A stretch of DNA of 64,000 nt from Auanema rhodensis (Eukaryota > Animalia > Nematoda): assembly GCA_964057225.1 (NCBI GenBank), contig OZ059900.1, forward strand, positions 14,074,001 through 14,138,000, given 5' to 3'. Position 1 is the stretch's first letter. The number at the start of each line of letters is the position of its first letter. Shown piece by piece: positions 1-64,000 of this stretch. A program made the position numbers and the translations under genes. The notes under the pieces were generated by a model. The model made no database searches. It was given only the letters and a program-made list of their open reading frames with translations, and had not been told where the DNA came from.

Positions 1-538
1 CGCGCTATTCTTGATGAGTAGAATAGAGATTTTCCAATAGTTTTGCGATGTCTTTAAACTGTTTAAAAACCTAAATTAAATGATAATCTGCTCAGATTAG
101 TTGATAAACGTTTGAGAGACAAAATGTGTTTAATATGGATATACTCTTAGAAGAATATCATTTAATCGGGATTTGCGGAATGGAAGTTTTTTTGAGTACA
201 AAAATGTGTGATACATGTATTCATGTTAAACATTAAACAAGTTCAATAGATATTGGAATATTATTTTAGAATAGATAGATAATTGATTGATGGGTGGAGT
301 GATGCGACAATTAATGACGAAGGTTGAATAATATAGGTTGAATATTGTTGCGCTAGATCTCTCTTTTCTAGTTCTCTTCTTCTGACTATCTTTTATTTCT
401 CTTACCTGTATTCTGCATTTTTGATCCTATAGGAAAGGTCGCTCTAACAGGCACGGTCAAGAACGCCACCTAGTAGATCTTCATATTACTGTGACAGACC
501 TTCGAACTACATACCTGTCGATTAGCTCTCTTGTGTAA

Positions 539-2627
539 ATGCGATCCATTCAGATAGTAGTATTGGTATGCTGCTTTTTGGGCCTTGTGAGTTTCAAATT
601 AATTAAAGTTTTTAATAAAATTAGATGTTGTAGCATGCTCAAGGAAACTTTGAACTTGGCAAGTTCAGTCAAGTTGCTGAAAATATTTTGGATCGAAGAG
701 CTTATGCTCCAAAACCAACAGTGCCTCCTGAGCTTCGCAAATTTTTTGAACTCGATGGACATGCTCGTCAATTAGTAGACAGCCTCTTAGGACCACGTCC
801 AGGAGGATTTTTCCCAGAAAAAACTTATGAAATCGGCACTTCCTCATCTTCATCTTCTGGTTCATCTGGATCACCTCATCAAGTTTCAAATCTGGAGCGA
901 ACTCTTGAATCTTTTTTCACTGCACCTGAATCATCCGGTCCAGCATTCCCAAGCAGTTTCGGAGGAAACGGAGGAGGTTTTTCGCTTTCTAATGAAAACA
1001 AAAACTTAGCTCAGTTCGGAAGCACTGTTAGAAGAGCACCACAAGTAGTTTTTCATCATTTCTTTCTTTAAACTGTTATCCATCTTTACAGAAACAAGAA
1101 TCCGAATCTGAAGAAGTTGAAGGTTCAGGCGATGGTTCAGTCAGCTCAATCTCAGGAATTCCAAAGGTTTCACTCTTACATAAAGACTACCATAATTAAA
1201 CTTACCTTTTTGAGGTTTTCCCTAAAATACCATTATCTCCTTTTGTAAGCCCTAACAAGCAAGAAATCAAGCAACAAGTGCCTATTTTGGCAAATGATGA
1301 TCAGTCCCTTCCTGTTATTGCTACCATGCCTGAGGTAATTTTTGTGGAGTTTCAAATCTAATATCACATTTTTCATTTTGGGTACCTGAAGGAGGATTTT
1401 TACCCACAACAGAAATTCGTCGTGCTCCACAAAACTTAATGACTGCTCCATCTACTCCAGAAGAAACAGAGAGTGGTGAAGAGGTTTGTTGAGCAAAATA
1501 ATAAATAATCTAAATATTGTTGAAGGATTTATCGGAGAGAGCCAACAAGTCCGGTGGTTTGATAGGAACTATCTTCAAGTTGATTGGCATGAGTAACAAA
1601 ACCAACAAAAATGCAACAGAGAATGCTGATGACAAAAACGCACTAGGAAGAGCTGTATCTAATCTGATTGGCGGTGAGGATAGTCCTTTACCTGCTAAAG
1701 GCATGATTTCCAACGTATTGTACAACGCTCTCACTTCTTCACAGGTAGGATGAAAAATAATTTTTTTAAACTAAAATGAAACTTTTAGAACACAACCTCC
1801 GAGAAGGGCAATGGTACTCTTGTTTTAACTGATGCTCAGTCCGCTGCCATCGGAGAAAACTTAGAAATGGTCAAGAATCTTATTATTCAACCATCTTCTC
1901 CACTTTGTACTTCTAAACCAGATCCCGTTGATTTTGTGCTCGATTCATTCATGGGTCAGTGGTATCAGGTATGATAGCTTCAGTAGATTGAAAAGAAACT
2001 TACAATTTATAATAGGTCGTATACAGTCCACCACTATCCAGTGGACCTTGTTCAATGGTTGGATACAAGAAGCTTTCTAGTGTTAATGATGGCGGAGTTG
2101 GTTCAATCTTCGAAGTTTTCGAATACACCACAGATGGCTCTCAATATGCCAAGCCAAAAATTTCTTCAGGATATGCTATTGTTAAGTCACCTGGTGAATT
2201 AATATTCAGAACCACAAACAACCAAGAAGATGTTTTAGGTAAGGTTTATTTATATTTATTATTTGAAGAATGATTTTTTATTTAAAAAACTTTTAGTACA
2301 TGTTGTTCATCTTGGACCTGTCAATAGTGCTAATGAATACGAGTATGTTGTCATGTCTACAAATTGTAATTATCCAATTTACGTGTTTGCACGTGATCCT
2401 GTTACATACAAGCAGGTTAGATTTTATAATATACTAATTGAAGCAAATGCTTATCTTTAATTCTTATATTGATTTTGATCTTTCTTCAGAAGTACGAAGA
2501 TCACGTCAATAAGTACATGGAAGCTAACAATCTGGTCAATGGTATTTCTCGACTTTTCAACATTGTTGCTCCAGTTGAAAATAGCATGTGTTCCTTCCCA
2601 CCTTCATTATTCAATATGGCCCATTAA
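539..2627 (+). CDS. lpr-3: Secreted lipocalin-related protein (LPR-3-like), multi-exon, with a long low-complexity N-terminal region
   Basis: Signal peptide MRSIQIVVLVCCFLGL. The spliced C-terminal domain FMGQWYQVVY...CSMVGYKKL...YEYVVMSTNCNYPIYVFARDP has the lipocalin GxWY and FAR motifs. TAA at 2625-2627. Confidence 0.75.
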
Positions 2628-2908
2628 TTTCTCCATATTTTCCATATCTCATTGGGACTCAAGTTAGACCCAACTTTTTTTGAAAATACTTTAAAACTTA
2701 ATAATTTAATAATCATTAATAAATCAATATATTGCAACTAACTGTTTTTCTTTCACGAGATATACAAATTTTATGAACTGTATACAAACACGAAATAGTA
2801 AATCCAAATTTTACATTTGAGGGATATTTGTATTTTACCAACACCAGGATGAGACAGTTCATGAAAAATAGGTCAATAAATGGGTCAGTGGATGCGGAAT
2901 AACAAATA

Positions 2909-3130
2909 GAATGACCATGAAAGGTAACAAAAGAAGATATTCGTGGTAAAATGAGAAATGCTAATCGCTAAAGAGAAAAAAGAGAGAACAATGTAGCACT
3001 CCTTGTTCTTGACCTTTTGTATGATATCAGTCTTTTTGTCCTAATAATGAAGGTTGGCTATACATTTTAGCCAGAAATATTGAAAAAGTTGTTAAAATAA
3101 TAAACAAAAAAAGGAAAAGATACTTTATTC
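2909..3130 (+). repeat. ~220-bp direct repeat, left copy (partner at 15146-15366), flanking the foreign island
   Basis: gaatgaccatgaaaggtaac...gaaaagatactttattc recurs almost identically at 15146-15366. A 58-bp sub-copy follows immediately at 3132-3189. Confidence 0.95.
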
Positions 3131-3223
3131 TAAGATATTCGTGGTAAAATGAGAAATGCTAATCGCTAAAGAGAAAAAAGAGAGAACAACGTAAGTAGTA
3201 TACAAAAAGTTGACGCTGGCGCA

Positions 3224-3357
3224 CCTTTTTTGCCCAAATGCGATTTTTGCAGATTTTCAACATTTTAAAAACATTTTTTTATTGAAAATCATACTTAATT
3301 TCCCCAAAATGTGTCTTTTTTGAAAAATGATCAAAATATGCCTGGCGCACCACTTAA
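3224..3357 (+). repeat. ~135-bp direct repeat, copy 1 (copy 2 at ~8692-8828), bracketing the Maverick remnant
   Basis: tttttgcccaaatgcgatttttgcag...tgg(c/t)gcaccactta is present at both positions with few mismatches. Confidence 0.9.
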
Positions 3358-3407
3358 AGCCCACTTTCAATTTTTCACTTGTATTTATTGTTTTTTTTTG
3401 CTATTAA

Positions 3408-3854
3408 ATGAGCTTTTCCCAAAATCTCATCCCTCTGACAAATATAGATCTCCTTGCTTTGGTAGACACATGAAAAATCAAGAATTTCCGCGGCATCTCT
3501 ATAAGAGACACTTTATCACCACAAGGAATTGGAAAAACGGAAATAGGTATTATAAATTTAGATTCTTCTGAAGGTAAAAGAACTCATTGGGTCTGCTATT
3601 CCAAAAATGGAAAAAATATTTATTTTTTCGATTCTTTTGGACTTGATCCACCATTAGAACTTCAAGAATATTTAAAAGGATGTACTTCTAGGAAGCTTGC
3701 TTACGCAAAAGAAAAAGATAAAAAACCAGTAATCGAATTATCAACATTTCAAATTCAAGAATATAATACACATCATTGTGGTTATTATTGTTTGTTACTT
3801 CTAAAATTAGTAGAATCTCATAACTTCAGAAATTCTATTTTATCCTTTCTATAA
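3408..3854 (+). pseudogene. Maverick adenain-like cysteine protease (PRO) with one in-frame stop
   Basis: Manual translation: MSFSQNLIPLTNIDLLALVDT*KIKNFRGI...INLDSSEGKRTHWVCY...YFFDSFGLDPP...FQIQEYNTHHCGYYCLLLL, containing the HW, FDSFG and Q..CG.YC adenain motifs. TGA at 3471-3473. Not in the ORF track. Confidence 0.9.
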
Positions 3855-4545
3855 ATAATAAATAAAAATTTGAGATAAAAGATTTGGTTTGATACCAACG
3901 TTCCCAACAGTCATTGTATTATGACTATCTTTAATGATATAACGTTTATGTTCACATGATAGTGAATCATTATTCAAAGCTACTTTATTCTGACATTGTG
4001 TGAAAATAGTGTGTTTAACACTCCTAATAGTATATTGAGTCTTTCTTACAACAGTCTTATTGAAAAGGCTGTGCTTATAATCATCGACAGTCAACTCATT
4101 CGTGACAACATTCTTTTTAACACCTTTACTTTTCTTAGTTTCATCACCATCTAGAGTCTTAAAAGCATATTGTTTAGGCTTTAGAGCAACTATTTCAGTT
4201 ATAATGTTTCCATTCAATTGATCTTTAAATTTTCCGACAACTTTCTTATTCTCTGTGCTACGAAGTACGTGATCTTCCGGATAATCACTGAAATCGAAAT
4301 GTCTTCGAAAATAGATATCTTTTTCCACATCTTTGTAAAAATCTTCAGTCTTGATGTCATATATGAGACTGTCAGTATCTTGGTAACATAACTCTACATT
4401 TCGATATTTCTTCTGCATAACATTGTAATGAAAGTCATGCATCAACCACTTACTCAGATCTAAAATAGCAAAACCTACATAAATAGGTTTATTAAGTACA
4501 ATATTTGTTTTCTCCATTTCTACAGCAGATAACTCTTTGTTATAC
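3849..4545 (-). pseudogene. C-terminal fragment of protein-primed B-family DNA polymerase (Maverick pPolB)
   Basis: Motifs KPIYVGFAILDLSK, YQDTDS (motif C), VGKFKD, ALKPKQY and KSKGV. The 5' part is missing. Confidence 0.95.
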
Positions 4546-4719
4546 GAACAGATGATGATAATGAATTTGAAAAAATTTCCTTTTTTTGTTTTGAAAATTT
4601 AATTTTTTATGCTAAATTTTAATGCTAATTTTTTTTGGCTTATTTTTTATTTCAAATATGGTTTTTTAAATTTTGAAAAAAAAATTTGAATATTTAATAT
4701 TATCCGAATGATTTTTTTT

Positions 4720-6920
4720 TGGTGTTTTAGACAAATTTAGTCGATTTTAGTCGTTTTTTAGTCGTTTTCTGTTTAACCGTGCCCAAGTATACCTTTCTTC
4801 CTCTATTATGCAAAACTCCATTCATTTTCCTTATAAGTTTAATAATACATATGCTCATAATAATCCTTATCAGACCAGGAGGTCAGAATAATATGCAGGA
4901 ATGCAAAGGCTATTTCTATAACAACCGATATTTGGACGACTCCAAATATGAAGAAATCGTTCATGGCCTTTACAGGAGTATCCGTGAACGATAACTTCGA
5001 AAGAAGATCGTTTCTGATGGATATGGTAGAACTTGAAGTGGGCGAACGGTAAGCGTGTATAGAAAAGGCACATAATATATTATATTTAAGGCACACGGCT
5101 GAATATCTGCAACAAGTGATTGAGAGCAGGTTCAACCACTTCGAGTTGGACACGGAGAAAATTAGCGCTATAGTAGCTGACGGTGGGGCTAATATAGTGA
5201 AAGCTATTAAATCTACATCTCTGAATTAGTAAGAAATGTTTAATTATTCTATCTAATCCTTCTGTTGCAGTGTCGCCTGCTCGGCGCATTTATTGGACAC
5301 GTTTGTTCAAGAACTTTATAAAATAAATTATCTAAAGGAGTGCATCGAAAAAATAACTTTTTTCATTGCATCCCTCCATCGCTCTCACATGATGTATGGG
5401 TTTTATAAGGAGTAAGCAAAAATCTACCAATTCAACTAAATTATTATTTTTGATGTTGTGAAAAGCACAACTTACCAAACTTCGATATAGCTGGGTTAGT
5501 CTGCACGAGATGGAACTCGGTTTTCATGGCGATCTGTGACGTTTTGAACACAATAGATGCTGTCCATGATACCATTCTGAAGTTCAAGCTGCTGCCACTA
5601 TCCGAAGAAGATGTGGAATTTCTGAGGCACATAAGGGAATTATTCCTTCCCATATTTGAGTCAACGTTGGAGCTGTGCAAAAAGAATTCAACACTTAGCT
5701 GCTTCCTGCCTGTTCTTTATCATATACGAAGGAATATGAAACAATTCTCCCTTAGAGAAACAATTCCGAGTAGAGTACGCTTTTTTTTGGAAAAAATGGA
5801 ATCGATCTTCAATAGAAGATTTTCCACCTATATGAAAGACAGGATTTTAAGGCAGCACACTTTTATGGATCCTCGGTAAGTGGTTTGAGAATAATTAATC
5901 ACTTCATTACATTTTTCAGCTTTTCTTTATCTAAGATTCTCGAAGATTATGAGTAGGCTGAAGTTGAGCGTGATATCACTCAACAGTTCTCTGTATCGCA
6001 GATTTCTAACGAGAACACTGACGTCGAACACCAACAGAGTAATAATATGTGGGATTGCGTTATGGCAGAACGGGGAACCACACAATCAAACGGTTTTGAT
6101 CTTAGAGTACGTTTGATTATAGTTTCCATCAAAAGGTTATAAACTTTCAGGAACAGATACTATCTTACAAAATATCAGTGAAGAGTATTACAAAGTGGAA
6201 AGAAGATCCCATAATTTATTGGAAAGATAGGAGACATGAATTACCTCTGCTCTCCGATATAGCGCTTCATTTCCTTGCAACCTCGTCTACATCCGTAGAC
6301 TCTGAGAGATTATTCAGGTAAGTAACAACTAAATAGAAATTGCTTATTCTTATTTAGTCAAGCTAGGATCATTTACGGTAACAAGAGGAGATGCAGGACA
6401 ACTGGCAGGGTTGCTAGATCACTGCTTTTAATCGCGGCACATAATCAACTAGGAAAAGAAAGCGATTGGTCAAAAAACTGGACTGGACGTTATAACTCAG
6501 GACATACTCAAGAGGAAGTGGTAGAATCGGAAGAAGATGAACAATATATGGAAGAAGACCCAATGGAAATTATAGATGTTACTAGTTGAAATGTTAATAA
6601 AGTAAAATAGTTAAAATTAAGTAAAATTAAATAAAGTAAAATTAAATATATGATAAAATTAAAATAAATATAAAGGAATGTTGAACGATCAATCGATAAA
6701 TAATAATTCGGCAGAAAATCAACGGCGACAAATTACGACTAATATTACGAACTAAACGACTAATTCCACTATTATTTTTAGTCGAAATTGGTCGATTAAT
6801 TAGTCGACTAAAATTATGAATAATGCGTGATTAGTTGATTAGCCGAATCCGACTAATCTTGAAAAACACTGGTTAGTCGTTAGCCGAAATTGTAAAAATC
6901 CGATTTTTTGCCCAACTATA
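4720..6920 (+). mobile_element. hAT-superfamily DNA transposon with a degenerate, intron-containing transposase (~4780-6589); boundaries approximate
   Basis: Motifs VADGGANIVKA, CSAHLLD (CxxH), CTRWNS, FMDPR and the dimerization domain YWKDRRHELPLLSDIALHFLATSSTSVDSERLFS. TAGTCG/CGACTA subterminal repeats cluster at 4738-4765 and 6735-6880. CAGTGTTTTTCAA on the - strand at 6859-6871. Stops and frameshifts are present. Confidence 0.9.
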
Positions 6921-7126
6921 AAGAAAGGGCTCTTTTCTGCAATTTTGCGTCTTATAACTTCTCAGACAAACTCAAAAAATCAAAAAAAAAATATTTTGAT
7001 TGTTAAAAAACGATAATGAATTCAGAAAATCTTAAAAATTTTAAAAATCATGTTTTAAAGTATTTTCTGAAGTCTCCGAAATTTTCATAAACTGCTAGAA
7101 GTATTCTTTCTTGAATTTTAGAAGTT

Positions 7127-7726
7127 TCACCACACCATGAGTTCATTCATTTTTATTTGACAGAAACCATCTTGATACTTATACTCTGACATATCTGCTA
7201 ACACATTAGATGGTCTACTTTGATTGAAGTGTGAATATACTTTAGTTTCAATGATGATACAATTCTCTTTGTAATATCTTTTGATTGTAAAGAAACTAGT
7301 AAATCGATTTGGATAATCTTTATTCACTTTATTATTTGTACTATATATTCCTTCTTTACCTTTCCCTAAACTTCCATATTCATATTTCTTATTTGCAATC
7401 CCTTCTCTACATTCTGCAACACTAATAGAACGATGATTCAATTCCTTTTCTACTAAGTGCTCATATCCTGAAAAATCTGTATACATTGATACTTCACTTA
7501 TTAATTTCTTACACAACTTAGCTTCACTTGAGTATTCAATTATGTTCGGTTTGAAGACTTCATAACTTACTACTTTTGGTTGACAATTTAATTGTCTATG
7601 ATAATTGCATTTGTGTAATTTCGGAAGTCTGAAGTATTGTACTGGTGCATTAAAAGTACAAATTATTGCAACTAAAATATCATAATGAGTAAATAAAAAA
7701 AAGAAATAGAATTGCAATAGATTCAT
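7127..7726 (-). pseudogene. N-terminal fragment of a viral-type envelope glycoprotein, probably the nematode Maverick class III fusogen
   Basis: Signal peptide followed by a Cys-patterned ectodomain (C...FRLP...C...KPN..EY...A.LC.K...YTDF.G...S..EC...STNN...YP...NC...GFC...W). Intronless, between pPolB and MCP, and truncated. Confidence 0.7.
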
Positions 7727-7770
7727 TTAATATTACAAAAAAAATATTTTAAATAAATACAAAAGTAAAA

Positions 7771-8295
7771 ATGGTAGAAGCAGTTGACAGAATTCTTATA
7801 GTTGACAATCCAATTATTCAAGATACTTCAATTCCAAAAGAAAATTTGATAAGCATATTTCCCTCTAGTGAAACAAGTCTTAATCAACATGGTGAAATTA
7901 ATTTTATAATTGAAACTTGTGATCAATATCTATTACTTCATAAATCTTACATCTACTTAGAAGCTTCCTTGACTGAATTAGACTCTAGTGCATTAAGTGA
8001 CACTGATGAAGTATCATTAATAAACAATGGACCTATGATCTTATTTGATATAGCAACTTACTCAATGGATGATATGCAAGTTGAAAATGTCATTGATCCT
8101 GGAAGAGCTTCACTATTAAATTTACTATTTACACTATTTACTTGGAAACTTGGAACTAAATATGATAAGATAAAATATCTTGTCATTGCATTTCAGGCTG
8201 CTAGAGATAATAATTATCTAAATGCTGCAAAGTTCGATAACTGTGGGCTTGAAGAAATCTACGTTGAACTCAATAGTGAAAGATATCCATATGAG
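7771..8295 (+). pseudogene. Maverick double-jelly-roll major capsid protein, internally deleted and 3'-truncated
   Basis: The N-terminal SLNQHGEINFII...SYIYLE...NNGPMILF...DPG region is joined directly to the C-proximal YLVIAFQ...FDNCGL..IYVELNSERYPY motif. Confidence 0.85.
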
Positions 8296-8341
8296 GATAA
8301 TAGGGTTAAAGTTGTCAGTATTTAAGATAACTTCTTTATGT

Positions 8342-8690
8342 TTAGGATTTCATATCTATTTCTGTAATCCAAGAATTGAACTTATCTGGATATCCATACA
8401 ACTTGACTAGTAGCTCTTTGACACCTTTTCTAGTTCTCTTCTTCAAAACTTTCTCGATTTTACACTCCTGAGTAACATTATCATAAAGTATGAGCTCTTC
8501 TTCAAAAAAATTTCCTTTAATTTCTTCAATTTCTTAATAGAATACATTGTAATCCCTTCTTTATTTGGGTGAACTTCAGAAATTTTGAATTGTTCAGTAC
8601 TCCAATTAGGCAGATATCCTTTATCAAAGATGGCTTTATATTTTGTGATACAAACAGTATCACCAATCTTGAAAGATGCAAACTTATTGC
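8342..8690 (-). pseudogene. C-terminal end of the Maverick retroviral-like integrase with chromodomain, frameshifted
   Basis: FKIGDTVCITKYKAIFDKGYLPNWSTEQF, then in another frame EEIKGNFFEEEL...KIEKVLKKRTRKGVKELLVKLYGYPDKFNSWI...*. Confidence 0.9.
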
Positions 8691-8691
8691 A

Positions 8692-8828
8692 ACCCTTTTT
8701 TTTTGCCCAAATGCGATTTTTGCAGATTTTCAACATTTTAAAAACATTTTTTTATTGAAAATCATACTTAATTTCCCCGAAATGTGTCATTTTTGAAAAT
8801 GATCAAAATATGTCTGGTGCACCACTTA
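8692..8828 (+). repeat. ~135-bp direct repeat, copy 2; truncates the integrase
   Basis: Near-identical to 3224-3357. Confidence 0.9.
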
Positions 8829-8905
8829 CCCACAGCCTAACAGAATTTGAAAAAAAAATTTTATTCTTAAACATTTAATAAATTAAGCCACATTACAAAA
8901 ACATA

Positions 8906-10373
8906 CTAAACAAAAGCTCCATATAATGTGCTTCCATCGATGACAGTCACAAGGCATGATTTCTTATTTGGTGGCGATCCTTCTTCTTTTCTCTCTTTTT
9001 CGAGTTCCTCCTAAACAAAATGTTATTAGATAAATTTGTATTAGCAGTAATGAATTGACATACCATATAAGCTTTTTCGAATTCAACAGCAGGAGAAATG
9101 ATAATTTTCGCGCTGAAAATTGCAGCTTCGGATATGGCTTCCTGGTCGTTCTTCAATGGCATCATCGTGCACCCATAATTCATCCCGATGAGGCCTTTTG
9201 CTCCCCAAACTCCACCACCTACAAGTTCCAATCAGAATTTAATTAACCAAAAAAAATATTTACCTGAGTCACCACACGAGCTTCGACTTGTTCCAAGAAT
9301 AAATGGACCCAATCCAGAAAAATAATGACGACGAACAGAATGGATCAAGCCCGGCAAATATGAAAGAGATCCCACGTCATTCCCGAACCCGGCTAATGTG
9401 AATGGTATCGACTCTTCAGCATTTGCGATTGAAGGCTTTCGCTAAAATACGAAAATTAACAACAAAATATAAAAAATGTTTCAAGAACTTACATCAACGA
9501 CATTGGATCTGCTTTTCAGCAAGATGAAATCGTATGCTTCAAAAATTTTCGCCACATACACATCAACGCCGGTTTGTTCGTCCACCTCTTTTTCTGCACT
9601 ATAAAGTAACAACAAAATATAAGAAATATGCTAAGAACTTACTGATATAATTTCAAATTATCGCCAATGTTGAAGCGACGGTGTGATCCATGTCTGAATG
9701 TGACGAAAAATCTTGGATGAACACAAATTGTAGTCGATTTCGTCTGTTCCATCAAGTAAAACATCCATTTAGTGAAACATTTTGCTGATGGTGCAGGTTT
9801 GTGCGGCACTAAAAAGAGATAATAAGTTTTCAATATGAATTCGAGTTAAATCTCACACTCAGGATGATACGGGCTCATCGAACGCTCGTTCAAAATTTGC
9901 TCCATCGGTGTTCTTGGACGAGAAGTAGTTGTGAATTGAGCTAAAATAAGTATTTTAAGTAAAAATCCTTTTCGTATAAAAGCATACAAATTAAAGCTGT
10001 TAATGAAAGATAATGAATTTAATCGAAAATCCTACAAACCTTCCACGTTAGCAGGAGTTGTTGGTCGGGGCGGCATTTTATCAGGCGATAGAACGACCCT
10101 CTCGCAATAATACTTGAATTGCTGAAAAACGAACAGTAAAATTAGCGTTCGGCAAATTAGCACTTCAAATTTCACAGATTTAAACTTTGCTAAAACATAA
10201 AAGCTCACCTGATCAAAGGCAATGAGGTTTTTCAGCATCTTCCACATTGCGGAATTTTCTCTTCCAACACATTTCGCATCTTCGATTGAAAGATTTTCCA
10301 GAACCTTTGCGCACTTTTCGCCGTCATCTGCATAGATCTGACACACTTTTCCGACAACTTCTTGATCAGCCAT
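8906..10373 (-). CDS. Intact 8-exon intracellular trypsin/chymotrypsin-fold serine protease (wosp-like Maverick cargo family)
   Basis: Splices into one open frame with canonical GT-AG introns: MADQEVV...FVTFRHGSH (His)...AYDFILLK (Asp)...GTSRSSCGDSG|GGVWG..GLIGM (Ser)...YGAFV*. A TTTCAG acceptor lies 8 nt before the ATG. No signal peptide. Confidence 0.85.
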
Positions 10374-10969
10374 TTTATCAACTGAAAGCAAACGATTTTT
10401 TGAAAAAACGTAAACAAACAACATTAGGAGTTCTCTCTCTTTTTCCTTCAGTTCTTTCCTTTGGTGTGACACCTTCACCCTGGTGACCTTCTTTTCTCTT
10501 CCTCACTTTGACTGAGCACAATCACACATTTGCCCCAGTTGAACTAAACACACGCGACGCAACACGCTAGCGCGTTGTGAAACAAAATGAAAGAAACCGG
10601 GAATGCAAAATAATTTCTGTCCAAAATTAGAACTATCGATGCTAATTTTGATGTGACAGCTATCGACCACAATTAGCTTTTTTTTAAATTGCTTCCCAAA
10701 CAATCTACCCAAGAAAAATCAAAACTCACAAATCCAATAGTCATCACATTTGACGAATTTCAGTTGATTTTAATATGAATTCCAAAAATTTGCATATGAG
10801 AGAATTATGTTCTCAAACCCTTGTTTGCATCATTTCCCACTCCCCGGTTTGCTTAACAACTTTTCCATCTTTCTCTCTTTTTCAATCGTGTAAATTTATT
10901 CATTTTCATTATAAACGTTCAACTAATTAACTAATAATAATCCTTATTTACTAATAAATGTCTGTTTAG

Positions 10970-11390
10970 ATGGCGATGGAATATTTGACGGCGCAAAAGC
11001 TCGAAGCCTCGCTCTTCACGACTTCCAAGCCCGACGCCGAGTTGCATTTGTGCGTGGTGCCAATCGATAAACGTCATGCTGCTTCTTTTTACCACGGTCC
11101 ACATTCGATACTCAAAGAAGGCGAGAAGATCATCTTGTATAACGTAACTGACTCGGATATTCAACGCGAGGTTTTTCTTTCCCAATTTTTTAAACTAGTT
11201 GCTTTTTAGGCAGTTGTGAAGACAATTTCTTATACCACCGATATTGTGGTGTTTGAGCTCGTCGACCAAATCTTTCCGTGTTATCCAAATGGATTTTATT
11301 CGATGTTTCGTGGTCAATCCTACAGGCAACTGGGCATAAATGAACAGCGCATGCCAAAATGGAAAGAAGGAACCGTATCGGAAATGTACA
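10970..11390 (+). CDS. Second, divergent trypsin-fold protease: N-terminal half only (exons 10970-11170 and 11210-11390)
   Basis: HAASFYHGPH (His motif parallel to TFRHGSH), TDIVVFEL (Asp) and YRQLG...WKEGTVS. No GDSG exon follows. Confidence 0.7.
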
Positions 11391-11445
11391 GTATGTCTAA
11401 TTTGCACTCACTCGTATTAGTATTGTTCTTTTCTCTTTTGTAGAA

Positions 11446-12382
11446 ATGAGCACATTAATTCATTCGAGGTTAGATTTAGAATGATTTTTTTTATTGCTCT
11501 ACTTTTTTTAGTTTGATGTATTGGCAAGGTATTTTATATATATTTTTAGAATGAACTTGCGTCAGGATCCTCGAATCCAAAAATTGCTCGAAAAGGCGAC
11601 GCTTGAAAGCCTTTTTAAATGCTATTTTCAACGTGTCTATGGAACGAAAGAAATCACGGAGATGGAAAATGCATTGAAAAAACGCTCTGGCCAACTACGA
11701 TAAGAAAGATTCCTTATACGAGGTTGGTTTATACATTTATTACAATGTTAATGTTACAATTTTTTTAGAAGCTTCTTGAGAATGATGAGAATGCAGCTGA
11801 ACCTCTTGTCAATGAGTGTCTTGATAGACTTTGTGAGGTAAGTGGTGTTTATAACAATTAAATCAGTATTTTAGTAGCTTTATTATATATTATTTCAGAA
11901 AACGTTTAATCGTGGACAGAACCATTCTCAGGATACTCTTCTGGTTCTCGCAAAGCTGTTCATTAAAGTAGGCGATCATCGACTTGCTTGTGAGCTCATT
12001 TGGTGCAGTGCATCGCTTGCAATACAAGGTAATTTTTATTTTTTAATATTTATGCAATGTATTCGTTTTAAGATTTTATCGCGGATCGGAAGCTGAAGGT
12101 TTCGTTCCACTCGCATAACGGTAAGAGACGCTTCGCGACGACGCTCTCGCGTGATATCGGACGTCGTTTTTCCGTGTTCGAAATGTAAGTGTACAAATTG
12201 TGGTCCATTTTCTGTGTTTTATTTGTTTCAGGTGTCACTCCTCATTCTACACAAATAGTCATGGTGCTCTCGACGTGAAGAATGCATTCGAAGATGCGAC
12301 AGAATTTATCCAAAAGCTTCGGGAGTTGCAAATAATTGATGAATTGAAGAAGGAATTGGAGAAGAAAAACTTCAATATTTAG
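11446..12382 (+). CDS. Spliced gene with a PaREP1-like (HEPN superfamily) domain and one apparent frameshift at or before the A6 run (11677-11682); possibly fused to the upstream protease fragment
   Basis: Exons 11444-11468, 11550-11722, 11769-11837, 11899-12028, 12073-12184 and 12232-12382 give LAKLFIKVGDHRLACELIWCSASLAIQ...FHSHNGKRRF...FSVFEMCHSSFYTN...DVKNAFEDATEFIQKLREL. This matches the PaREP1 pattern GD..QASEK.W.AA...SH..L...LH.NFYEN...V..FI.KL. Confidence 0.7.
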
Positions 12383-12705
12383 TTTGTCTTCTGTGATTCA
12401 CCTTTCCACTACTTCCCTTGATTGTATGCCTTCACTCGGCAAAAAAAAAATATTCAAAAAAAAAAAAATAATAGAATTTAAAATATATATTATTTAATAT
12501 GCTAGAAAATTCTCTAAAAATTACATAAAGATTAATTCTAATAATATATGTATATATAAAGATCTTTACTCATTAGAAAATGGATCCAATTTTCAAGGTT
12601 GATAATAACTAATCCCAGATCTTATATCTTCATATATTCGTTATATTATCCAAATATTTATTCGTTTTTATATATTTGTCTATATTAAATCTTTGCCTGG
12701 AAATA

Positions 12706-13617
12706 CAGTCGTGTGCGAAATAGTTGGGACAACCAAAAAGAGAGTCCAGACGGCGAAACGCAAACTACAAACCAATCAAAAAATTTAATTTAGTTTTCAG
12801 GTTGAAGTAGCAACATATTGATTAAAAAACAAGTGACAATGATGAAAAATGAAATTTTCGAAATTTATATAAGTTTAAAACTGTATATAATGCTTTTTTG
12901 GTTGTTTTAAATGATGAAAAATTAAAATTTATAATTTAAGATGGTTAGGGGCAAGAAAACTACTCCAGAACTTCGAAGCATCATTATTGAAAAGAAAAAT
13001 GAAGGGCTGACCGTACGAAAGATTAGTGAGATGCTGGGAATCCCGAAAAGTACGATTCAGAATGTATGGACCAAACAAAACCAAGCTGAAACCAGGGGAA
13101 GAAAAAAAAAGACAACAGTAGGACAAGATTCTTTAATTATTAAACTCGTAGAAAGACATCCGGATATGACGTCGATAGAGTTAAGCCAGCATGTCCTACG
13201 AATGTTCAAGATTCATCTACATCCTTCTAATATACGACGAAGATTGTTGTCGAAAAACCTAAGAGCTCGTGTTCCAGCTCGGAAGCCTCTGATATTCTTA
13301 CGAATCCGAATAAGAATATAACGGAGGACCACTGTTTGAACGTCCAATTTCATAACAGCATACGGCAGGAAGCAGGTTCGTAAGATGTCATCCTGCCTTC
13401 AACACGATAAAGTGGCCCAACTTCGGAAGCGCTAAAACAGCCCCAAATCATGACGTTGCCGCCACCATGCTTCACCGTAGGTCGCATGAATTTAGGGTTG
13501 AATCGCTGGTTTGGTGGTCTTCTTACGAATCCTGGTCCGTCGTTTCCAAATAAGCAAAACTTGCTTTCATCGGTGAATATAACGGAGGACCACTGTTCGA
13601 ACGTCCAATTCAGATGC
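12706..13617. mobile_element. Rearranged Tc1/mariner element: left TIR plus HTH half (+), with the DDE segment inverted (-)
   Basis: TA|CAGTCGTGTGCGAAA end at 12704. ORF 12941-13321 encodes the paired HTH and RVPARKPL linker. The reverse complement of ~13410-13617 reads [20 protein letters not shown]...[17 protein letters not shown]. Confidence 0.9.
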
Positions 13618-14683
13618 GCAAATATGAAAGAGATCCCACGTCATTCCCGAACCCGGCTAATGTGAATGGTATCGACTCTTCAGCATTTGCGATTGAAGGC
13701 TTTCGCTAAAATACGCAAATTAACAACAAAATATAAAAAATGTTTCAAGAACTTACATCAACGACATTGGATCTGCTTTTCAGCAAGATGAAATCGTATG
13801 CTTCAAAAATTTTCGCCACATACACATCAACGCCGGTTTGTTCGTCCACCTCTTTTTCTGCACTATAAATTAACAACAAAATATAAGAAATATGTTAAGA
13901 ACTTACTGATATAATTTCAAATTATCGCCAATGTTGAAGCGACGGTGTGATCCATATCTGAATGTGACGAAAAATCTTGGATGAACACAAATTGCAGTCG
14001 ATTTCGTCTGTTCCATCATGTAAAACATCCATTTAGTGAAACATTTAGCTGATGGTGCAGGTTCGTGCGGCACTAAAAAGAGATAATAAGTTTTCAATAT
14101 GAATTCGAGTTAAATCTCACACTCAGGATGATACGGGCTCATCGAACGCTCGTTCAAAATTTGCTCCAATGGTGTTCCTGGACGAGAAGGAGTTGTGAAT
14201 TGAGCTAAAATAAGTATTTTAAGTAAAAATCCTTTTCGTATAAAAACATACAAATTAAAGCTGTTAATGAAAGATAGTGAATTTAATCGAAAATCATACA
14301 AACCTTCCACGTTAGCAGGAGTTGTTGGTCGGGGCGGCATTTTATCAGGCGATAGAACGACCCTCTCGCAATAATACTTGAATTGCTGAAAAACGAACAG
14401 TAAAATTAGCGTTCGGCGAATTTGCACTTCAAATTTCACAGATTTAAACTTTGCTAAAACATGAAAGCTGACCTGATCAAAGGCAATGAGGTTTTTCAGC
14501 ATCTTCCAGATTGAGGAATTTTCTCTTCCAACACATTTCGCATCTTCCTTGAAAGATTTTCCAGAACCTTTGCGCACTTTTCGCCGTCATCTGCATAGAT
14601 CTGACACACTTTTTCGACAACTTCTTGATCCGCCATTTTGTCAACTGAAAGCAAACGATTTTTTAAAAAAACGTAAACAAACA
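13618..14683 (-). pseudogene. Recent partial duplicate of the serine protease gene (copy of 9354-10420); lacks the catalytic Ser exons and is frameshifted in exon 1
   Basis: Near-identical exons and introns. catcttccttgaaag versus catcttcgattgaaag (net -1 bp). Cut at the Tc1 fragment. Confidence 0.92.
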
Positions 14684-15145
14684 TATTAGATTAATTCGGT
14701 CAAGAAAGAGGGAAAGTAGGAAAAGTTGTTAACAAACCCAAACTTAAGGAGAAAATAACTAATATTACGGCGCTAATGAGGGTTAATTAACTAAAAGAAC
14801 CTAAATTTTATGACCACAAAAAGAAAATTTTCACAATAAGGGACGGACAATTCGGGAACAAACAGCGAGAGTAAATGAAAATGATTTTTCTTTTTTTTCC
14901 TTTTTTTTCCCTTTTATCAAAATTAGCATTGATGGTGCTAGTTTTTATATTGAAATCCTTTAGCCTTCCCGTTTTCCTTAACTACCTAACTAAAACTTAT
15001 GGAGAAAATAACTCATTCTCTTTCACTCTAGCCCAACGCTTTGCGTGCACTTGGTTCAACTGCGAAATTGAGTCAACCCAGCAAATATTCATCTCTCTTT
15101 TGAAGTCAAATGGAAGCAAAAAATTACTTTTTAAAGAATCACCAT

Positions 15146-15366
15146 GAATGACCATGAAAGGTAACAAAAGAAGATTTTCTGGTAAAATGAGAAATGCTAA
15201 TCGCTAAAGAGAAAAAAGAGAGAACAATGTAGCACTCCTTGTTCTTGACCTTTTGTATGATATCAGTCTTTTTGTCCTAATAATGAAGGTTGGCTATACA
15301 TTTTAGCCAGAAATATTGAAAAAGTTGTTAAAATAATAAACAAAAAAAGGAAAAGATACTTTATTC
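15146..15366 (+). repeat. ~220-bp direct repeat, right copy
   Basis: Near-identical to 2909-3130. Confidence 0.95.
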
Positions 15367-16012
15367 AACAAAATATATTTGAATATTAATTCTAAAAACT
15401 AAAAAAGAGATTAGTTTGATGATTTTAATGAAAGAAAACATTAAATAGTTGTTGATTTCATCATAATATCTCATCCATAGTTTCATATTCAAATATATTC
15501 TGAAATCAGAATTTCTCTTTATTGAAGAATCTATTCTCGAAATACTTTTCCAATTCTCTTATTTATTTCTTTTTTTAATTTCATATTCGTTTTTCTTGTA
15601 TTTCAAAACATATATTTTAAAAAAATAACATAAGTCTGAATTAAATAAAAATTTTGTACATTTATTTGAATCTGTGAGAAATATTCTTATACAAATGCGC
15701 TATTGATTTATTGAGCATGTCTCAAGGGAGTGACGACAATGACAATTAGGGACGCAAGAAAGCATTATTGATTTTTCGCAAGATAGATTCTGTTGTTGAC
15801 ATCGTTTGCCACTTAACTGTATCTTATTTACTCATATCTATTCAAGTATAATCTAATGTAAATTGTTCAAATGTTGCCCAGAATACCCTGTCAAATTTGA
15901 TAACAAAATCGTTAACTTTTCTGCATAATTAAGCTCTTCAAATTTAACCTTCCTATATTTTGGTAAACAAATGAAAAATAACATTTTTAAATATTATCTA
16001 TATTTACAGAAC

Positions 16013-16902
16013 ATGGCCATTAAAAAACTAGAATGCTCAATGCAAGTGGCAATTTTTTGCTTGTATCTGATATCATGCTTCACACTTATTTTTTCTATCA
16101 AAAATAATTCTTGGCTAGATATTCAAACAAATGATAAAACATATCAAGTAAGTGATAAAATGAACAAAAAATTTATTTTTTGAATAGAAATTCAAGAGTT
16201 GTTAGAAATATACTTATTAACAATAAAAACGATACAAATTAAAATCTTTTAAATATTAAACTTAAGGTAGGACTGAACGACAATTGTGAGCTTTTACCTA
16301 AATCAATTCGTTGTGTATCATGGTCGGATAGCCAAGATAAAATTATAAATTTTCCCATTGATGAACATCCACCAATTTGTGAGTTTAACTTACAAGTAAT
16401 TTAATCTAATTTCATTTGAAAACAGTTTTGAAATGCGCCAATGTTTTGAAATGGGTTCTCTTGATTGTGATAACTCTTTGCATTGCTTGTTGCATTTCAT
16501 TTTTCTGCTGCTCCAAGAAAGCTGTCGATGAAGTGATACCCAAACCATTTATCGCCGCCTATCTTATGATCGGATGTAAGAAATAAAAACTATTTTCATA
16601 TCTAACCCATTACTTTCAGTATGTGCTTATATTCTGGTGCTTCTTTTGATTTGTGTTTGCAGAGCGTTTTCTTCTATAGTATTTCATTGGAATACAACTA
16701 GCTCACACCAGGTAAGGTCTTGTTATCATATATCATTCAATTACTGTTATATCATCAGGTTATGTTTGGCTCAGCGTATATACTATTTAGTTGTTCTGCA
16801 ATAGCTTATGCGTTAGCTATTCTGTTATATTATTTGCTGCTGAAATACTCAGAGCCATATAACATGGTGAACACAAACCCTGAATCTCTACAAATGACTT
16901 AA
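16013..16902 (+). CDS. Claudin/PMP22-like four-pass membrane protein (5 exons)
   Basis: TM1, then NSWL...VGLNDNC....RCVSW (W-GL-C-C loop signature), then three more hydrophobic segments. Confidence 0.7.
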
Positions 16903-17152
16903 AATCCTGAAAAATATTGATATCAACATCTGGTGCAATTTTCATTCCAAAATAAGTTCAATATTGTTCTGTTTCCTACGCAAAATAACTTAAATGTATA
17001 GAACTCAGGTATATGTGATGATGCTAGAATAATTCTTTCTTAATCTTTGTTTATATTGATTTAAATAGTTAATAATATGTCAGATAAAGAGTTTTTAAAT
17101 CCTTTTCATCAATCTTTACTCATTAACACTAAGCGATATTCGTATCTTAAAT

Positions 17153-17702
17153 TTAAAGAGCCTTCTTATCTTCAACTACTTGTTCGGAAGCTTTCTTCTT
17201 AGTTTCGCTGGAAACAAAGTCAGATGGAACCTGAAAAAAATTTTTTTACACATATTAATATATAAAATTAACCAACCAAATAACCAAAGATATAACGACG
17301 TCCAATCATTTCGCCGACAAAGAACCAGAAAATAACTTCAAAGGCAACGGCAGTGTAAACCAAGGATTCCTAAAAAGTGATCAAAATTAGAGAAAACAAA
17401 TAAAAAAACAATTGTAACAGGTGAGTAAAAAACTTACTCTGACTGTCAGAGCTTTGTATTGCTTGTTTGTGATGTATTGAACAACTTTAGTCCATTCGGC
17501 CTTGATCACTGGCCAGTCAGCCGATTTTGGAGGAGCAAGCTCATGCTTGGCAACAGCCTTAATTTGAAAAGTTTTTGAATAACTTTATGTATAGAACCTT
17601 AATGATAGCCCAGCGACGTGGGAATTGGGCTGCTTGATGACGGTAGATGGCTCCCCACAGGTTAGCCTGCTTTTCGATGAAGTTCATTTTACGAGTAGCC
17701 AT
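17153..17702 (-). CDS. asg-2: Mitochondrial ATP synthase subunit g (asg-1/asg-2 family)
   Basis: MATRKMNFIEKQANLWGAIYRHQAAQFPRRW...KHELAPP..ADWP...EVIFWFFVGEMIGRRYIFGYLVP. The family is certain; the paralog number is not. Not in the ORF track. Confidence 0.9.
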
Positions 17703-19071
17703 TTTACCTTAAAAAGATTTTTTTAAAAAATGCTTCAAAATATTTCAGTAATAATTAATAATTTTTATATTATGTTAACATTTTGCACATTCGAATAAAT
17801 CATTATAGTTTTGTATTAAATAAAAATATGTAAAGTAGATTTGTGAGGTGAAATGTATATTAAAGGACTGGAATGTGCGCCGCCTGTTTTGATATTATCG
17901 TTTCGGGACCAATAGTCTAAAGATTGAATATTGACACTTGGTCGCAGGAACCGTAAAAATCAAAATCGTTGGAGAAATTAACAGTTTTTTAAAAGATGTA
18001 ATAGAATATTGAAATATGCACAATTTTCAATCAAAACAACGATAAGCAATCAAAATTAAAAAAAACTCTGTGCAAAAAATTGATCAAATGTCAAGTATTT
18101 TGATGATAATTTATAAAAGTACTAAAGCAAATGTTCGTACGACAGAAATATTTGACTCAAATCAAGTATTGCTGAAAAGAAAGTTAATTTCCCAGTTAGT
18201 ATCAGTCTGTATTCTATATCTACATATAAATCATATAAATAAAAAAACAAACTAGGCAAAATAGATAAAGTTGGTAAACAAAGATTAGAGATGGAAAAAA
18301 ACAGTTGAGTCAAAAATGATTGAATATAGTTACTAGTTCACAAAACAATTATTTCTATGAAATTCTAGATCAGCCGAAAACATGTTGCCATACGGAAAGA
18401 GGAGCTGTTTTTGAAGCATGCATTTGGGTGAGAAGTAGTAAATATTAGGAGTGGAGAAAAGACAGATGGGTGGTTCGACACCGTTTAGTTCTTTTAGAGC
18501 AAAGATAGATTTTCTCATTTGATTCATTTAATATTTCAGTTAAGCTATTATAATAGCTATTATATTGAATGAAGAAATAAGTAATATGAACGAATATAAA
18601 GAAATATTATTTAAACAAAAGTAAACTACTATCCCTAAGCACTTGTACTTTGAATCCCTACCATTTCATTTATTTGGAACAAACATCATCTTTTTTCTCA
18701 AGTAACTCTCTCAGATCTTTTAAAAGTATTTGTATTACATGTGTTTCTTTGTGTTTTGAATCAGCACAACAGTGTCAGTATATCAAGAACTGCTTTTTTC
18801 CGATAAAATAAAAATTGGTCAACACTAATAAAGTCTTTTTATTTGTTGTTATTAATAAACATATTTTTCAATGATTTATTGCATGACTTTTCCTAAATAT
18901 ATAGTAGCTTCTCTAAGAAAATCTCGATTCCTTGCGGCAAGCCAAGGAAAACTAAAAAAATAAATTTTCATTCTGATTTTACGAAAATTAGCGAAAAAAT
19001 TAGTACATTATATTTCATAGGTTAATGGTTAGATTTAATTGATTACGGTTGATTAACATATTTGGATTAAT

Positions 19072-19113
19072 TGGAATGTCGCAACTATACATGGGGAACA
19101 GCTATTGGAATGT
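19072..19113 (-). promoter_or_regulatory. Two miR-1 8mer seed sites (ACATTCCA) in the vha-12 3' UTR
   Basis: TGGAATGT on the + strand at 19072-19079 and 19106-19113, 36-77 nt downstream of the stop. V-ATPase subunits are established miR-1 targets. Confidence 0.8.
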
Positions 19114-19148
19114 CGCGTCGGATTCGGAACTAATTTCTATCTGACAGT

Positions 19149-21083
<1,935 letters not shown>

Positions 21084-22131
21084 ATCTGAGAAGAAAAAAT
21101 TAATTTGGATAACTAGCTTAAATACGACCAAGCAAAATATCCAAAAGCTTTACGACAATTTAAAATCAAACAGCACAAAAGTGAAAACTATGCACAACAA
21201 CACTTATTATGTTTATGAATAAATATGCAAAATATTTAACTGTAACTCAGAAAACCACAAGACCGAATATGTGTAGCTCAACTAAGTGAGGAATGAAATG
21301 TAGACACACTGTTGATTGAGAATTGGTCTTTCATCTTGAGGGCGGTTGTGGCGGTCAAATATCGCTTCAGGACCAATTACATGATTCGCAGTGGCGCGCG
21401 CTTCAAATATAATATTAAAATAAGCAGATATAAAGGAAGATGCAAATTGATCTGCTGCACTATATAGATCAGAGATCAAAAGTTTAATTTTCATAATAAT
21501 ACATCAAGAAAATGTATTGTTGGAAGGATTAGAAAAGCTGTACAGGAAATAATCAAAGCACAACTTGCTTTTAACGAAATAAATTGATTTTTTATCACCC
21601 TAAGTTTCCAGTGATAGAAGTTCGTTGAATTTTCAGTATTAATTATTATTTCGAATTGGATTTTATAAAAATTTATTAAGAATTTAAATTTTAAATAAAT
21701 ATCGGAATTTAGATTTCAAATAAAAAATATTCCGAATTGGATTTTGAATAAAAAATTATAATTGAAAAATTCAATTCCATTGAAATTTGAAAAACATTGA
21801 TAGTACAAGAAAAACAAATTTTTAGTGTTATCATGTTTATTAGTTTCATATAAGTTTGTTGTGTTAACAATTTCTTTAATAATAGTAAATGAACTATTGA
21901 TTTTAATGAGTGTTTCAGTTTATTGCTCAATGTCCAAGAACACATGGTTGTAATAATTCTCGTTGCTTATCCCAGCTGGCTGGCAGAAGCTCTTGCACAT
22001 TTTAACTCGACAAGTATGCTTTTTAATCCATAGTCTATATTGAATTTAAAAAACGTTTTAGACCTCCTTCTATATAACAAATAAGAGTGTTAAATTGTAT
22101 TTTTGAATTTAATGTTAATTTACCTACAATA

Positions 22132-23512
22132 ATGCCTGCATATATTACGATGTATATAATTTACATAACATTATTCATATATGTATCGGTATATGCAAAT
22201 GCTGCGGCTTGGCCAAATCGTGATGCAGATCAAGGTCAGTTGATCTCTTGATTGAGATAGCGAAATACTTATTCTAATGTGCGGTATGCTGTTGAAAATG
22301 ATTTATTCAGAGACCACAGCGTTAGAGAGATCGTTCAACCGTGCAAATATTTTTATCAAATTGCGGACGGCAAATGGACGAATGATCCTGTTGGTATGTC
22401 AGAAACATATAAGTTGCCAGAAACTGAGGCAAACCGTGAGTATTAAGTATGAATTGATTTGTTTAAGTTGATTACCTAGGTGCCACAATTGATTAAAGAA
22501 TTTAACACGATAAACAATTATTCAAATTCCGAAGTGATTCATTACTATTACTATTATACTCTGGGAAAAGTAATATTTTAAAGTTGCATCTTATTTATTA
22601 TAATAAATATATTTATTTCAGGAATTCGACTTGTTTAACGATGCTAATAAATGGCAATTACCTACTTTGGTATATGTTTTAGCTTTGAAACCTTACTATT
22701 TCAAAGGAGATATAAACAATCAAGTTAGTAGTTCTTCTTTTTGTATTTTTCCATTTATTAACATATGATCTTTCAGACAAGTGTTACTAGATGGATACAG
22801 AAGATGGATGAATACAAATTAATAGAACCGACTACTTTAAGTCAAGCTAATAATTTATTGGAAACGGATGATGTGGACCAAAATTGTACAAAGAAATATA
22901 TTCTGTTTTTACATGATGAAAAGAAATGTCCATCGGATCAATGGCCAATAATTGCAAGGTTTTCATGAAAATTCAATTACTTTTAATAAGTAAAACTTGG
23001 TATTTAGGGTAGCATACAAGGAACATGGAATAACAGCTGTTAGGCTGAAATCACCTGTTCCACCGGATATCATGGTAGCTCTGTTCAAGCGAATGCCGGA
23101 ATTGGATATAAATAGTTGCCAAAACTTATTCCTGATTAACCAAGAGAGTTATTCGGTTTCTCTCACTGATCACGTCACAGAAGAGGTAACATGTTAAAAC
23201 TTACAATGAAATCTGTTAATTGCAATGTGTTTATTGATATTATTCAACATTCTTTTTAAGATATCCTTTGTGATTAATGAACTCTCAGCTTCAAACAATC
23301 AAACATGCCCTGTTCTGCTTGACTCTTTTTGGTATCCCATTTTGCCACCATTGTCAGAACTGCAAATACAATACTTTTCGGAAGAGCATGTTTTAGTAGA
23401 ATTAGAACATAGAATTCAATACGTTCTCATTGGTGTTGCTGGTGGTTGTGCAGTTTGTACTTTGGCTTTTAGCATTTTTTGGGGATTGAATGGTGGTGCT
23501 TTTGCGAAATAG
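22132..23512 (+). CDS. Uncharacterised type I membrane protein, possibly with thioredoxin-like lumenal domains
   Basis: Signal peptide, seven exons splicing in frame, LPTLVY...YFKGD..TSVTRWI (Trx-like tail pattern) and a C-terminal TM helix. Confidence 0.6.
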
Positions 23513-24167
23513 TAATCGTTTCAGTTTTCTTTATGTGAAATGTGTTTTTTTCAATTATATTGCTCTGTTACTAATAATAATATTTATCTTGGTTTAAATT
23601 AAGTTCTTCTAGTTATCAACAATCAACAAATAAGTTAACTAACTGAAAGATATTCATGAAACGGAAGGAGAATTTGAAATATTTCAAAAAATAAAAAAAA
23701 CCTTTTTTTTTAAAATGAGAAATCGAACAATGAATGAAATGCAATTAAAATGAAAGAGATAGAATTGTAAAATTACGCACAAATGAGTAGATTAAAACAG
23801 TTCAACGTAAGTGAGGTACAAACAGGTTCTTGTCATAAATAAAATCTATAACAATAGGAATATTAAAAGAAAGACATGTATATTTATAGTTGTTGAGAAG
23901 ATTTATATTTTATATTAAATAATGGAATTTTCTTTTTAATTTATCGATGGTAAATACCTTATTCAATAAAATCTTCTTAGACCTAAGATCGACGCTTTTT
24001 GGAGAACGGTAAGCCAAACGGAAACGGAAGCTATTGGGATTTTTTTTAAAATTAATCCAACTAAACTCAATGAAAGATATAATTAAGTTTGTTTTCATAT
24101 ATCGATTAATTTTGAATATTAATACAATTAATCAACTTCATGATAAGTATGTATATTCACGGCATAC

Positions 24168-27100
24168 TCATGGTTTCAAGGCTGGAGCATATGTATCCGT
24201 ACTAAATTCATAACTGTCGTCAACTGCTCTGAAACAAATGCTATAAGTAAAAACGATTATAATTAATATCTGCGTTACTGTTTTGAAAAATGATTTTTCT
24301 GAGGAACTGAAGTGGTTTTGAGAGCCATATGTATTAAAGGTACAACAAATATTGTTGTTAGAAGTAAAGTTAATCCAAAAGCAATCTATAAAAGAATTTT
24401 TTTGAAAAGTCACATGAATCAAGCTAACCAATGGATCGACAATGTTTGAGCAAAATCCATGAACCGGTAACTTCAGAATATCAGTAATAGTACGACATGG
24501 TATAAGCTCCGATTTCACCTGAATTCTTGTTTTATATTCATTTTTTTAAAATCAAAATACCTTATTTTGTAATTGAGTAATGTATTGATCGATACCATTT
24601 CTGAGACTTATCATTTCCGCTTTTGTTTCTCTGCGAATTTCCGTTTTCACATCGCTCAAAACTATTTTTTTTCCTCTGTTCAAATTACCCAATGAGTTTT
24701 GTATTGCATTACGAATCGCGCTGACTCTGAAAAACATTATCAATTAATGTTGTCATTTTAAAAGTTATATTAACCTGTTTTCATGAGATATTGAGCTTAG
24801 CCGAACTGTATCGATTATTTTTCTCAAAGGAGCTGCTAAGTGAGCATTAAAATCGTTGATTAATTCAATCATCTTAAATATATATAAACTTATTAAGTAT
24901 GTTAATATTATTGAAACCGATTTTATTTGATTAGGAAGTCTTATCACATTTTTCTTAGTTTCATCCGTAAATGCTTCTAACTTCTCAATAAAATTCAGCC
25001 TAGCATGTTCCTTTCTTAGCTAAAATTCACAGCAATGAAAACTATATTGATTTGTTTTTACCTTGATTTCAGTATCATTAGACTGTTTGTCAGGTTTCAT
25101 TTTGCTTATTTCTTCCAATAAATCTATCATATTATCGGATATGAAAAAGCTTATAGGAGGAAAATTCAAATCAGGTAAATCTGACAGAGTCTGCGTTAAT
25201 AAATCAGATAAAGTTCTGTATGCATCTTTTTCGAATTCCTAAAATTAGTTTCAATTTTACAACAAAAAAAGTATAATTCGCTTACTTTAATTTGATCTAG
25301 ATGAAAATATTTATCGAGACCAAAAATAACAAACAATGTTTCATTTTCTTGACAGGATCTGAGAATTTGGGAGGGTGTTCGACTGCTTATCAAATTATAA
25401 ACATTAGGCTTGATTTGTCCTTGCACATGAAGTTCATCAATATACCGCTCAATAAGCTGTAAGAGCATAACAATTCTATTTGTTTTGATAAATTAAACAA
25501 ACTGAAACAAAATCAGGTCGGAGTATTGGATCGCGAATGGGATCACATATCATGTACGATGTGTTTCCTGCTGTGACTAACAATACAGATGCCAGCCATC
25601 CTGTCATTATTAAGATAAATATCTTCAACCCAAGTCCACTAGAACGATATTATGTTGAATTGTATATATTTGTATAACTATATGTACAATTTGAGAAACT
25701 TCTTTCCGGTTATTGTATTGCATCCCGTTGTATTGTAGATTTCAGAATTGCACACACATATCAAAGCTCCAAATAAGAAGAAAAATGAGCCAGCCACTAA
25801 TAGTGCACAGAAAACAGTTAAGCTAATCCATCTGTAGTTATTGAATTAAAATAGTTAAATATAAGGAAACGCTACATAATGTTTGTGACCGAAGAACTCG
25901 CATCATCGTTGAAAATGATGTCCACATTCTTGTACATAAAGTCTAGATTAACCTGGAAAATATATTGATAGTTTGAAAAAGTTTCAAGTTAACCAACACT
26001 TCTGGCCTGATTAGATATTGTTTCAAACATTACAAATAGATCATCACCAATTTTTCTCATTGCATCAAAAAATTCTTCAAAATAAAGATATCTGGTAATT
26101 ATCAAAAGTTTGACTTACGTGGACTCAAAATTTTACTATCGATTTCGTTACTTAAAAAAGTTTCAAATTTACTTAGTTGCAAGGATGAATTGTTCCCTAA
26201 CGTTTCAAGACCTAAGTCAGAAACTGATTGTACGTATTGTGATAAAGCTGCCGGAAGAACATCCTTAAAGTAACTTTGGTATTCGTTAAACTATCATGCT
26301 TCGTACCTCTTTTTGAAGTTCAAATAATGGGTGATCTAGTGATTCTAAAAGATTTAATGCCTGTAAACATGCATCCTTGGATAATTCGGTTTCTTTTTGC
26401 AAACACTCATGAAGATCTTGAGAAACAGTTTTTCTGAGACGAGTAAAACCAATCTTAAATTAAAATTGATCTGTGCTTTAATGAAAATTATTTATACATG
26501 AGCCTTCTGAGACAATTCGTTTAAGCTGTCAATATCTCTAAAAGTCATTTGCATATCTTGCAGTAAGATCTTCGAATCTAAAACGTATATTCTTAACCTA
26601 AACAGTTAAATTCAAAATATAACCTTCACCAACTGTTTTGAGAACTTCAATTGCATCTAATCCTGTAAATTTTTTTAATTCTTTGATGATATTCTGTGAA
26701 GATGATGTAATTCTCTGTATTGTCGTTTGATTCATTTGTTGAAAGTCATCCAAGAGAATACTTTGTAATTTCTAGAAATAAAAAAGAAATTTGTATGAAT
26801 TTCTTTCATTTAACCTTTTCATTTTGATTACGATATAGTAAAACATCATCCAGAGACTGACGAAGTTTTAAGCGCAATGTGGTATAGCCATATCGAGAGT
26901 ATTGCGCAAGTAAAACGCATGTGGTAACCATCAATCTGTAATAAAGAACTTACTACTTTTCTACTAACCGTTTAACATACATATCAAAACAGATTAAGAA
27001 TAAAAAGGAAACTGAAACGTTTTTTCTTTTTTTCTCAGGACTTCTTTTTCTTCTCATACAACATGCTGACCAGCAGCTTGATAATAATCTTAAAAATTTG

Positions 27101-28307
27101 TAAATTCATAAATGTTTCGAGAAAAAAAAATGAGATCTAACCTAAATATTATGTACAACAATGGTAGAATATAACTTATCGTTAGACACATTGCAAACAG
27201 TACAATCCATCCAATTTGCCATTGAAGCCACTAAATTTATGAAAATCGTAATTAATAAGATCGTATTTTTTATTAATTTTCTAATAATTTGAGTACTAAT
27301 TCAGTTTTTTTGATTGAAACAGCATGTTCGAAAAAATAAAAATTGTATTGCTTCTTTTCGATAAATTTTATTTTGCTCATATATAGGTCTTCAAAGACAT
27401 AACAGTGTATTTGTTTGAGTTGTCACGGTAGATAAGTTACGGGTCACTAATATCAGACCCTTTAACTATAAGAAGCTATTTGATTTTGAAGAATATGAAC
27501 AAGATTAGGTGTTCGAGTAATCTGGTTAAACTCATCAACATAAAACTCTTTAAGTGATGTTGTACTGTTTACATTGTGCGGCGAAAGAACTAAAGAAGGT
27601 CTTGTATGTTCAGACTGACCGCCAATACAAGAGAACTTCACGAAAAAACAGTTAATGATGACTCTCTGTTCAGAAAAGAAAACAATCAAACATGTAAAAA
27701 GAAGCAATATGAGATAGAAAATGACTAAATACTACATTTAACTTCTGTGTTGCTGCTTTGTTATCTCAACACGCACCGTTTTTCAATTCTTACAATAGTG
27801 TTGATAGATGTTTTGCTTTTAGTTATTTTGTTTTATGTAAATGTGGTGACGAATTTATCTTTTTCAAATATGAGGAGAAAAGAATTTCTATGTGAATTCA
27901 AATTTTTTTGCTACGAACGATAGAACTGTACATTTTTAAAAATTGATTATATGGATGAGGAGATATACGATAAATCACTAACTTCAGAATAATTATTTTG
28001 TAGAGATATAGTAACATCAGAAACATTTCCAAATAATGCTGAAGTAGTTAATAATTCTGTAAATTAACATCTGTCAAAAAAATAAAGATTTTTTTTGATT
28101 ACCTTGATGAGGAATGGGGTTCGAGATCCAGGCGATTAAAGTATGCAATGCATTTTTCAATTCTAAGAACAATTCAGCTGATTTTTCTTCATGCAACCAA
28201 TTAATGGATTCATAAATGCTATTGTTTTCCTCAAGAGTTAAATGGGAACTGTTTATTAAATATGGAATTGATAAAGATATCAGAAAACAGATTGAGGAAT
28301 ACTTCAT
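24168..28307 (-). CDS. Prominin (CD133)-like pentaspan glycoprotein
   Basis: Signal peptide, TM followed by SSCWSACC, ICDPIRDP, RSCQENETLFVIFGL, PCRTITDI...FCSNIVDPL and a final TM. Many short introns; the 5' end is less certain. Confidence 0.75.
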
Positions 28308-30690
28308 GCCTAGTTAACCATTCACAGAACAGCGTGGTTTAACAGACCTAAATTGTCATAAGAATTAGATGTAAAATAAAATCTTTAATTGAATTATTTT
28401 GAGTTTATAAGAAGCTATCTGTAAAAAACATCGGAAAACTAGAAATTGTATATAGAATATTATATATAGAAAATCGCGTTTGTTGCGTCAGACATCTGAA
28501 CCAAAACTAAGATACACGAGAATTGCGTCAAAAACGATTAATCTTATATTAAACATCGAATATATATATTATAACAAGTCAAAACTTATAGGAATGGCTG
28601 TAACAAAAAGAATACTGGTCTAATTTTTAGTGTCTTGGTCACTAGCAATTGTATAGCTATATACAGTCAAAGTAAGAGAACAGAGATGAAGAGTACTAAG
28701 TGCGCGGGAAGTTAGGGGAGAAACAGACAGAAAAGGATAAGATGAGCGCGATGAGGATGTTTTCGTACTGTTCATTGTATTTGATTAAAGGAGGAGCTTT
28801 GCGCAAGACGGGTCTACGTAATCATCCACTCTACACGAAATCTATACTTACGGCCATAAAGAAAATGAGAACAAAGAAAAGAAACTTTGTTTGCAAGCAT
28901 GTATAAAACTATATTGTATTTAAAATGTGTGAAGAGTATTGACTTTTTTGTACATTTGCTAATTTTTTAATTTATATAAACTATATTGTAGAAATAAATC
29001 TGTTTACGTTCATTCTGACTATATACGTTGACTTTTTATTAACCAAACTAATGCATACAATTCTGTCATTCCAAATAGCGAAGATTATACTCCGCGATGA
29101 ACCGAACCATTTACAAAATTAGAAATTTTCCATTTAAGCTGAGTATTGGATTATAACTCTAATAGACATTTATCGATTATATATTATTTAGAGAAGAATA
29201 TTGTTTCCTTTTTTCTTTTTTCGTGACATTGCTCGTCCGATTGTTCGGTTTATTTGTGTTTTTCATGAAATAATTAATTCATCACATGATAAAAACCTGA
29301 TAAAAATTGAAAGTTTTTTTATCAAATAAATATTGAAACTATTTGTAACCAATTGTACCAAAAAATTGGTTGCAGTTATGTCATCAGGTCTTCTCTACAA
29401 TATCGGAATGACACATGCCACGGTTTAGCGATTTAATCAATATATTGTGTTCTCAACGCCTGCAACCATAAAATCAATATTTTTTATTGAAATCATCAAC
29501 TCTGTCTTGTACACTTAGTCTCCATAATTTTTTCCATGGTCTTGATTCTTTATCGATGTAATTCTCAAGCATTCCCTTATTGGTTGACTGACGCCATTAT
29601 CTCTAACAGTCAATGTCTTTTTTCTGTTACTCGGTCAACCTTTTCGCTCACTTTCTTCTTGTGTTTATATCAGTTCTCTATTTCTTTTCTCATCTCTCTC
29701 ATTCTCTTGTGCTAGCTTACTTTTTTCTTCATCCCTCTTCAATTCGCGCAGTCATCTGTCTTTTCTCAAAGTCATTCTTAGTATTTCTGCATATATACAT
29801 TGTCAAAGTGTCTATTTTTTTTTTGCGCACTATGCAAACCTAGTCTTCACTCATACGCATAGATATCTCCACATAAGCACTTCTTTGCTTTTCAGAACAG
29901 AAATCACTTGTTTTATTTGAACTTGATTGATTTGGTCTTTAAAAAATTTTTAATAGTATAATGAATTTTTTCTATTACTCATCAGAATAAGGAATATTAT
30001 TCTGCATATAGATGTTTTTCATTGTAAAAATTAATTTCAACTTGATAGGAAAGAATTTATTTAAACTTATTTTTGAATTTTCTATATTTCAAACTGAATT
30101 GCTTTGTAATCACTTTTTCTTTCTTATCATAGTATGTGATTGAATAGTATAAAACCAATCTTTTTTCGGTGCTGAGCACGCAATGTTCGTTCACCCGGAA
30201 ATAGTTACAAGAATTGTTTTTTGGATATAATATACCATATAATAGGCCGAATCATAATTTTTCATCTTTTTCATTGTTGTTTACCAATTCTGCTTTGTTC
30301 TTGTTTTGCTTTTGTTTCATTATGTTGAGTTTTTGTAATTTTTATTTTAAAAAAAATAATTTTTTAAACAAAAAAAATAATAATAAGACAGTTAATTTCA
30401 ATGAAAAAAAGATATAATGGGCGTTACGTTAAAATTTGATGCGTACAGAATATGCGTGGGATGCCATAGAATTATTCATTATTAAAAAGCATGAATCATT
30501 GTAATCGTATTGCTTAACCATTTCGTCATTCTCTTATCAAAATCGTTTATAATGTTAACGTTGTGATTTGTCACTATTATTTATTATTTCGCTGTTGTTT
30601 ACGTTTATATCTATCTACTAGTTTTCGAGAATTATATGTTTTAGATTTTTTTATATGGTTTCTTATAAAGCCAAGAAATGTAGGACACAA

Positions 30691-33600
30691 ATGCATATCA
30701 TTACATATTTTCTGCTTTTGCTGTTCATAGGTCCTGTTTTGAGTGAGCTAAATTTTAACGCATTAAAATTGAAAAACTTGGACAAGAATACACAAGTCAG
30801 TACTCTCTTTGTTTGCCACATTACACATTTTTTTGTGTTTCAGGTACTTGCTATAGATATATCATATGGATCAATTGCACTTGGTTGTTTGGATAGCATA
30901 TTCATTTACGATACAAATGAAAAAAATCTTTCTGATAGCATACTTCTTGGAGTTGTCGCCATTCCAACACCCATATCCAATGATGGTTACTTAGAATTAA
31001 AACTTCTGAGTTCACATCAAGTTGTCTACTGTGATAATGCAAACTGCAGGTGCGTGTTACAGAATATCTAGAAACTATATTTGTGATTTAGAATTTGCAC
31101 CGTGACTAAAACAAAAGCTTCATGTTCAACCTTAGATTTGAAATTGAATGGTAAAGAGCTCACAAATCTTGAAAATGCTGTAGTTACGCACGGTAAAAAC
31201 GATAGATTATTTTTGCGTGTCGTACAAAAGGATGAATCAATGTCTGAATTGAATCAAGCAGCAATTTTATCCTTTGATATTCAAGATACAGGGTAATTAT
31301 TCAGGAGATTTGATTTTCTCTGAAGTATGTGTTTTTCAGAGATTTGTCAGCAGATCAAATTGCTCAAGATCCTCCATACATCCAGCAGTTAAAAACTGTT
31401 TATGGATTTATGTATAAATCTTTTTCTTTTTACATAAGTTCCTCATATCAACCTAATGAGCCGGTTATTTACGCAAACTTGCCATCGGAGAATACAACTA
31501 TGTTAAAAATCAGCAGGTTTTTCATTTTCTTATACAATTTTTATAATTAAAAAATGCTAAAGGATATGTATAAATGATAAAACGCCTCTTTTGGAATCAA
31601 GAATTGATCACGCATTGACTTGTGGAGCTGCTTGTATGTTCTTATAAATTTATAATTTTTATAACCTATCATTATGTAAAATTAATACAAAAATCAAGTA
31701 ATAATTACAGCTACATTTGTAAGTGTTGATGCATCCTTCTTTGACAGTACAGCAGATACACTTTTCGTTTCTACAACTCATAAGAACGTACGTTTTTAAT
31801 TTGTGTTTAAAAAGTTTTATTACGTTTTATATACTTCTTAGGGAGAACATATTGTCTGCTCATTCAACATGACTAAATTGAATGATGCAATAAGCAATAC
31901 ATGGGATGAATGCCAAAATGTAACTTTGCTTACTGTAAACAGGGTATTTCAATTGTAATGTTTATAAATTATTGTTTAATTATATCCAAGGACTGTCAAA
32001 GAGCCAGATCAAACCGAGAGCTTCAAGATCATTGCTATATTGTTTCGAGAACAGCTGAAAGTTATCGAAGACAAGCTTGTGTAAAATTTGGACTGGTAAA
32101 CTTTAAAAGGAAAGATTATTATTATACTTTTGTTATTTTTGCAGGGTGACGCTATATATGATAATTGCCGTTTGCATGAGGCCAAAATCAACACCTATAG
32201 ATACGGTTGGCTAGAAAATTTTAAACCAGTATCTGGTGATGTAATCGCAAGGTACATTCATATATCGAAAATATAATTATTAAATGTCTCTCTAGAATTG
32301 GTACAGGGAAAGTAACATCACTTTTACCTGACAAATACTATTCAGCCCTCTTTGTGGGTATCAAAAAAAATAATAATCATGACATACATCGGGTATGTTT
32401 CACATAAGAAATCAATAATATTTATAACCAGAGGTTTATTTTAGTTATTAACTGATGTCGATAATCCCAACGAATTGAATAAAATTGTATGGACTACTAA
32501 AACTGAATTTAATTCTCATAATCCTATGGCTAGCCAAAAGGATGGAACAGAGCTTATATTCATTAATCAGACTTCAGTTAACTCAATTTCTCATTATTGT
32601 TCATACTGTAATATTTCCAGGTGTCAAGTCTAAAAATCGATTGCCCAAGCTTGTACACAACATGTGAAACATTAGAACAAGGTAGAATATTTTGAAGTAT
32701 TGTGCATCATACGAATATTTTTAGGTGGTTTTTATGATAATTTGGGTTGTGTATGGTGTCCTGATGGAGAAAAGATAGGAGCATTATCTTCAATCAATAA
32801 GCTTGGATGTACCCAGCCTTTAACTGCCTTATGTCCCCCCGTCATTGATCATGTAAGCATATATATAGTTTTTTATAAACAGTATAAAGCGCATATTATA
32901 GGCAAACAGGGATGAGACTTTCTTAGACTGGCAAGTATTTGGTTATAATCTTGACCGCTTGAAAGATACATATGTGCTCATATGTGGTGAAAAGTGTTTT
33001 GTGAATCAAACCTTATCTAACAGTCTCAAGTTGAAGAATTATAACAATTATTCTTTTAACATATAATTTTGCAGGCTACATTGTTCATTGCCTACAGAGA
33101 AAGATACAAACTGTGATGTGAAGATTATTGGAAATTTAGGAGATTACAACCAATTCATAATGAAATCTCCTAAAGTAACAAGTAGTGTACTTCTAGGAGC
33201 AGACGACAATGTTACACGCTCTAGTAAATCATCATTCAAGTAACTTTCTTTTATTGTTCGGTGCATCAAAAATCCTACTTGTCTAGAGCATGGAAAGCAA
33301 TTTTAGCTGTGTTAGTTGTGATTCTTATTGTGTTTGCTATTTTGGGGCTCATATGGTTTGCAAGAAACCGAATTAAGGTAAGAATTATGATTTGGCTCGT
33401 ATGTCTACTTGATTCTTATAATATAATATGGAATATTAATGCTTAAAACTTTAGCGCCAAACTGAAAGACCAAAGTTGGATACACCTATGAATACTTTAG
33501 GTAAGAAACATTACGGTACTATGAACATAAGAGATTTATCAACTAATTCAAATTTTTTCAGATCCTGTTCTTTCAATTGGGAATTCTTACAAAATGGGTG

Positions 33601-34828
33601 ATAGTATATTCGATTTGTACGAACATGTTTTTCATAATAATGTTCCTCCTCACTTATTGATCAAACCAGCAGAAATTAAATTGGAAGCTCAAATAGGAAG
33701 TGGTATTAATTTATTTTTTTCAAATAATGCTGATATGCACGTTTTTTCAGGAAATTTCGGAACAGTTTATAAAGCACGTTTAATGAGAGAAAATACCTCT
33801 GCAACTGTAGCTTGTAAAACTATGAAACGTAAGTGCATATTAAAATAGTATACGCATTATTTATTTCATGTATTGAAGGCTGTAGTAATGACACAGCTCC
33901 TCGTTGTTCGGAATTCATTAGTGAGGGACTTGTACTTACTAACTTTGATCATGAAAATGTAATTAAACTAATTGGCATGGCATATGATGAAGGAAGTCCG
34001 ATAATCGTCATTGAATATATGGAACATCAAGATTTATATCATTATTTGAGACAAGAAAACGTAACAATCTTAAATGATATATTCATCTATATTTTATTCT
34101 TTCAGTATATTGAGTTACGTGCTATCCTTAAATTCGCTACAAATATTGCTGATGGGATGGCTCACATTCATGCTGCAAACTACATTCATCGAGATCTCGC
34201 TGCAAGAAATTGCACGTATGTTTTATAAATTTTACAAAAATGTAAATTGAACAAAATTTTTGTGACATTACAGAATCGATTCCAACTTTGTTGTTAAAAT
34301 AACAGATTTCGGACTTTGTCGTGAAGTAGATACTGACAGGGTTTACATAGCACAAGATGAAGGAAGACGTCTTCCGGTCCGCTGGATGCCATTGGAAGCC
34401 ATGGATACACAACATGTATGTTAAAATGCTTTTTCTACTTTTGTTCAAATTCTAAATTGTCCAGTTCGAAAAATCTGGAGACGTTTGGGCGTACGGCGTT
34501 TTAATGTGGGAATTAATGACTAGATGTTTAACACCATATGAAGGAATGAGTTTGGCTCAGTTAAAAGAATTTTTGGCAGAAGGAAAACGCTTAGAAGCAC
34601 CTACGTATTGTCCTCTTATAATGTAAGAAGTTGCATTTTGCAAAAAAAAAAATTGTTTTTTGTAGATATGAAAGGGCTATGAATGCTTGCTGGAATGCTG
34701 CTCCTGAACTCAGGCCTACGTTTGATGAACTATCTGTTATTATCAGGGAAATCATAGCAGAAATGGAAAGCGAAGAAAGTCAAAGGAAGTTATTGAATGC
34801 TCATTATGAAAGGGTGAGTTCTGCATAA
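30691..34828 (+). CDS. svh-2: Met/Ron-like receptor tyrosine kinase
   Basis: Signal peptide, Cys-rich Sema-like region, PSI (GCVWC), IPT start (CPPVIDH) and TM, then kinase motifs GSGNFGTVY, VACK, HRDLAARNC, DFGL, LPVRWM and DVWAYGVLMWE. The gene symbol is inferred from the architecture. Confidence 0.8.
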
Positions 34829-35640
34829 ATGTGTGTACAAATCCCACGTGTTCGCGTATACTTTCTTTTTTTTTGTTCAGATAATAAAAAGATTTTTACA
34901 AAATTTATTTTAGCTTAGTGATTGTAGTGTGACTCCAGTTCGTAGTAGTGCTACTTCTTTAAGAGGTAATGGAACAACGCCTACATAATATTTTGTTCTA
35001 TTAATTTCAAAAATTTGAAGAACAACTATTTGTTATAAATTTACTGTACTCACGTTTAAAGTTACTTTTAATATATTTATTTTTGACATTTTTTCTTCAT
35101 TGTATGCATTTCTTTCAAATTTTTAATATTGTTTATGAACGAAAGTTCAGTTACATGCCTCTTTTGCCATATCTGTACGTTACTCTATGTGTGACTTTTT
35201 GATCTCTAACTATGTTTGATTAGAATGTTTGTATTTCACACTTAAACATGATTCGACAATATAACATTTGAACATTTTAAGTAAGACTTATGTTACTTGT
35301 AACTTGTGTTACCTTTGCTCTGTTATCCATAAATGAACAATAAAAATAAAGTTGGAAAGAACCAAAATCTATAAAATTAATGTGTTGAAATTGAAATATA
35401 TTTTTTCCATCTGTTTTATCAAACAGAAGTATTTTATCTTTTATTTAAACTAAATATTCGCTAGTATTTATGATTATTCTATGCCACATTCGTTCCTTTT
35501 TCGCCTAAATTGCGCTCTATTGTTAATTGCGCGAATTTTTGAATTTTTGAATTTTCATTAATCAATACAATTGCATCAGAAGTTTTTGATGAACTGTTAT
35601 TTATTATCTTCAATCTCTGCTGTTTCTTTGTGTTGTGGTT

Positions 35641-35728
35641 TGTATGGACACTAATTCAGTTATAAGAAATTTATTATTGTGATTTGTATAGACAATAATT
35701 CAGTTATAAGAAATTTATTATTGTGATT
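35641..35728 (+). repeat. 44-bp tandem duplication (2 copies)
   Basis: tgtat(g/a)gaca(c/a)taattcagttataagaaatttattattgtgatt x2. Confidence 0.9.
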
Positions 35729-38193
35729 ATTATCGGTTTGATGTGAACAGATTATAACAAATGGTTCTCAGTTCACAGAAGTTTCCTTAGATGAAAATAT
35801 ACCTCTTTTGGCATTTGTCCGTACGATTAATCATGCAGATCTTATCAAAACACGCCACCTTCACACTTCGAGCGATTATTGCTTTTGTTTCTCTTTGTTC
35901 AACAAGTATTAAGTGAGTCTATCGCAAATCTCGCCATCTGGCCCCACCATTATCTCTTTAATGGGAAGAATGACAGCATTTCTCAGATAAGACAAAGTGA
36001 TTGCTGCAGACTATTCTTTATGAACATTCTTTAATTGTGATGTTTTCCTTTGTTTGCATTTTGTTACGAATGATGTTCAAAATCAAACTTCTTTTATTTA
36101 GTCTATAGAATTTATGTTGTTTTCTTACTTGAAAAATCTTGCTACATTAAATATTCGACATATCTCTCAACTTATGGAGCACTTTTCTTCCTAAAATCGT
36201 ACGATTTTTGTTTTCCAACTCATATTTCCATTTTTTATGATAATTCAAAAATGGGTTTTATTATAGTTGACCTTGATAGATTAGAAGAAATATTGTTCTT
36301 TTTCGGATTTCACGCTCATCTCTCTCTCTATCGTTTCTTCTCTCTTTTTTTCCTTCACCTCTCTATCACTTTATCATTATTCCCCTTTCTTTTTCTTTTT
36401 CCATTTATCGCTTTCCATTCATTTTTGCCTATGAAATATTACACTATAAACAGTTTTCATTAATTCTTTATTAATAAACTTATTTAATTTTCTTCTTTTC
36501 CTTTTTCTTAATTTGTTTTGAATTATTATATAGTTAGCATACAGGCAGCATGTCTCTCTTACTTAAAAAAATTATAACAATCTGATTCAAGGTTGCTGTA
36601 GTTCACTTTTTGTTTTCTAAGCGATCATGCTGAGTCGCAGTTTTAAAATTTTGGACTCTTTGATTTTTTTTTTGTTTTTTTTTTGAAACAAAATCTTAAA
36701 AAAATAGACTCATCGCATTTGTCATGTTTAGGTTATGTTTTTTGGTTTTCAAAACAAAATAATGATTTAATATTTTTGAATGATTATATGAAATGCGAGT
36801 TTTCAAACTTTTTGAAAAACTTATAGAAGCAATGTGTAATTCAACTGTGACTCAAAGAGAAGTAAAAGTGGCAGATTGTAAAATATCTGGACTCACTACA
36901 TCGCCTTTCGTTCAGTTAGTTGATCTCTTCGAGTATTTTTATTTTTGGTTGTTGTTTTTCAATTCATTTTTTGCTTTCTTATTTAACAAAATGACATACG
37001 AATGGACATTTTTAAAGCATTATCTTATTTGAATATATCTCTCATTTTCGAAAACGTTTTTTCGCTGTGATGTAATGTACATATGATATGTCGCTGCATA
37101 TTGCACTTTTCAACGTCTCTTCTATAATTTTTTTATTTTCTCCACGAATTTTGTTGCCCTTGTCAAACGATATTTTCAATTTTCGTGTGAATTACTTTGA
37201 TGATGTTGATGATTATATTGCCTATATTTCCATTAATGTTTGAAAATAGAAATTATTCCCATTATGCATTGTCATTATTTTTATTCTTCTTCTCAAGCAT
37301 ATTCGATATTCATATAAGCAGTTCTTTCAATTAGCACCATTTTCAGTAACAAAATTTAGTTTTTTTTTTGTTAAAAATGATCAATGTTCTCAGTCGAGTT
37401 TTATAGTAACATACCAATAAGAGAAATTTTGTCATTGATTATCTGCGCACTCCGTTCTGAATGAATCCTCCCCACCCGACCTTTGTGAACCTGTTTCTGT
37501 TTCTTTTTGCATTTGCATCAGAATATAAAATTCTTTTTTATTCATCTTGAAATTTTCTATTGCTTTACAAGCATTTGTTTATTTTCACATTAATCAATAT
37601 CTTCATGTTTTTTTTTCTAATTTTTTTAGCTTCACACATTTTGATTCGTTATATTCAATGCTGTCATGTGTAACTAAGATTTTTGTAATTTTTTTTATCA
37701 GATGCCTTATTCTATAGTGATTTTCTTGATCTTTTTGTTTCTAATTAGAAATCAGAAGTGTATTTTTTTGAATTAGTTAGACAAATATCATCATTATCTA
37801 TCTCTCTATATTTTTAAAATCCTATTTAAAAAATTTTTAATCTCATTTTTATTGATTCTTAGTTGTAGGCTATGATTGTATTTCAAGAAACTAACACATC
37901 AGCGATTGCAAAAGTTTTATTTCCGGTGAAATAATGTTGCGATTTGTTCCCTGATAAATGCGAAAAGTTTCAATTTACAATTCTTGATATTGTGTTGCAA
38001 GAATATTTTATCTCTTTCTAAACTATAGATTCGGGTGTGAAAAATATTTTCCCAGTTCACATAGTTGATGATTACGAATAAGAAATGGCAAAAAAATTAT
38101 TTATGAATGCCGGGCAATCAATCTATTAATAAAGTTCTTGCTATTTGACTTGTATGATTCTTGTTACTTGTTTCATTATATACTAATTTCAGA

Positions 38194-41021
38194 ATGAGTA
38201 TTGTTAATAAAGAATTGGATTCTGTAAGCTGTAACAAGAAGGACGACTATTACAACCCGGTTTCAGAGGATACGTCAAAATACGTTATATCGGATTTTCA
38301 AAAGAGCTTAGAAACAAAATTCAATGTCAAATTACGTTTGTTTCTGTTACTTGTCTTTGTGACTTGTTTTATTTGTTACAGAGGATTACAAAAGCTTGCA
38401 TAAATGGAGTTGTGATAACTTTGATAAATTTTGGGAGCATATCATAGAGTATATGAATATATACTTAGGAAATCCTTATACTCAGGTTTTTTTTTCTTTT
38501 AGATGTTTAATCAAATGTTGTACAGGTGATCGATACAACCAAAACAATTGCTGAATTTCCAACCTGGTTTGAAGGAGCTACCCTGAATTATGCCGAAAAT
38601 ATCATAGAGAGGGGTGAAGCAGATAAGCCCGCAATTGTTTCCGTTCGTAAGTTTTTTGAACCATTTTTATATGATATACATTTTTCAGAAATTGTGGACG
38701 GTGAGATAAAGTATGTCACTAAAACATATAAAGATCTTCGTTCTGATGTATATTGCTTGGCAACTGCTTTACGCAACATGGGTGAGCGACAATATTTTAG
38801 TTATCACGGTTTTGAGGAGATTTTGATTAGGAGTCAAAATGGGTGATCATGTTTGTGGATTTTTACCAAATACGTATTTTACAACCATTGCCATGTTTGC
38901 GACAGCGGCGGTCGGTGCAACATGGTGCTCAGCATCTGTTGATTTTGGTCCAAGTGGAGTATTAGATCGGTTCAAACAGGCAAATTTGGTTTACAAAACT
39001 TTTTATCTTTTATATACTTTTTCAGGTGAAACCAAAAGTACTTTTCACTGTATCATCTGTGACTTATAAACGTAAACGTTTTGATTTGACTGAGAAACTG
39101 AACCAAATAGTTGAAGGCATAATTTTGCATTTTGACATTTATTATTTATATTTCTTTTTTAGGCTTACCTACAGTAGAAAAAGTAATTATTGATCATTGT
39201 GCTGATTATGTTGTGCCACATAATAAATATGCAAAATCGGATCTTTTCATGGATAGTAGAGAGTTTACTGTAAAACCAGATCATCCGGTGACTTTCTTAT
39301 ATGAAAAGGTTAGTTCACAAATATGTACATGGTGAAACTATTTCATTTAGGTTCCTTTCAATCATCCATTGTTCGTCATGTTCTCCAGTGGTACTACCGG
39401 ACTTCCTAAGGGAATTGTCCATTCTCATGGAGTATGAGAAAATCTTTACTAAATATATAATGGTTTTTTAATTTGAAGGGAACATTGTTGAAGCATGTTG
39501 AAGAGCACATACTACAAGGAGACAGCAAAAGCAATGATCGTATGCTCTTCTATACAACGTGCGGTTGGATGATGTGGAATTGGTGAGTTATAAATACGGA
39601 GAAATATAGAATTTTTTCATTAGGACAATGAGTTTCCTGTTTTGTGGAGGATCTTTAGTTTTATATGATGAAAGTCCGCTTGAACCAGACACACACATAC
39701 TTATTAAGGTAAGTTCATGAATTGAGTTTTCTATATTTGATATATTGCACTTAGATTGCCTCAGAAACACAAAGTACTATTATTGGTATGGGAGCTAAAC
39801 TATATGATGAATATACAAAACTTCAAATTGACTTCAGTTTGTTAACGTGATCATTACATACAAAGCAATATTCTTATAGAAAATCTTTATAATCTGAAAT
39901 ATCTCCGTTTGGTTTATTCTACGGGATCGCCATTGAAGCCTGCATCATTTGAATTTATTAACAACTGCATTCAGCCCAAAGTTTGTCTCATTATAATATT
40001 TTGCCTAGAATGAATATTTTAGGTATTGATTGGCTCTATATCGGGAGGAACAGACATAATCGGTTGCTTTATGGGTTCAACACCAACATTACCTGTCTTT
40101 CCTGGAGAATGCCAGTGTCTATACTTAGGAATGAATATTGTAGCTTTTAATTTTGAAGGTGGTGTAATTTGTTTTTCACCAACCCGTAACATTTTCTTTA
40201 GGTCAAACTGTGGTTGATGAACAGGGTGAACTGATATGTTTAACTCCTTTCCCCTCAATGCCTTCGCATTTTATCAACGATCCTGATAAGGCTAAATACA
40301 AGAAAGCTTATTTTGACAGGTAAGATGCTTGTGTTGATTCAAATCATATTTTTGTTTTCAGATTTCCCAATGTCTGGGCACATGGAGATTTCTGCCAAAT
40401 CAATAGTAAAACAGGAGGTGTGGTGATGCTAGGACGGTTTGGAATATTATATAATTTATATAATTATCTTTTTTAGTAGTGACGCAACTCTCAATAGAGG
40501 TGGAGTTCGTATTGGTACTGCTGAAATTTATTCTGTGGTGGACACTTTCCAAGAAATCGAAGATAGCATCGTTGCTGGTCAAGCTATGTACGATATCCCG
40601 CTTACGTTTAATTAGTATTTATCTTCAAATTTCAGCCCAGAAAACGAGGACGAAGAAATTCTTTTATTTGTTAAAATGACAAAAAATTTCGAGCTCACTG
40701 CAGAATTGAAGAAAAGCATTGCTGTTGCTATTCGTCAAATGATGTCTCCACGTCATGTGCCAAATAATGTTTATACAGTGCCTGACATCCCCGTACGTTT
40801 TTATAATATATCTTCTTTAATTAATTTTTTTTTCAGTATACGAATTCGGGAAAGAAAGTGGAGATGGCAGTTAAGCAAATTATAAACGGGCAAAAGGTAT
40901 TTTTTTTCCTTTTTGTTTATTAATTGTATTGATTCAGGTTGTGAAATCGTCATCTTTACGCAATCCGGACTCTCTAGATTTTTATCAGCGTTTCAAAAAA
41001 GAGAATACCGCTTCAGCTTAG
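38194..41021 (+). CDS. sur-5: Acetoacetyl-CoA synthetase
   Basis: [92 protein letters not shown]. Confidence 0.95.
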
Positions 41022-41345
41022 AAATAATTATGCACAAAAATAAATGCTTCCTCTTGTTCATTAGAACAAAAAAGCTGTACATCATTTAAATGTACAATTA
41101 TTCTTCTCTTCACTTGCTCCATTTTTAATCTTCTTCTTTTAAGTTTATTTATTTCTTTTCCTCTTTTTTTCAATAGTCGCGTAGAAAAATCTTGTTTGGT
41201 TATAGTTTTCAGTTTACTTTTTATTGTGTTTTTTTTTTGTTCAAAAAAATTAATTAAACAAAATATGCAAGAGTATCAATCAACCATATAACAAAATCAA
41301 GTTTAAAACCACATTAAAATATTAAATGAAATACGAACTTATGAA

Positions 41346-43390
41346 CTACACGTCTGCTGGTTCTATACGTGGCTGAAAATCTAATTCTAGTTCTCTCTGA
41401 TCGTCAGAGTTACTTAGATTTTGATAAGTGAAAGGCGTTTGAAAAGTCTGTGGTACCGGCCTCAATCTTGTCAAGAAAAATGACCGTGATTTATAAACAA
41501 CAAGGAAACCAACGGTGAAGATCAACATGAGCCCAAGTATGAATATAATCTATAAAGTGAATATTGAAGAGAAATTTAAGTTTTATCCTACTTTTGGCTG
41601 TCTTCTAGAAGTTTCTCTCGAGAAATTATTGCAAGTTAAAGAATCTTTCATATGTGTAACAAATTCATTTTTCAAATTTTCTGGATACGCGCATCTGTAA
41701 GAAAAACTTGAACGACATTTTCAAATTGTAAGATTTGCCTGGGAATGTTTTCAATATTTTTAAAGCGAACGAATTCATTCGATGCAAGAAACGCAACGTC
41801 GCATGTACAGTTGAAAGGATTGGCGTGAAGGGATAGTTTTTCCAGCTTGAATATCTCAAAAATTGAAAAAAAAGTTTTGTTTAATTTCACAAACTTGATC
41901 CCAGTTAATCAGATGTTCATCGAGACCATTCAATTTGCAATTATCCAAATACAATTCTTTGATGGCTGTTACTTTTCCGTCAGAGTCATTCATGTTTCCA
42001 AACGCATTTCCATGGATATGGTATAACTTTTCATTATTTCGTAGATCCAAAATCTGAACTGATTTTTCATTATCAGCAGAACTTTACCCTTCTACCTCAA
42101 GATGTTCTAGACCACAGAATGCACAATCGTGTATAGAATACAAGCTGCTCATGTTAAGCATGTATATTTGTTTGATATTCTGGGTATGCTGAAAGGTTGC
42201 AAATCTTTGTTAATTTTTGTGATCTACCGATTTAAAAGAACCTGTAATGTTTGACTATGAATTTCAGTAAGCTCAGTTTCACTCATATCAATATAAGTCA
42301 GATAATTGATGCCTCCTATAGCTAGAGGCATTTCAACAAGTGGATTGTTTCTCAGTGATAACGTAGTCAACCGTCTGGCAGGAATAATGTTAGCGTCAAA
42401 CGATATAGAACTTACTTCATATTATCAAAAAGATCATTAGGCAACTCTTTCAAATTACAACCGTCTAAACTCAATTCTGTTAAGGAAGACAATCCATTAA
42501 AATAACTTTCTCTATAAAACGTTGTTTTGAATGCAATACGTACGTGAATGACTTACTTTAATTGTAATGGATTGTTGTCTAACACTAAGCGTTGAAGATT
42601 TTCTAAGCTGGAGAAAATACCGCTTTCCAGAGTTTTGATAGAGTTACTTGCCAAATTTAATTTTTTTAATTCTTCTAAGCCAGTAAACCATCCTCTGTAT
42701 TTTGAGCACCACTATTATAAATATATAATTCAATATGACTCACGATTTTATATTCTTCAATTTATTGTTTTCAAGATTAAGAGAATGAAGTGTGGTGAAA
42801 AGCTCGAAAGCCCCATTCGAGATACTTTCAATGAAATTGTAGGATAAATCAAGAACTCGCACCTCAGTTTCATGGCCAGGCACTATTTTTTTCTGAAATC
42901 ATTCAAATCACCTGTTTAATTTTCAAGTTCTTAGTTGTTTACCTTCATTAATGTAACAATAGGATTGTGTGTTATTACAACTTTTTCGGCAACAAATCCT
43001 TTTTGTTTTATATAAACTTCGGCAGTATTCAACAATTCATTATCTTCTCCCATTACCTAGAAATTACACATATTATAGAAAAACAATCATAAAAAATTAT
43101 GAACAAGACCTTATCACAAAGTAATTGTTTATCTTCACAGGTGCATGCTAAATTTTCATTTTTTGAACATACTTCCCATCGGTCGTCTTTATCATCAATG
43201 GTTTTACCTTCATCCAAATCATCCTACATTGCTAGTTAAAGAGCAAACTTTCAAACTTAATAATGATTACCTCTGCCTCAGCTGAAATTGGCTTAACAGG
43301 TTTTTGCTTCATCTTTGGCTGAGCTTTTTTTGCAGTAACCAAAAGGGAACAAATAAATAGACACAACACTAAGATTTTAATTAGCCTCAT
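41346..43390 (-). CDS. Leucine-rich-repeat single-pass membrane protein
   Basis: Signal peptide, repeated LxxLxLxxN motifs, LRRCT NPFNCTC, TM and a short tail ending PADV. Confidence 0.85.
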
Positions 43391-44119
43391 CTCTAAAAAA
43401 TTACAATAAGAAAAAAATTTGAAAAATTAATCGATAATCGACCGAGTTGACAAATGGATTGAATAGTATTCTCAACTGTCTTTAACACACAGTACACAGA
43501 GCAGTATATCTGACTGTGATAGCAATATCAATCAAATGATTTTGGAGCATCAACATTACTTTTATCAACCACTTTGATAAGGTTTAAATACTTAGTAATG
43601 ATTATAGTGACAGGCAGTCAAAAGAAGAAGAAGTTTATTAGAAACTGTCAATCATATCTATTCAACAACTATAAATATTATAAAAAGTGAATTTGATTTT
43701 TTTTTTCACAAAACTTTTCTCAAACATTTTGTATATATTGAAATCAAACAAACATATCACTTACATACGAAATGTTTGAAACTGAGATTTCGCGCGATAA
43801 TTGAATATGAACTTCTTTATCATTTGGAATTTGTAAATAAAAATATAACTCACTAAATGAGTTAAAATTTTGATAACTGCAAACTTCTCAGCTTATCTTT
43901 AAAACCATTTGTAGCTGCGAATTGTGAGCATTTGTTTTATAATAACATACAATGATTAGTATTCTCATGTTTTTAATATTAATTATTGTTTATAAACATC
44001 TTTTTACTAATAAAAACTATTCATTGTTCATATTAGTAACTTTGAAATTGCGTATTTCAGATTACAAAGACTTTGTTTTATTATTTAAATTATTGGAATA
44101 ATAGTAATACAATAATTAT

Positions 44120-45509
44120 TTATAAATTTTCATCATCAAATAGTCTTTTTAATAGTGTACCACCCATACTTGGAAATTTATACTGAATTGTTGATGTTGC
44201 CCAACCCATAGGAATTCGAATTGATTCCAAATTCTATAAAGCATATTAAAATTAAAAGAATTATTACAAAATTCTTCATCTACCTCAAATATTACTGGTC
44301 GGAACCGTAAATTTATACAGTTTCGCTGAAAGAATTCAGCTTCCATCATTCTAATAATATTGAGATTCAAATTTATAAACATATCGGAAGAGCTAGCTAC
44401 TTCGTGTAGTCGAACAAACGAAGGCGTATAACATACAACAATTTGCAAAGCCTAAACATCCATACTTGATAAAATTCCGTGTACGATAGCAACCTCATTG
44501 AAGAGTGTTTGAAGCGATGACACTATGTTTTCTTCTGAAATATATTGGGCAATATCAATTATTGGCCTAACAACATGTCGTCTCTGATTATTTCTGTAAA
44601 ATATTGTGAGATTATCGTACTCATGTCTTGAGTTTACTTCAAATTTTTGAGTAACCACCGATATTCTTTACGTTCCTCTCCTGTTGTTTCATAATGAACT
44701 ACGAGAACAACTGAAAAAACTTGAAATTTTTAAAGAAAACTCAAAAATCATTTTAAAAGCATTTTGCTTTTAGAATTGACTCATAATGCTTAAAATTGCA
44801 TACATTGATTAGGTATTCTCAATCTTGGTGAATCATCACTGATTGTTTGATCTAGAAAATAATCAAATTTACAATCACCACTATTTCACCTACTCCTAGA
44901 ATAACTGCCATCACATAACTGACCAACATCAAATAATTCTTTTAAGGAATATAATGTATCGACGCGATTCATTCTTTTTAGTAAACGAATAAAGTTATTA
45001 AGATTTTCATGAGAATATTTTTTGCTTAATAAATCAAACGGACTAATATCTCGCTGCATCATCTTGAATAGATCAATACTCAATATTTGATTGGAGCGAG
45101 ATGTTTCTTACCATGATAGCATCACTGCTCATACCATATTCACAAGCAATGTATTCCCAATTTTTCATAGAACCAAATGCTTTTATGTTCAAATGAGCAG
45201 ACAACATTTCTTTTGCCGTGGTAGTTAAGTCACCTATTCTGAATGTAAACATATACTTCTCAAATCATGTTGAAGAGGAGTACAATAAATGTGAGGAAAC
45301 GTTGAAGACCATTTGGCCTAAAGTGTACTTTGGACCAAACTTTAATGTTCCCAAAAAACCTGGAGCTTTGCCAATTATATTCGAAGGCTTAATTACAATT
45401 AATAGATACTGTATGAACTTGAATACTAAACTTTTTTCTCATCATCTGAATCTATTTCTATCGTAACATTACATAGACTATTATCGTCAATCATATCGGC
45501 TTCATCCAT
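44120..45509 (-). CDS. actl-1: Death-domain + SEFIR adaptor (Act1/CIKS-like), copy A
   Basis: Death domain LSAHLN...KNWEYIACEYGM...ISPFDLL...FIRLLKRMNRVDTL. SEFIR motifs QIVVCYTPSF...IIRMMEAEFFQRNCINLRFRPVIF...IPMGWATSTIQYKFP..TLLKRLF. The 5' exon structure is tentative. Confidence 0.75.
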
Positions 45510-45781
45510 TCTTCAACTACTATGTCTACAAGTTTTAAACTTTTTTTTAAATATATATAACAGATTTGAAACAACTGTAGTTCAAACATATGACACAGAA
45601 TATCATATTTATTAATCACAACGCCTTTCTCTATGAGTACTTTTAATAGAATATTGCATTTTTAACATCATAATGACTACATGTGGAATTATTATTTTAT
45701 AATTATTTAGAAATAACTTTTTCAAGGTATTTTGAATTGATTTAGCAACACATTTTTGTTATGAAATACGTTTTGAAAACG

Positions 45782-47608
45782 TTATTCGTGAATTGAATTT
45801 GTAGATTCTCCCTGTGAACCGCAGCCAGTCTGAAAAGAAAATATTTGCTGACACCCATTCCTAGTTTGATGTTTTTGTTTCTCTAGAATATGTATACCTG
45901 TGAAAAAGAAGGCTGAAGAGTCAACGAATGAATCCCTATTGTGTGAAAGAGACGTCTAATCTTAGGAACAGCTTCTTCATATGCAGCAGCGTTACAGAAT
46001 TCTACTTGAGCTGTGGCTAAGTGCCGGTTTGCAACAAGTGTCCATACTGTTATTTCTTGTACATTAGCAACGCCTTGTACCTGTAATTTGTAAGATTGGA
46101 AAACATCTAATCTACGATTGAAAATACCTTCGTCATATCTTTTTTTAAAGCTTCATTGTTAATGAATTGTGGAGGTCGCCCAAGAATAATATCTGCAGTT
46201 TCTTTTACTAAACGGTAAGCAGAGTACGATATCAATAAAACCAACACCAAACTACAACAACGTTGGTAAGTCTGCTATTCAAGAAAACAAGAAATTCATA
46301 CCTCAAGCCAGGATCAAAGTAATTAAGCGCATCTCCGAAAAAGTTTGCAAAGAAGAGTGCAGCAGCAGCAGTAGCAATAACAAATACAGAACCAATAGCG
46401 TCTGACACAATATGCAGAAAAACACCTTTCATATTCAAATTTTCCTGTTCTGCAAATTGTTTGATAAATGCCGATAAATGGGTTTTACTAGTACCTTCCT
46501 TTTTCTTGTTGGCTAGTTGGGCTGCATCTTCTCCATTATCCGAGTCATATTCATCAGAATTCTCGTTTTCATTCATAATCAAACGTAATGCAAGATGCTA
46601 AAGCCAAATATATTGTAATAAACATTACGAAAAGCACTCACATTATGAGAACAGCTACTCAAATGACTCATCGAGCGAACAGGCTTAGTTTTGATTCGAC
46701 TTTCCTTAAGATTATCATGCTCGCACAATTCTTCATTCTCTGCTGAATCAGCGGCTTTCTGTTTAATAAGTTAAATTTGTTTAAGTTTGTTGGTAAAACC
46801 TTTTTGGAGTGATTATGGCTGTGTCCATGGCTGTGTCCATGGCTGTGCCCATGGCTGTGTTTATGGCTGTGCCCATGGCTGTGTCCATGACCGTGCCCGC
46901 TACCACCGTGGCTATGAGCATGTGTTCCATGGAATAAGAACAATCCAAAAACATTAATGAAAAAACCAATAAGTCCAACAGTTATAACCTGAATTTTGAA
47001 ATAAACGACGTTATTTAGAAAATCTCTCGAACGTGAGTAGGATTAGCCATTTTTTTAGGATTAATTATTCTTCCCACAGCCTCCAGTGTTATGGTAAAGC
47101 AAATAGATAAAAGAAAAACTCCATTCACAAGTGCTCCAAAAACTTCTGCTCTTACCCACCCAAAACCATTCTTCTTTGATTTCATTCGAGAAATCTAAAT
47201 ATAATGAAAAGTCTTAGAGAAAATAGTCAGCCATGACTAGTGAAGTAAACCTTTAAGCAAACTAATGCAATGCACAGAGCCATTACATCCGAAAGCATAT
47301 GATATGAATCAGCTAAAAGAGCAACTGAGCGATTTACTAGTCCAAACAGTAATTCAACCAAAAAAAATAAAAAAGTTATTACAATGAAAAAGATAATTTT
47401 CGAGCTGTTTTTCCTGTAAGAAACCGTATTACATAAAAAAGTTTCTATTTTGTTACTGGTGAGTAGTTTCCTCATGATGATCATCTTCTTCTTGTTCATT
47501 TTGTTTCAAACGAGCTAATAAGCGTTGTTCTTTTTTTTGATTACTATGAATTTGGCACGCAGTGGAATTTTCTGTGTTGCCCACATTTTCCATTTCACTT
47601 TCCATCAT
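45782..47608 (-). CDS. cdf-1: Cation diffusion facilitator, ZnT1-like zinc exporter, copy A (long His loop)
   Basis: ALLADSYHMLSD, FGWVRAEVFGALVNGVFL, HGHS-repeat loop, LNMKGVFLHIVSDAIGSV, FHTIGIHSLTLQP. Splices in frame. Confidence 0.9.
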
Positions 47609-47765
47609 ACAGAAGAATTCTAAACATATTTCACTAAATATTCTTTTTATTCAAACAAATAAAATATATTTTGACAATTAGTTATAACCTTGTGAGAAAA
47701 AAGGTTAAAATTTCAATTCAGTTTTACAAGAAAACACGAAAAAAAGATAAATTGTGTTCGCACAT

Positions 47766-47768
<3 letters not shown>

Positions 47769-47814
<46 letters not shown>
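47769..47814. repeat. (TA)n microsatellite at the inner end of the left palindrome arm; a shorter counterpart lies at ~48373-48385
   Basis: Seen directly in the sequence. Confidence 0.95.
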
Positions 47815-47817
<3 letters not shown>

Positions 47818-48545
47818 TTATTTGATATTTTAAAAAATAGAAGGAAAACTTTTAGCTAAACGAATGACTTCGCCGTTATCAATCAATGAAACAGAAGAGC
47901 CTGTGGTATATCTAATAAAAAAAGATGCTAGTGTGAAAGAAATGGTCCCATATATGTATCAGCTGGTGATAGCGAAAATGGCAAATAACAGAAAGAGCAA
48001 AAGAAGAGAGACGGAAGAAATAATTTGTGAACATATTTATCTAGAATTTATAATATTATATAGATGGTAAATTCAAGATTATTATCTTTTTTCAAACCCA
48101 TTTGTTATTTCATCAGCGGTAGAAATGATTATAACTGTTTTCATGTTTTTTTCATTGACTTCTCTTAATTCGTAATACATATGACTATTTTTTAATTTCC
48201 AGAACGCAATTATATTTGTGCCGTGTAGACGAAAATGTCGCAGACAAAGCCGCGTTCTTTCTCTGATCGCATAAGCTGTTTACTTTAGAATGCGATAGGA
48301 AACCAAAACGACTAGAGAAAGTTATCGATTACTTTTCACGCTGAGCTTCTATTTTTTTTATCTCAATTATGAATATATATATATAGTCATGTGCGAACAC
48401 AATTTATCTTTTTTTCGTGTTTTCTTGTAAAACTGAATTGAAATTTTAACCTTTTTTCTCACAAGATTATAACTAATTGTCAAAATATATTTTATTTGTT
48501 TGAATAAAAAGAATATTTAGTGAAATATGTTTAGAATTCTTCTGT

Positions 48546-50328
48546 ATGATGGAAAGTGAAATGGAAAATGTGGGCAACACAGAAAATTCCACTGCGTGCC
48601 AAATTCATAGTAATCAAAAAAAAGAACAACGCTTATTAGCTCGTTTGAAACAAAATGAACAAGAAGAAGATGATCATCATGAGGAAACTACTCACCAGTA
48701 ACAAAATAAAAAACTTTTTTATGTAATACGGTTTCTTACAGGAAAAACAGCTTGAAAATTATCGTTCTTGTTGTAATAACTTTTTTATTTTTTTTGGTTG
48801 AATTAGTGTTTGGACTACTAAATCGCTCAGTTGCTCTTTTGGCTGATTCATATCATATGCTTTCGGATGTAATGGCTCTGTGCATCGCATTAGTTTGCTT
48901 AAAGGTTTACTTCACTAGTCATGGCTGACTATTTTCTCTAAGACTTTTCATTATATTTAGATTTCTCGAATGAAATCAAAGAAGAACGGTTTTGGGTGGG
49001 TAAGAGCAGAAGTTTTTGGAGCACTTGTGAATGGAGTTTTTCTTTTATCTATTTGCTTTACCATAACATTGGAGTCTGTGGGAAGAATAATTAATCCTAA
49101 AAAAATGGCTAATCCTACTCACGTTCGAGAGTTTTTCTAAATAACGTCGTTTATTTTAAAATTCAGGTCTTGATTGTTGGAGTTATTGGTTTATTGATTA
49201 ATGTTGTCGGAATATCCTTATTTCATGGAGCACATGGTCACAGTCACGGTGGTAGCGGGCACGGTCATGGACACAGCCATGGACACAGCCATAATCACTC
49301 CAAAAAGGTTTTAACAATAAACTTAAACGAATGTAACTTGTTAATCAGGAAGCCGCTGATTCAGCAGAGAATGAAGAGTTGTGCGAGCATGATAATATTG
49401 AGGAAAGTCTAATGAAAACTAGACCTGTACGCTCAATGAGCCATTTGAGTAGCGCTTGTTCTCATAATGTGAGTGCTTTTCGTAAAGTTTATTACAATAT
49501 ATTTGGCTTTAGCATCTTGCATTACGTTTGATTATGAATGAAAACGAGAATTCTGATGAATATGACTCGGATAATGGAGAAGATGCAGCCCAACTAGCCA
49601 ACAAGAAAAAGGAAGGTACTAGTAAAACTCATTTATCGGCATTTATCAAACAATTTGCAGAACAGGAAAATTTGAATATGAAAGGTGTTTTTCTGCATAT
49701 TGTGTCAGACGCTATTGGTTCTGTATTTGTTATTGCTACTGCTGCTGCTGCACTCTTCTTTGCAAACTTTTTCGGAGATGCGCTTAATTACTTTGATCCT
49801 GGCTTGAGGTATGAATTTCTTGTTTTCTTGAATAGCAGACTTACCAACGTTGTTGTAGTTTGGTGTTGGTTTTATTGATATCGTACTCTGCTTACCGTTT
49901 AGTAAAAGAAACTGCAGATATTATTCTTGGGCGACCTCCACAATTCATTAACAATGAAGCTTTAAAAAAAGATATGACAAAGGTATTTTCAATCGTAGAT
50001 TAGATGTTTTCCAATCTTACAAATTACAGGTACAAGGCGTTGCTAATGTACAAGAAATAACAGTATGGACACTTGTTGCAAACCGGCACTTAGCCACAGC
50101 TCAAGTAGAATTCTGTAACGCTGCTGCATATGAAGAAGCTGTTCCTAAGATTAGACGTCTCTTTCACACAATAGGGATTCATTCGTTGACTCTTCAGCCT
50201 TCTTTTTCACAGGTATACATATTCTAGAGAAACAAAAACATCAAACTAGGAATGGGTGTCAGCAAATATTTTCTTTTCAGACTGGCTGCGGTTCACAGGG
50301 AGAATCTACAAATTCAATTCACGAATAA
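48546..50328 (+). CDS. cdf-1: Cation diffusion facilitator, ZnT1-like zinc exporter, copy B (short His loop)
   Basis: MMESEMENV...DDHHEETTHQ|KNSLKII...ADSYHMLSD...HIVSDAIGS...IHE*. The coding indels seen relative to copy A are multiples of 3. Confidence 0.9.
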
Positions 50329-50600
50329 CGTTTTCAAAACGTATTTCATAACGAAAATGTGTTGCTAAATCAATTCAAAATACCTTGAAAAAGTTATTTC
50401 TAAATAATTATAAAATAATAATTCCACATGTAGTCATTATGATGTTAAAAATGCAATATTCTATTAAAAGTACTCATAGAGAAAGGCGTTGTGATTAATA
50501 AATATGATATTCTGTGTCATATGTTTGAACTACAGTTGTTTCAAATCTGTTATATATATTTAAAAAAAAGTTTAAAACTTGTAGACATAGTAGTTGAAGA

Positions 50601-51990
50601 ATGGATGAAGCCGATATGATTGACGATAATAGTCTATGTAATGTTACGATAGAAATAGATTCAGATGATGAGAAAAAAGTTTAGTATTCAAGTTCATACA
50701 GTATCTATTAATTGTAATTAAGCCTTCGAATATAATTGGCAAAGCTCCAGGTTTTTTGGGAACATTAAAGTTTGGTCCACAGTACACTTTAGGCCAAATG
50801 GTCTTCAACGTTTCCTCACATTTATTGTACTCCTCTTCAACATGATTTGAGAAGTATATGTTTACATTCAGAATAGGTGACTTAACTACCACGGCAAAAG
50901 AAATGTTGTCTGCTCATTTGAACATAAAAGCATTTGGTTCTATGAAAAATTGGGAATACATTGCTTGTGAATATGGTATGAGCAGTGATGCTATCATGGT
51001 AAGAAACATCTCGCTCCAATCAAATATTGAGTATTGATCTATTCAAGATGATGCAGCGAGATATTAGTCCGTTTGATTTATTAAGCAAAAAATATTCTCA
51101 TGAAAATCTTAATAACTTTATTCGTTTACTAAAAAGAATGAATCGCGTCGATACATTATATTCCTTAAAAGAATTATTTGATGTTGGTCAGTTATGTGAT
51201 GGCAGTTATTCTAGGAGTAGGTGAAATAGTGGTGATTGTAAATTTGATTATTTTCTAGATCAAACAATCAGTGATGATTCACCAAGATTGAGAATACCTA
51301 ATCAATGTATGCAATTTTAAGCATTATGAGTCAATTCTAAAAGCAAAATGCTTTTAATATGATTTTTGAGTTTTCTTTAGAAATTTCAAGTTTTTTCAGT
51401 TGTTCTCGTAGTTCATTATGAAACAACAGGAGAGGAGCGTAAAGAATATCGGTGGTTACTCAAAAATTTGAAGTAAACTCAAGACATGAGTACGATAATC
51501 TCACAATATTTTACAGAAATAATCAGAGACGACATGTTGTTAGGCCAATAATTGATATTGCCCAATATATTTCAGAAGAAAACATAGTATCATCGCTTCA
51601 AACACTCTTCAATGAGGTTGCTATCGTACACGGAATTTTATCAAGTATGGATGTTTAGGCTTTGCAAATTGTTGTATGTTATACGCCTTCGTTTGTTCGA
51701 CTACACGAAGTAGCTAGCTCTTCCGATATGTTTATAAATTTGAATCTCAATATTATTAGAATGATGGAAGCTGAATTCTTTCAGCGAAACTGTATAAATT
51801 TACGGTTCCGACCAGTAATATTTGAGGTAGATGAAGAATTTTGTAATAATTCTTTTAATTTTAATATGCTTTATAGAATTTGGAATCAATTCGAATTCCT
51901 ATGGGTTGGGCAACATCAACAATTCAGTATAAATTTCCAAGTATGGGTGGTACACTATTAAAAAGACTATTTGATGATGAAAATTTATAA
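50601..51990 (+). CDS. actl-1: Death-domain + SEFIR adaptor (Act1/CIKS-like), copy B
   Basis: Inverted, near-identical copy of 44120-45509. Confidence 0.75.
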
Positions 51991-53071
51991 ATAATTATTG
52001 TATTACTATTATTCCAATAATTTAAATAATAAAACAAAGTCTTTGTAATCTGAAATACGCAATTTCAAAGTTACTAATATGAACAATGAATAGTTTTTAT
52101 TAGTAAAAAGATGTTTATAAACAATAATTAATATTAAAAAACATGAGAATACTAATCATTGTATGTTATTATAAAACAAATGCTCACAATTCGCAGCTAC
52201 AAATGGTTTTAAAGATAAGCTGAGAAATTTGCAATTATCAAAATTTTTCTTATTCAAGTTTAAATCAAGTTCAAACACGTGCGCAGGGTGCAGATTAATA
52301 ATAGAACGAGTTCTTTGTAGAAATATACGATCCAATGTTCTAAGTAGAATAATTGTTTTGTTTCTGCTGTTTGCAGTTAAAAGTTTGGTCATTTAGCTTT
52401 CGAACAAAAATTCGTTTTGAAATTTTTTCGCAAGAAATTGAAAATCAAATCAGAATAGAATCAATGTAATTAAAAGTTTTGGAATGATTTGAACATGTTT
52501 TCAATCAGAAGTCTAGCTTCATTTGGTTGAAAAATGTTTTTTTTTTCAGTTTGTGAAACCTTTATATCCAAAAAAGTCTCAGCATCTCATACTTTAAATT
52601 TAAATTGAAAAACTTAAATATTATTCCAATTTCTAATTTTTTAAATTTAAGATTTGGCAATTTAAGATTAAGATTTAAGTTGATCTCTAAGTCTTAATAA
52701 AGTTAAAAAAACATAAAACTTAGTTGGAGAAATATTGAAATATACAAACAAAAGCAATCAAACGTGAAGTGAATCGTATTGTAGTTTAGTTAATATTTTA
52801 TCTCAGATTCTTTGTTATAAATACGAAGAGTATTAATGCTTTCAGTAATCATGAATATTAAAACTAAAATAACGGTCAAATATCCACTCTACGAATAATT
52901 AATAACCTATGGGTAGGTATAGATTACATCTTTTCATTGAAATATGATCTTAAAGCATCGACCGTATTGAAATATATTAATATTAGTGCTGCTGAATTTC
53001 GAATATATTGTGCTATTTGCTGTTTCCTCTATAATCGAATTTAAAGCTTTTGGCTTCTAAACTACCAACAT

Positions 53072-55151
53072 ATGTTTCATCTTTTTTTCTCGATTGTAAC
53101 ATTAAATGAATGTGCAGGTATTGAACATTTTTTAAAATATTCGTAAGTAATCTTTTTGTAGCAAACGATTCTACACTTTACTCTACTCATTTCGCTGCTC
53201 AAGCGTTTATGGTAACTATATTTGAACTTTTTAAAATAAAGTTATTAACAAAGTAAACTATTGGAATACATTCAGCATGTCTATAATACAATTCCACCTT
53301 TGTCAGAGTTGATGGGCAAACAGTTGCGTATTGCCATTCCCGTCACATATCCACCATTTGTAAGTTGGAAAAGGGTTGAAATGAAATTAAAAATGAAAAA
53401 AAAATCAGGTAAACTATGCAAATTTTTCTGATGCAGCAGAACTTGAGTGTGGGTACGGACCCGGTGTTGTGATGGAAATACTTAAAGATTTGAAAGAAGT
53501 TTTAAATTTAACATATGAGGTGATATTTTACTTTTTCAAGTCTTAATTAATGTAAAGAAGAAAATTTTGTTCAGATTGTCCCGTTCTCAAACGAAATGCT
53601 GGGAAACAAAAGTGGTTGGCCGGCTGCGTTTGAATACTTAGCTACAAATGTTAAAAAAATGAATGACAACTATCTAATCATTTTTTTAAGAACGTCGACA
53701 TAATTGCGGGAGGGGCAGTGATGCGTTACGATCTTAGTCAGATTTCCGATTTAACATACCCGTTTCTTTATGATACAACAGCCATGTTAATCAAGAAAAA
53801 TGACAAAAAACATTATGAGAAATTCATGATTATAACTGAGCCTTTCAGATGGGAGGTATTTGAAATAAGATTTTTAATATTCAATACAGGCTTTGTTATC
53901 AAGTTATTTATTTTTTAATATAGGTTTGGATTCTAACAATAGCGTGCATAATACTGTCTGGCTTATTTTTCATATTTATCAGTCGGGGAATTGGGCAAAG
54001 TTATAATGAGATAGTGTATACACCGTTTGACTGCTTCTGGTTGTTTATTTCAATAGTTCTGCAACAAGGTTCTTTGGTTTTTCTCATCTTATCTCAAATT
54101 TTCTTAAGGACTCAGAGATCAACCAAAATCTAACAGTTGCCGAATAATGATTGGTTTTTGGTGGTTAGCCAGTTTAACTCTAATGGCCACTTTCACTGGT
54201 AGTCTTGTCGCTATTTTCGCAACTGAAAGTAAAAGTTTGCCGTTTCATGGTTTAATTTAATTAGCCATGTAATCAAAATTTATCAAAGTTCAGATTTACA
54301 TAGTCTACTAAGAGTAGTTAAGCAGGGAAAATACATTATAGTTTTGGATTCTAATTCTGTTATTAACCTAGAGAATATAAAGGTATGTTTTCGAATATGC
54401 GAAAACATTAAATGATAAGTAGTATGAAATAGAATTCTTGCACAAACAATTCTTTGTTTCGTACTTATTGCTCATTCAAACAACGAACTAATATTTCTTT
54501 TTGAGAACTCGAATAAGGAGGACGTTAAAGATCTATGGAACGAAATAAATATCAACAAGAAAGTCTTATATGTAAATGGAACATATGAAGGTTGTTATAA
54601 CAATCATGAACTACCAAATTCAATAACCGGAAGTATTCAGCCATTCAATTGGTGATATCAAAACCTGGCTATGTGTTTCTTGGATCCAGAGAAACAATTC
54701 TTTATTATGCATCACTGGATTGTAGCTTGCTGGCAGTTACAGATGATCTATTGCCAGCTTATTTGTCAATTCCTATGAGTTTGAACAGTAATTATTCTAT
54801 GATTTTTTCAAACCGGTGAACTCAAAGAAAATAAGACATTTATTATTAAAACATTTTTAGAATTAGGGAACTGGTGGAACGTGGATTTATAGCAAAGTGG
54901 TTGAATGATTATAGTAGCTATGCATCAATCAAAGGAGCACATAATTGCAATTATTCTTCAACCAGTCCTCAAGGTAATAACGTTTTTGTTTTGTAATACT
55001 TGTAATATTTTCAGCTTATCTTGATTTGAATAGAACTCAAGGTGCTTTCTGGATTTTACTGGGTGGTTTAATGATGTCGTTACTTTTATTTACATTTGAA
55101 CATATATTTACTTATTATCAAATCAAATATAATCGAAATAAAGTTTACTAA
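53072..55151 (+). CDS. Divergent ionotropic glutamate receptor-family subunit lacking the amino-terminal domain (IR/GLR-8-like)
   Basis: S1 region LRIAIPVTYPPF...DLTYPF, EPFRWEVW + M1, pore WLFISIVLQQG, M3 WWLASLTLMATFTGSLVA, M4 QGAFWILLGGL. Confidence 0.85.
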
Positions 55152-55155
55152 GTAT

Positions 55156-57184
55156 TTATTCTTGGCTATCGTTATCTAATGCACATAAACCTTCTTCTGC
55201 TAGGCAATGAAACCCTTTTGGGCACTCAACATCATTTTCACAAGGGGATCCCATCTCGTATATTACTTGATTTCTACGATTTCCACTGAAAATATTACAA
55301 TATTTCAGTTCCATGTTATATGATCTTACGCTGGACCATAATGACAAACCAAAAATCCCATTTGTGGACAGTGAACAACTGCGCAACCTAGATGATATGT
55401 TCGATCCCAAGCCATCTTCAAAATATTTTCAATTCACTCTTGAATGTATATGGTATTTACCTGTGTCCAATGACCAACCAATTTGCCTTTTCTTCGCCAC
55501 ATATCATTTGTGAGCATGTTGTCAGCTGCTATACCAAATAACTCAAGTTCTTGCCACCATTTTTCAATTCCCTTAAATAGAACTAACAGTATATAGTGTT
55601 TATATATTATTTAAATTAGTTTCAAATGTTCAATTTCTTACAGTTCTCAGTAAAGCACGTGGATCGAAAAACACAGCAGAAGTCATATAAAGATTCTGCC
55701 CTTGATTTGGTCGTTCCCAACCATTGGAATGTGCAAAAACACATTTTTCGGCATGCATTTGGGCATATTCTTCTAGTTCGCAGTTATAAGCCTTAACTTA
55801 ATCATTATGTTTAAAAAAAAAGAACATCACAATTTTCACCATTTTCAGCATATTTTTAGCTCTTGGTTGAGTTGTATTAGTTTCACCATTAAATTCCATG
55901 CCTCTAGCTAACCGCGATCTTAACAAAAAGGATTTTTTTATAAACAGACTTCTCACCTGTAGAAATTATGCTGCTCTAAAGCAACTGATCTCAAAACATC
56001 TGTCATTTCACTATTATTATTCTTGCACATCGTATTTTTCCCATCATCTAATCGATTAATATTTTTCTAGTTTGCAAATGAGCAATAAGTTATACCTTCA
56101 ATATATGTAGGAGCTATACATAAACCAGAGGAAGAATTACACTTTGAATTTGCAAACGTGGAACATTCATAGTTCTCCAAACATGGCTGACCTGGTTCGT
56201 ATATCATTTCAAACTCAGTTTGAGCTCTTCAAAAAGTTTGTAAATAAGTCAGTTCAAAAAAAACAAACTTTTCATTGTAGAGACATAAGAAGACTGCTTT
56301 CTGCTCTTGTGCACATTTTGCATAGGAGCACCCAACTCGAGTCGTTTTACCTTTGGCCATCTAAAAGTCTTTTTACTTGATGGAACCAATTTTAGTTTTA
56401 CATTCGCCCATCCCAAATAATTTTTTCTGTTAAAATAACGGTTCAAATAATCATCATTGCCCGACAATCTTCCTTGATTCCACCATTCATTCAAAGCACT
56501 ACGAATATGCTCAAAATCATCACCAGTATCCCATAAAAGCCAAAACCTTAGAATCAAACTGAATAGAAGATCAAAAAATTTCATACGTTTTAAGCAGCTG
56601 TGCTCTGGACTGTAAAATTGACGCTTCCATGAAAAACGAAGAACAGTTTGAAATATGTTTGTGAGCCAGGTTTTCAAGCTTCATATCCCAAGACTGAACA
56701 GAAAGATAAGCTTTGAAGAAACATAAATTTACCATTTCATAGATATTTTTTCCGCCTTGCATTAATCCCTCATGATTGAGCTCTAGAGCTAATGCTAAGC
56801 GGCTACGTTTACTGTTATGAAAATGGAGAATGTAGTTTCGTAGATTAGTAGAAAGACCAAATGAAGCTTGTTGATCAAAACAAGTTTTTTCAATTACGTT
56901 TGTTAACAATTCATCTGAAAAATGTTTTATTGAGTAAACAAAAATAAATTAATGTTACCTTCTAGTACTGAACTATTTTTGAAATTATCCAACTGCTCGT
57001 TAGAGTTAGGTGAAAGAAAGATCTCTTCATCTATTCCACTACCCTCTTCTGAGAATGCCTAATTATCATACGTTTGTAAGTGTTAACATGCAAAAATAAT
57101 TTGGTACCAACTTACATACACTGAAGCTTGATAATATATGAAAAATAATATAGCAACATTCGAGACTTTGAGCATTATTCTCAT
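55156..57184 (-). CDS. Double-domain SCP/TAPS (CAP, venom-allergen-like/ASP) secreted protein
   Basis: Two repeats of HN..RS.LA...M.(W/Y)..LE..A..H...C.F, plus GQNLYM, QIGHWTQ, YEMGSPC...C...CLAEEGLC. Confidence 0.9.
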
Positions 57185-59029
57185 ACTAGAACTTAGAAAT
57201 ACTTTGACTGTTCAATAAGTTTAATGTATAATGAGATCTACGATACTTTCGTTCTGAAAAGTTCTGTTTGGTGTTTAAATTTGTGATTTTGTATATGTTT
57301 CTGAAAACATTATCAATTGATTCATTAATAAAATTGCAATAAATGAGGTAAAAAGAATATTTTTTACAACAGCAAGTTCAAATAAATATATAAACAGAAT
57401 GTAAAAATAGAAAAATATCAAGTCAAAATCTGAATGTTGTATGAAATGAAGATGAAATTTCATTTATTTTTCCATCTCAATCGTATGGCAATTGAATTGA
57501 CTGCTTAAAAATAAGAAATTGTAGAAATATACATCCGTATTGAGAGTTTCATGAAACCGAAAGTGTAACCAATATTTCTAAGAGGGACAAAGAGATAACA
57601 GCACTAGAACTGGTAGTATTAAAACCATATAATTTACAAGTGAAATCTATCTTTTTATATAATTTTTTTTTCAAGAAATTTGTCAAACAATTATTTTCAC
57701 ATCATCAACACATTATTGTAGAATCATTCAAAATTAAATACTATACAAAATACAGAAACTATTAGACTATCATTTTAAATTATTTACTATTTAATATCAT
57801 TCTTTTTTTTTATTTCTTTATCAGTTTTTACATTACGTTATGCTTCTAAATCTTTGAAGTGTCTTTGTTGCTTTATGTTCCATTTCTCTTCATTACACTA
57901 TTTCTTGTTCTCTAGCTTTTCTTTGATCACTCTTCTTCTATTTTTCTGTTTCTTTCTTCCTATCTCATAAAATTATTCTTGTTCTTTCTTTTCTCTCTCT
58001 TCACGTTCTCTAATGCATTCACCTACATTCAAGATAACTTTTGTCTTTTCTTCTCCATGTTTCGTATATTCTTTACTATATATCAATCCAATTACAATTC
58101 CAAAACGCCATCCTTTTCAATTGTTATCTCTAAATGAAGCCAATGACGCGCAAGGTTATGCATTACAATTTCGACCATCAAAACACTATGGATATTTCTC
58201 TCTTTTTCTACGATCCATTCTATTTTTCTCATTCTGTCTTTTTCTCTAATTGATTTCTGATCCAAACCAGAAAATATTATGAGTATATACGTAGTAATGT
58301 TATATAATATATATATTTATTAATATCTTTATATAAATACATCTATTTTATCACAATTAATGTTGAATTCGTACAAAATCATTAATAAGAAAAACTATTG
58401 TTATCGATTTTTTCAAGTCTTCATAACATTGAAAATATTTGTCGATAATTGAAATGGCGTGATACTATGAAATCTTTTTTCCGTCTTTCATGATGGCATA
58501 GCATATTTTGATAAAACATGTCTGTGATATTTGATTTTATCAATTTTAAGACATAACTTACTTCAGTAAACATCAAAAAGAAAAATGTTCAATTTATACA
58601 TTTTCACTAAACTAAGTTTTTAAAAACTTCAGAGAAATTTATTAAATTCGACAAACAGTCGACAAATTAGCCTTTTCATTTTAAATTTGAAACATCGACT
58701 CTATTCAAAATAAGATAAAACTATCATAAAATGATTATCTGCTCTAATGCGAAAACCGACAACACGTCAGATCTGTGACTGGCGCATATCATTTTTGATA
58801 AATTGCCGGCTTTTTTTAAACAAAAATCATAATTTTTTCCCCGAAGTATGATTAATATTTTTTATTAAATGTTTATTTTATCTGGCATAGTTTAGTTTGA
58901 AGTTTTATATAGTGATCATATTTTTGGTCGAATAACGCAGTTAAATCTTTTGCTTGAATAATTTATTTATAATTTAGCTTAGTTCATGAATATAAATCAT
59001 AACAATGAATATTTTTAAGGGAGTTCAGA

Positions 59030-61462
59030 ATGGTGATTTGCTTGCAACATTTATTTGTTGCATCAAGTCTTCTTCTGCCACCCGTAGCCATACTTAGCAG
59101 TTTAGTAATATGTCTTGCGTTATTCGGAAAAACACTCGGTCTCCGTGAAACATATGTTAATACGTTGATTTTTATTTTCGAGGTAACATTAATTTTTTAT
59201 GAGATTGAAAAAAAGTCTTATTTATGTAGTGGGCAGCTAGGCAAATCCGCACTACTGAACGAAATAAGAGGCGTGAAGGATCGTTTCCAACAGAAGAGCA
59301 GACTGGTATAGTTTGTAATGAAGAAATAGAGAAAGAAAGTGAGCAAAATAACAAAAACAACGATGAAGGACTTAGACATAGACACGGATCTGGATCAAGT
59401 ATGTTTTTTTGTTTCATTTGCAAAATATTGAAAGTTTTCAATCACTACTCTATTTTTTTTGTAAATTTTTGATGGATAATATGCTTTTTTATTTTTTTTA
59501 GGTTTGTCTTCTTTGTCTTCAATATGTTCCAAGCGATCGAGACATGGTTCAGAAAGTAGCACATGTAAGATTTGAATTAATTATCATGAAAGTTACTAAT
59601 ACTGTCTCACAATCTAATTAAAACAATTTTATTATCCGTATTTGTCTGCATTTTTTATTTGTTTTAGTGGGAATCATTCGCCGTGAAACTCAAATACATC
59701 TTGATGACGATGATGATGAGGACTCACATGAAGTTTTTGTCAAAAGTAGAGGATGGGCTGTGGTTCGGGACTCGATCGATTTTGTTAAAGTATTGGATAT
59801 CTAATTGTAAACCGTATAGCATAATTTTGCAGGCAGGTATTGAGGCTATCATTGAAGACGAAGTCACAAGCCGGTTTGAAGCAGAGCAGTTGGTAACGTG
59901 GAACATGCTCACTCGTACCTCAATCAGATTTTATCAATTTGTCAAGTAATATACAATTTTTAGAATTTATTCACCTTAAAAAATTATTTAAGTTGGAAAT
60001 TGACTACGCTTTATTTTATTGGACTTCTGTTTCGTTACTGCATTATGCTCCCAATGCGTTTTATTCTGTTCGCTATGGGACTTTTATTTCTTGTTTGGTC
60101 GACCGCTATTATTGGAATTTTCCCTGAAGGCTCTTTGAAAAGGTTTCCTTTAAATATTATTTGGAATAGTATTTTTATATTTAGAAAACTCAACCAGCAT
60201 AGTATGTTGATTAGCAATAGGATTTTGTCTCGTTGTTTAACTGGTGTTGTTTATTTCCATGACATTCATAACAGAGCGAAAAACGGAGGTTTTCAGAATT
60301 TTAAATATATATTAATATTTGAGTTTTGTTTAGGAATCTGTGTTGCGAATCATACTTCGCCAATTGATGCAATGATTCTATCAACTGATAATGTTTATGC
60401 ACTAATTGGTCAGAGGCATGGAGGTTTATTGGGAGTTATTCAGAGAGCCCTTAGCAGAGCTAGCAGTCATATATGGTTTGAGCGAAACGAAGCTAAGGAC
60501 AGATCGACAGTAACGAAACGGTACTGCGAGTTTGTAAGCATGTTTAAAGCTTGTTTTTTAGGCTTCGAGAGCATTGTAACGACCCGTACAAACTTCCTGT
60601 TCTTATTTTTCCAGAAGGCACTTGCATTAATAACACTTCTGTTATGATGTTCAAAAAAGGCTCTTTTGAGGTATGCTTTTCATGAAGGGATCTTCAAGGG
60701 TCAATATTTCAGGTTGGAACAACTATATACCCTATTGCAATGAAGTATGATTCTCGTTTTGGAGATGCTTTCTGGAACAGCAATGAACAATCGTGGTTCG
60801 AATATATTATGCGTATGATGACATCTTGGGCCATCATCTGCAATGTTTGGTATTTGCCTGCTATGATGAAACTGGTATACTATAAGATGTTACGAAATAC
60901 TTATGAACTTTCAATTTTAGCCAGAAGAAGACGCCGTAGATTTCGCGAACAGGGTTAAAAAAGAAATAGCAAAAAAAGGAGGTTTGGTTGATCTCGAATG
61001 GGATGGACAATTGAAACGCAGCAAAGTTCCAAAAAAATTAGTGGCCAAACAACAGGAAAAGTGATTTTTTTGAATACATTCAAATGTAAATAGAGATATG
61101 CTTCAGATACGCTCATCGCATGTCTAGATATACTTCAACTTCTGCTGATACCCCAAAAAATTTTGATCCTCAGCGATCAGATTTTGAAGAGGATGAATAT
61201 GGTAACTATTACTATCTTATGTCATTTTATTACCAAAAATTAGTTTCATTTCTTTCGCCCACTTCTTTGGGAAATTTGCCTGAAGATGCTGTAGCTTCGG
61301 ATGAGGAAGAGATTTCTGAATCAGCAATTCCTCTGATCAACCCTCTGGCTGATGTCACCTTGTGCGATCTCAATTCAGGTTTCAAAATTCCTTCTCAATC
61401 TTTTCAAAACTAATTTTTTAGGTGTTCATAAGCGCCCACCGTTTTATCCAATTCAAGAATAA
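59030..61462 (+). CDS. Glycerol-3-phosphate acyltransferase GPAT3/4 (acl-4/acl-5 family)
   Basis: DEVTSRFEAEQLVTWNMLTRT, CVANHTSPID, WFERNE, IFPEGTCINNT, FGDAFWNS. Confidence 0.93.
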
Positions 61463-62538
61463 TTTGATTAATTGTTCATTCTAGCTGAATAACATATACC
61501 CTTGGTACCTAGATTTTTTTCTAACTGTTCACTACAAAAAAAAAGAGTCAGAATTTGTGCCTATTTTGCCCTAATATACCTGTACTTTATTTTAGTGTCT
61601 TTTGGTCTTTATTTTCTTTGTAATTTTTTTGATATCAAAAATTTAATTAATTGTTTGAATTCATATTCAATGTTGACTAGTTATATTTAACGGGTATGAA
61701 ACAGAGAATAAATTTATTTTGTTTGATCTCGTATTTTATAAAATTATACTTCAATATCTTTAGTGCACAAAATATGTGGGAACGAAAGAAGTAAGTATGA
61801 AAACTAAGTTTCTTAATATAGAAACTGGTTTTGACAGATTTTAATTACAATAATGCTATTCATGCAACACAACTCAGCCATGACTGTTCGAAAGGTACAT
61901 GGAAAGATCAAATATTGCCTACAAATCTTCTGACCAAGAGTGTTCAACTCTCTGGCATTGATTATTTTTTATCTAAGTATCATTTGTGTTTATAGTTGAG
62001 ACGACTGAACGATTGACCTTGAAATGAAAAATCACCGTGACACGACAATTTTTCTCAAAAAATAAAAGAAAATTCATTAGTTTCCACACAATTGTCTAGG
62101 TTATTGTCTAGTTCTAATCGAAGTAACAAGTAAGGTTGCAGATTCTGTTAGCTATGCTTTATTACTATATAACGTTTAAATACAATGCTGAATCTTTATG
62201 CATTTCTAAACTAACTATGTTTGGTATCATTCTAACAAACTATTAAATGTATGCTTTTTTATATCAAGGGGGAACTTATATAAAGAATGAACGGAATGTC
62301 ACGCCTACTGCTAAAACAAGATGGAAATCAAGAAGAACTGACTGGCTGATACGACCTTTACAGCATCTTCTTCACGAGTGAACAATTGGTCAACCAAGTT
62401 GTATTAATTTTATAATTTTTACTTAACAAATAGTTCTGTGTTACCATAGATAATCGTTGTGCAAATACTAATTAGTGAATGAATCAGCAATCTCTAACTG
62501 TTTCTGAGTTGGTTTCAGACTGCCTATTTCCTTTAATA

Positions 62539-64000
62539 ATGCTACACTTTTCACGTCTAATACCAATTCTGAGTATTTTATCATTATCAATAGCAGATGA
62601 CGGATTTTATCGCACACTACTTTATGGAGAAAAATTAAAAGGATTTATTAAGGTAACATTTAATATATGAAATATTCAAATAAAAGCAAAATAACAAATG
62701 TGTATCAGCTTGAATTTCATTTTTATTAAGGTAAATGAGCTCAAAAACGATAACTATGTTGTTTCTTTTGACATACAATTTTCGCAAAACGATGATGTCA
62801 AATGGGCGCTGCATATGTCATCGGCACCGTATGATATGACAATCATGACCGATAATTGCAAACGAGTAAAAAAAAGTCCTCATCTCATGCGAAGTTTGCC
62901 TTTGAATGAAACAATAGTGCCCGGTAATATATTGCATGGTCATACTATTGTTCTTAGTTCACAAATGGAGGTTTGAAATAGCTGATTGTTGATAAATCTT
63001 TATAAAACAGATTACACATAGGTATTAGCGTGTGCAACAATCATACTTCCAAAAAAACCTATTCTATCAGCTTCTTTTCATGCAGATATTTTTGAAGGTC
63101 ATATTCATGTTGTTCGTATGCTTGATAATCAAGTAAGTTTTATTTTAAGACAATAAAACTTCCACTATTGTAGGCTCGTTTGCTACCGGATTTACGTTAT
63201 CTAATGACTCTTGACGATTCAACTCTCTATAAGCAAACAATAGTTTGGGCATTTGTTGAAAACTGCTCTGAGAGTAATACAGATTCACTAACAGATGGAT
63301 CAGAGATTGGTATAGACTCTCGAACTACTATTACGACAGGTATATCGAAAGAGGGAAAAGTACATGTGAATTATAAGTTGCACATTTCAGAAGTTCCAAA
63401 TAATTATTCTCTTTATAACTTAGCCTTATATGCGGATTCAAAAGTTATAGCTTGCGTTCCCTTAGAAGATGTTGAACCTCGGACAGTTATGTCTGTTAAT
63501 CTAACACTAATTCAAGTATAGTTTTAATATTCAACAGAAAAAAAAACATTTCAAACACGTTACAGCGAAATCCATTTGAGCCTGTGTATTCAGAATCAGA
63601 ATTTCATCCTAACATTTTACATATTAGGCATGCTCATAAGTAAATATATCAGAAATAATTTTCTTTAAATCTTTAGAGACGATTGCTTGGATTTGTCAAC
63701 TGAATCCATACATAATGCGTTTGATAACTATTACCCTTCGGTAACCATTTTTGGAAGTGAAAGCATTATTTTGAAGGTTATATATATGTAATACATGTAT
63801 AACTTGTTTACTTTTAGTCATTGTATGCCGAAGATCTATGCAGTGTTCTTCGACCACATTTTCCACGCCCTGCTTCTACAACATATCTCATGCATCCGGT
63901 TAACGGCAGGTATTTGTTTTTCAGGATAACTATCAGTTCAAATGATTCAAAATGCAGAATAACACTACTTGATACAGAAGATGAGATTTTGGTAACAGGA
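62539..64000 (+). CDS. Secreted multi-exon protein with degenerate Cu/Zn-SOD-like repeats; runs off the window
   Basis: Signal peptide, WALH..PYD...NC, ILHGHTIVL...LACATI, and a second ...KVIACVPL resembling the SOD tail GRSIV...IAC. Confidence 0.5.

Follow-up and report, generated by a model that had tools for sequence, protein, structure and literature searches.

A WOSP protease gene and a stand-alone PaREP1-like HEPN gene in a probable Maverick-type cargo cluster of the nematode Auanema rhodensis

The window analyzed in this study is a stretch of 64,000 nucleotides from Auanema rhodensis (GCA_964057225.1 OZ059900.1:14074001-14138000), in which a protease gene and a HEPN gene lie beside the debris of a Maverick. 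The protease gene, hereafter copy A, occupies 8906..10373 on the minus strand and is an intact gene of the WOSP family with 346 codons in eight exons (10209-10373, 10040-10121, 9857-9940, 9643-9808, 9493-9598, 9264-9441, 9064-9218 and 8906-9010). A divergent spacer of 596 bp from start codon to start codon (10374..10969), close to the 600 bp first estimated from the sequence, separates it from a 3'-truncated WOSP-like protease fragment on the plus strand (10970..11390, with exons 10970-11170 and 11210-11390). Farther along the same strand lies a PaREP1-like HEPN gene (11551..12382), which we find to be a stand-alone gene of 210 codons in five coding exons, carrying one frameshift. A sequence-only reading of the region had joined the protease fragment and the HEPN gene through a 25-nt micro-exon (11444-11468, plus strand) and had proposed that the fused gene and copy A could form a new selfish module.

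The exon structure of copy A is our own predicted gene model, drawn from the sequence, in which every intron is bounded by GT..AG, no internal stop occurs and the GDSGGG motif is assembled across an exon junction. Residues 4-288 align by blastp with residues 6-281 of P0021 from C. bovis, the nearest relative retrieved, at 37.5% identity (E 3e-52), and copy A also matches the MSFT-1-like protein P0022 (blastp E 2e-18) and the WOSP family profile over positions 5-281 (E 9e-35). The predicted layout runs from an N-terminus of the ubiquitin-like-domain type through a linker to a trypsin-fold protease domain, the ubiquitin-like part resting on an alignment with the N-terminus of P0021 that starts at residue 4, and on the UniRef name of P0025. 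Copy A residues H150, D189 and S260 fall in the columns of H148, D184 and S256 of the MSFT-1-like P0029, and three of its seven intron positions are common to relatives. With this aligned triad and an open frame of 346 codons, the gene is the intact His-Asp-Ser protease that it had been taken for. Pfam Trypsin_2 matches seven of the eight WOSP relatives scanned (P0021-P0027), all under the cutoff (E 3e-4 to 0.07), and the family profile finds the S1 protease exfoliative toxin A with an E-value of 0.012; an AlphaFold2 model of P0021 reached a pLDDT of 37, too poor for a structure search. By these alignments the left gene is a WOSP family member aligning with the MSFT-1 family, and it probably encodes a working protease.

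The WOSP proteases were first named WASP and include the C. briggsae toxin MSFT-1 (10.1101/2022.07.12.499685); the name wosp is used in PMC10680173. The sequence-only reading took the toxin gene for the product of a wosp-derived gene fusion, whereas the preprint describes the capture of a wosp gene by a MULE transposon (10.1101/2022.07.12.499685). Copy A resembles this family in having an N-terminal part that aligns with the ubiquitin-like part, a linker and a His/Asp/Ser protease domain, in falling within about 320-346 aa, in having introns and in adjoining Maverick remains, and it aligns with P0029, which carries the MSFT-1 features K29, H148, D184, S256 and G273. However, the identity of copy A to the MSFT-1-like protein is just 28% and its C-terminal tail is longer, and neither an antidote-like partner nor a MULE was identified. 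At the column of MSFT-1 G273 copy A has Gly, where five of seven relatives have Glu. Since it is intact and has this one unusual residue in common with MSFT-1, copy A is a reasonable candidate for descriptive follow-up. A second copy of the gene, copy B, is a pseudogene fragment on the minus strand at 13618..14689, 97.3% identical to 9354-10427; it retains the start codon, is 3'-truncated with loss of the Ser part and has one frameshift. Debris of a Tc1/mariner-type transposase lies at 12941..13487, with a helix-turn-helix part on the plus strand (Pfam HTH_Tnp_Tc3_2, HTH_32 and HTH_SB over 12941-13318) and, on the minus strand, a piece of the catalytic domain that was recognized by eye. Rfam and tRNA scans of the region returned nothing.

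The sequence between copy A and the HEPN gene is a composite. Within the spacer, a segment that we call U1 (10483-10577) corresponds to the upstream sequence of HEPN genes in relatives, matching two other HEPN loci, L003 at 6572-6666 (90.5%) and L001 at 9614-9691 (83%). A further stretch of HEPN-gene upstream sequence, U2 (11409..11485, plus strand), is 96% identical to L001 9790-9866 and is missing in L003. The gap between U1 and U2 is 98 bp in L001 versus 831 bp in the window (blastn), and the 831-bp block so delimited, by blastn against L001 and L003 and by alignment of the upstream regions, spans 10578..11408 on the plus strand. In it lie a promoter-like element and the 5' fragment of the protease gene, together with the opening bases of the intron that follows the fragment. 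The promoter-like element, about 120 bp long (10847-10969), lies directly 5' of protease-type start codons, with further copies at L003 14146-14272 and 11640-11728 and in the window at 14712-14761 (inverted) and 4793-4870, and it is found 5' of three protease-type genes. The fragment itself starts with an ATG at 10970, has no ubiquitin-like domain and matches the WOSP profile at E 9e-8. Its FYHGPH and DIVVF motifs fall in the columns that hold the catalytic His and Asp in WOSP proteases (H41 and D77), while the Ser half is missing through one truncation, so that the right side does begin as a related protease without its Ser half, as had been read. A complete protease gene with GDSGSG, whose exons we read by homology, lies in L003 at 14277-16056; over 65 aa its first exon and the fragment are 52% identical, and the start of the intron after 11390 matches the intron start of that gene. 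Among the enumerated splice models of the annotated 216-aa L003 protease none has all three motifs, and the L003 ORFs gave no Pfam matches.

The HEPN gene of the window is collinear with four intact relatives, P0001, P0010, P0011 and P0013 (208-210 aa). Their coding exons measure 171/69/130/112/151 nt with introns at the same positions, and the exon lengths are the same in two copies of C. sp. 36 and in P. pacificus, and near-identical in Auanema. The window gene has one coding base more in total, 634 versus 633, which amounts to one frameshift; its last four exons keep all 12 of the family-conserved residues checked and show no further defect. At the DNA level it is 90.9% identical to the copy in L003, 81.7% to that in L001 and 70.5% to that of P. 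pacificus (L002), and about 65 bp before the ATG, including a TTTTTAG acceptor, are conserved in three loci. The dN/dS of the window gene against its closest copy is 0.88, with the excess common to both branches. The single extra base may be an assembly error, and we consider it about equally probable that this copy is a very young pseudogene or that it is intact behind such an error.

For the fold of the HEPN protein we used a 91%-identical relative, P0010, in place of the window's own spliced protein. In the AlphaFold2 model of P0010 the C-terminal 120 residues have pLDDT values mostly above 80, and the top five Foldseek matches are all HEPN proteins (2q00, 1ufb, 2hsb, 1o3u and 1wol; probabilities 0.96-1.0). 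The best of them, the PaREP1 structure 2q00, reaches a probability of 1.0, and its TM-score, taken relative to the target, is 0.66-0.75; the Foldseek E-values are weak, at about 0.13. The predicted fold thus bears out the PaREP1-like HEPN domain that had been read on the right side. At the sequence level, Pfam PaREP1 (PF05942) stays under threshold in every relative scanned (the best, P0009, at 15 bits versus a cutoff of 24.4, E 0.024) and P0001 has no PF05942 match; single exons of both genes had no Pfam matches, searches of PDB sequences with single HEPN exons gave chance matches only, and the HEPN family had no real match there. The active-site-helix histidine H163 is kept in the window and in the six closest relatives, and the nearest upstream Arg falls outside the 4-6 spacing, which is the pattern of the PaREP1/8 branch, in which the His is conserved and the Arg of Rx4-6H is absent (PMC3710099). 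By analogy with other HEPN proteins, the protein most likely binds or cuts RNA.

The proposed single gene of protease fragment and HEPN does not hold up against its relatives. The splices 11390>11444 and 11468>11550 are indeed in frame and have GT/AG borders, but the joined frame stops upstream of the HEPN domain because of the one frameshift in the window HEPN gene. The micro-exon lies inside U2, and its donor GT reads CT in L001, the closest relative with that sequence; in L003 the sequence is missing, so the bridging introns are not common to relatives. An 88-bp stretch of proximal upstream sequence that L001 and L003 have in common is missing in the window. In a P0001-based search at 115-367 aa, none of the 11 relatives found (168-220 aa) has a protease-like extension or any other N-terminal extension; P0001, P0010-P0013, P0015 and P0016 start at the Met of window position 11551, and the shorter relatives start later. 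An exon search at all lengths gave nine matches of 109-210 aa, of which the four complete ones (P0001, P0003, P0004 and P0008) start at the same Met. These results suggest that the apparent fusion would be a junction accident, in which the HEPN leader happens to offer AG dinucleotides downstream of an orphan splice donor. As the bridging splice sites are canonical, a minor chimeric transcript may be made.

Neither is the divergent arrangement of the two families a conserved one. In our search of other nematode loci, the two families occur together at one of eight HEPN loci and at neither of the two wosp loci examined, and where both are present there is a distance of 6.6 kb between them and both genes are on one strand, an orientation that differs from that in the window. 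Like the window, L003 has both a HEPN gene and a protease gene.

The Maverick remains in the window include a fragment of a double jelly-roll major capsid gene (7771..8322, plus strand; Pfam PF21738 DJR-like_dom, E 3e-9, above the cutoff) and a pPolB-like fragment with a DTDS-type polymerase motif (3849..4517, minus strand), the latter recognized by eye in the ORF translation, as was an integrase-like piece. Pfam, PDB and PHROGs gave no support for the pPolB-like and integrase-like ORFs, and a search of window positions 1-20000 found no Maverick terminal inverted repeats; a complete Maverick was not seen in the window. The description of the genes as lying beside a Maverick is therefore right as regards debris with a Pfam-backed capsid fragment, while its pPolB-like and integrase-like parts are identified by eye only. 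Adjoining the pPolB-like fragment is a terminal-type sequence, T (2909..3791, plus strand), whose segment 2909-3130 recurs at 15146-15366 (99%). A copy of T at 8699..8828 on the plus strand, corresponding to 3226-3356 at 96% identity, lies just 3' of copy A. Pieces of T are also found, inverted, just 3' of the HEPN gene in L003 and of the wosp gene P0023 in L006, and T-type pieces lie just 3' of the HEPN gene in L002. The inner part of T (3432-3791) matches L002 at 8440-8775 (82-87%) and, inverted, at 10865-10926; it has its homolog in the inner terminal-repeat and subterminal region of an element that carries the HEPN gene in P. pacificus. From these shared flanks we infer that HEPN genes may share with wosp genes the terminal slot in which cargo is carried. 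The idea that the genes are Maverick-type cargo is supported.

Complete relatives of the HEPN gene, with their start at the Met of window position 11551 and introns at identical positions, are found in Caenorhabditis, Pristionchus, Auanema, Mesorhabditis, Meloidogyne and Aphelenchoides, a patchy distribution in which distant nematode groups show 55-68% protein identity to P0001. The HEPN copies of C. auriculariae (L007) and P. pacificus are 90.07% identical in DNA over 1007 bp, a similarity that spans exons, introns and short flanks and then ends abruptly. In P. pacificus the gene is the lone gene of a 3.25-kb element with terminal inverted repeats of about 455 nt (375 nt perfect), whose flanking hexamers match at five of six positions, a possible 5-6-bp flanking duplication. 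The element has no transposition genes, and the outer 375 nt of its repeats have no match in the window. Intron identity between the C. sp. 36 and P. pacificus copies was considered as proof of recent transfer and rejected, since silent sites are saturated between them; recent transfer is argued here from the C. auriculariae/P. pacificus pair only. Scans of viral and metagenome contigs recovered no HEPN relatives, and no core Maverick genes were detected within 10 kb of the other HEPN copies, with the window's degraded fragments as the only probes. As a new result of this study, the HEPN family behaves like a mobile cargo, passing from one nematode genus to another.

Taken together, these observations make it probable that the 8.7-15.4 kb region is a rearranged cargo cluster of Maverick/Polinton type beside Maverick debris and not a two-gene toxin-antidote module. 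The cluster would comprise an apparently intact WOSP gene, a stand-alone HEPN gene, the 831-bp block and a truncated WOSP duplicate by Tc1 debris, and recombination would have set the block into the sequence that lies upstream of the HEPN gene. The sequence-only reading, that a chimeric protease-micro-exon-HEPN gene and the divergent WOSP gene constitute a toxin-antidote or protease-regulated effector pair, draws on the head-to-head genes across 596 bp, on four junctions that are all GT/AG and keep the frame, on a donor at 11390 that is without its native acceptor, on the Gly of the left protease at the G273 column, against Glu in five of seven relatives, and on the role of HEPN proteins as toxins in many systems of prokaryotes (PMC3710099). 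However, one frameshift stops the joined frame before the HEPN domain, the micro-exon donor is not conserved, a fused relative is absent from the 11 found at 115-367 aa, the protease fragment is left with half of the fold and no Ser, and the two families meet at one of eight HEPN loci and none of two wosp loci, in a different orientation. We regard such a pair as very improbable.

Two other readings keep both genes in working order or remove the cargo history altogether. If the extra base is an assembly error, WOSP and HEPN could be two working cargo genes of one element, with the HEPN gene transcribed from a captured wosp-type promoter and trans-spliced just before its ATG. The conserved 65 bp with its TTTTTAG acceptor in three loci, the promoter-like element 5' of three protease-type genes, the last four exons, which keep 12 of 12 checked residues and are otherwise free of defects, and L003 with its own HEPN and protease genes all speak for this; yet the coding length is one base off that of four relatives, 88 bp of the shared proximal upstream sequence are missing and dN/dS against the closest copy is 0.88, though with the excess common to both branches, so that we hold it to be unlikely, if worth keeping in mind. 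A reading in which ordinary host genes, inherited vertically and without any history of cargo or horizontal transfer, happen to lie near transposon debris would fit the host-gene neighbors at seven of the eight other HEPN loci, where core Maverick genes were not detected, as well as the saturation of silent sites in the comparison of the C. sp. 36 and P. pacificus copies. It is hardly compatible, however, with Caenorhabditis and Pristionchus copies that are 90% identical including introns and short flanks and then end abruptly, with perfect 375-nt terminal inverted repeats around the P. pacificus gene, with a patchy distribution at 55-68% protein identity to P0001 across distant groups, or with the terminal-type sequence common to wosp flanks, and we give it scarcely any credence.

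The cargo cluster that we favor may be compared with several known systems. The PaREP1/PaREP8 branch of HEPN proteins is expanded in Caenorhabditis (Anantharaman et al. 2013, PMC3710099), and the nematode family described here resembles it in its modeled helical HEPN fold, best matched by 2q00, and in a His without the Arg of Rx4-6H. It differs in remaining under the Pfam PaREP1 threshold, in an extra helical N-terminal part of about 85 aa, in its presence in several nematode orders and not only in Caenorhabditis, and in its mobile-element context; we do not assume that it is identical with the gene set of PMC3710099. With prokaryotic HEPN toxins such as those of HEPN-MNT systems it has the fold and a conflict-type genomic context in common, but it is eukaryotic and intron-bearing, and it has neither an MNT partner nor a canonical Rx4-6H. 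In the literature searched, only wosp and krma are described as cargo families of nematode Mavericks, the KRMA kinases being the second. Like KRMA, the HEPN family is a cargo-type family with introns, cross-genus DNA conservation and a patchy distribution; unlike KRMA, it has the HEPN fold and no ubiquitin-like N-terminal domain. Polintons have repeats of 100-1500 bp and target duplications of 5-8 bp (10.1101/2023.08.22.554363). The P. pacificus element, with one cargo gene, its repeats of about 455 nt and its possible 5-6-bp duplication, resembles non-autonomous derivatives of DNA transposons, and its link to Mavericks consists only of the 82-87% identity of its inner end to the window sequence by the pPolB-like fragment.

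In summary, the proposed selfish module fails, and effort is spared on a gene fusion that is not common to relatives. The PaREP1-like HEPN family could be a third Maverick/Polinton-associated cargo family of nematodes, which would occupy the same terminal slot as wosp, move across genera, have fast exons and introns better kept than silent sites, and in P. pacificus ride alone in a young 3.25-kb element with terminal inverted repeats; we judge this, as a whole, to be an evenly balanced proposition. The signs that match cargo are the cross-genus DNA identity, the terminal-slot context and the carrier element with its terminal inverted repeats. If HEPN is cargo, the view of what virus-like Mavericks carry between species would be widened, and the expansion of PaREP1-type genes noted in Caenorhabditis in 2013 would gain a genomic setting. 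The combination of fast exons with unusually well-kept introns might then fit a gene caught in an RNA-level conflict.

The left gene occupies 8906-10373 on the minus strand of a window that is nematode-like and eukaryotic in character, with short GT..AG introns. It is modelled as eight exons with 346 open codons, all introns GT..AG, and its GDSGGG motif spans an exon junction. WOSP relatives were reached from the read-through ORF at its 5' end through an Auanema fragment, P0020, which as a query retrieved full-length proteins of 302-319 aa from C. bovis, C. briggsae, C. sp. 36, C. remanei and C. japonica. The left model aligns with one relative, P0021, over residues 4-288 (37.5% identity, E 3e-52) and matches the family profile at E 9e-35. 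One relatives cluster also holds a 325-aa C. briggsae protein, P0029, that carries K29, H148, D184, S256 and G273, the residues reported for the MSFT-1 toxin in a preprint (10.1101/2022.07.12.499685). Alignment with this MSFT-1-like protein places H150, D189 and S260 of the left protein in the triad columns. At the G273 column (exon 9064-9218) both proteins have Gly, as against Glu in five of the seven relatives aligned; the shared Gly is a lead only. For a protease fold in the left protein the evidence is indirect: Pfam Trypsin_2 matches are sub-threshold in seven of the eight WOSP relatives scanned (P0021-P0027), and the family profile has a weak match to an S1 protease in the PDB. C. bovis carries a tandem array of three wosp genes inside a 14-kb stretch (L005 2563-16240), with no HEPN gene nearby.

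The PaREP1-like HEPN domain proposed for the right side is borne out by the predicted fold of a relative, P0010; its gene and the window copy share 91% DNA identity. The AlphaFold2 model of P0010, built from a 17-sequence alignment, has pLDDT mostly above 80 across the final 120 residues. Foldseek gave HEPN proteins for all five of the best informative matches, with weak E values of about 0.13, probabilities of 0.96-1.0 and target-relative TM-scores of 0.65-0.75; the first is 2q00, the PaREP1/8 structure of a 2013 HEPN survey (PMC3710099). The Pfam PaREP1 threshold is not reached in the HEPN relatives scanned. The relatives and the window copy retain the active-site His and lack Arg at the canonical spacing; the PaREP1/8 branch is described in the same survey (PMC3710099) as having the His and lacking the canonical Arg spacing.

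The sequence-only reading had joined this domain to the protease 5' fragment upstream as a single fused gene, and its observations are largely right. The coordinates, GDSGGG, FYHGPH, DIVVF and the dinucleotides and frame of the junctions are all verified. The fragment lies on the plus strand as two exons (10970-11170 and 11210-11390) from an ATG at 10970, 596 bp from the start codon of the left gene. It contains FYHGPH and DIVVF; its match to the WOSP profile has E 9e-8, and H41 and D77 align with triad columns. The junctions 11390>11444 and 11468>11550 maintain the frame and use canonical dinucleotides. The fused gene itself is not supported, since the relatives stand alone, the bridging introns are not shared and the frame is broken before the HEPN domain. 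A search of all databases with one of the HEPN exons gave nine proteins, 109-210 aa in length. The 210-aa P0001 is collinear with window 11551-12382, and its start Met, like those of P0003, P0004 and P0008, corresponds to the Met at 11551. With P0001 as query over the range 115-367 aa, 11 relatives were found, the shortest 168 aa and the longest 220 aa; their sources are C. sp. 36, Pristionchus pacificus, Auanema, C. auriculariae, Mesorhabditis, Meloidogyne hapla and Aphelenchoides besseyi. Three loci share exon lengths of 171/69/130/112/151 nt, and Auanema has 171/66/130/112/148 nt. The gene in the window matches the intron positions of its relatives and has one coding base extra, and thus one frameshift; in the sequence as it stands, the HEPN domain cannot be reached in one frame in either the stand-alone or the joined reading.

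In C. sp. 36, sequence upstream of the HEPN gene includes counterparts of two window stretches, U1 (10483-10577) and U2 (11409-11485). The distance between the two is 831 bp in the window versus 98 bp in the nematode locus L001. The 831-bp block holds an element of about 120 bp, the protease fragment and the initial bases of its next intron. The 25-nt micro-exon falls within U2, a stretch with 96% identity in L001. The GT that serves as the micro-exon donor in the window reads CT in L001, and U2 is missing from another locus, L003; the bridging introns are therefore not common to the relatives. A further 88 bp of proximal upstream sequence, common to L001 and L003, is deleted in the window. 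L003 also carries a complete relative of the fragment (14277-16056), with His, Asp and GDSGSG and without the ubiquitin-like part. The element of about 120 bp recurs directly 5' of protease-type starts, at 10847-10969, 14712-14761 and 4793-4870 in the window and at 14146-14272 and 11640-11728 in L003, and may be a promoter or leader that cargo genes have in common.

Pairing of the two genes as toxin and antidote is likewise not supported. We surveyed linkage elsewhere, at eight HEPN loci (L001-L004, L007-L010) and at two wosp loci (L005, L006). Both families occur together at one of the eight HEPN loci and neither wosp locus; in that one, L003, 6.6 kb separates them and they share a strand.

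An origin from Maverick cargo is supported. Left of the left gene (wosp copy A) lies a capsid fragment of the double jelly-roll type (Pfam E 3e-9), together with pieces that by eye look pPolB-like and integrase-like; no complete Maverick core gene was seen in this debris. Window 9354-10427 is duplicated at 13618-14689 with 97.3% identity; this wosp copy B is 3'-truncated and has one frameshift, and Tc1-type debris separates it from the HEPN gene. Parts of the spacer upstream of copy A (10590-10911) recur inverted upstream of copy B (14674-14979). These parts are 73-77% identical versus 97% for the genes, which suggests an older spacer rearrangement. The remainder of the window past about 15.4 kb appears to consist of ordinary host genes. 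Minus-strand ORFs at 19559-20925 resemble, by eye, exons of a V-ATPase B subunit gene. An inverted duplication of about 3.9 kb (43864-47781 and 48373-52247) has arms 96-100% identical around a centre of about 590 bp, and an ORF in each arm resembles, by eye, a cation-diffusion-facilitator transporter exon.

The HEPN gene has an unusual pattern of divergence. Introns at the same position in distant copies are 73-93% identical, versus 62-66% for introns at other positions, and fourfold-degenerate sites of these gene pairs are saturated. Across distant genera (window 11551-12382, L001-L004 and L007-L009) introns at identical positions are better conserved than fourfold-degenerate exon sites. Since the window and L003 copies split, each branch has gained more non-synonymous than synonymous changes (10:1 and 17:4). 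Between C. auriculariae and P. pacificus, the copies share 90.07% identity over 1007 bp including introns and short flanks, beyond which similarity ends. In P. pacificus, the HEPN gene P0011 is the sole annotated gene inside a 3.25-kb element (L002 8061-11306, CM026579.1) with terminal inverted repeats of about 455 nt, 375 nt of them perfect, and flanking hexamers matching at five of six positions. The inner end of this element shares 82-87% identity with window 3432-3791, beside the pPolB-like fragment. Pieces of that terminal-type stretch lie directly 3' of wosp copy A, of the wosp gene P0023 (L006) and of the HEPN gene in L003. In M. hapla, four HEPN copies lie in tandem with a period of 2896 bp (L009 1226-10757). 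In the searchable literature, wosp and krma alone are named as Maverick cargo; the HEPN gene, judged from these sequences, shows signs of being mobile cargo as well.

Follow-up and report, generated by a model that had tools for sequence, protein, structure and literature searches.

The PaREP1-like gene in the window (by which we mean the whole 64-kb stretch of DNA that was analysed) is best explained as a five-exon nematode gene for a PaREP1-type HEPN domain, which would have arisen through an old transfer followed by intron gain and of which the window copy is likely to be a young pseudogene; taken as a whole, we regard this explanation as quite probable. The window is nematode DNA, with a GC content of ~31%, short introns with TTTCAG acceptors, and genes for V-ATPase B, a kinase and an acyltransferase. 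Exons 2 to 5 of the gene lie on the forward strand (11769-11837, 11899-12028, 12073-12184 and 12232-12382; 69, 130, 112 and 151 nt, respectively) and, when joined, form a 462-nt open frame for a 153-aa product that ends with the TAG codon at 12380-12382. The introns between them (61, 44 and 47 nt) have the donors GTAAGT, GTAATT and GTAAGT and the acceptors TTTCAG, TTTAAG and TTTCAG. The HEPN domain starts at ~11908 in exon 3, which encodes the GD-x-R-x-A-x-E-x-x-W helix, continues through exon 4 with the conserved Ser-His pair (HSHNG), and ends at ~12358 in exon 5, where CHSSFYTN corresponds to the HEPN histidine motif.

These are the four spliced exons proposed in the initial annotation, and they are real: the splice sites are clean, the peptide quoted there is obtained exactly from 11899-12028, 12073-12184 and 12232-12382, and homologues have the same exon lengths. 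The gene extent given there was, however, correct for exons 2 to 5 only, as exon 1 (11551-11722, forward strand) was overlooked, and hence also the frameshift within it; the gene model comprises five exons. Exon 1, identified by tblastn and by DNA alignment with four homologues, encodes the N-terminal helical region, opens with an ATG directly 3' of an acceptor-like ttttag site, and is 172 nt long compared to 171 nt in the homologues. No second copy of the PaREP1-type gene was found elsewhere in the 64-kb window by tblastn with P0001, a Caenorhabditis sp. 36 homologue.

A protein search with the 153-aa product retrieved annotated proteins of 210 aa, among them P0001 and P0002 of Caenorhabditis sp. 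36 (81% and 79% identity) and homologues from Pristionchus pacificus and Aphelenchoides besseyi (63% identity each), with further matches in Mesorhabditis, Auanema and C. tropicalis. When proteins were fitted to their own loci, exon lengths of 171, 69, 130, 112 and 151 nt were obtained at two loci of Caenorhabditis sp. 36 and in P. pacificus. In A. besseyi, the last three exons are the same, all introns but intron 1 match, and the first two exons can be seen once the annotators' read-through is set aside. Given annotated 210-aa homologues with 63-81% identity and the same exon lengths, the splice model of exons 2 to 5 is not a product of chance. At the position of intron 1, the A. besseyi locus (L004, 10061-10105) contains a 45-nt in-frame stretch of the form AT...AG that is read as coding and may be a non-canonical or exonised intron.

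The family is patchily distributed across clade IV and clade V nematodes. According to the source names, its members within Caenorhabditis come from C. remanei, C. brenneri, C. angaria, C. tropicalis, C. briggsae (fragments) and Caenorhabditis sp. 36, and those outside this genus from Auanema, Mesorhabditis spiculigera, M. belari, P. pacificus, A. besseyi and Ditylenchus dipsaci; Meloidogyne hapla has N-terminal fragments only. The C. remanei protein P0013 is a fragment, and fragments occur in C. tropicalis as well. A profile built from eight family members (A2) was searched against 1.84 billion representative proteins and yielded 48 hits, and among those whose source was looked up (all but ~20), there was neither a C. 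elegans protein nor a protein of a non-nematode eukaryote. A search that started from the Ditylenchus protein P0055 and was aimed at a second nematode lineage or C. elegans members returned Ditylenchus paralogues only, and no helicase-like domain was detected in the family members scanned with Pfam. Two giant Thr/Ala/Gly-rich repeat proteins (P0039 and P0040) were discarded as spurious repeat matches, with profile positions 116-139 matched eleven times. In Auanema sp. JU1783 (L010, 8816-15256), four family members are arranged in tandem on one strand, a local expansion. The C. tropicalis protein P0012 (532 aa), labelled 'SEC7 domain-containing' at the source, consists of the family domain (residues 6-207) and a Gln/Pro-rich low-complexity tail of ~320 residues.

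That the window gene encodes a PaREP1-type HEPN domain, spliced and in a nematode, as had been read by eye from the PaREP1 consensus, is supported by profile, alignment and structural comparisons. Single window exons, which are too short for this, gave no match to Pfam, and the 153-aa product matched PaREP1 only (15.3 bits, E = 0.019; residues 37-101 on profile positions 9-63 of 115). The proposed HMMER comparison with Pfam PaREP1 was thus favourable in that no other family was matched, but the score lies below the gathering threshold of PF05942 (24.4 bits), which is passed by no family member; 3 of the 8 homologues show similarly weak matches. Weak Pfam matches to ExsD, RNA_helicase, AAA and others were disregarded, each being found in one member only. 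The A2 profile, searched against the 1.84 billion proteins, also retrieves P0043, P0049, P0050, P0054 and P0056 (E between 2.7 × 10−8 and 9.6 × 10−4), which by themselves score 42-81 bits on Pfam PaREP1 and are genuine PaREP1 proteins; the genes around P0049 are archaeal and those around P0054 bacterial. Comparison of the nematode alignment with these PaREP1 proteins by hhalign gave a probability of 99.15% (E = 3.7 × 10−19) over 118 columns, corresponding to residues 84-203. The nematode and prokaryotic rows share D106, R108, A110, E112, W115, S137-H138, H163, F166, Y167 and N169 (P0001 numbering), all of which are found in the window copy, and both family histidines, E112 and R108 are nearly invariant from archaea to nematodes. 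The canonical Rx4-6H motif, which the initial annotation had noted as not cleanly present, is absent: R154/R155 are located 7-8 residues before H163 and vary among homologues. According to Anantharaman et al. 2013 (PMC3710099), the missing motif is a hallmark of PaREP1/8 as a whole, which 'lacks R but H is conserved'; its absence here therefore supports PaREP1 membership.

Structural modelling is in agreement with this assignment. A helical bundle at the C-terminus is predicted with confidence in the AlphaFold model that was computed from nematode sequences alone, and the AF2 model with a deeper alignment reaches a pLDDT of 91.5 over the whole protein, with block means of 93-98 over residues 91-210 and helices at 91-103, 107-128, 138-168 and 173-192. 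The C-terminal domain is predicted to form a four-helix up-and-down bundle, as in HEPN domains. The Foldseek comparison suggested in the initial annotation returned the PaREP1 structure 2q00_A as the top PDB match for both models (probability 1.0, TM 0.73-0.77 on the target, rmsd 2.9-3.8, 116-117 columns), followed by the HEPN structures 1ufb, 2hsb, 1o3u, 1wol and 3mfn; the top set has probabilities of 0.99-1.0 and TM of 0.65-0.77 on the target, with E-values that are only modest (0.03-0.08). PaREP1 sequences were included in the alignment of the second model and not in that of the first, which gave the same ranking. The structure 2q00 is listed as a PaREP1/8 structure by Anantharaman et al. 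2013 (PMC3710099), and the PaREP1 profile matches the 2jpu/2q00 sequence at 3.1 × 10−7; a PDB sequence search with the nematode-only profile gave no match, 2q00 being reached through the fold search and the mixed profile only.

Like PaREP1/PaREP8 (PF05942; HEPN-T; 2q00/2jpu, Sulfolobus solfataricus P95883), the nematode proteins have a predicted four-helix HEPN fold, no Arg of Rx4-6H, and the signature GD-x-[RVA]-x-A-x-E-x-x-W, a His after helix 2 and H-x-x-F-Y-x-[ND]. They differ from PaREP1/PaREP8 in scoring below the Pfam cut-off, in an extra conserved N-terminal helical region of ~83 residues and in their five exons, and their genes are not found in operons with MNT or restriction-type genes. 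Prokaryotic HEPN-MNT toxin-antitoxin and stand-alone HEPN proteins (2hsb, 1ufb, 1o3u, 1wol) are likewise small domains with the same fold (TM 0.65-0.71 on the target), and mostly have both Rx4-6H and a partner nucleotidyltransferase gene. In contrast to HEPN-MNT modules, no gene recurs as a partner beside the nematode genes, and none of their neighbours is conserved in a way that would point to an antitoxin-like partner.

The idea of a transfer is not new, having already been proposed for Caenorhabditis by Anantharaman et al. 2013 (PMC3710099), who describe a PaREP1/8 representative that entered Caenorhabditis, underwent expansion in C. elegans and C. remanei, and is possibly inactive; a crenarchaeal origin was inferred for these proteins, some of which are fused to an inactive Vasa/LAF-1-like ATPase domain. 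Literature searches with the family locus tags and with HEPN combined with nematode or Caenorhabditis found nothing beyond that paper. The present family, which may overlap with these Caenorhabditis expansions, resembles them in its PaREP1/8-type HEPN domain, inferred prokaryotic origin, lineage-specific expansions and doubtful catalysis. However, the published set is limited to the genus Caenorhabditis, whereas the present family reaches Pristionchus, Auanema, Mesorhabditis, Aphelenchoides, Ditylenchus and Meloidogyne; unlike that set, it includes no C. elegans member among the hits looked up and no helicase-like domain among the members scanned. What is new is a defined 210-aa, five-exon family that is not called by Pfam, its range over two nematode clades, the shared intron positions and the constraint on its sequence. 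The family (~210 aa, five exons, unannotated wherever found) joins a short list of prokaryotic conflict-system domains in animals, and the PaREP1-type HEPN domain, whose known nematode range had been the genus Caenorhabditis, is now found in two major clades, in free-living as well as plant-parasitic species. Tractable species with intact orthologues, P. pacificus among them, would permit a functional test of a PaREP1 protein which, to our knowledge, would be the first.

The ~210-aa protein is predicted to be all-helical, with residues 1-83 as a nematode-specific helical extension and residues 84-203 as the PaREP1-type HEPN domain (HEPN-T clade of Anantharaman et al.). By analogy with other HEPN domains, intact members may dimerise, and R108, E112, H138, H163 and N169 (P0001 numbering) may line an RNA- or nucleotide-binding cleft, to which the N-terminal helices could add a partner-binding or regulatory part. 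The intact protein might then bind RNA or be a weak RNase that needs no metal, with some role in genome conflict or RNA surveillance. Given the lack of Rx4-6H, and because we know of no PaREP1 protein that has been assayed, RNase activity of the family is conjecture, and we consider an active RNA-directed enzyme to be a serious possibility that falls somewhat short of probable.

In an alternative that we find tenable but rather doubtful, the HEPN domain is catalytically dead and functions purely as an adaptor that binds protein or RNA, following a suggestion made for several Caenorhabditis versions by Anantharaman et al. (2013, PMC3710099), who also proposed a receptor-like role. The missing Rx4-6H motif, with the nearest arginines too far from H163 and not conserved, is in line with such an adaptor. 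Near-invariance of both histidines, E112 and R108 from archaea to nematodes under purifying selection, however, fits a working site better than a scaffold. Judging from substitution rates, the family is under purifying selection (dN/dS ~0.2); comparison of L002 (Caenorhabditis sp. 36) with either of the other two copies (window and L001) gave dN/dS of 0.18-0.20. On the most far-reaching interpretation, which we put forward as speculation and think unlikely to hold in full, this is a nematode-wide family that has gone unrecognised by current domain libraries and has an RNA-directed effector or sensor role in genome conflict. It would have come from prokaryotes prior to the clade IV/V split, at a far earlier date and with a wider spread than in the published account, which is confined to Caenorhabditis. 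If this is true, duplication, tandem expansion (Auanema), fast paralogues (L001) and frequent decay (C. briggsae, C. remanei, C. tropicalis and the window copy) would amount to an arms race.

The window gene and ~65 nt on each side show 90% nucleotide identity to L001 of Caenorhabditis sp. 36 over 964 nt, introns included, and the wider flanks are unalignable (blastn). As the introns align with L001 while the wider flanks do not, the window copy is, by all appearances of its sequence, a paralogue from a recent DNA-level duplication that retained the introns, and neither an orthologous locus nor a retrocopy. The part shared with L001 continues past the stop codon into a 3' flank (12383-12443, forward strand) that marks the end of the duplicated unit. 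On the 5' side, a proximal promoter or 5' region (11486-11550, forward strand), which ends in the ttttag just 5' of the ATG, is conserved with the paralogues, and a distal upstream element on the same strand (10483-10577; 90.5% blastn identity to L001 and 81% to L002) is probably a piece of the distal promoter. The two are separated by an insertion of ~0.75-0.8 kb (10578-11400, 3' edge approximate) that, according to the alignment, is missing from both Caenorhabditis sp. 36 paralogues; similarity to the paralogues returns weakly at ~11331 and clearly at 11409. Part of the insertion (10847-10969) matches dispersed repeats in L001, and no terminal inverted repeats were found around the insertion or around the Tc1 remnants downstream.

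Compared to all four homologues, the forward-strand DNA alignment shows a single extra base in exon 1 of the window copy, located within 11675-11681 at the edge of a run of six A, so that reading from the ATG stops at TAA 11701-11703. The frameshift is also evident in tblastn, where P0001 residues 1-43 match 11551-11679 and residues 43-57 match 11678-11722 in another frame. The window copy has no downstream in-frame Met able to yield the whole domain; apart from the exon 1 base and the upstream insertion, it is intact. In the computations, the frameshift was masked as X/NNN. Because of the extra base and the ~0.8-kb upstream insertion, the window copy is most likely a young pseudogene.

The divergence between the window copy and L001 is low at synonymous sites (dS = 0.19), with dN/dS = 0.46, and when L002 and L003 serve as outgroups, the branch of the intact L001 has 19 amino-acid changes and the window branch 10. 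Since the protein sequence has thus changed less in the window copy than in L001, the frameshift is either very recent or an assembly error. We regard it as rather unlikely that the window copy is an intact, expressed gene whose extra base reflects a sequencing or assembly error: the good splice sites throughout, exons 2 to 5 free of in-frame stops, the complete set of signature residues, the more conservative evolution than that of L001 and the position of the extra base beside a run of six A would all fit such a gene, but the upstream region carries the ~0.8-kb insertion in addition, no annotated protein identical to the window copy is present in the protein collection, and the dN/dS of 0.46 relative to L001 is raised. 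The window copy is, then, probably a dead duplicate and in itself of little importance. In the comparison of L001 (6833-7667) with the window (11551-12382), the introns are 94.4% identical and the exons 90.2%. The divergence hints at diversifying selection on L001, with small numbers (z ~1.85), and L001 may be evolving fast.

With regard to the origin of the family, the collection contains at least 1955 members of PaREP1 proper, most of them archaeal and some bacterial, together with three Ditylenchus proteins. In the maximum-likelihood tree, which is unrooted and includes only 24 prokaryotic sequences, the 210-aa family is recovered as a single clade (100/99), three intronless ORFs of short metagenome contigs join the Ditylenchus PaREP1 proteins (96/82), and the 24 prokaryotic samples are all found on one side of a branch (96/85). 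The phylogeny called for in the initial annotation is compatible with one old transfer into nematodes, but, with such rooting and sampling, does not establish the donor or the number of transfers. Two of the metagenome contigs (L008, 275-718; L009, 438-881) carry intronless PaREP1 ORFs (P0043 and relatives) on short AT-rich sequences, beside a weakly ankyrin-like ORF; grouping with the Ditylenchus PaREP1 proteins in the tree, these ORFs may bridge the prokaryotic and nematode versions.

An ancient transfer from a prokaryote to nematodes with subsequent intron gain, as the initial annotation suggested, is plausible and is the best explanation, as the profile search, run exhaustively over 1.84 billion representatives, returned no identifiable eukaryotes other than nematodes. 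The most economical history that fits, on an unrooted and thinly sampled tree, is one old transfer that predates the separation of clades IV and V, as would the subsequent gain of four introns. Under this scenario, the family would derive from prokaryotic PaREP1 genes and would have been kept under purifying selection in some lineages and expanded locally or decayed in others. Vertical descent of an ancient eukaryotic gene that was lost almost everywhere, with no prokaryotic transfer involved, appears improbable: intron positions are common to clade IV and clade V nematodes, and the tree does not pin down a donor lineage, both of which such descent would accommodate, but the search reached no identifiable eukaryotes other than nematodes, while the at least 1955 members of PaREP1 are mostly archaeal or bacterial.

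Least credible of all is that a Maverick/Polinton or other mobile element carries the gene as cargo and spreads it horizontally among nematodes: this would explain the patchy distribution with its many fragments and the high cross-species identity, and a double-jelly-roll capsid-like ORF (7771-8325, Pfam 3 × 10−9) and a polB-like ORF lie 3-7 kb upstream, with Tc1 remnants and nested direct repeats flanking the window gene, but a test for Maverick cargo found only these DJR-like and polB-like fragments, the neighbours at four other loci (L002, L003 of P. pacificus, L004 of A. besseyi and L010 of Auanema) are ordinary host genes, with none of an element within 10 kb, DNA similarity between species ends at the gene borders, and the saturation of synonymous sites between Pristionchus and Caenorhabditis (pS = 0.81) speaks against recent transfer. 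The argument for horizontal acquisition that had been drawn from a 'mobile island' therefore fails, as the relatives at those four loci lie among ordinary host genes and the window copy was duplicated recently (dS = 0.19 to its paralogue). The mobile surroundings explain the place of the duplicate in a decaying, repeat-rich region, not the origin of the family, and are incidental.

Several features of the surrounding DNA were recorded. The Maverick/Polinton-like remnants extend over 3849-8325 and include, besides the capsid-like ORF (7771-8325, PF21738), a reverse-strand polB-like ORF (3849-4517) with a YQDTDS motif recognised by eye and no Pfam hit. Tc1/mariner remnants downstream of the gene (12941-13487) consist of an HTH part (12941-13321, forward strand) and a DDE-region fragment (13350-13487, reverse strand), the latter recognised by eye only. 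Direct repeats enclose the region 2909-15366 as three nested pairs, 2909-3130 with 15146-15366 (222 nt, 99%), 3226-3356 with 8699-8828 (131 nt, 96%), and 9354-10420 with 13618-14683 (1067 nt, 97.5%), the last of which brackets the HEPN gene and the Tc1 remnants. Further downstream, a palindrome (43970-52140), which may reflect either a genuine inverted duplication or an error of the assembly, has outer arms of 2684 nt (43970-46653 and 49457-52140) that are 100% complementary and inner arms at 94-98%, and bears two mirror copies of a gene for a His-rich cation-efflux (CDF) transporter.
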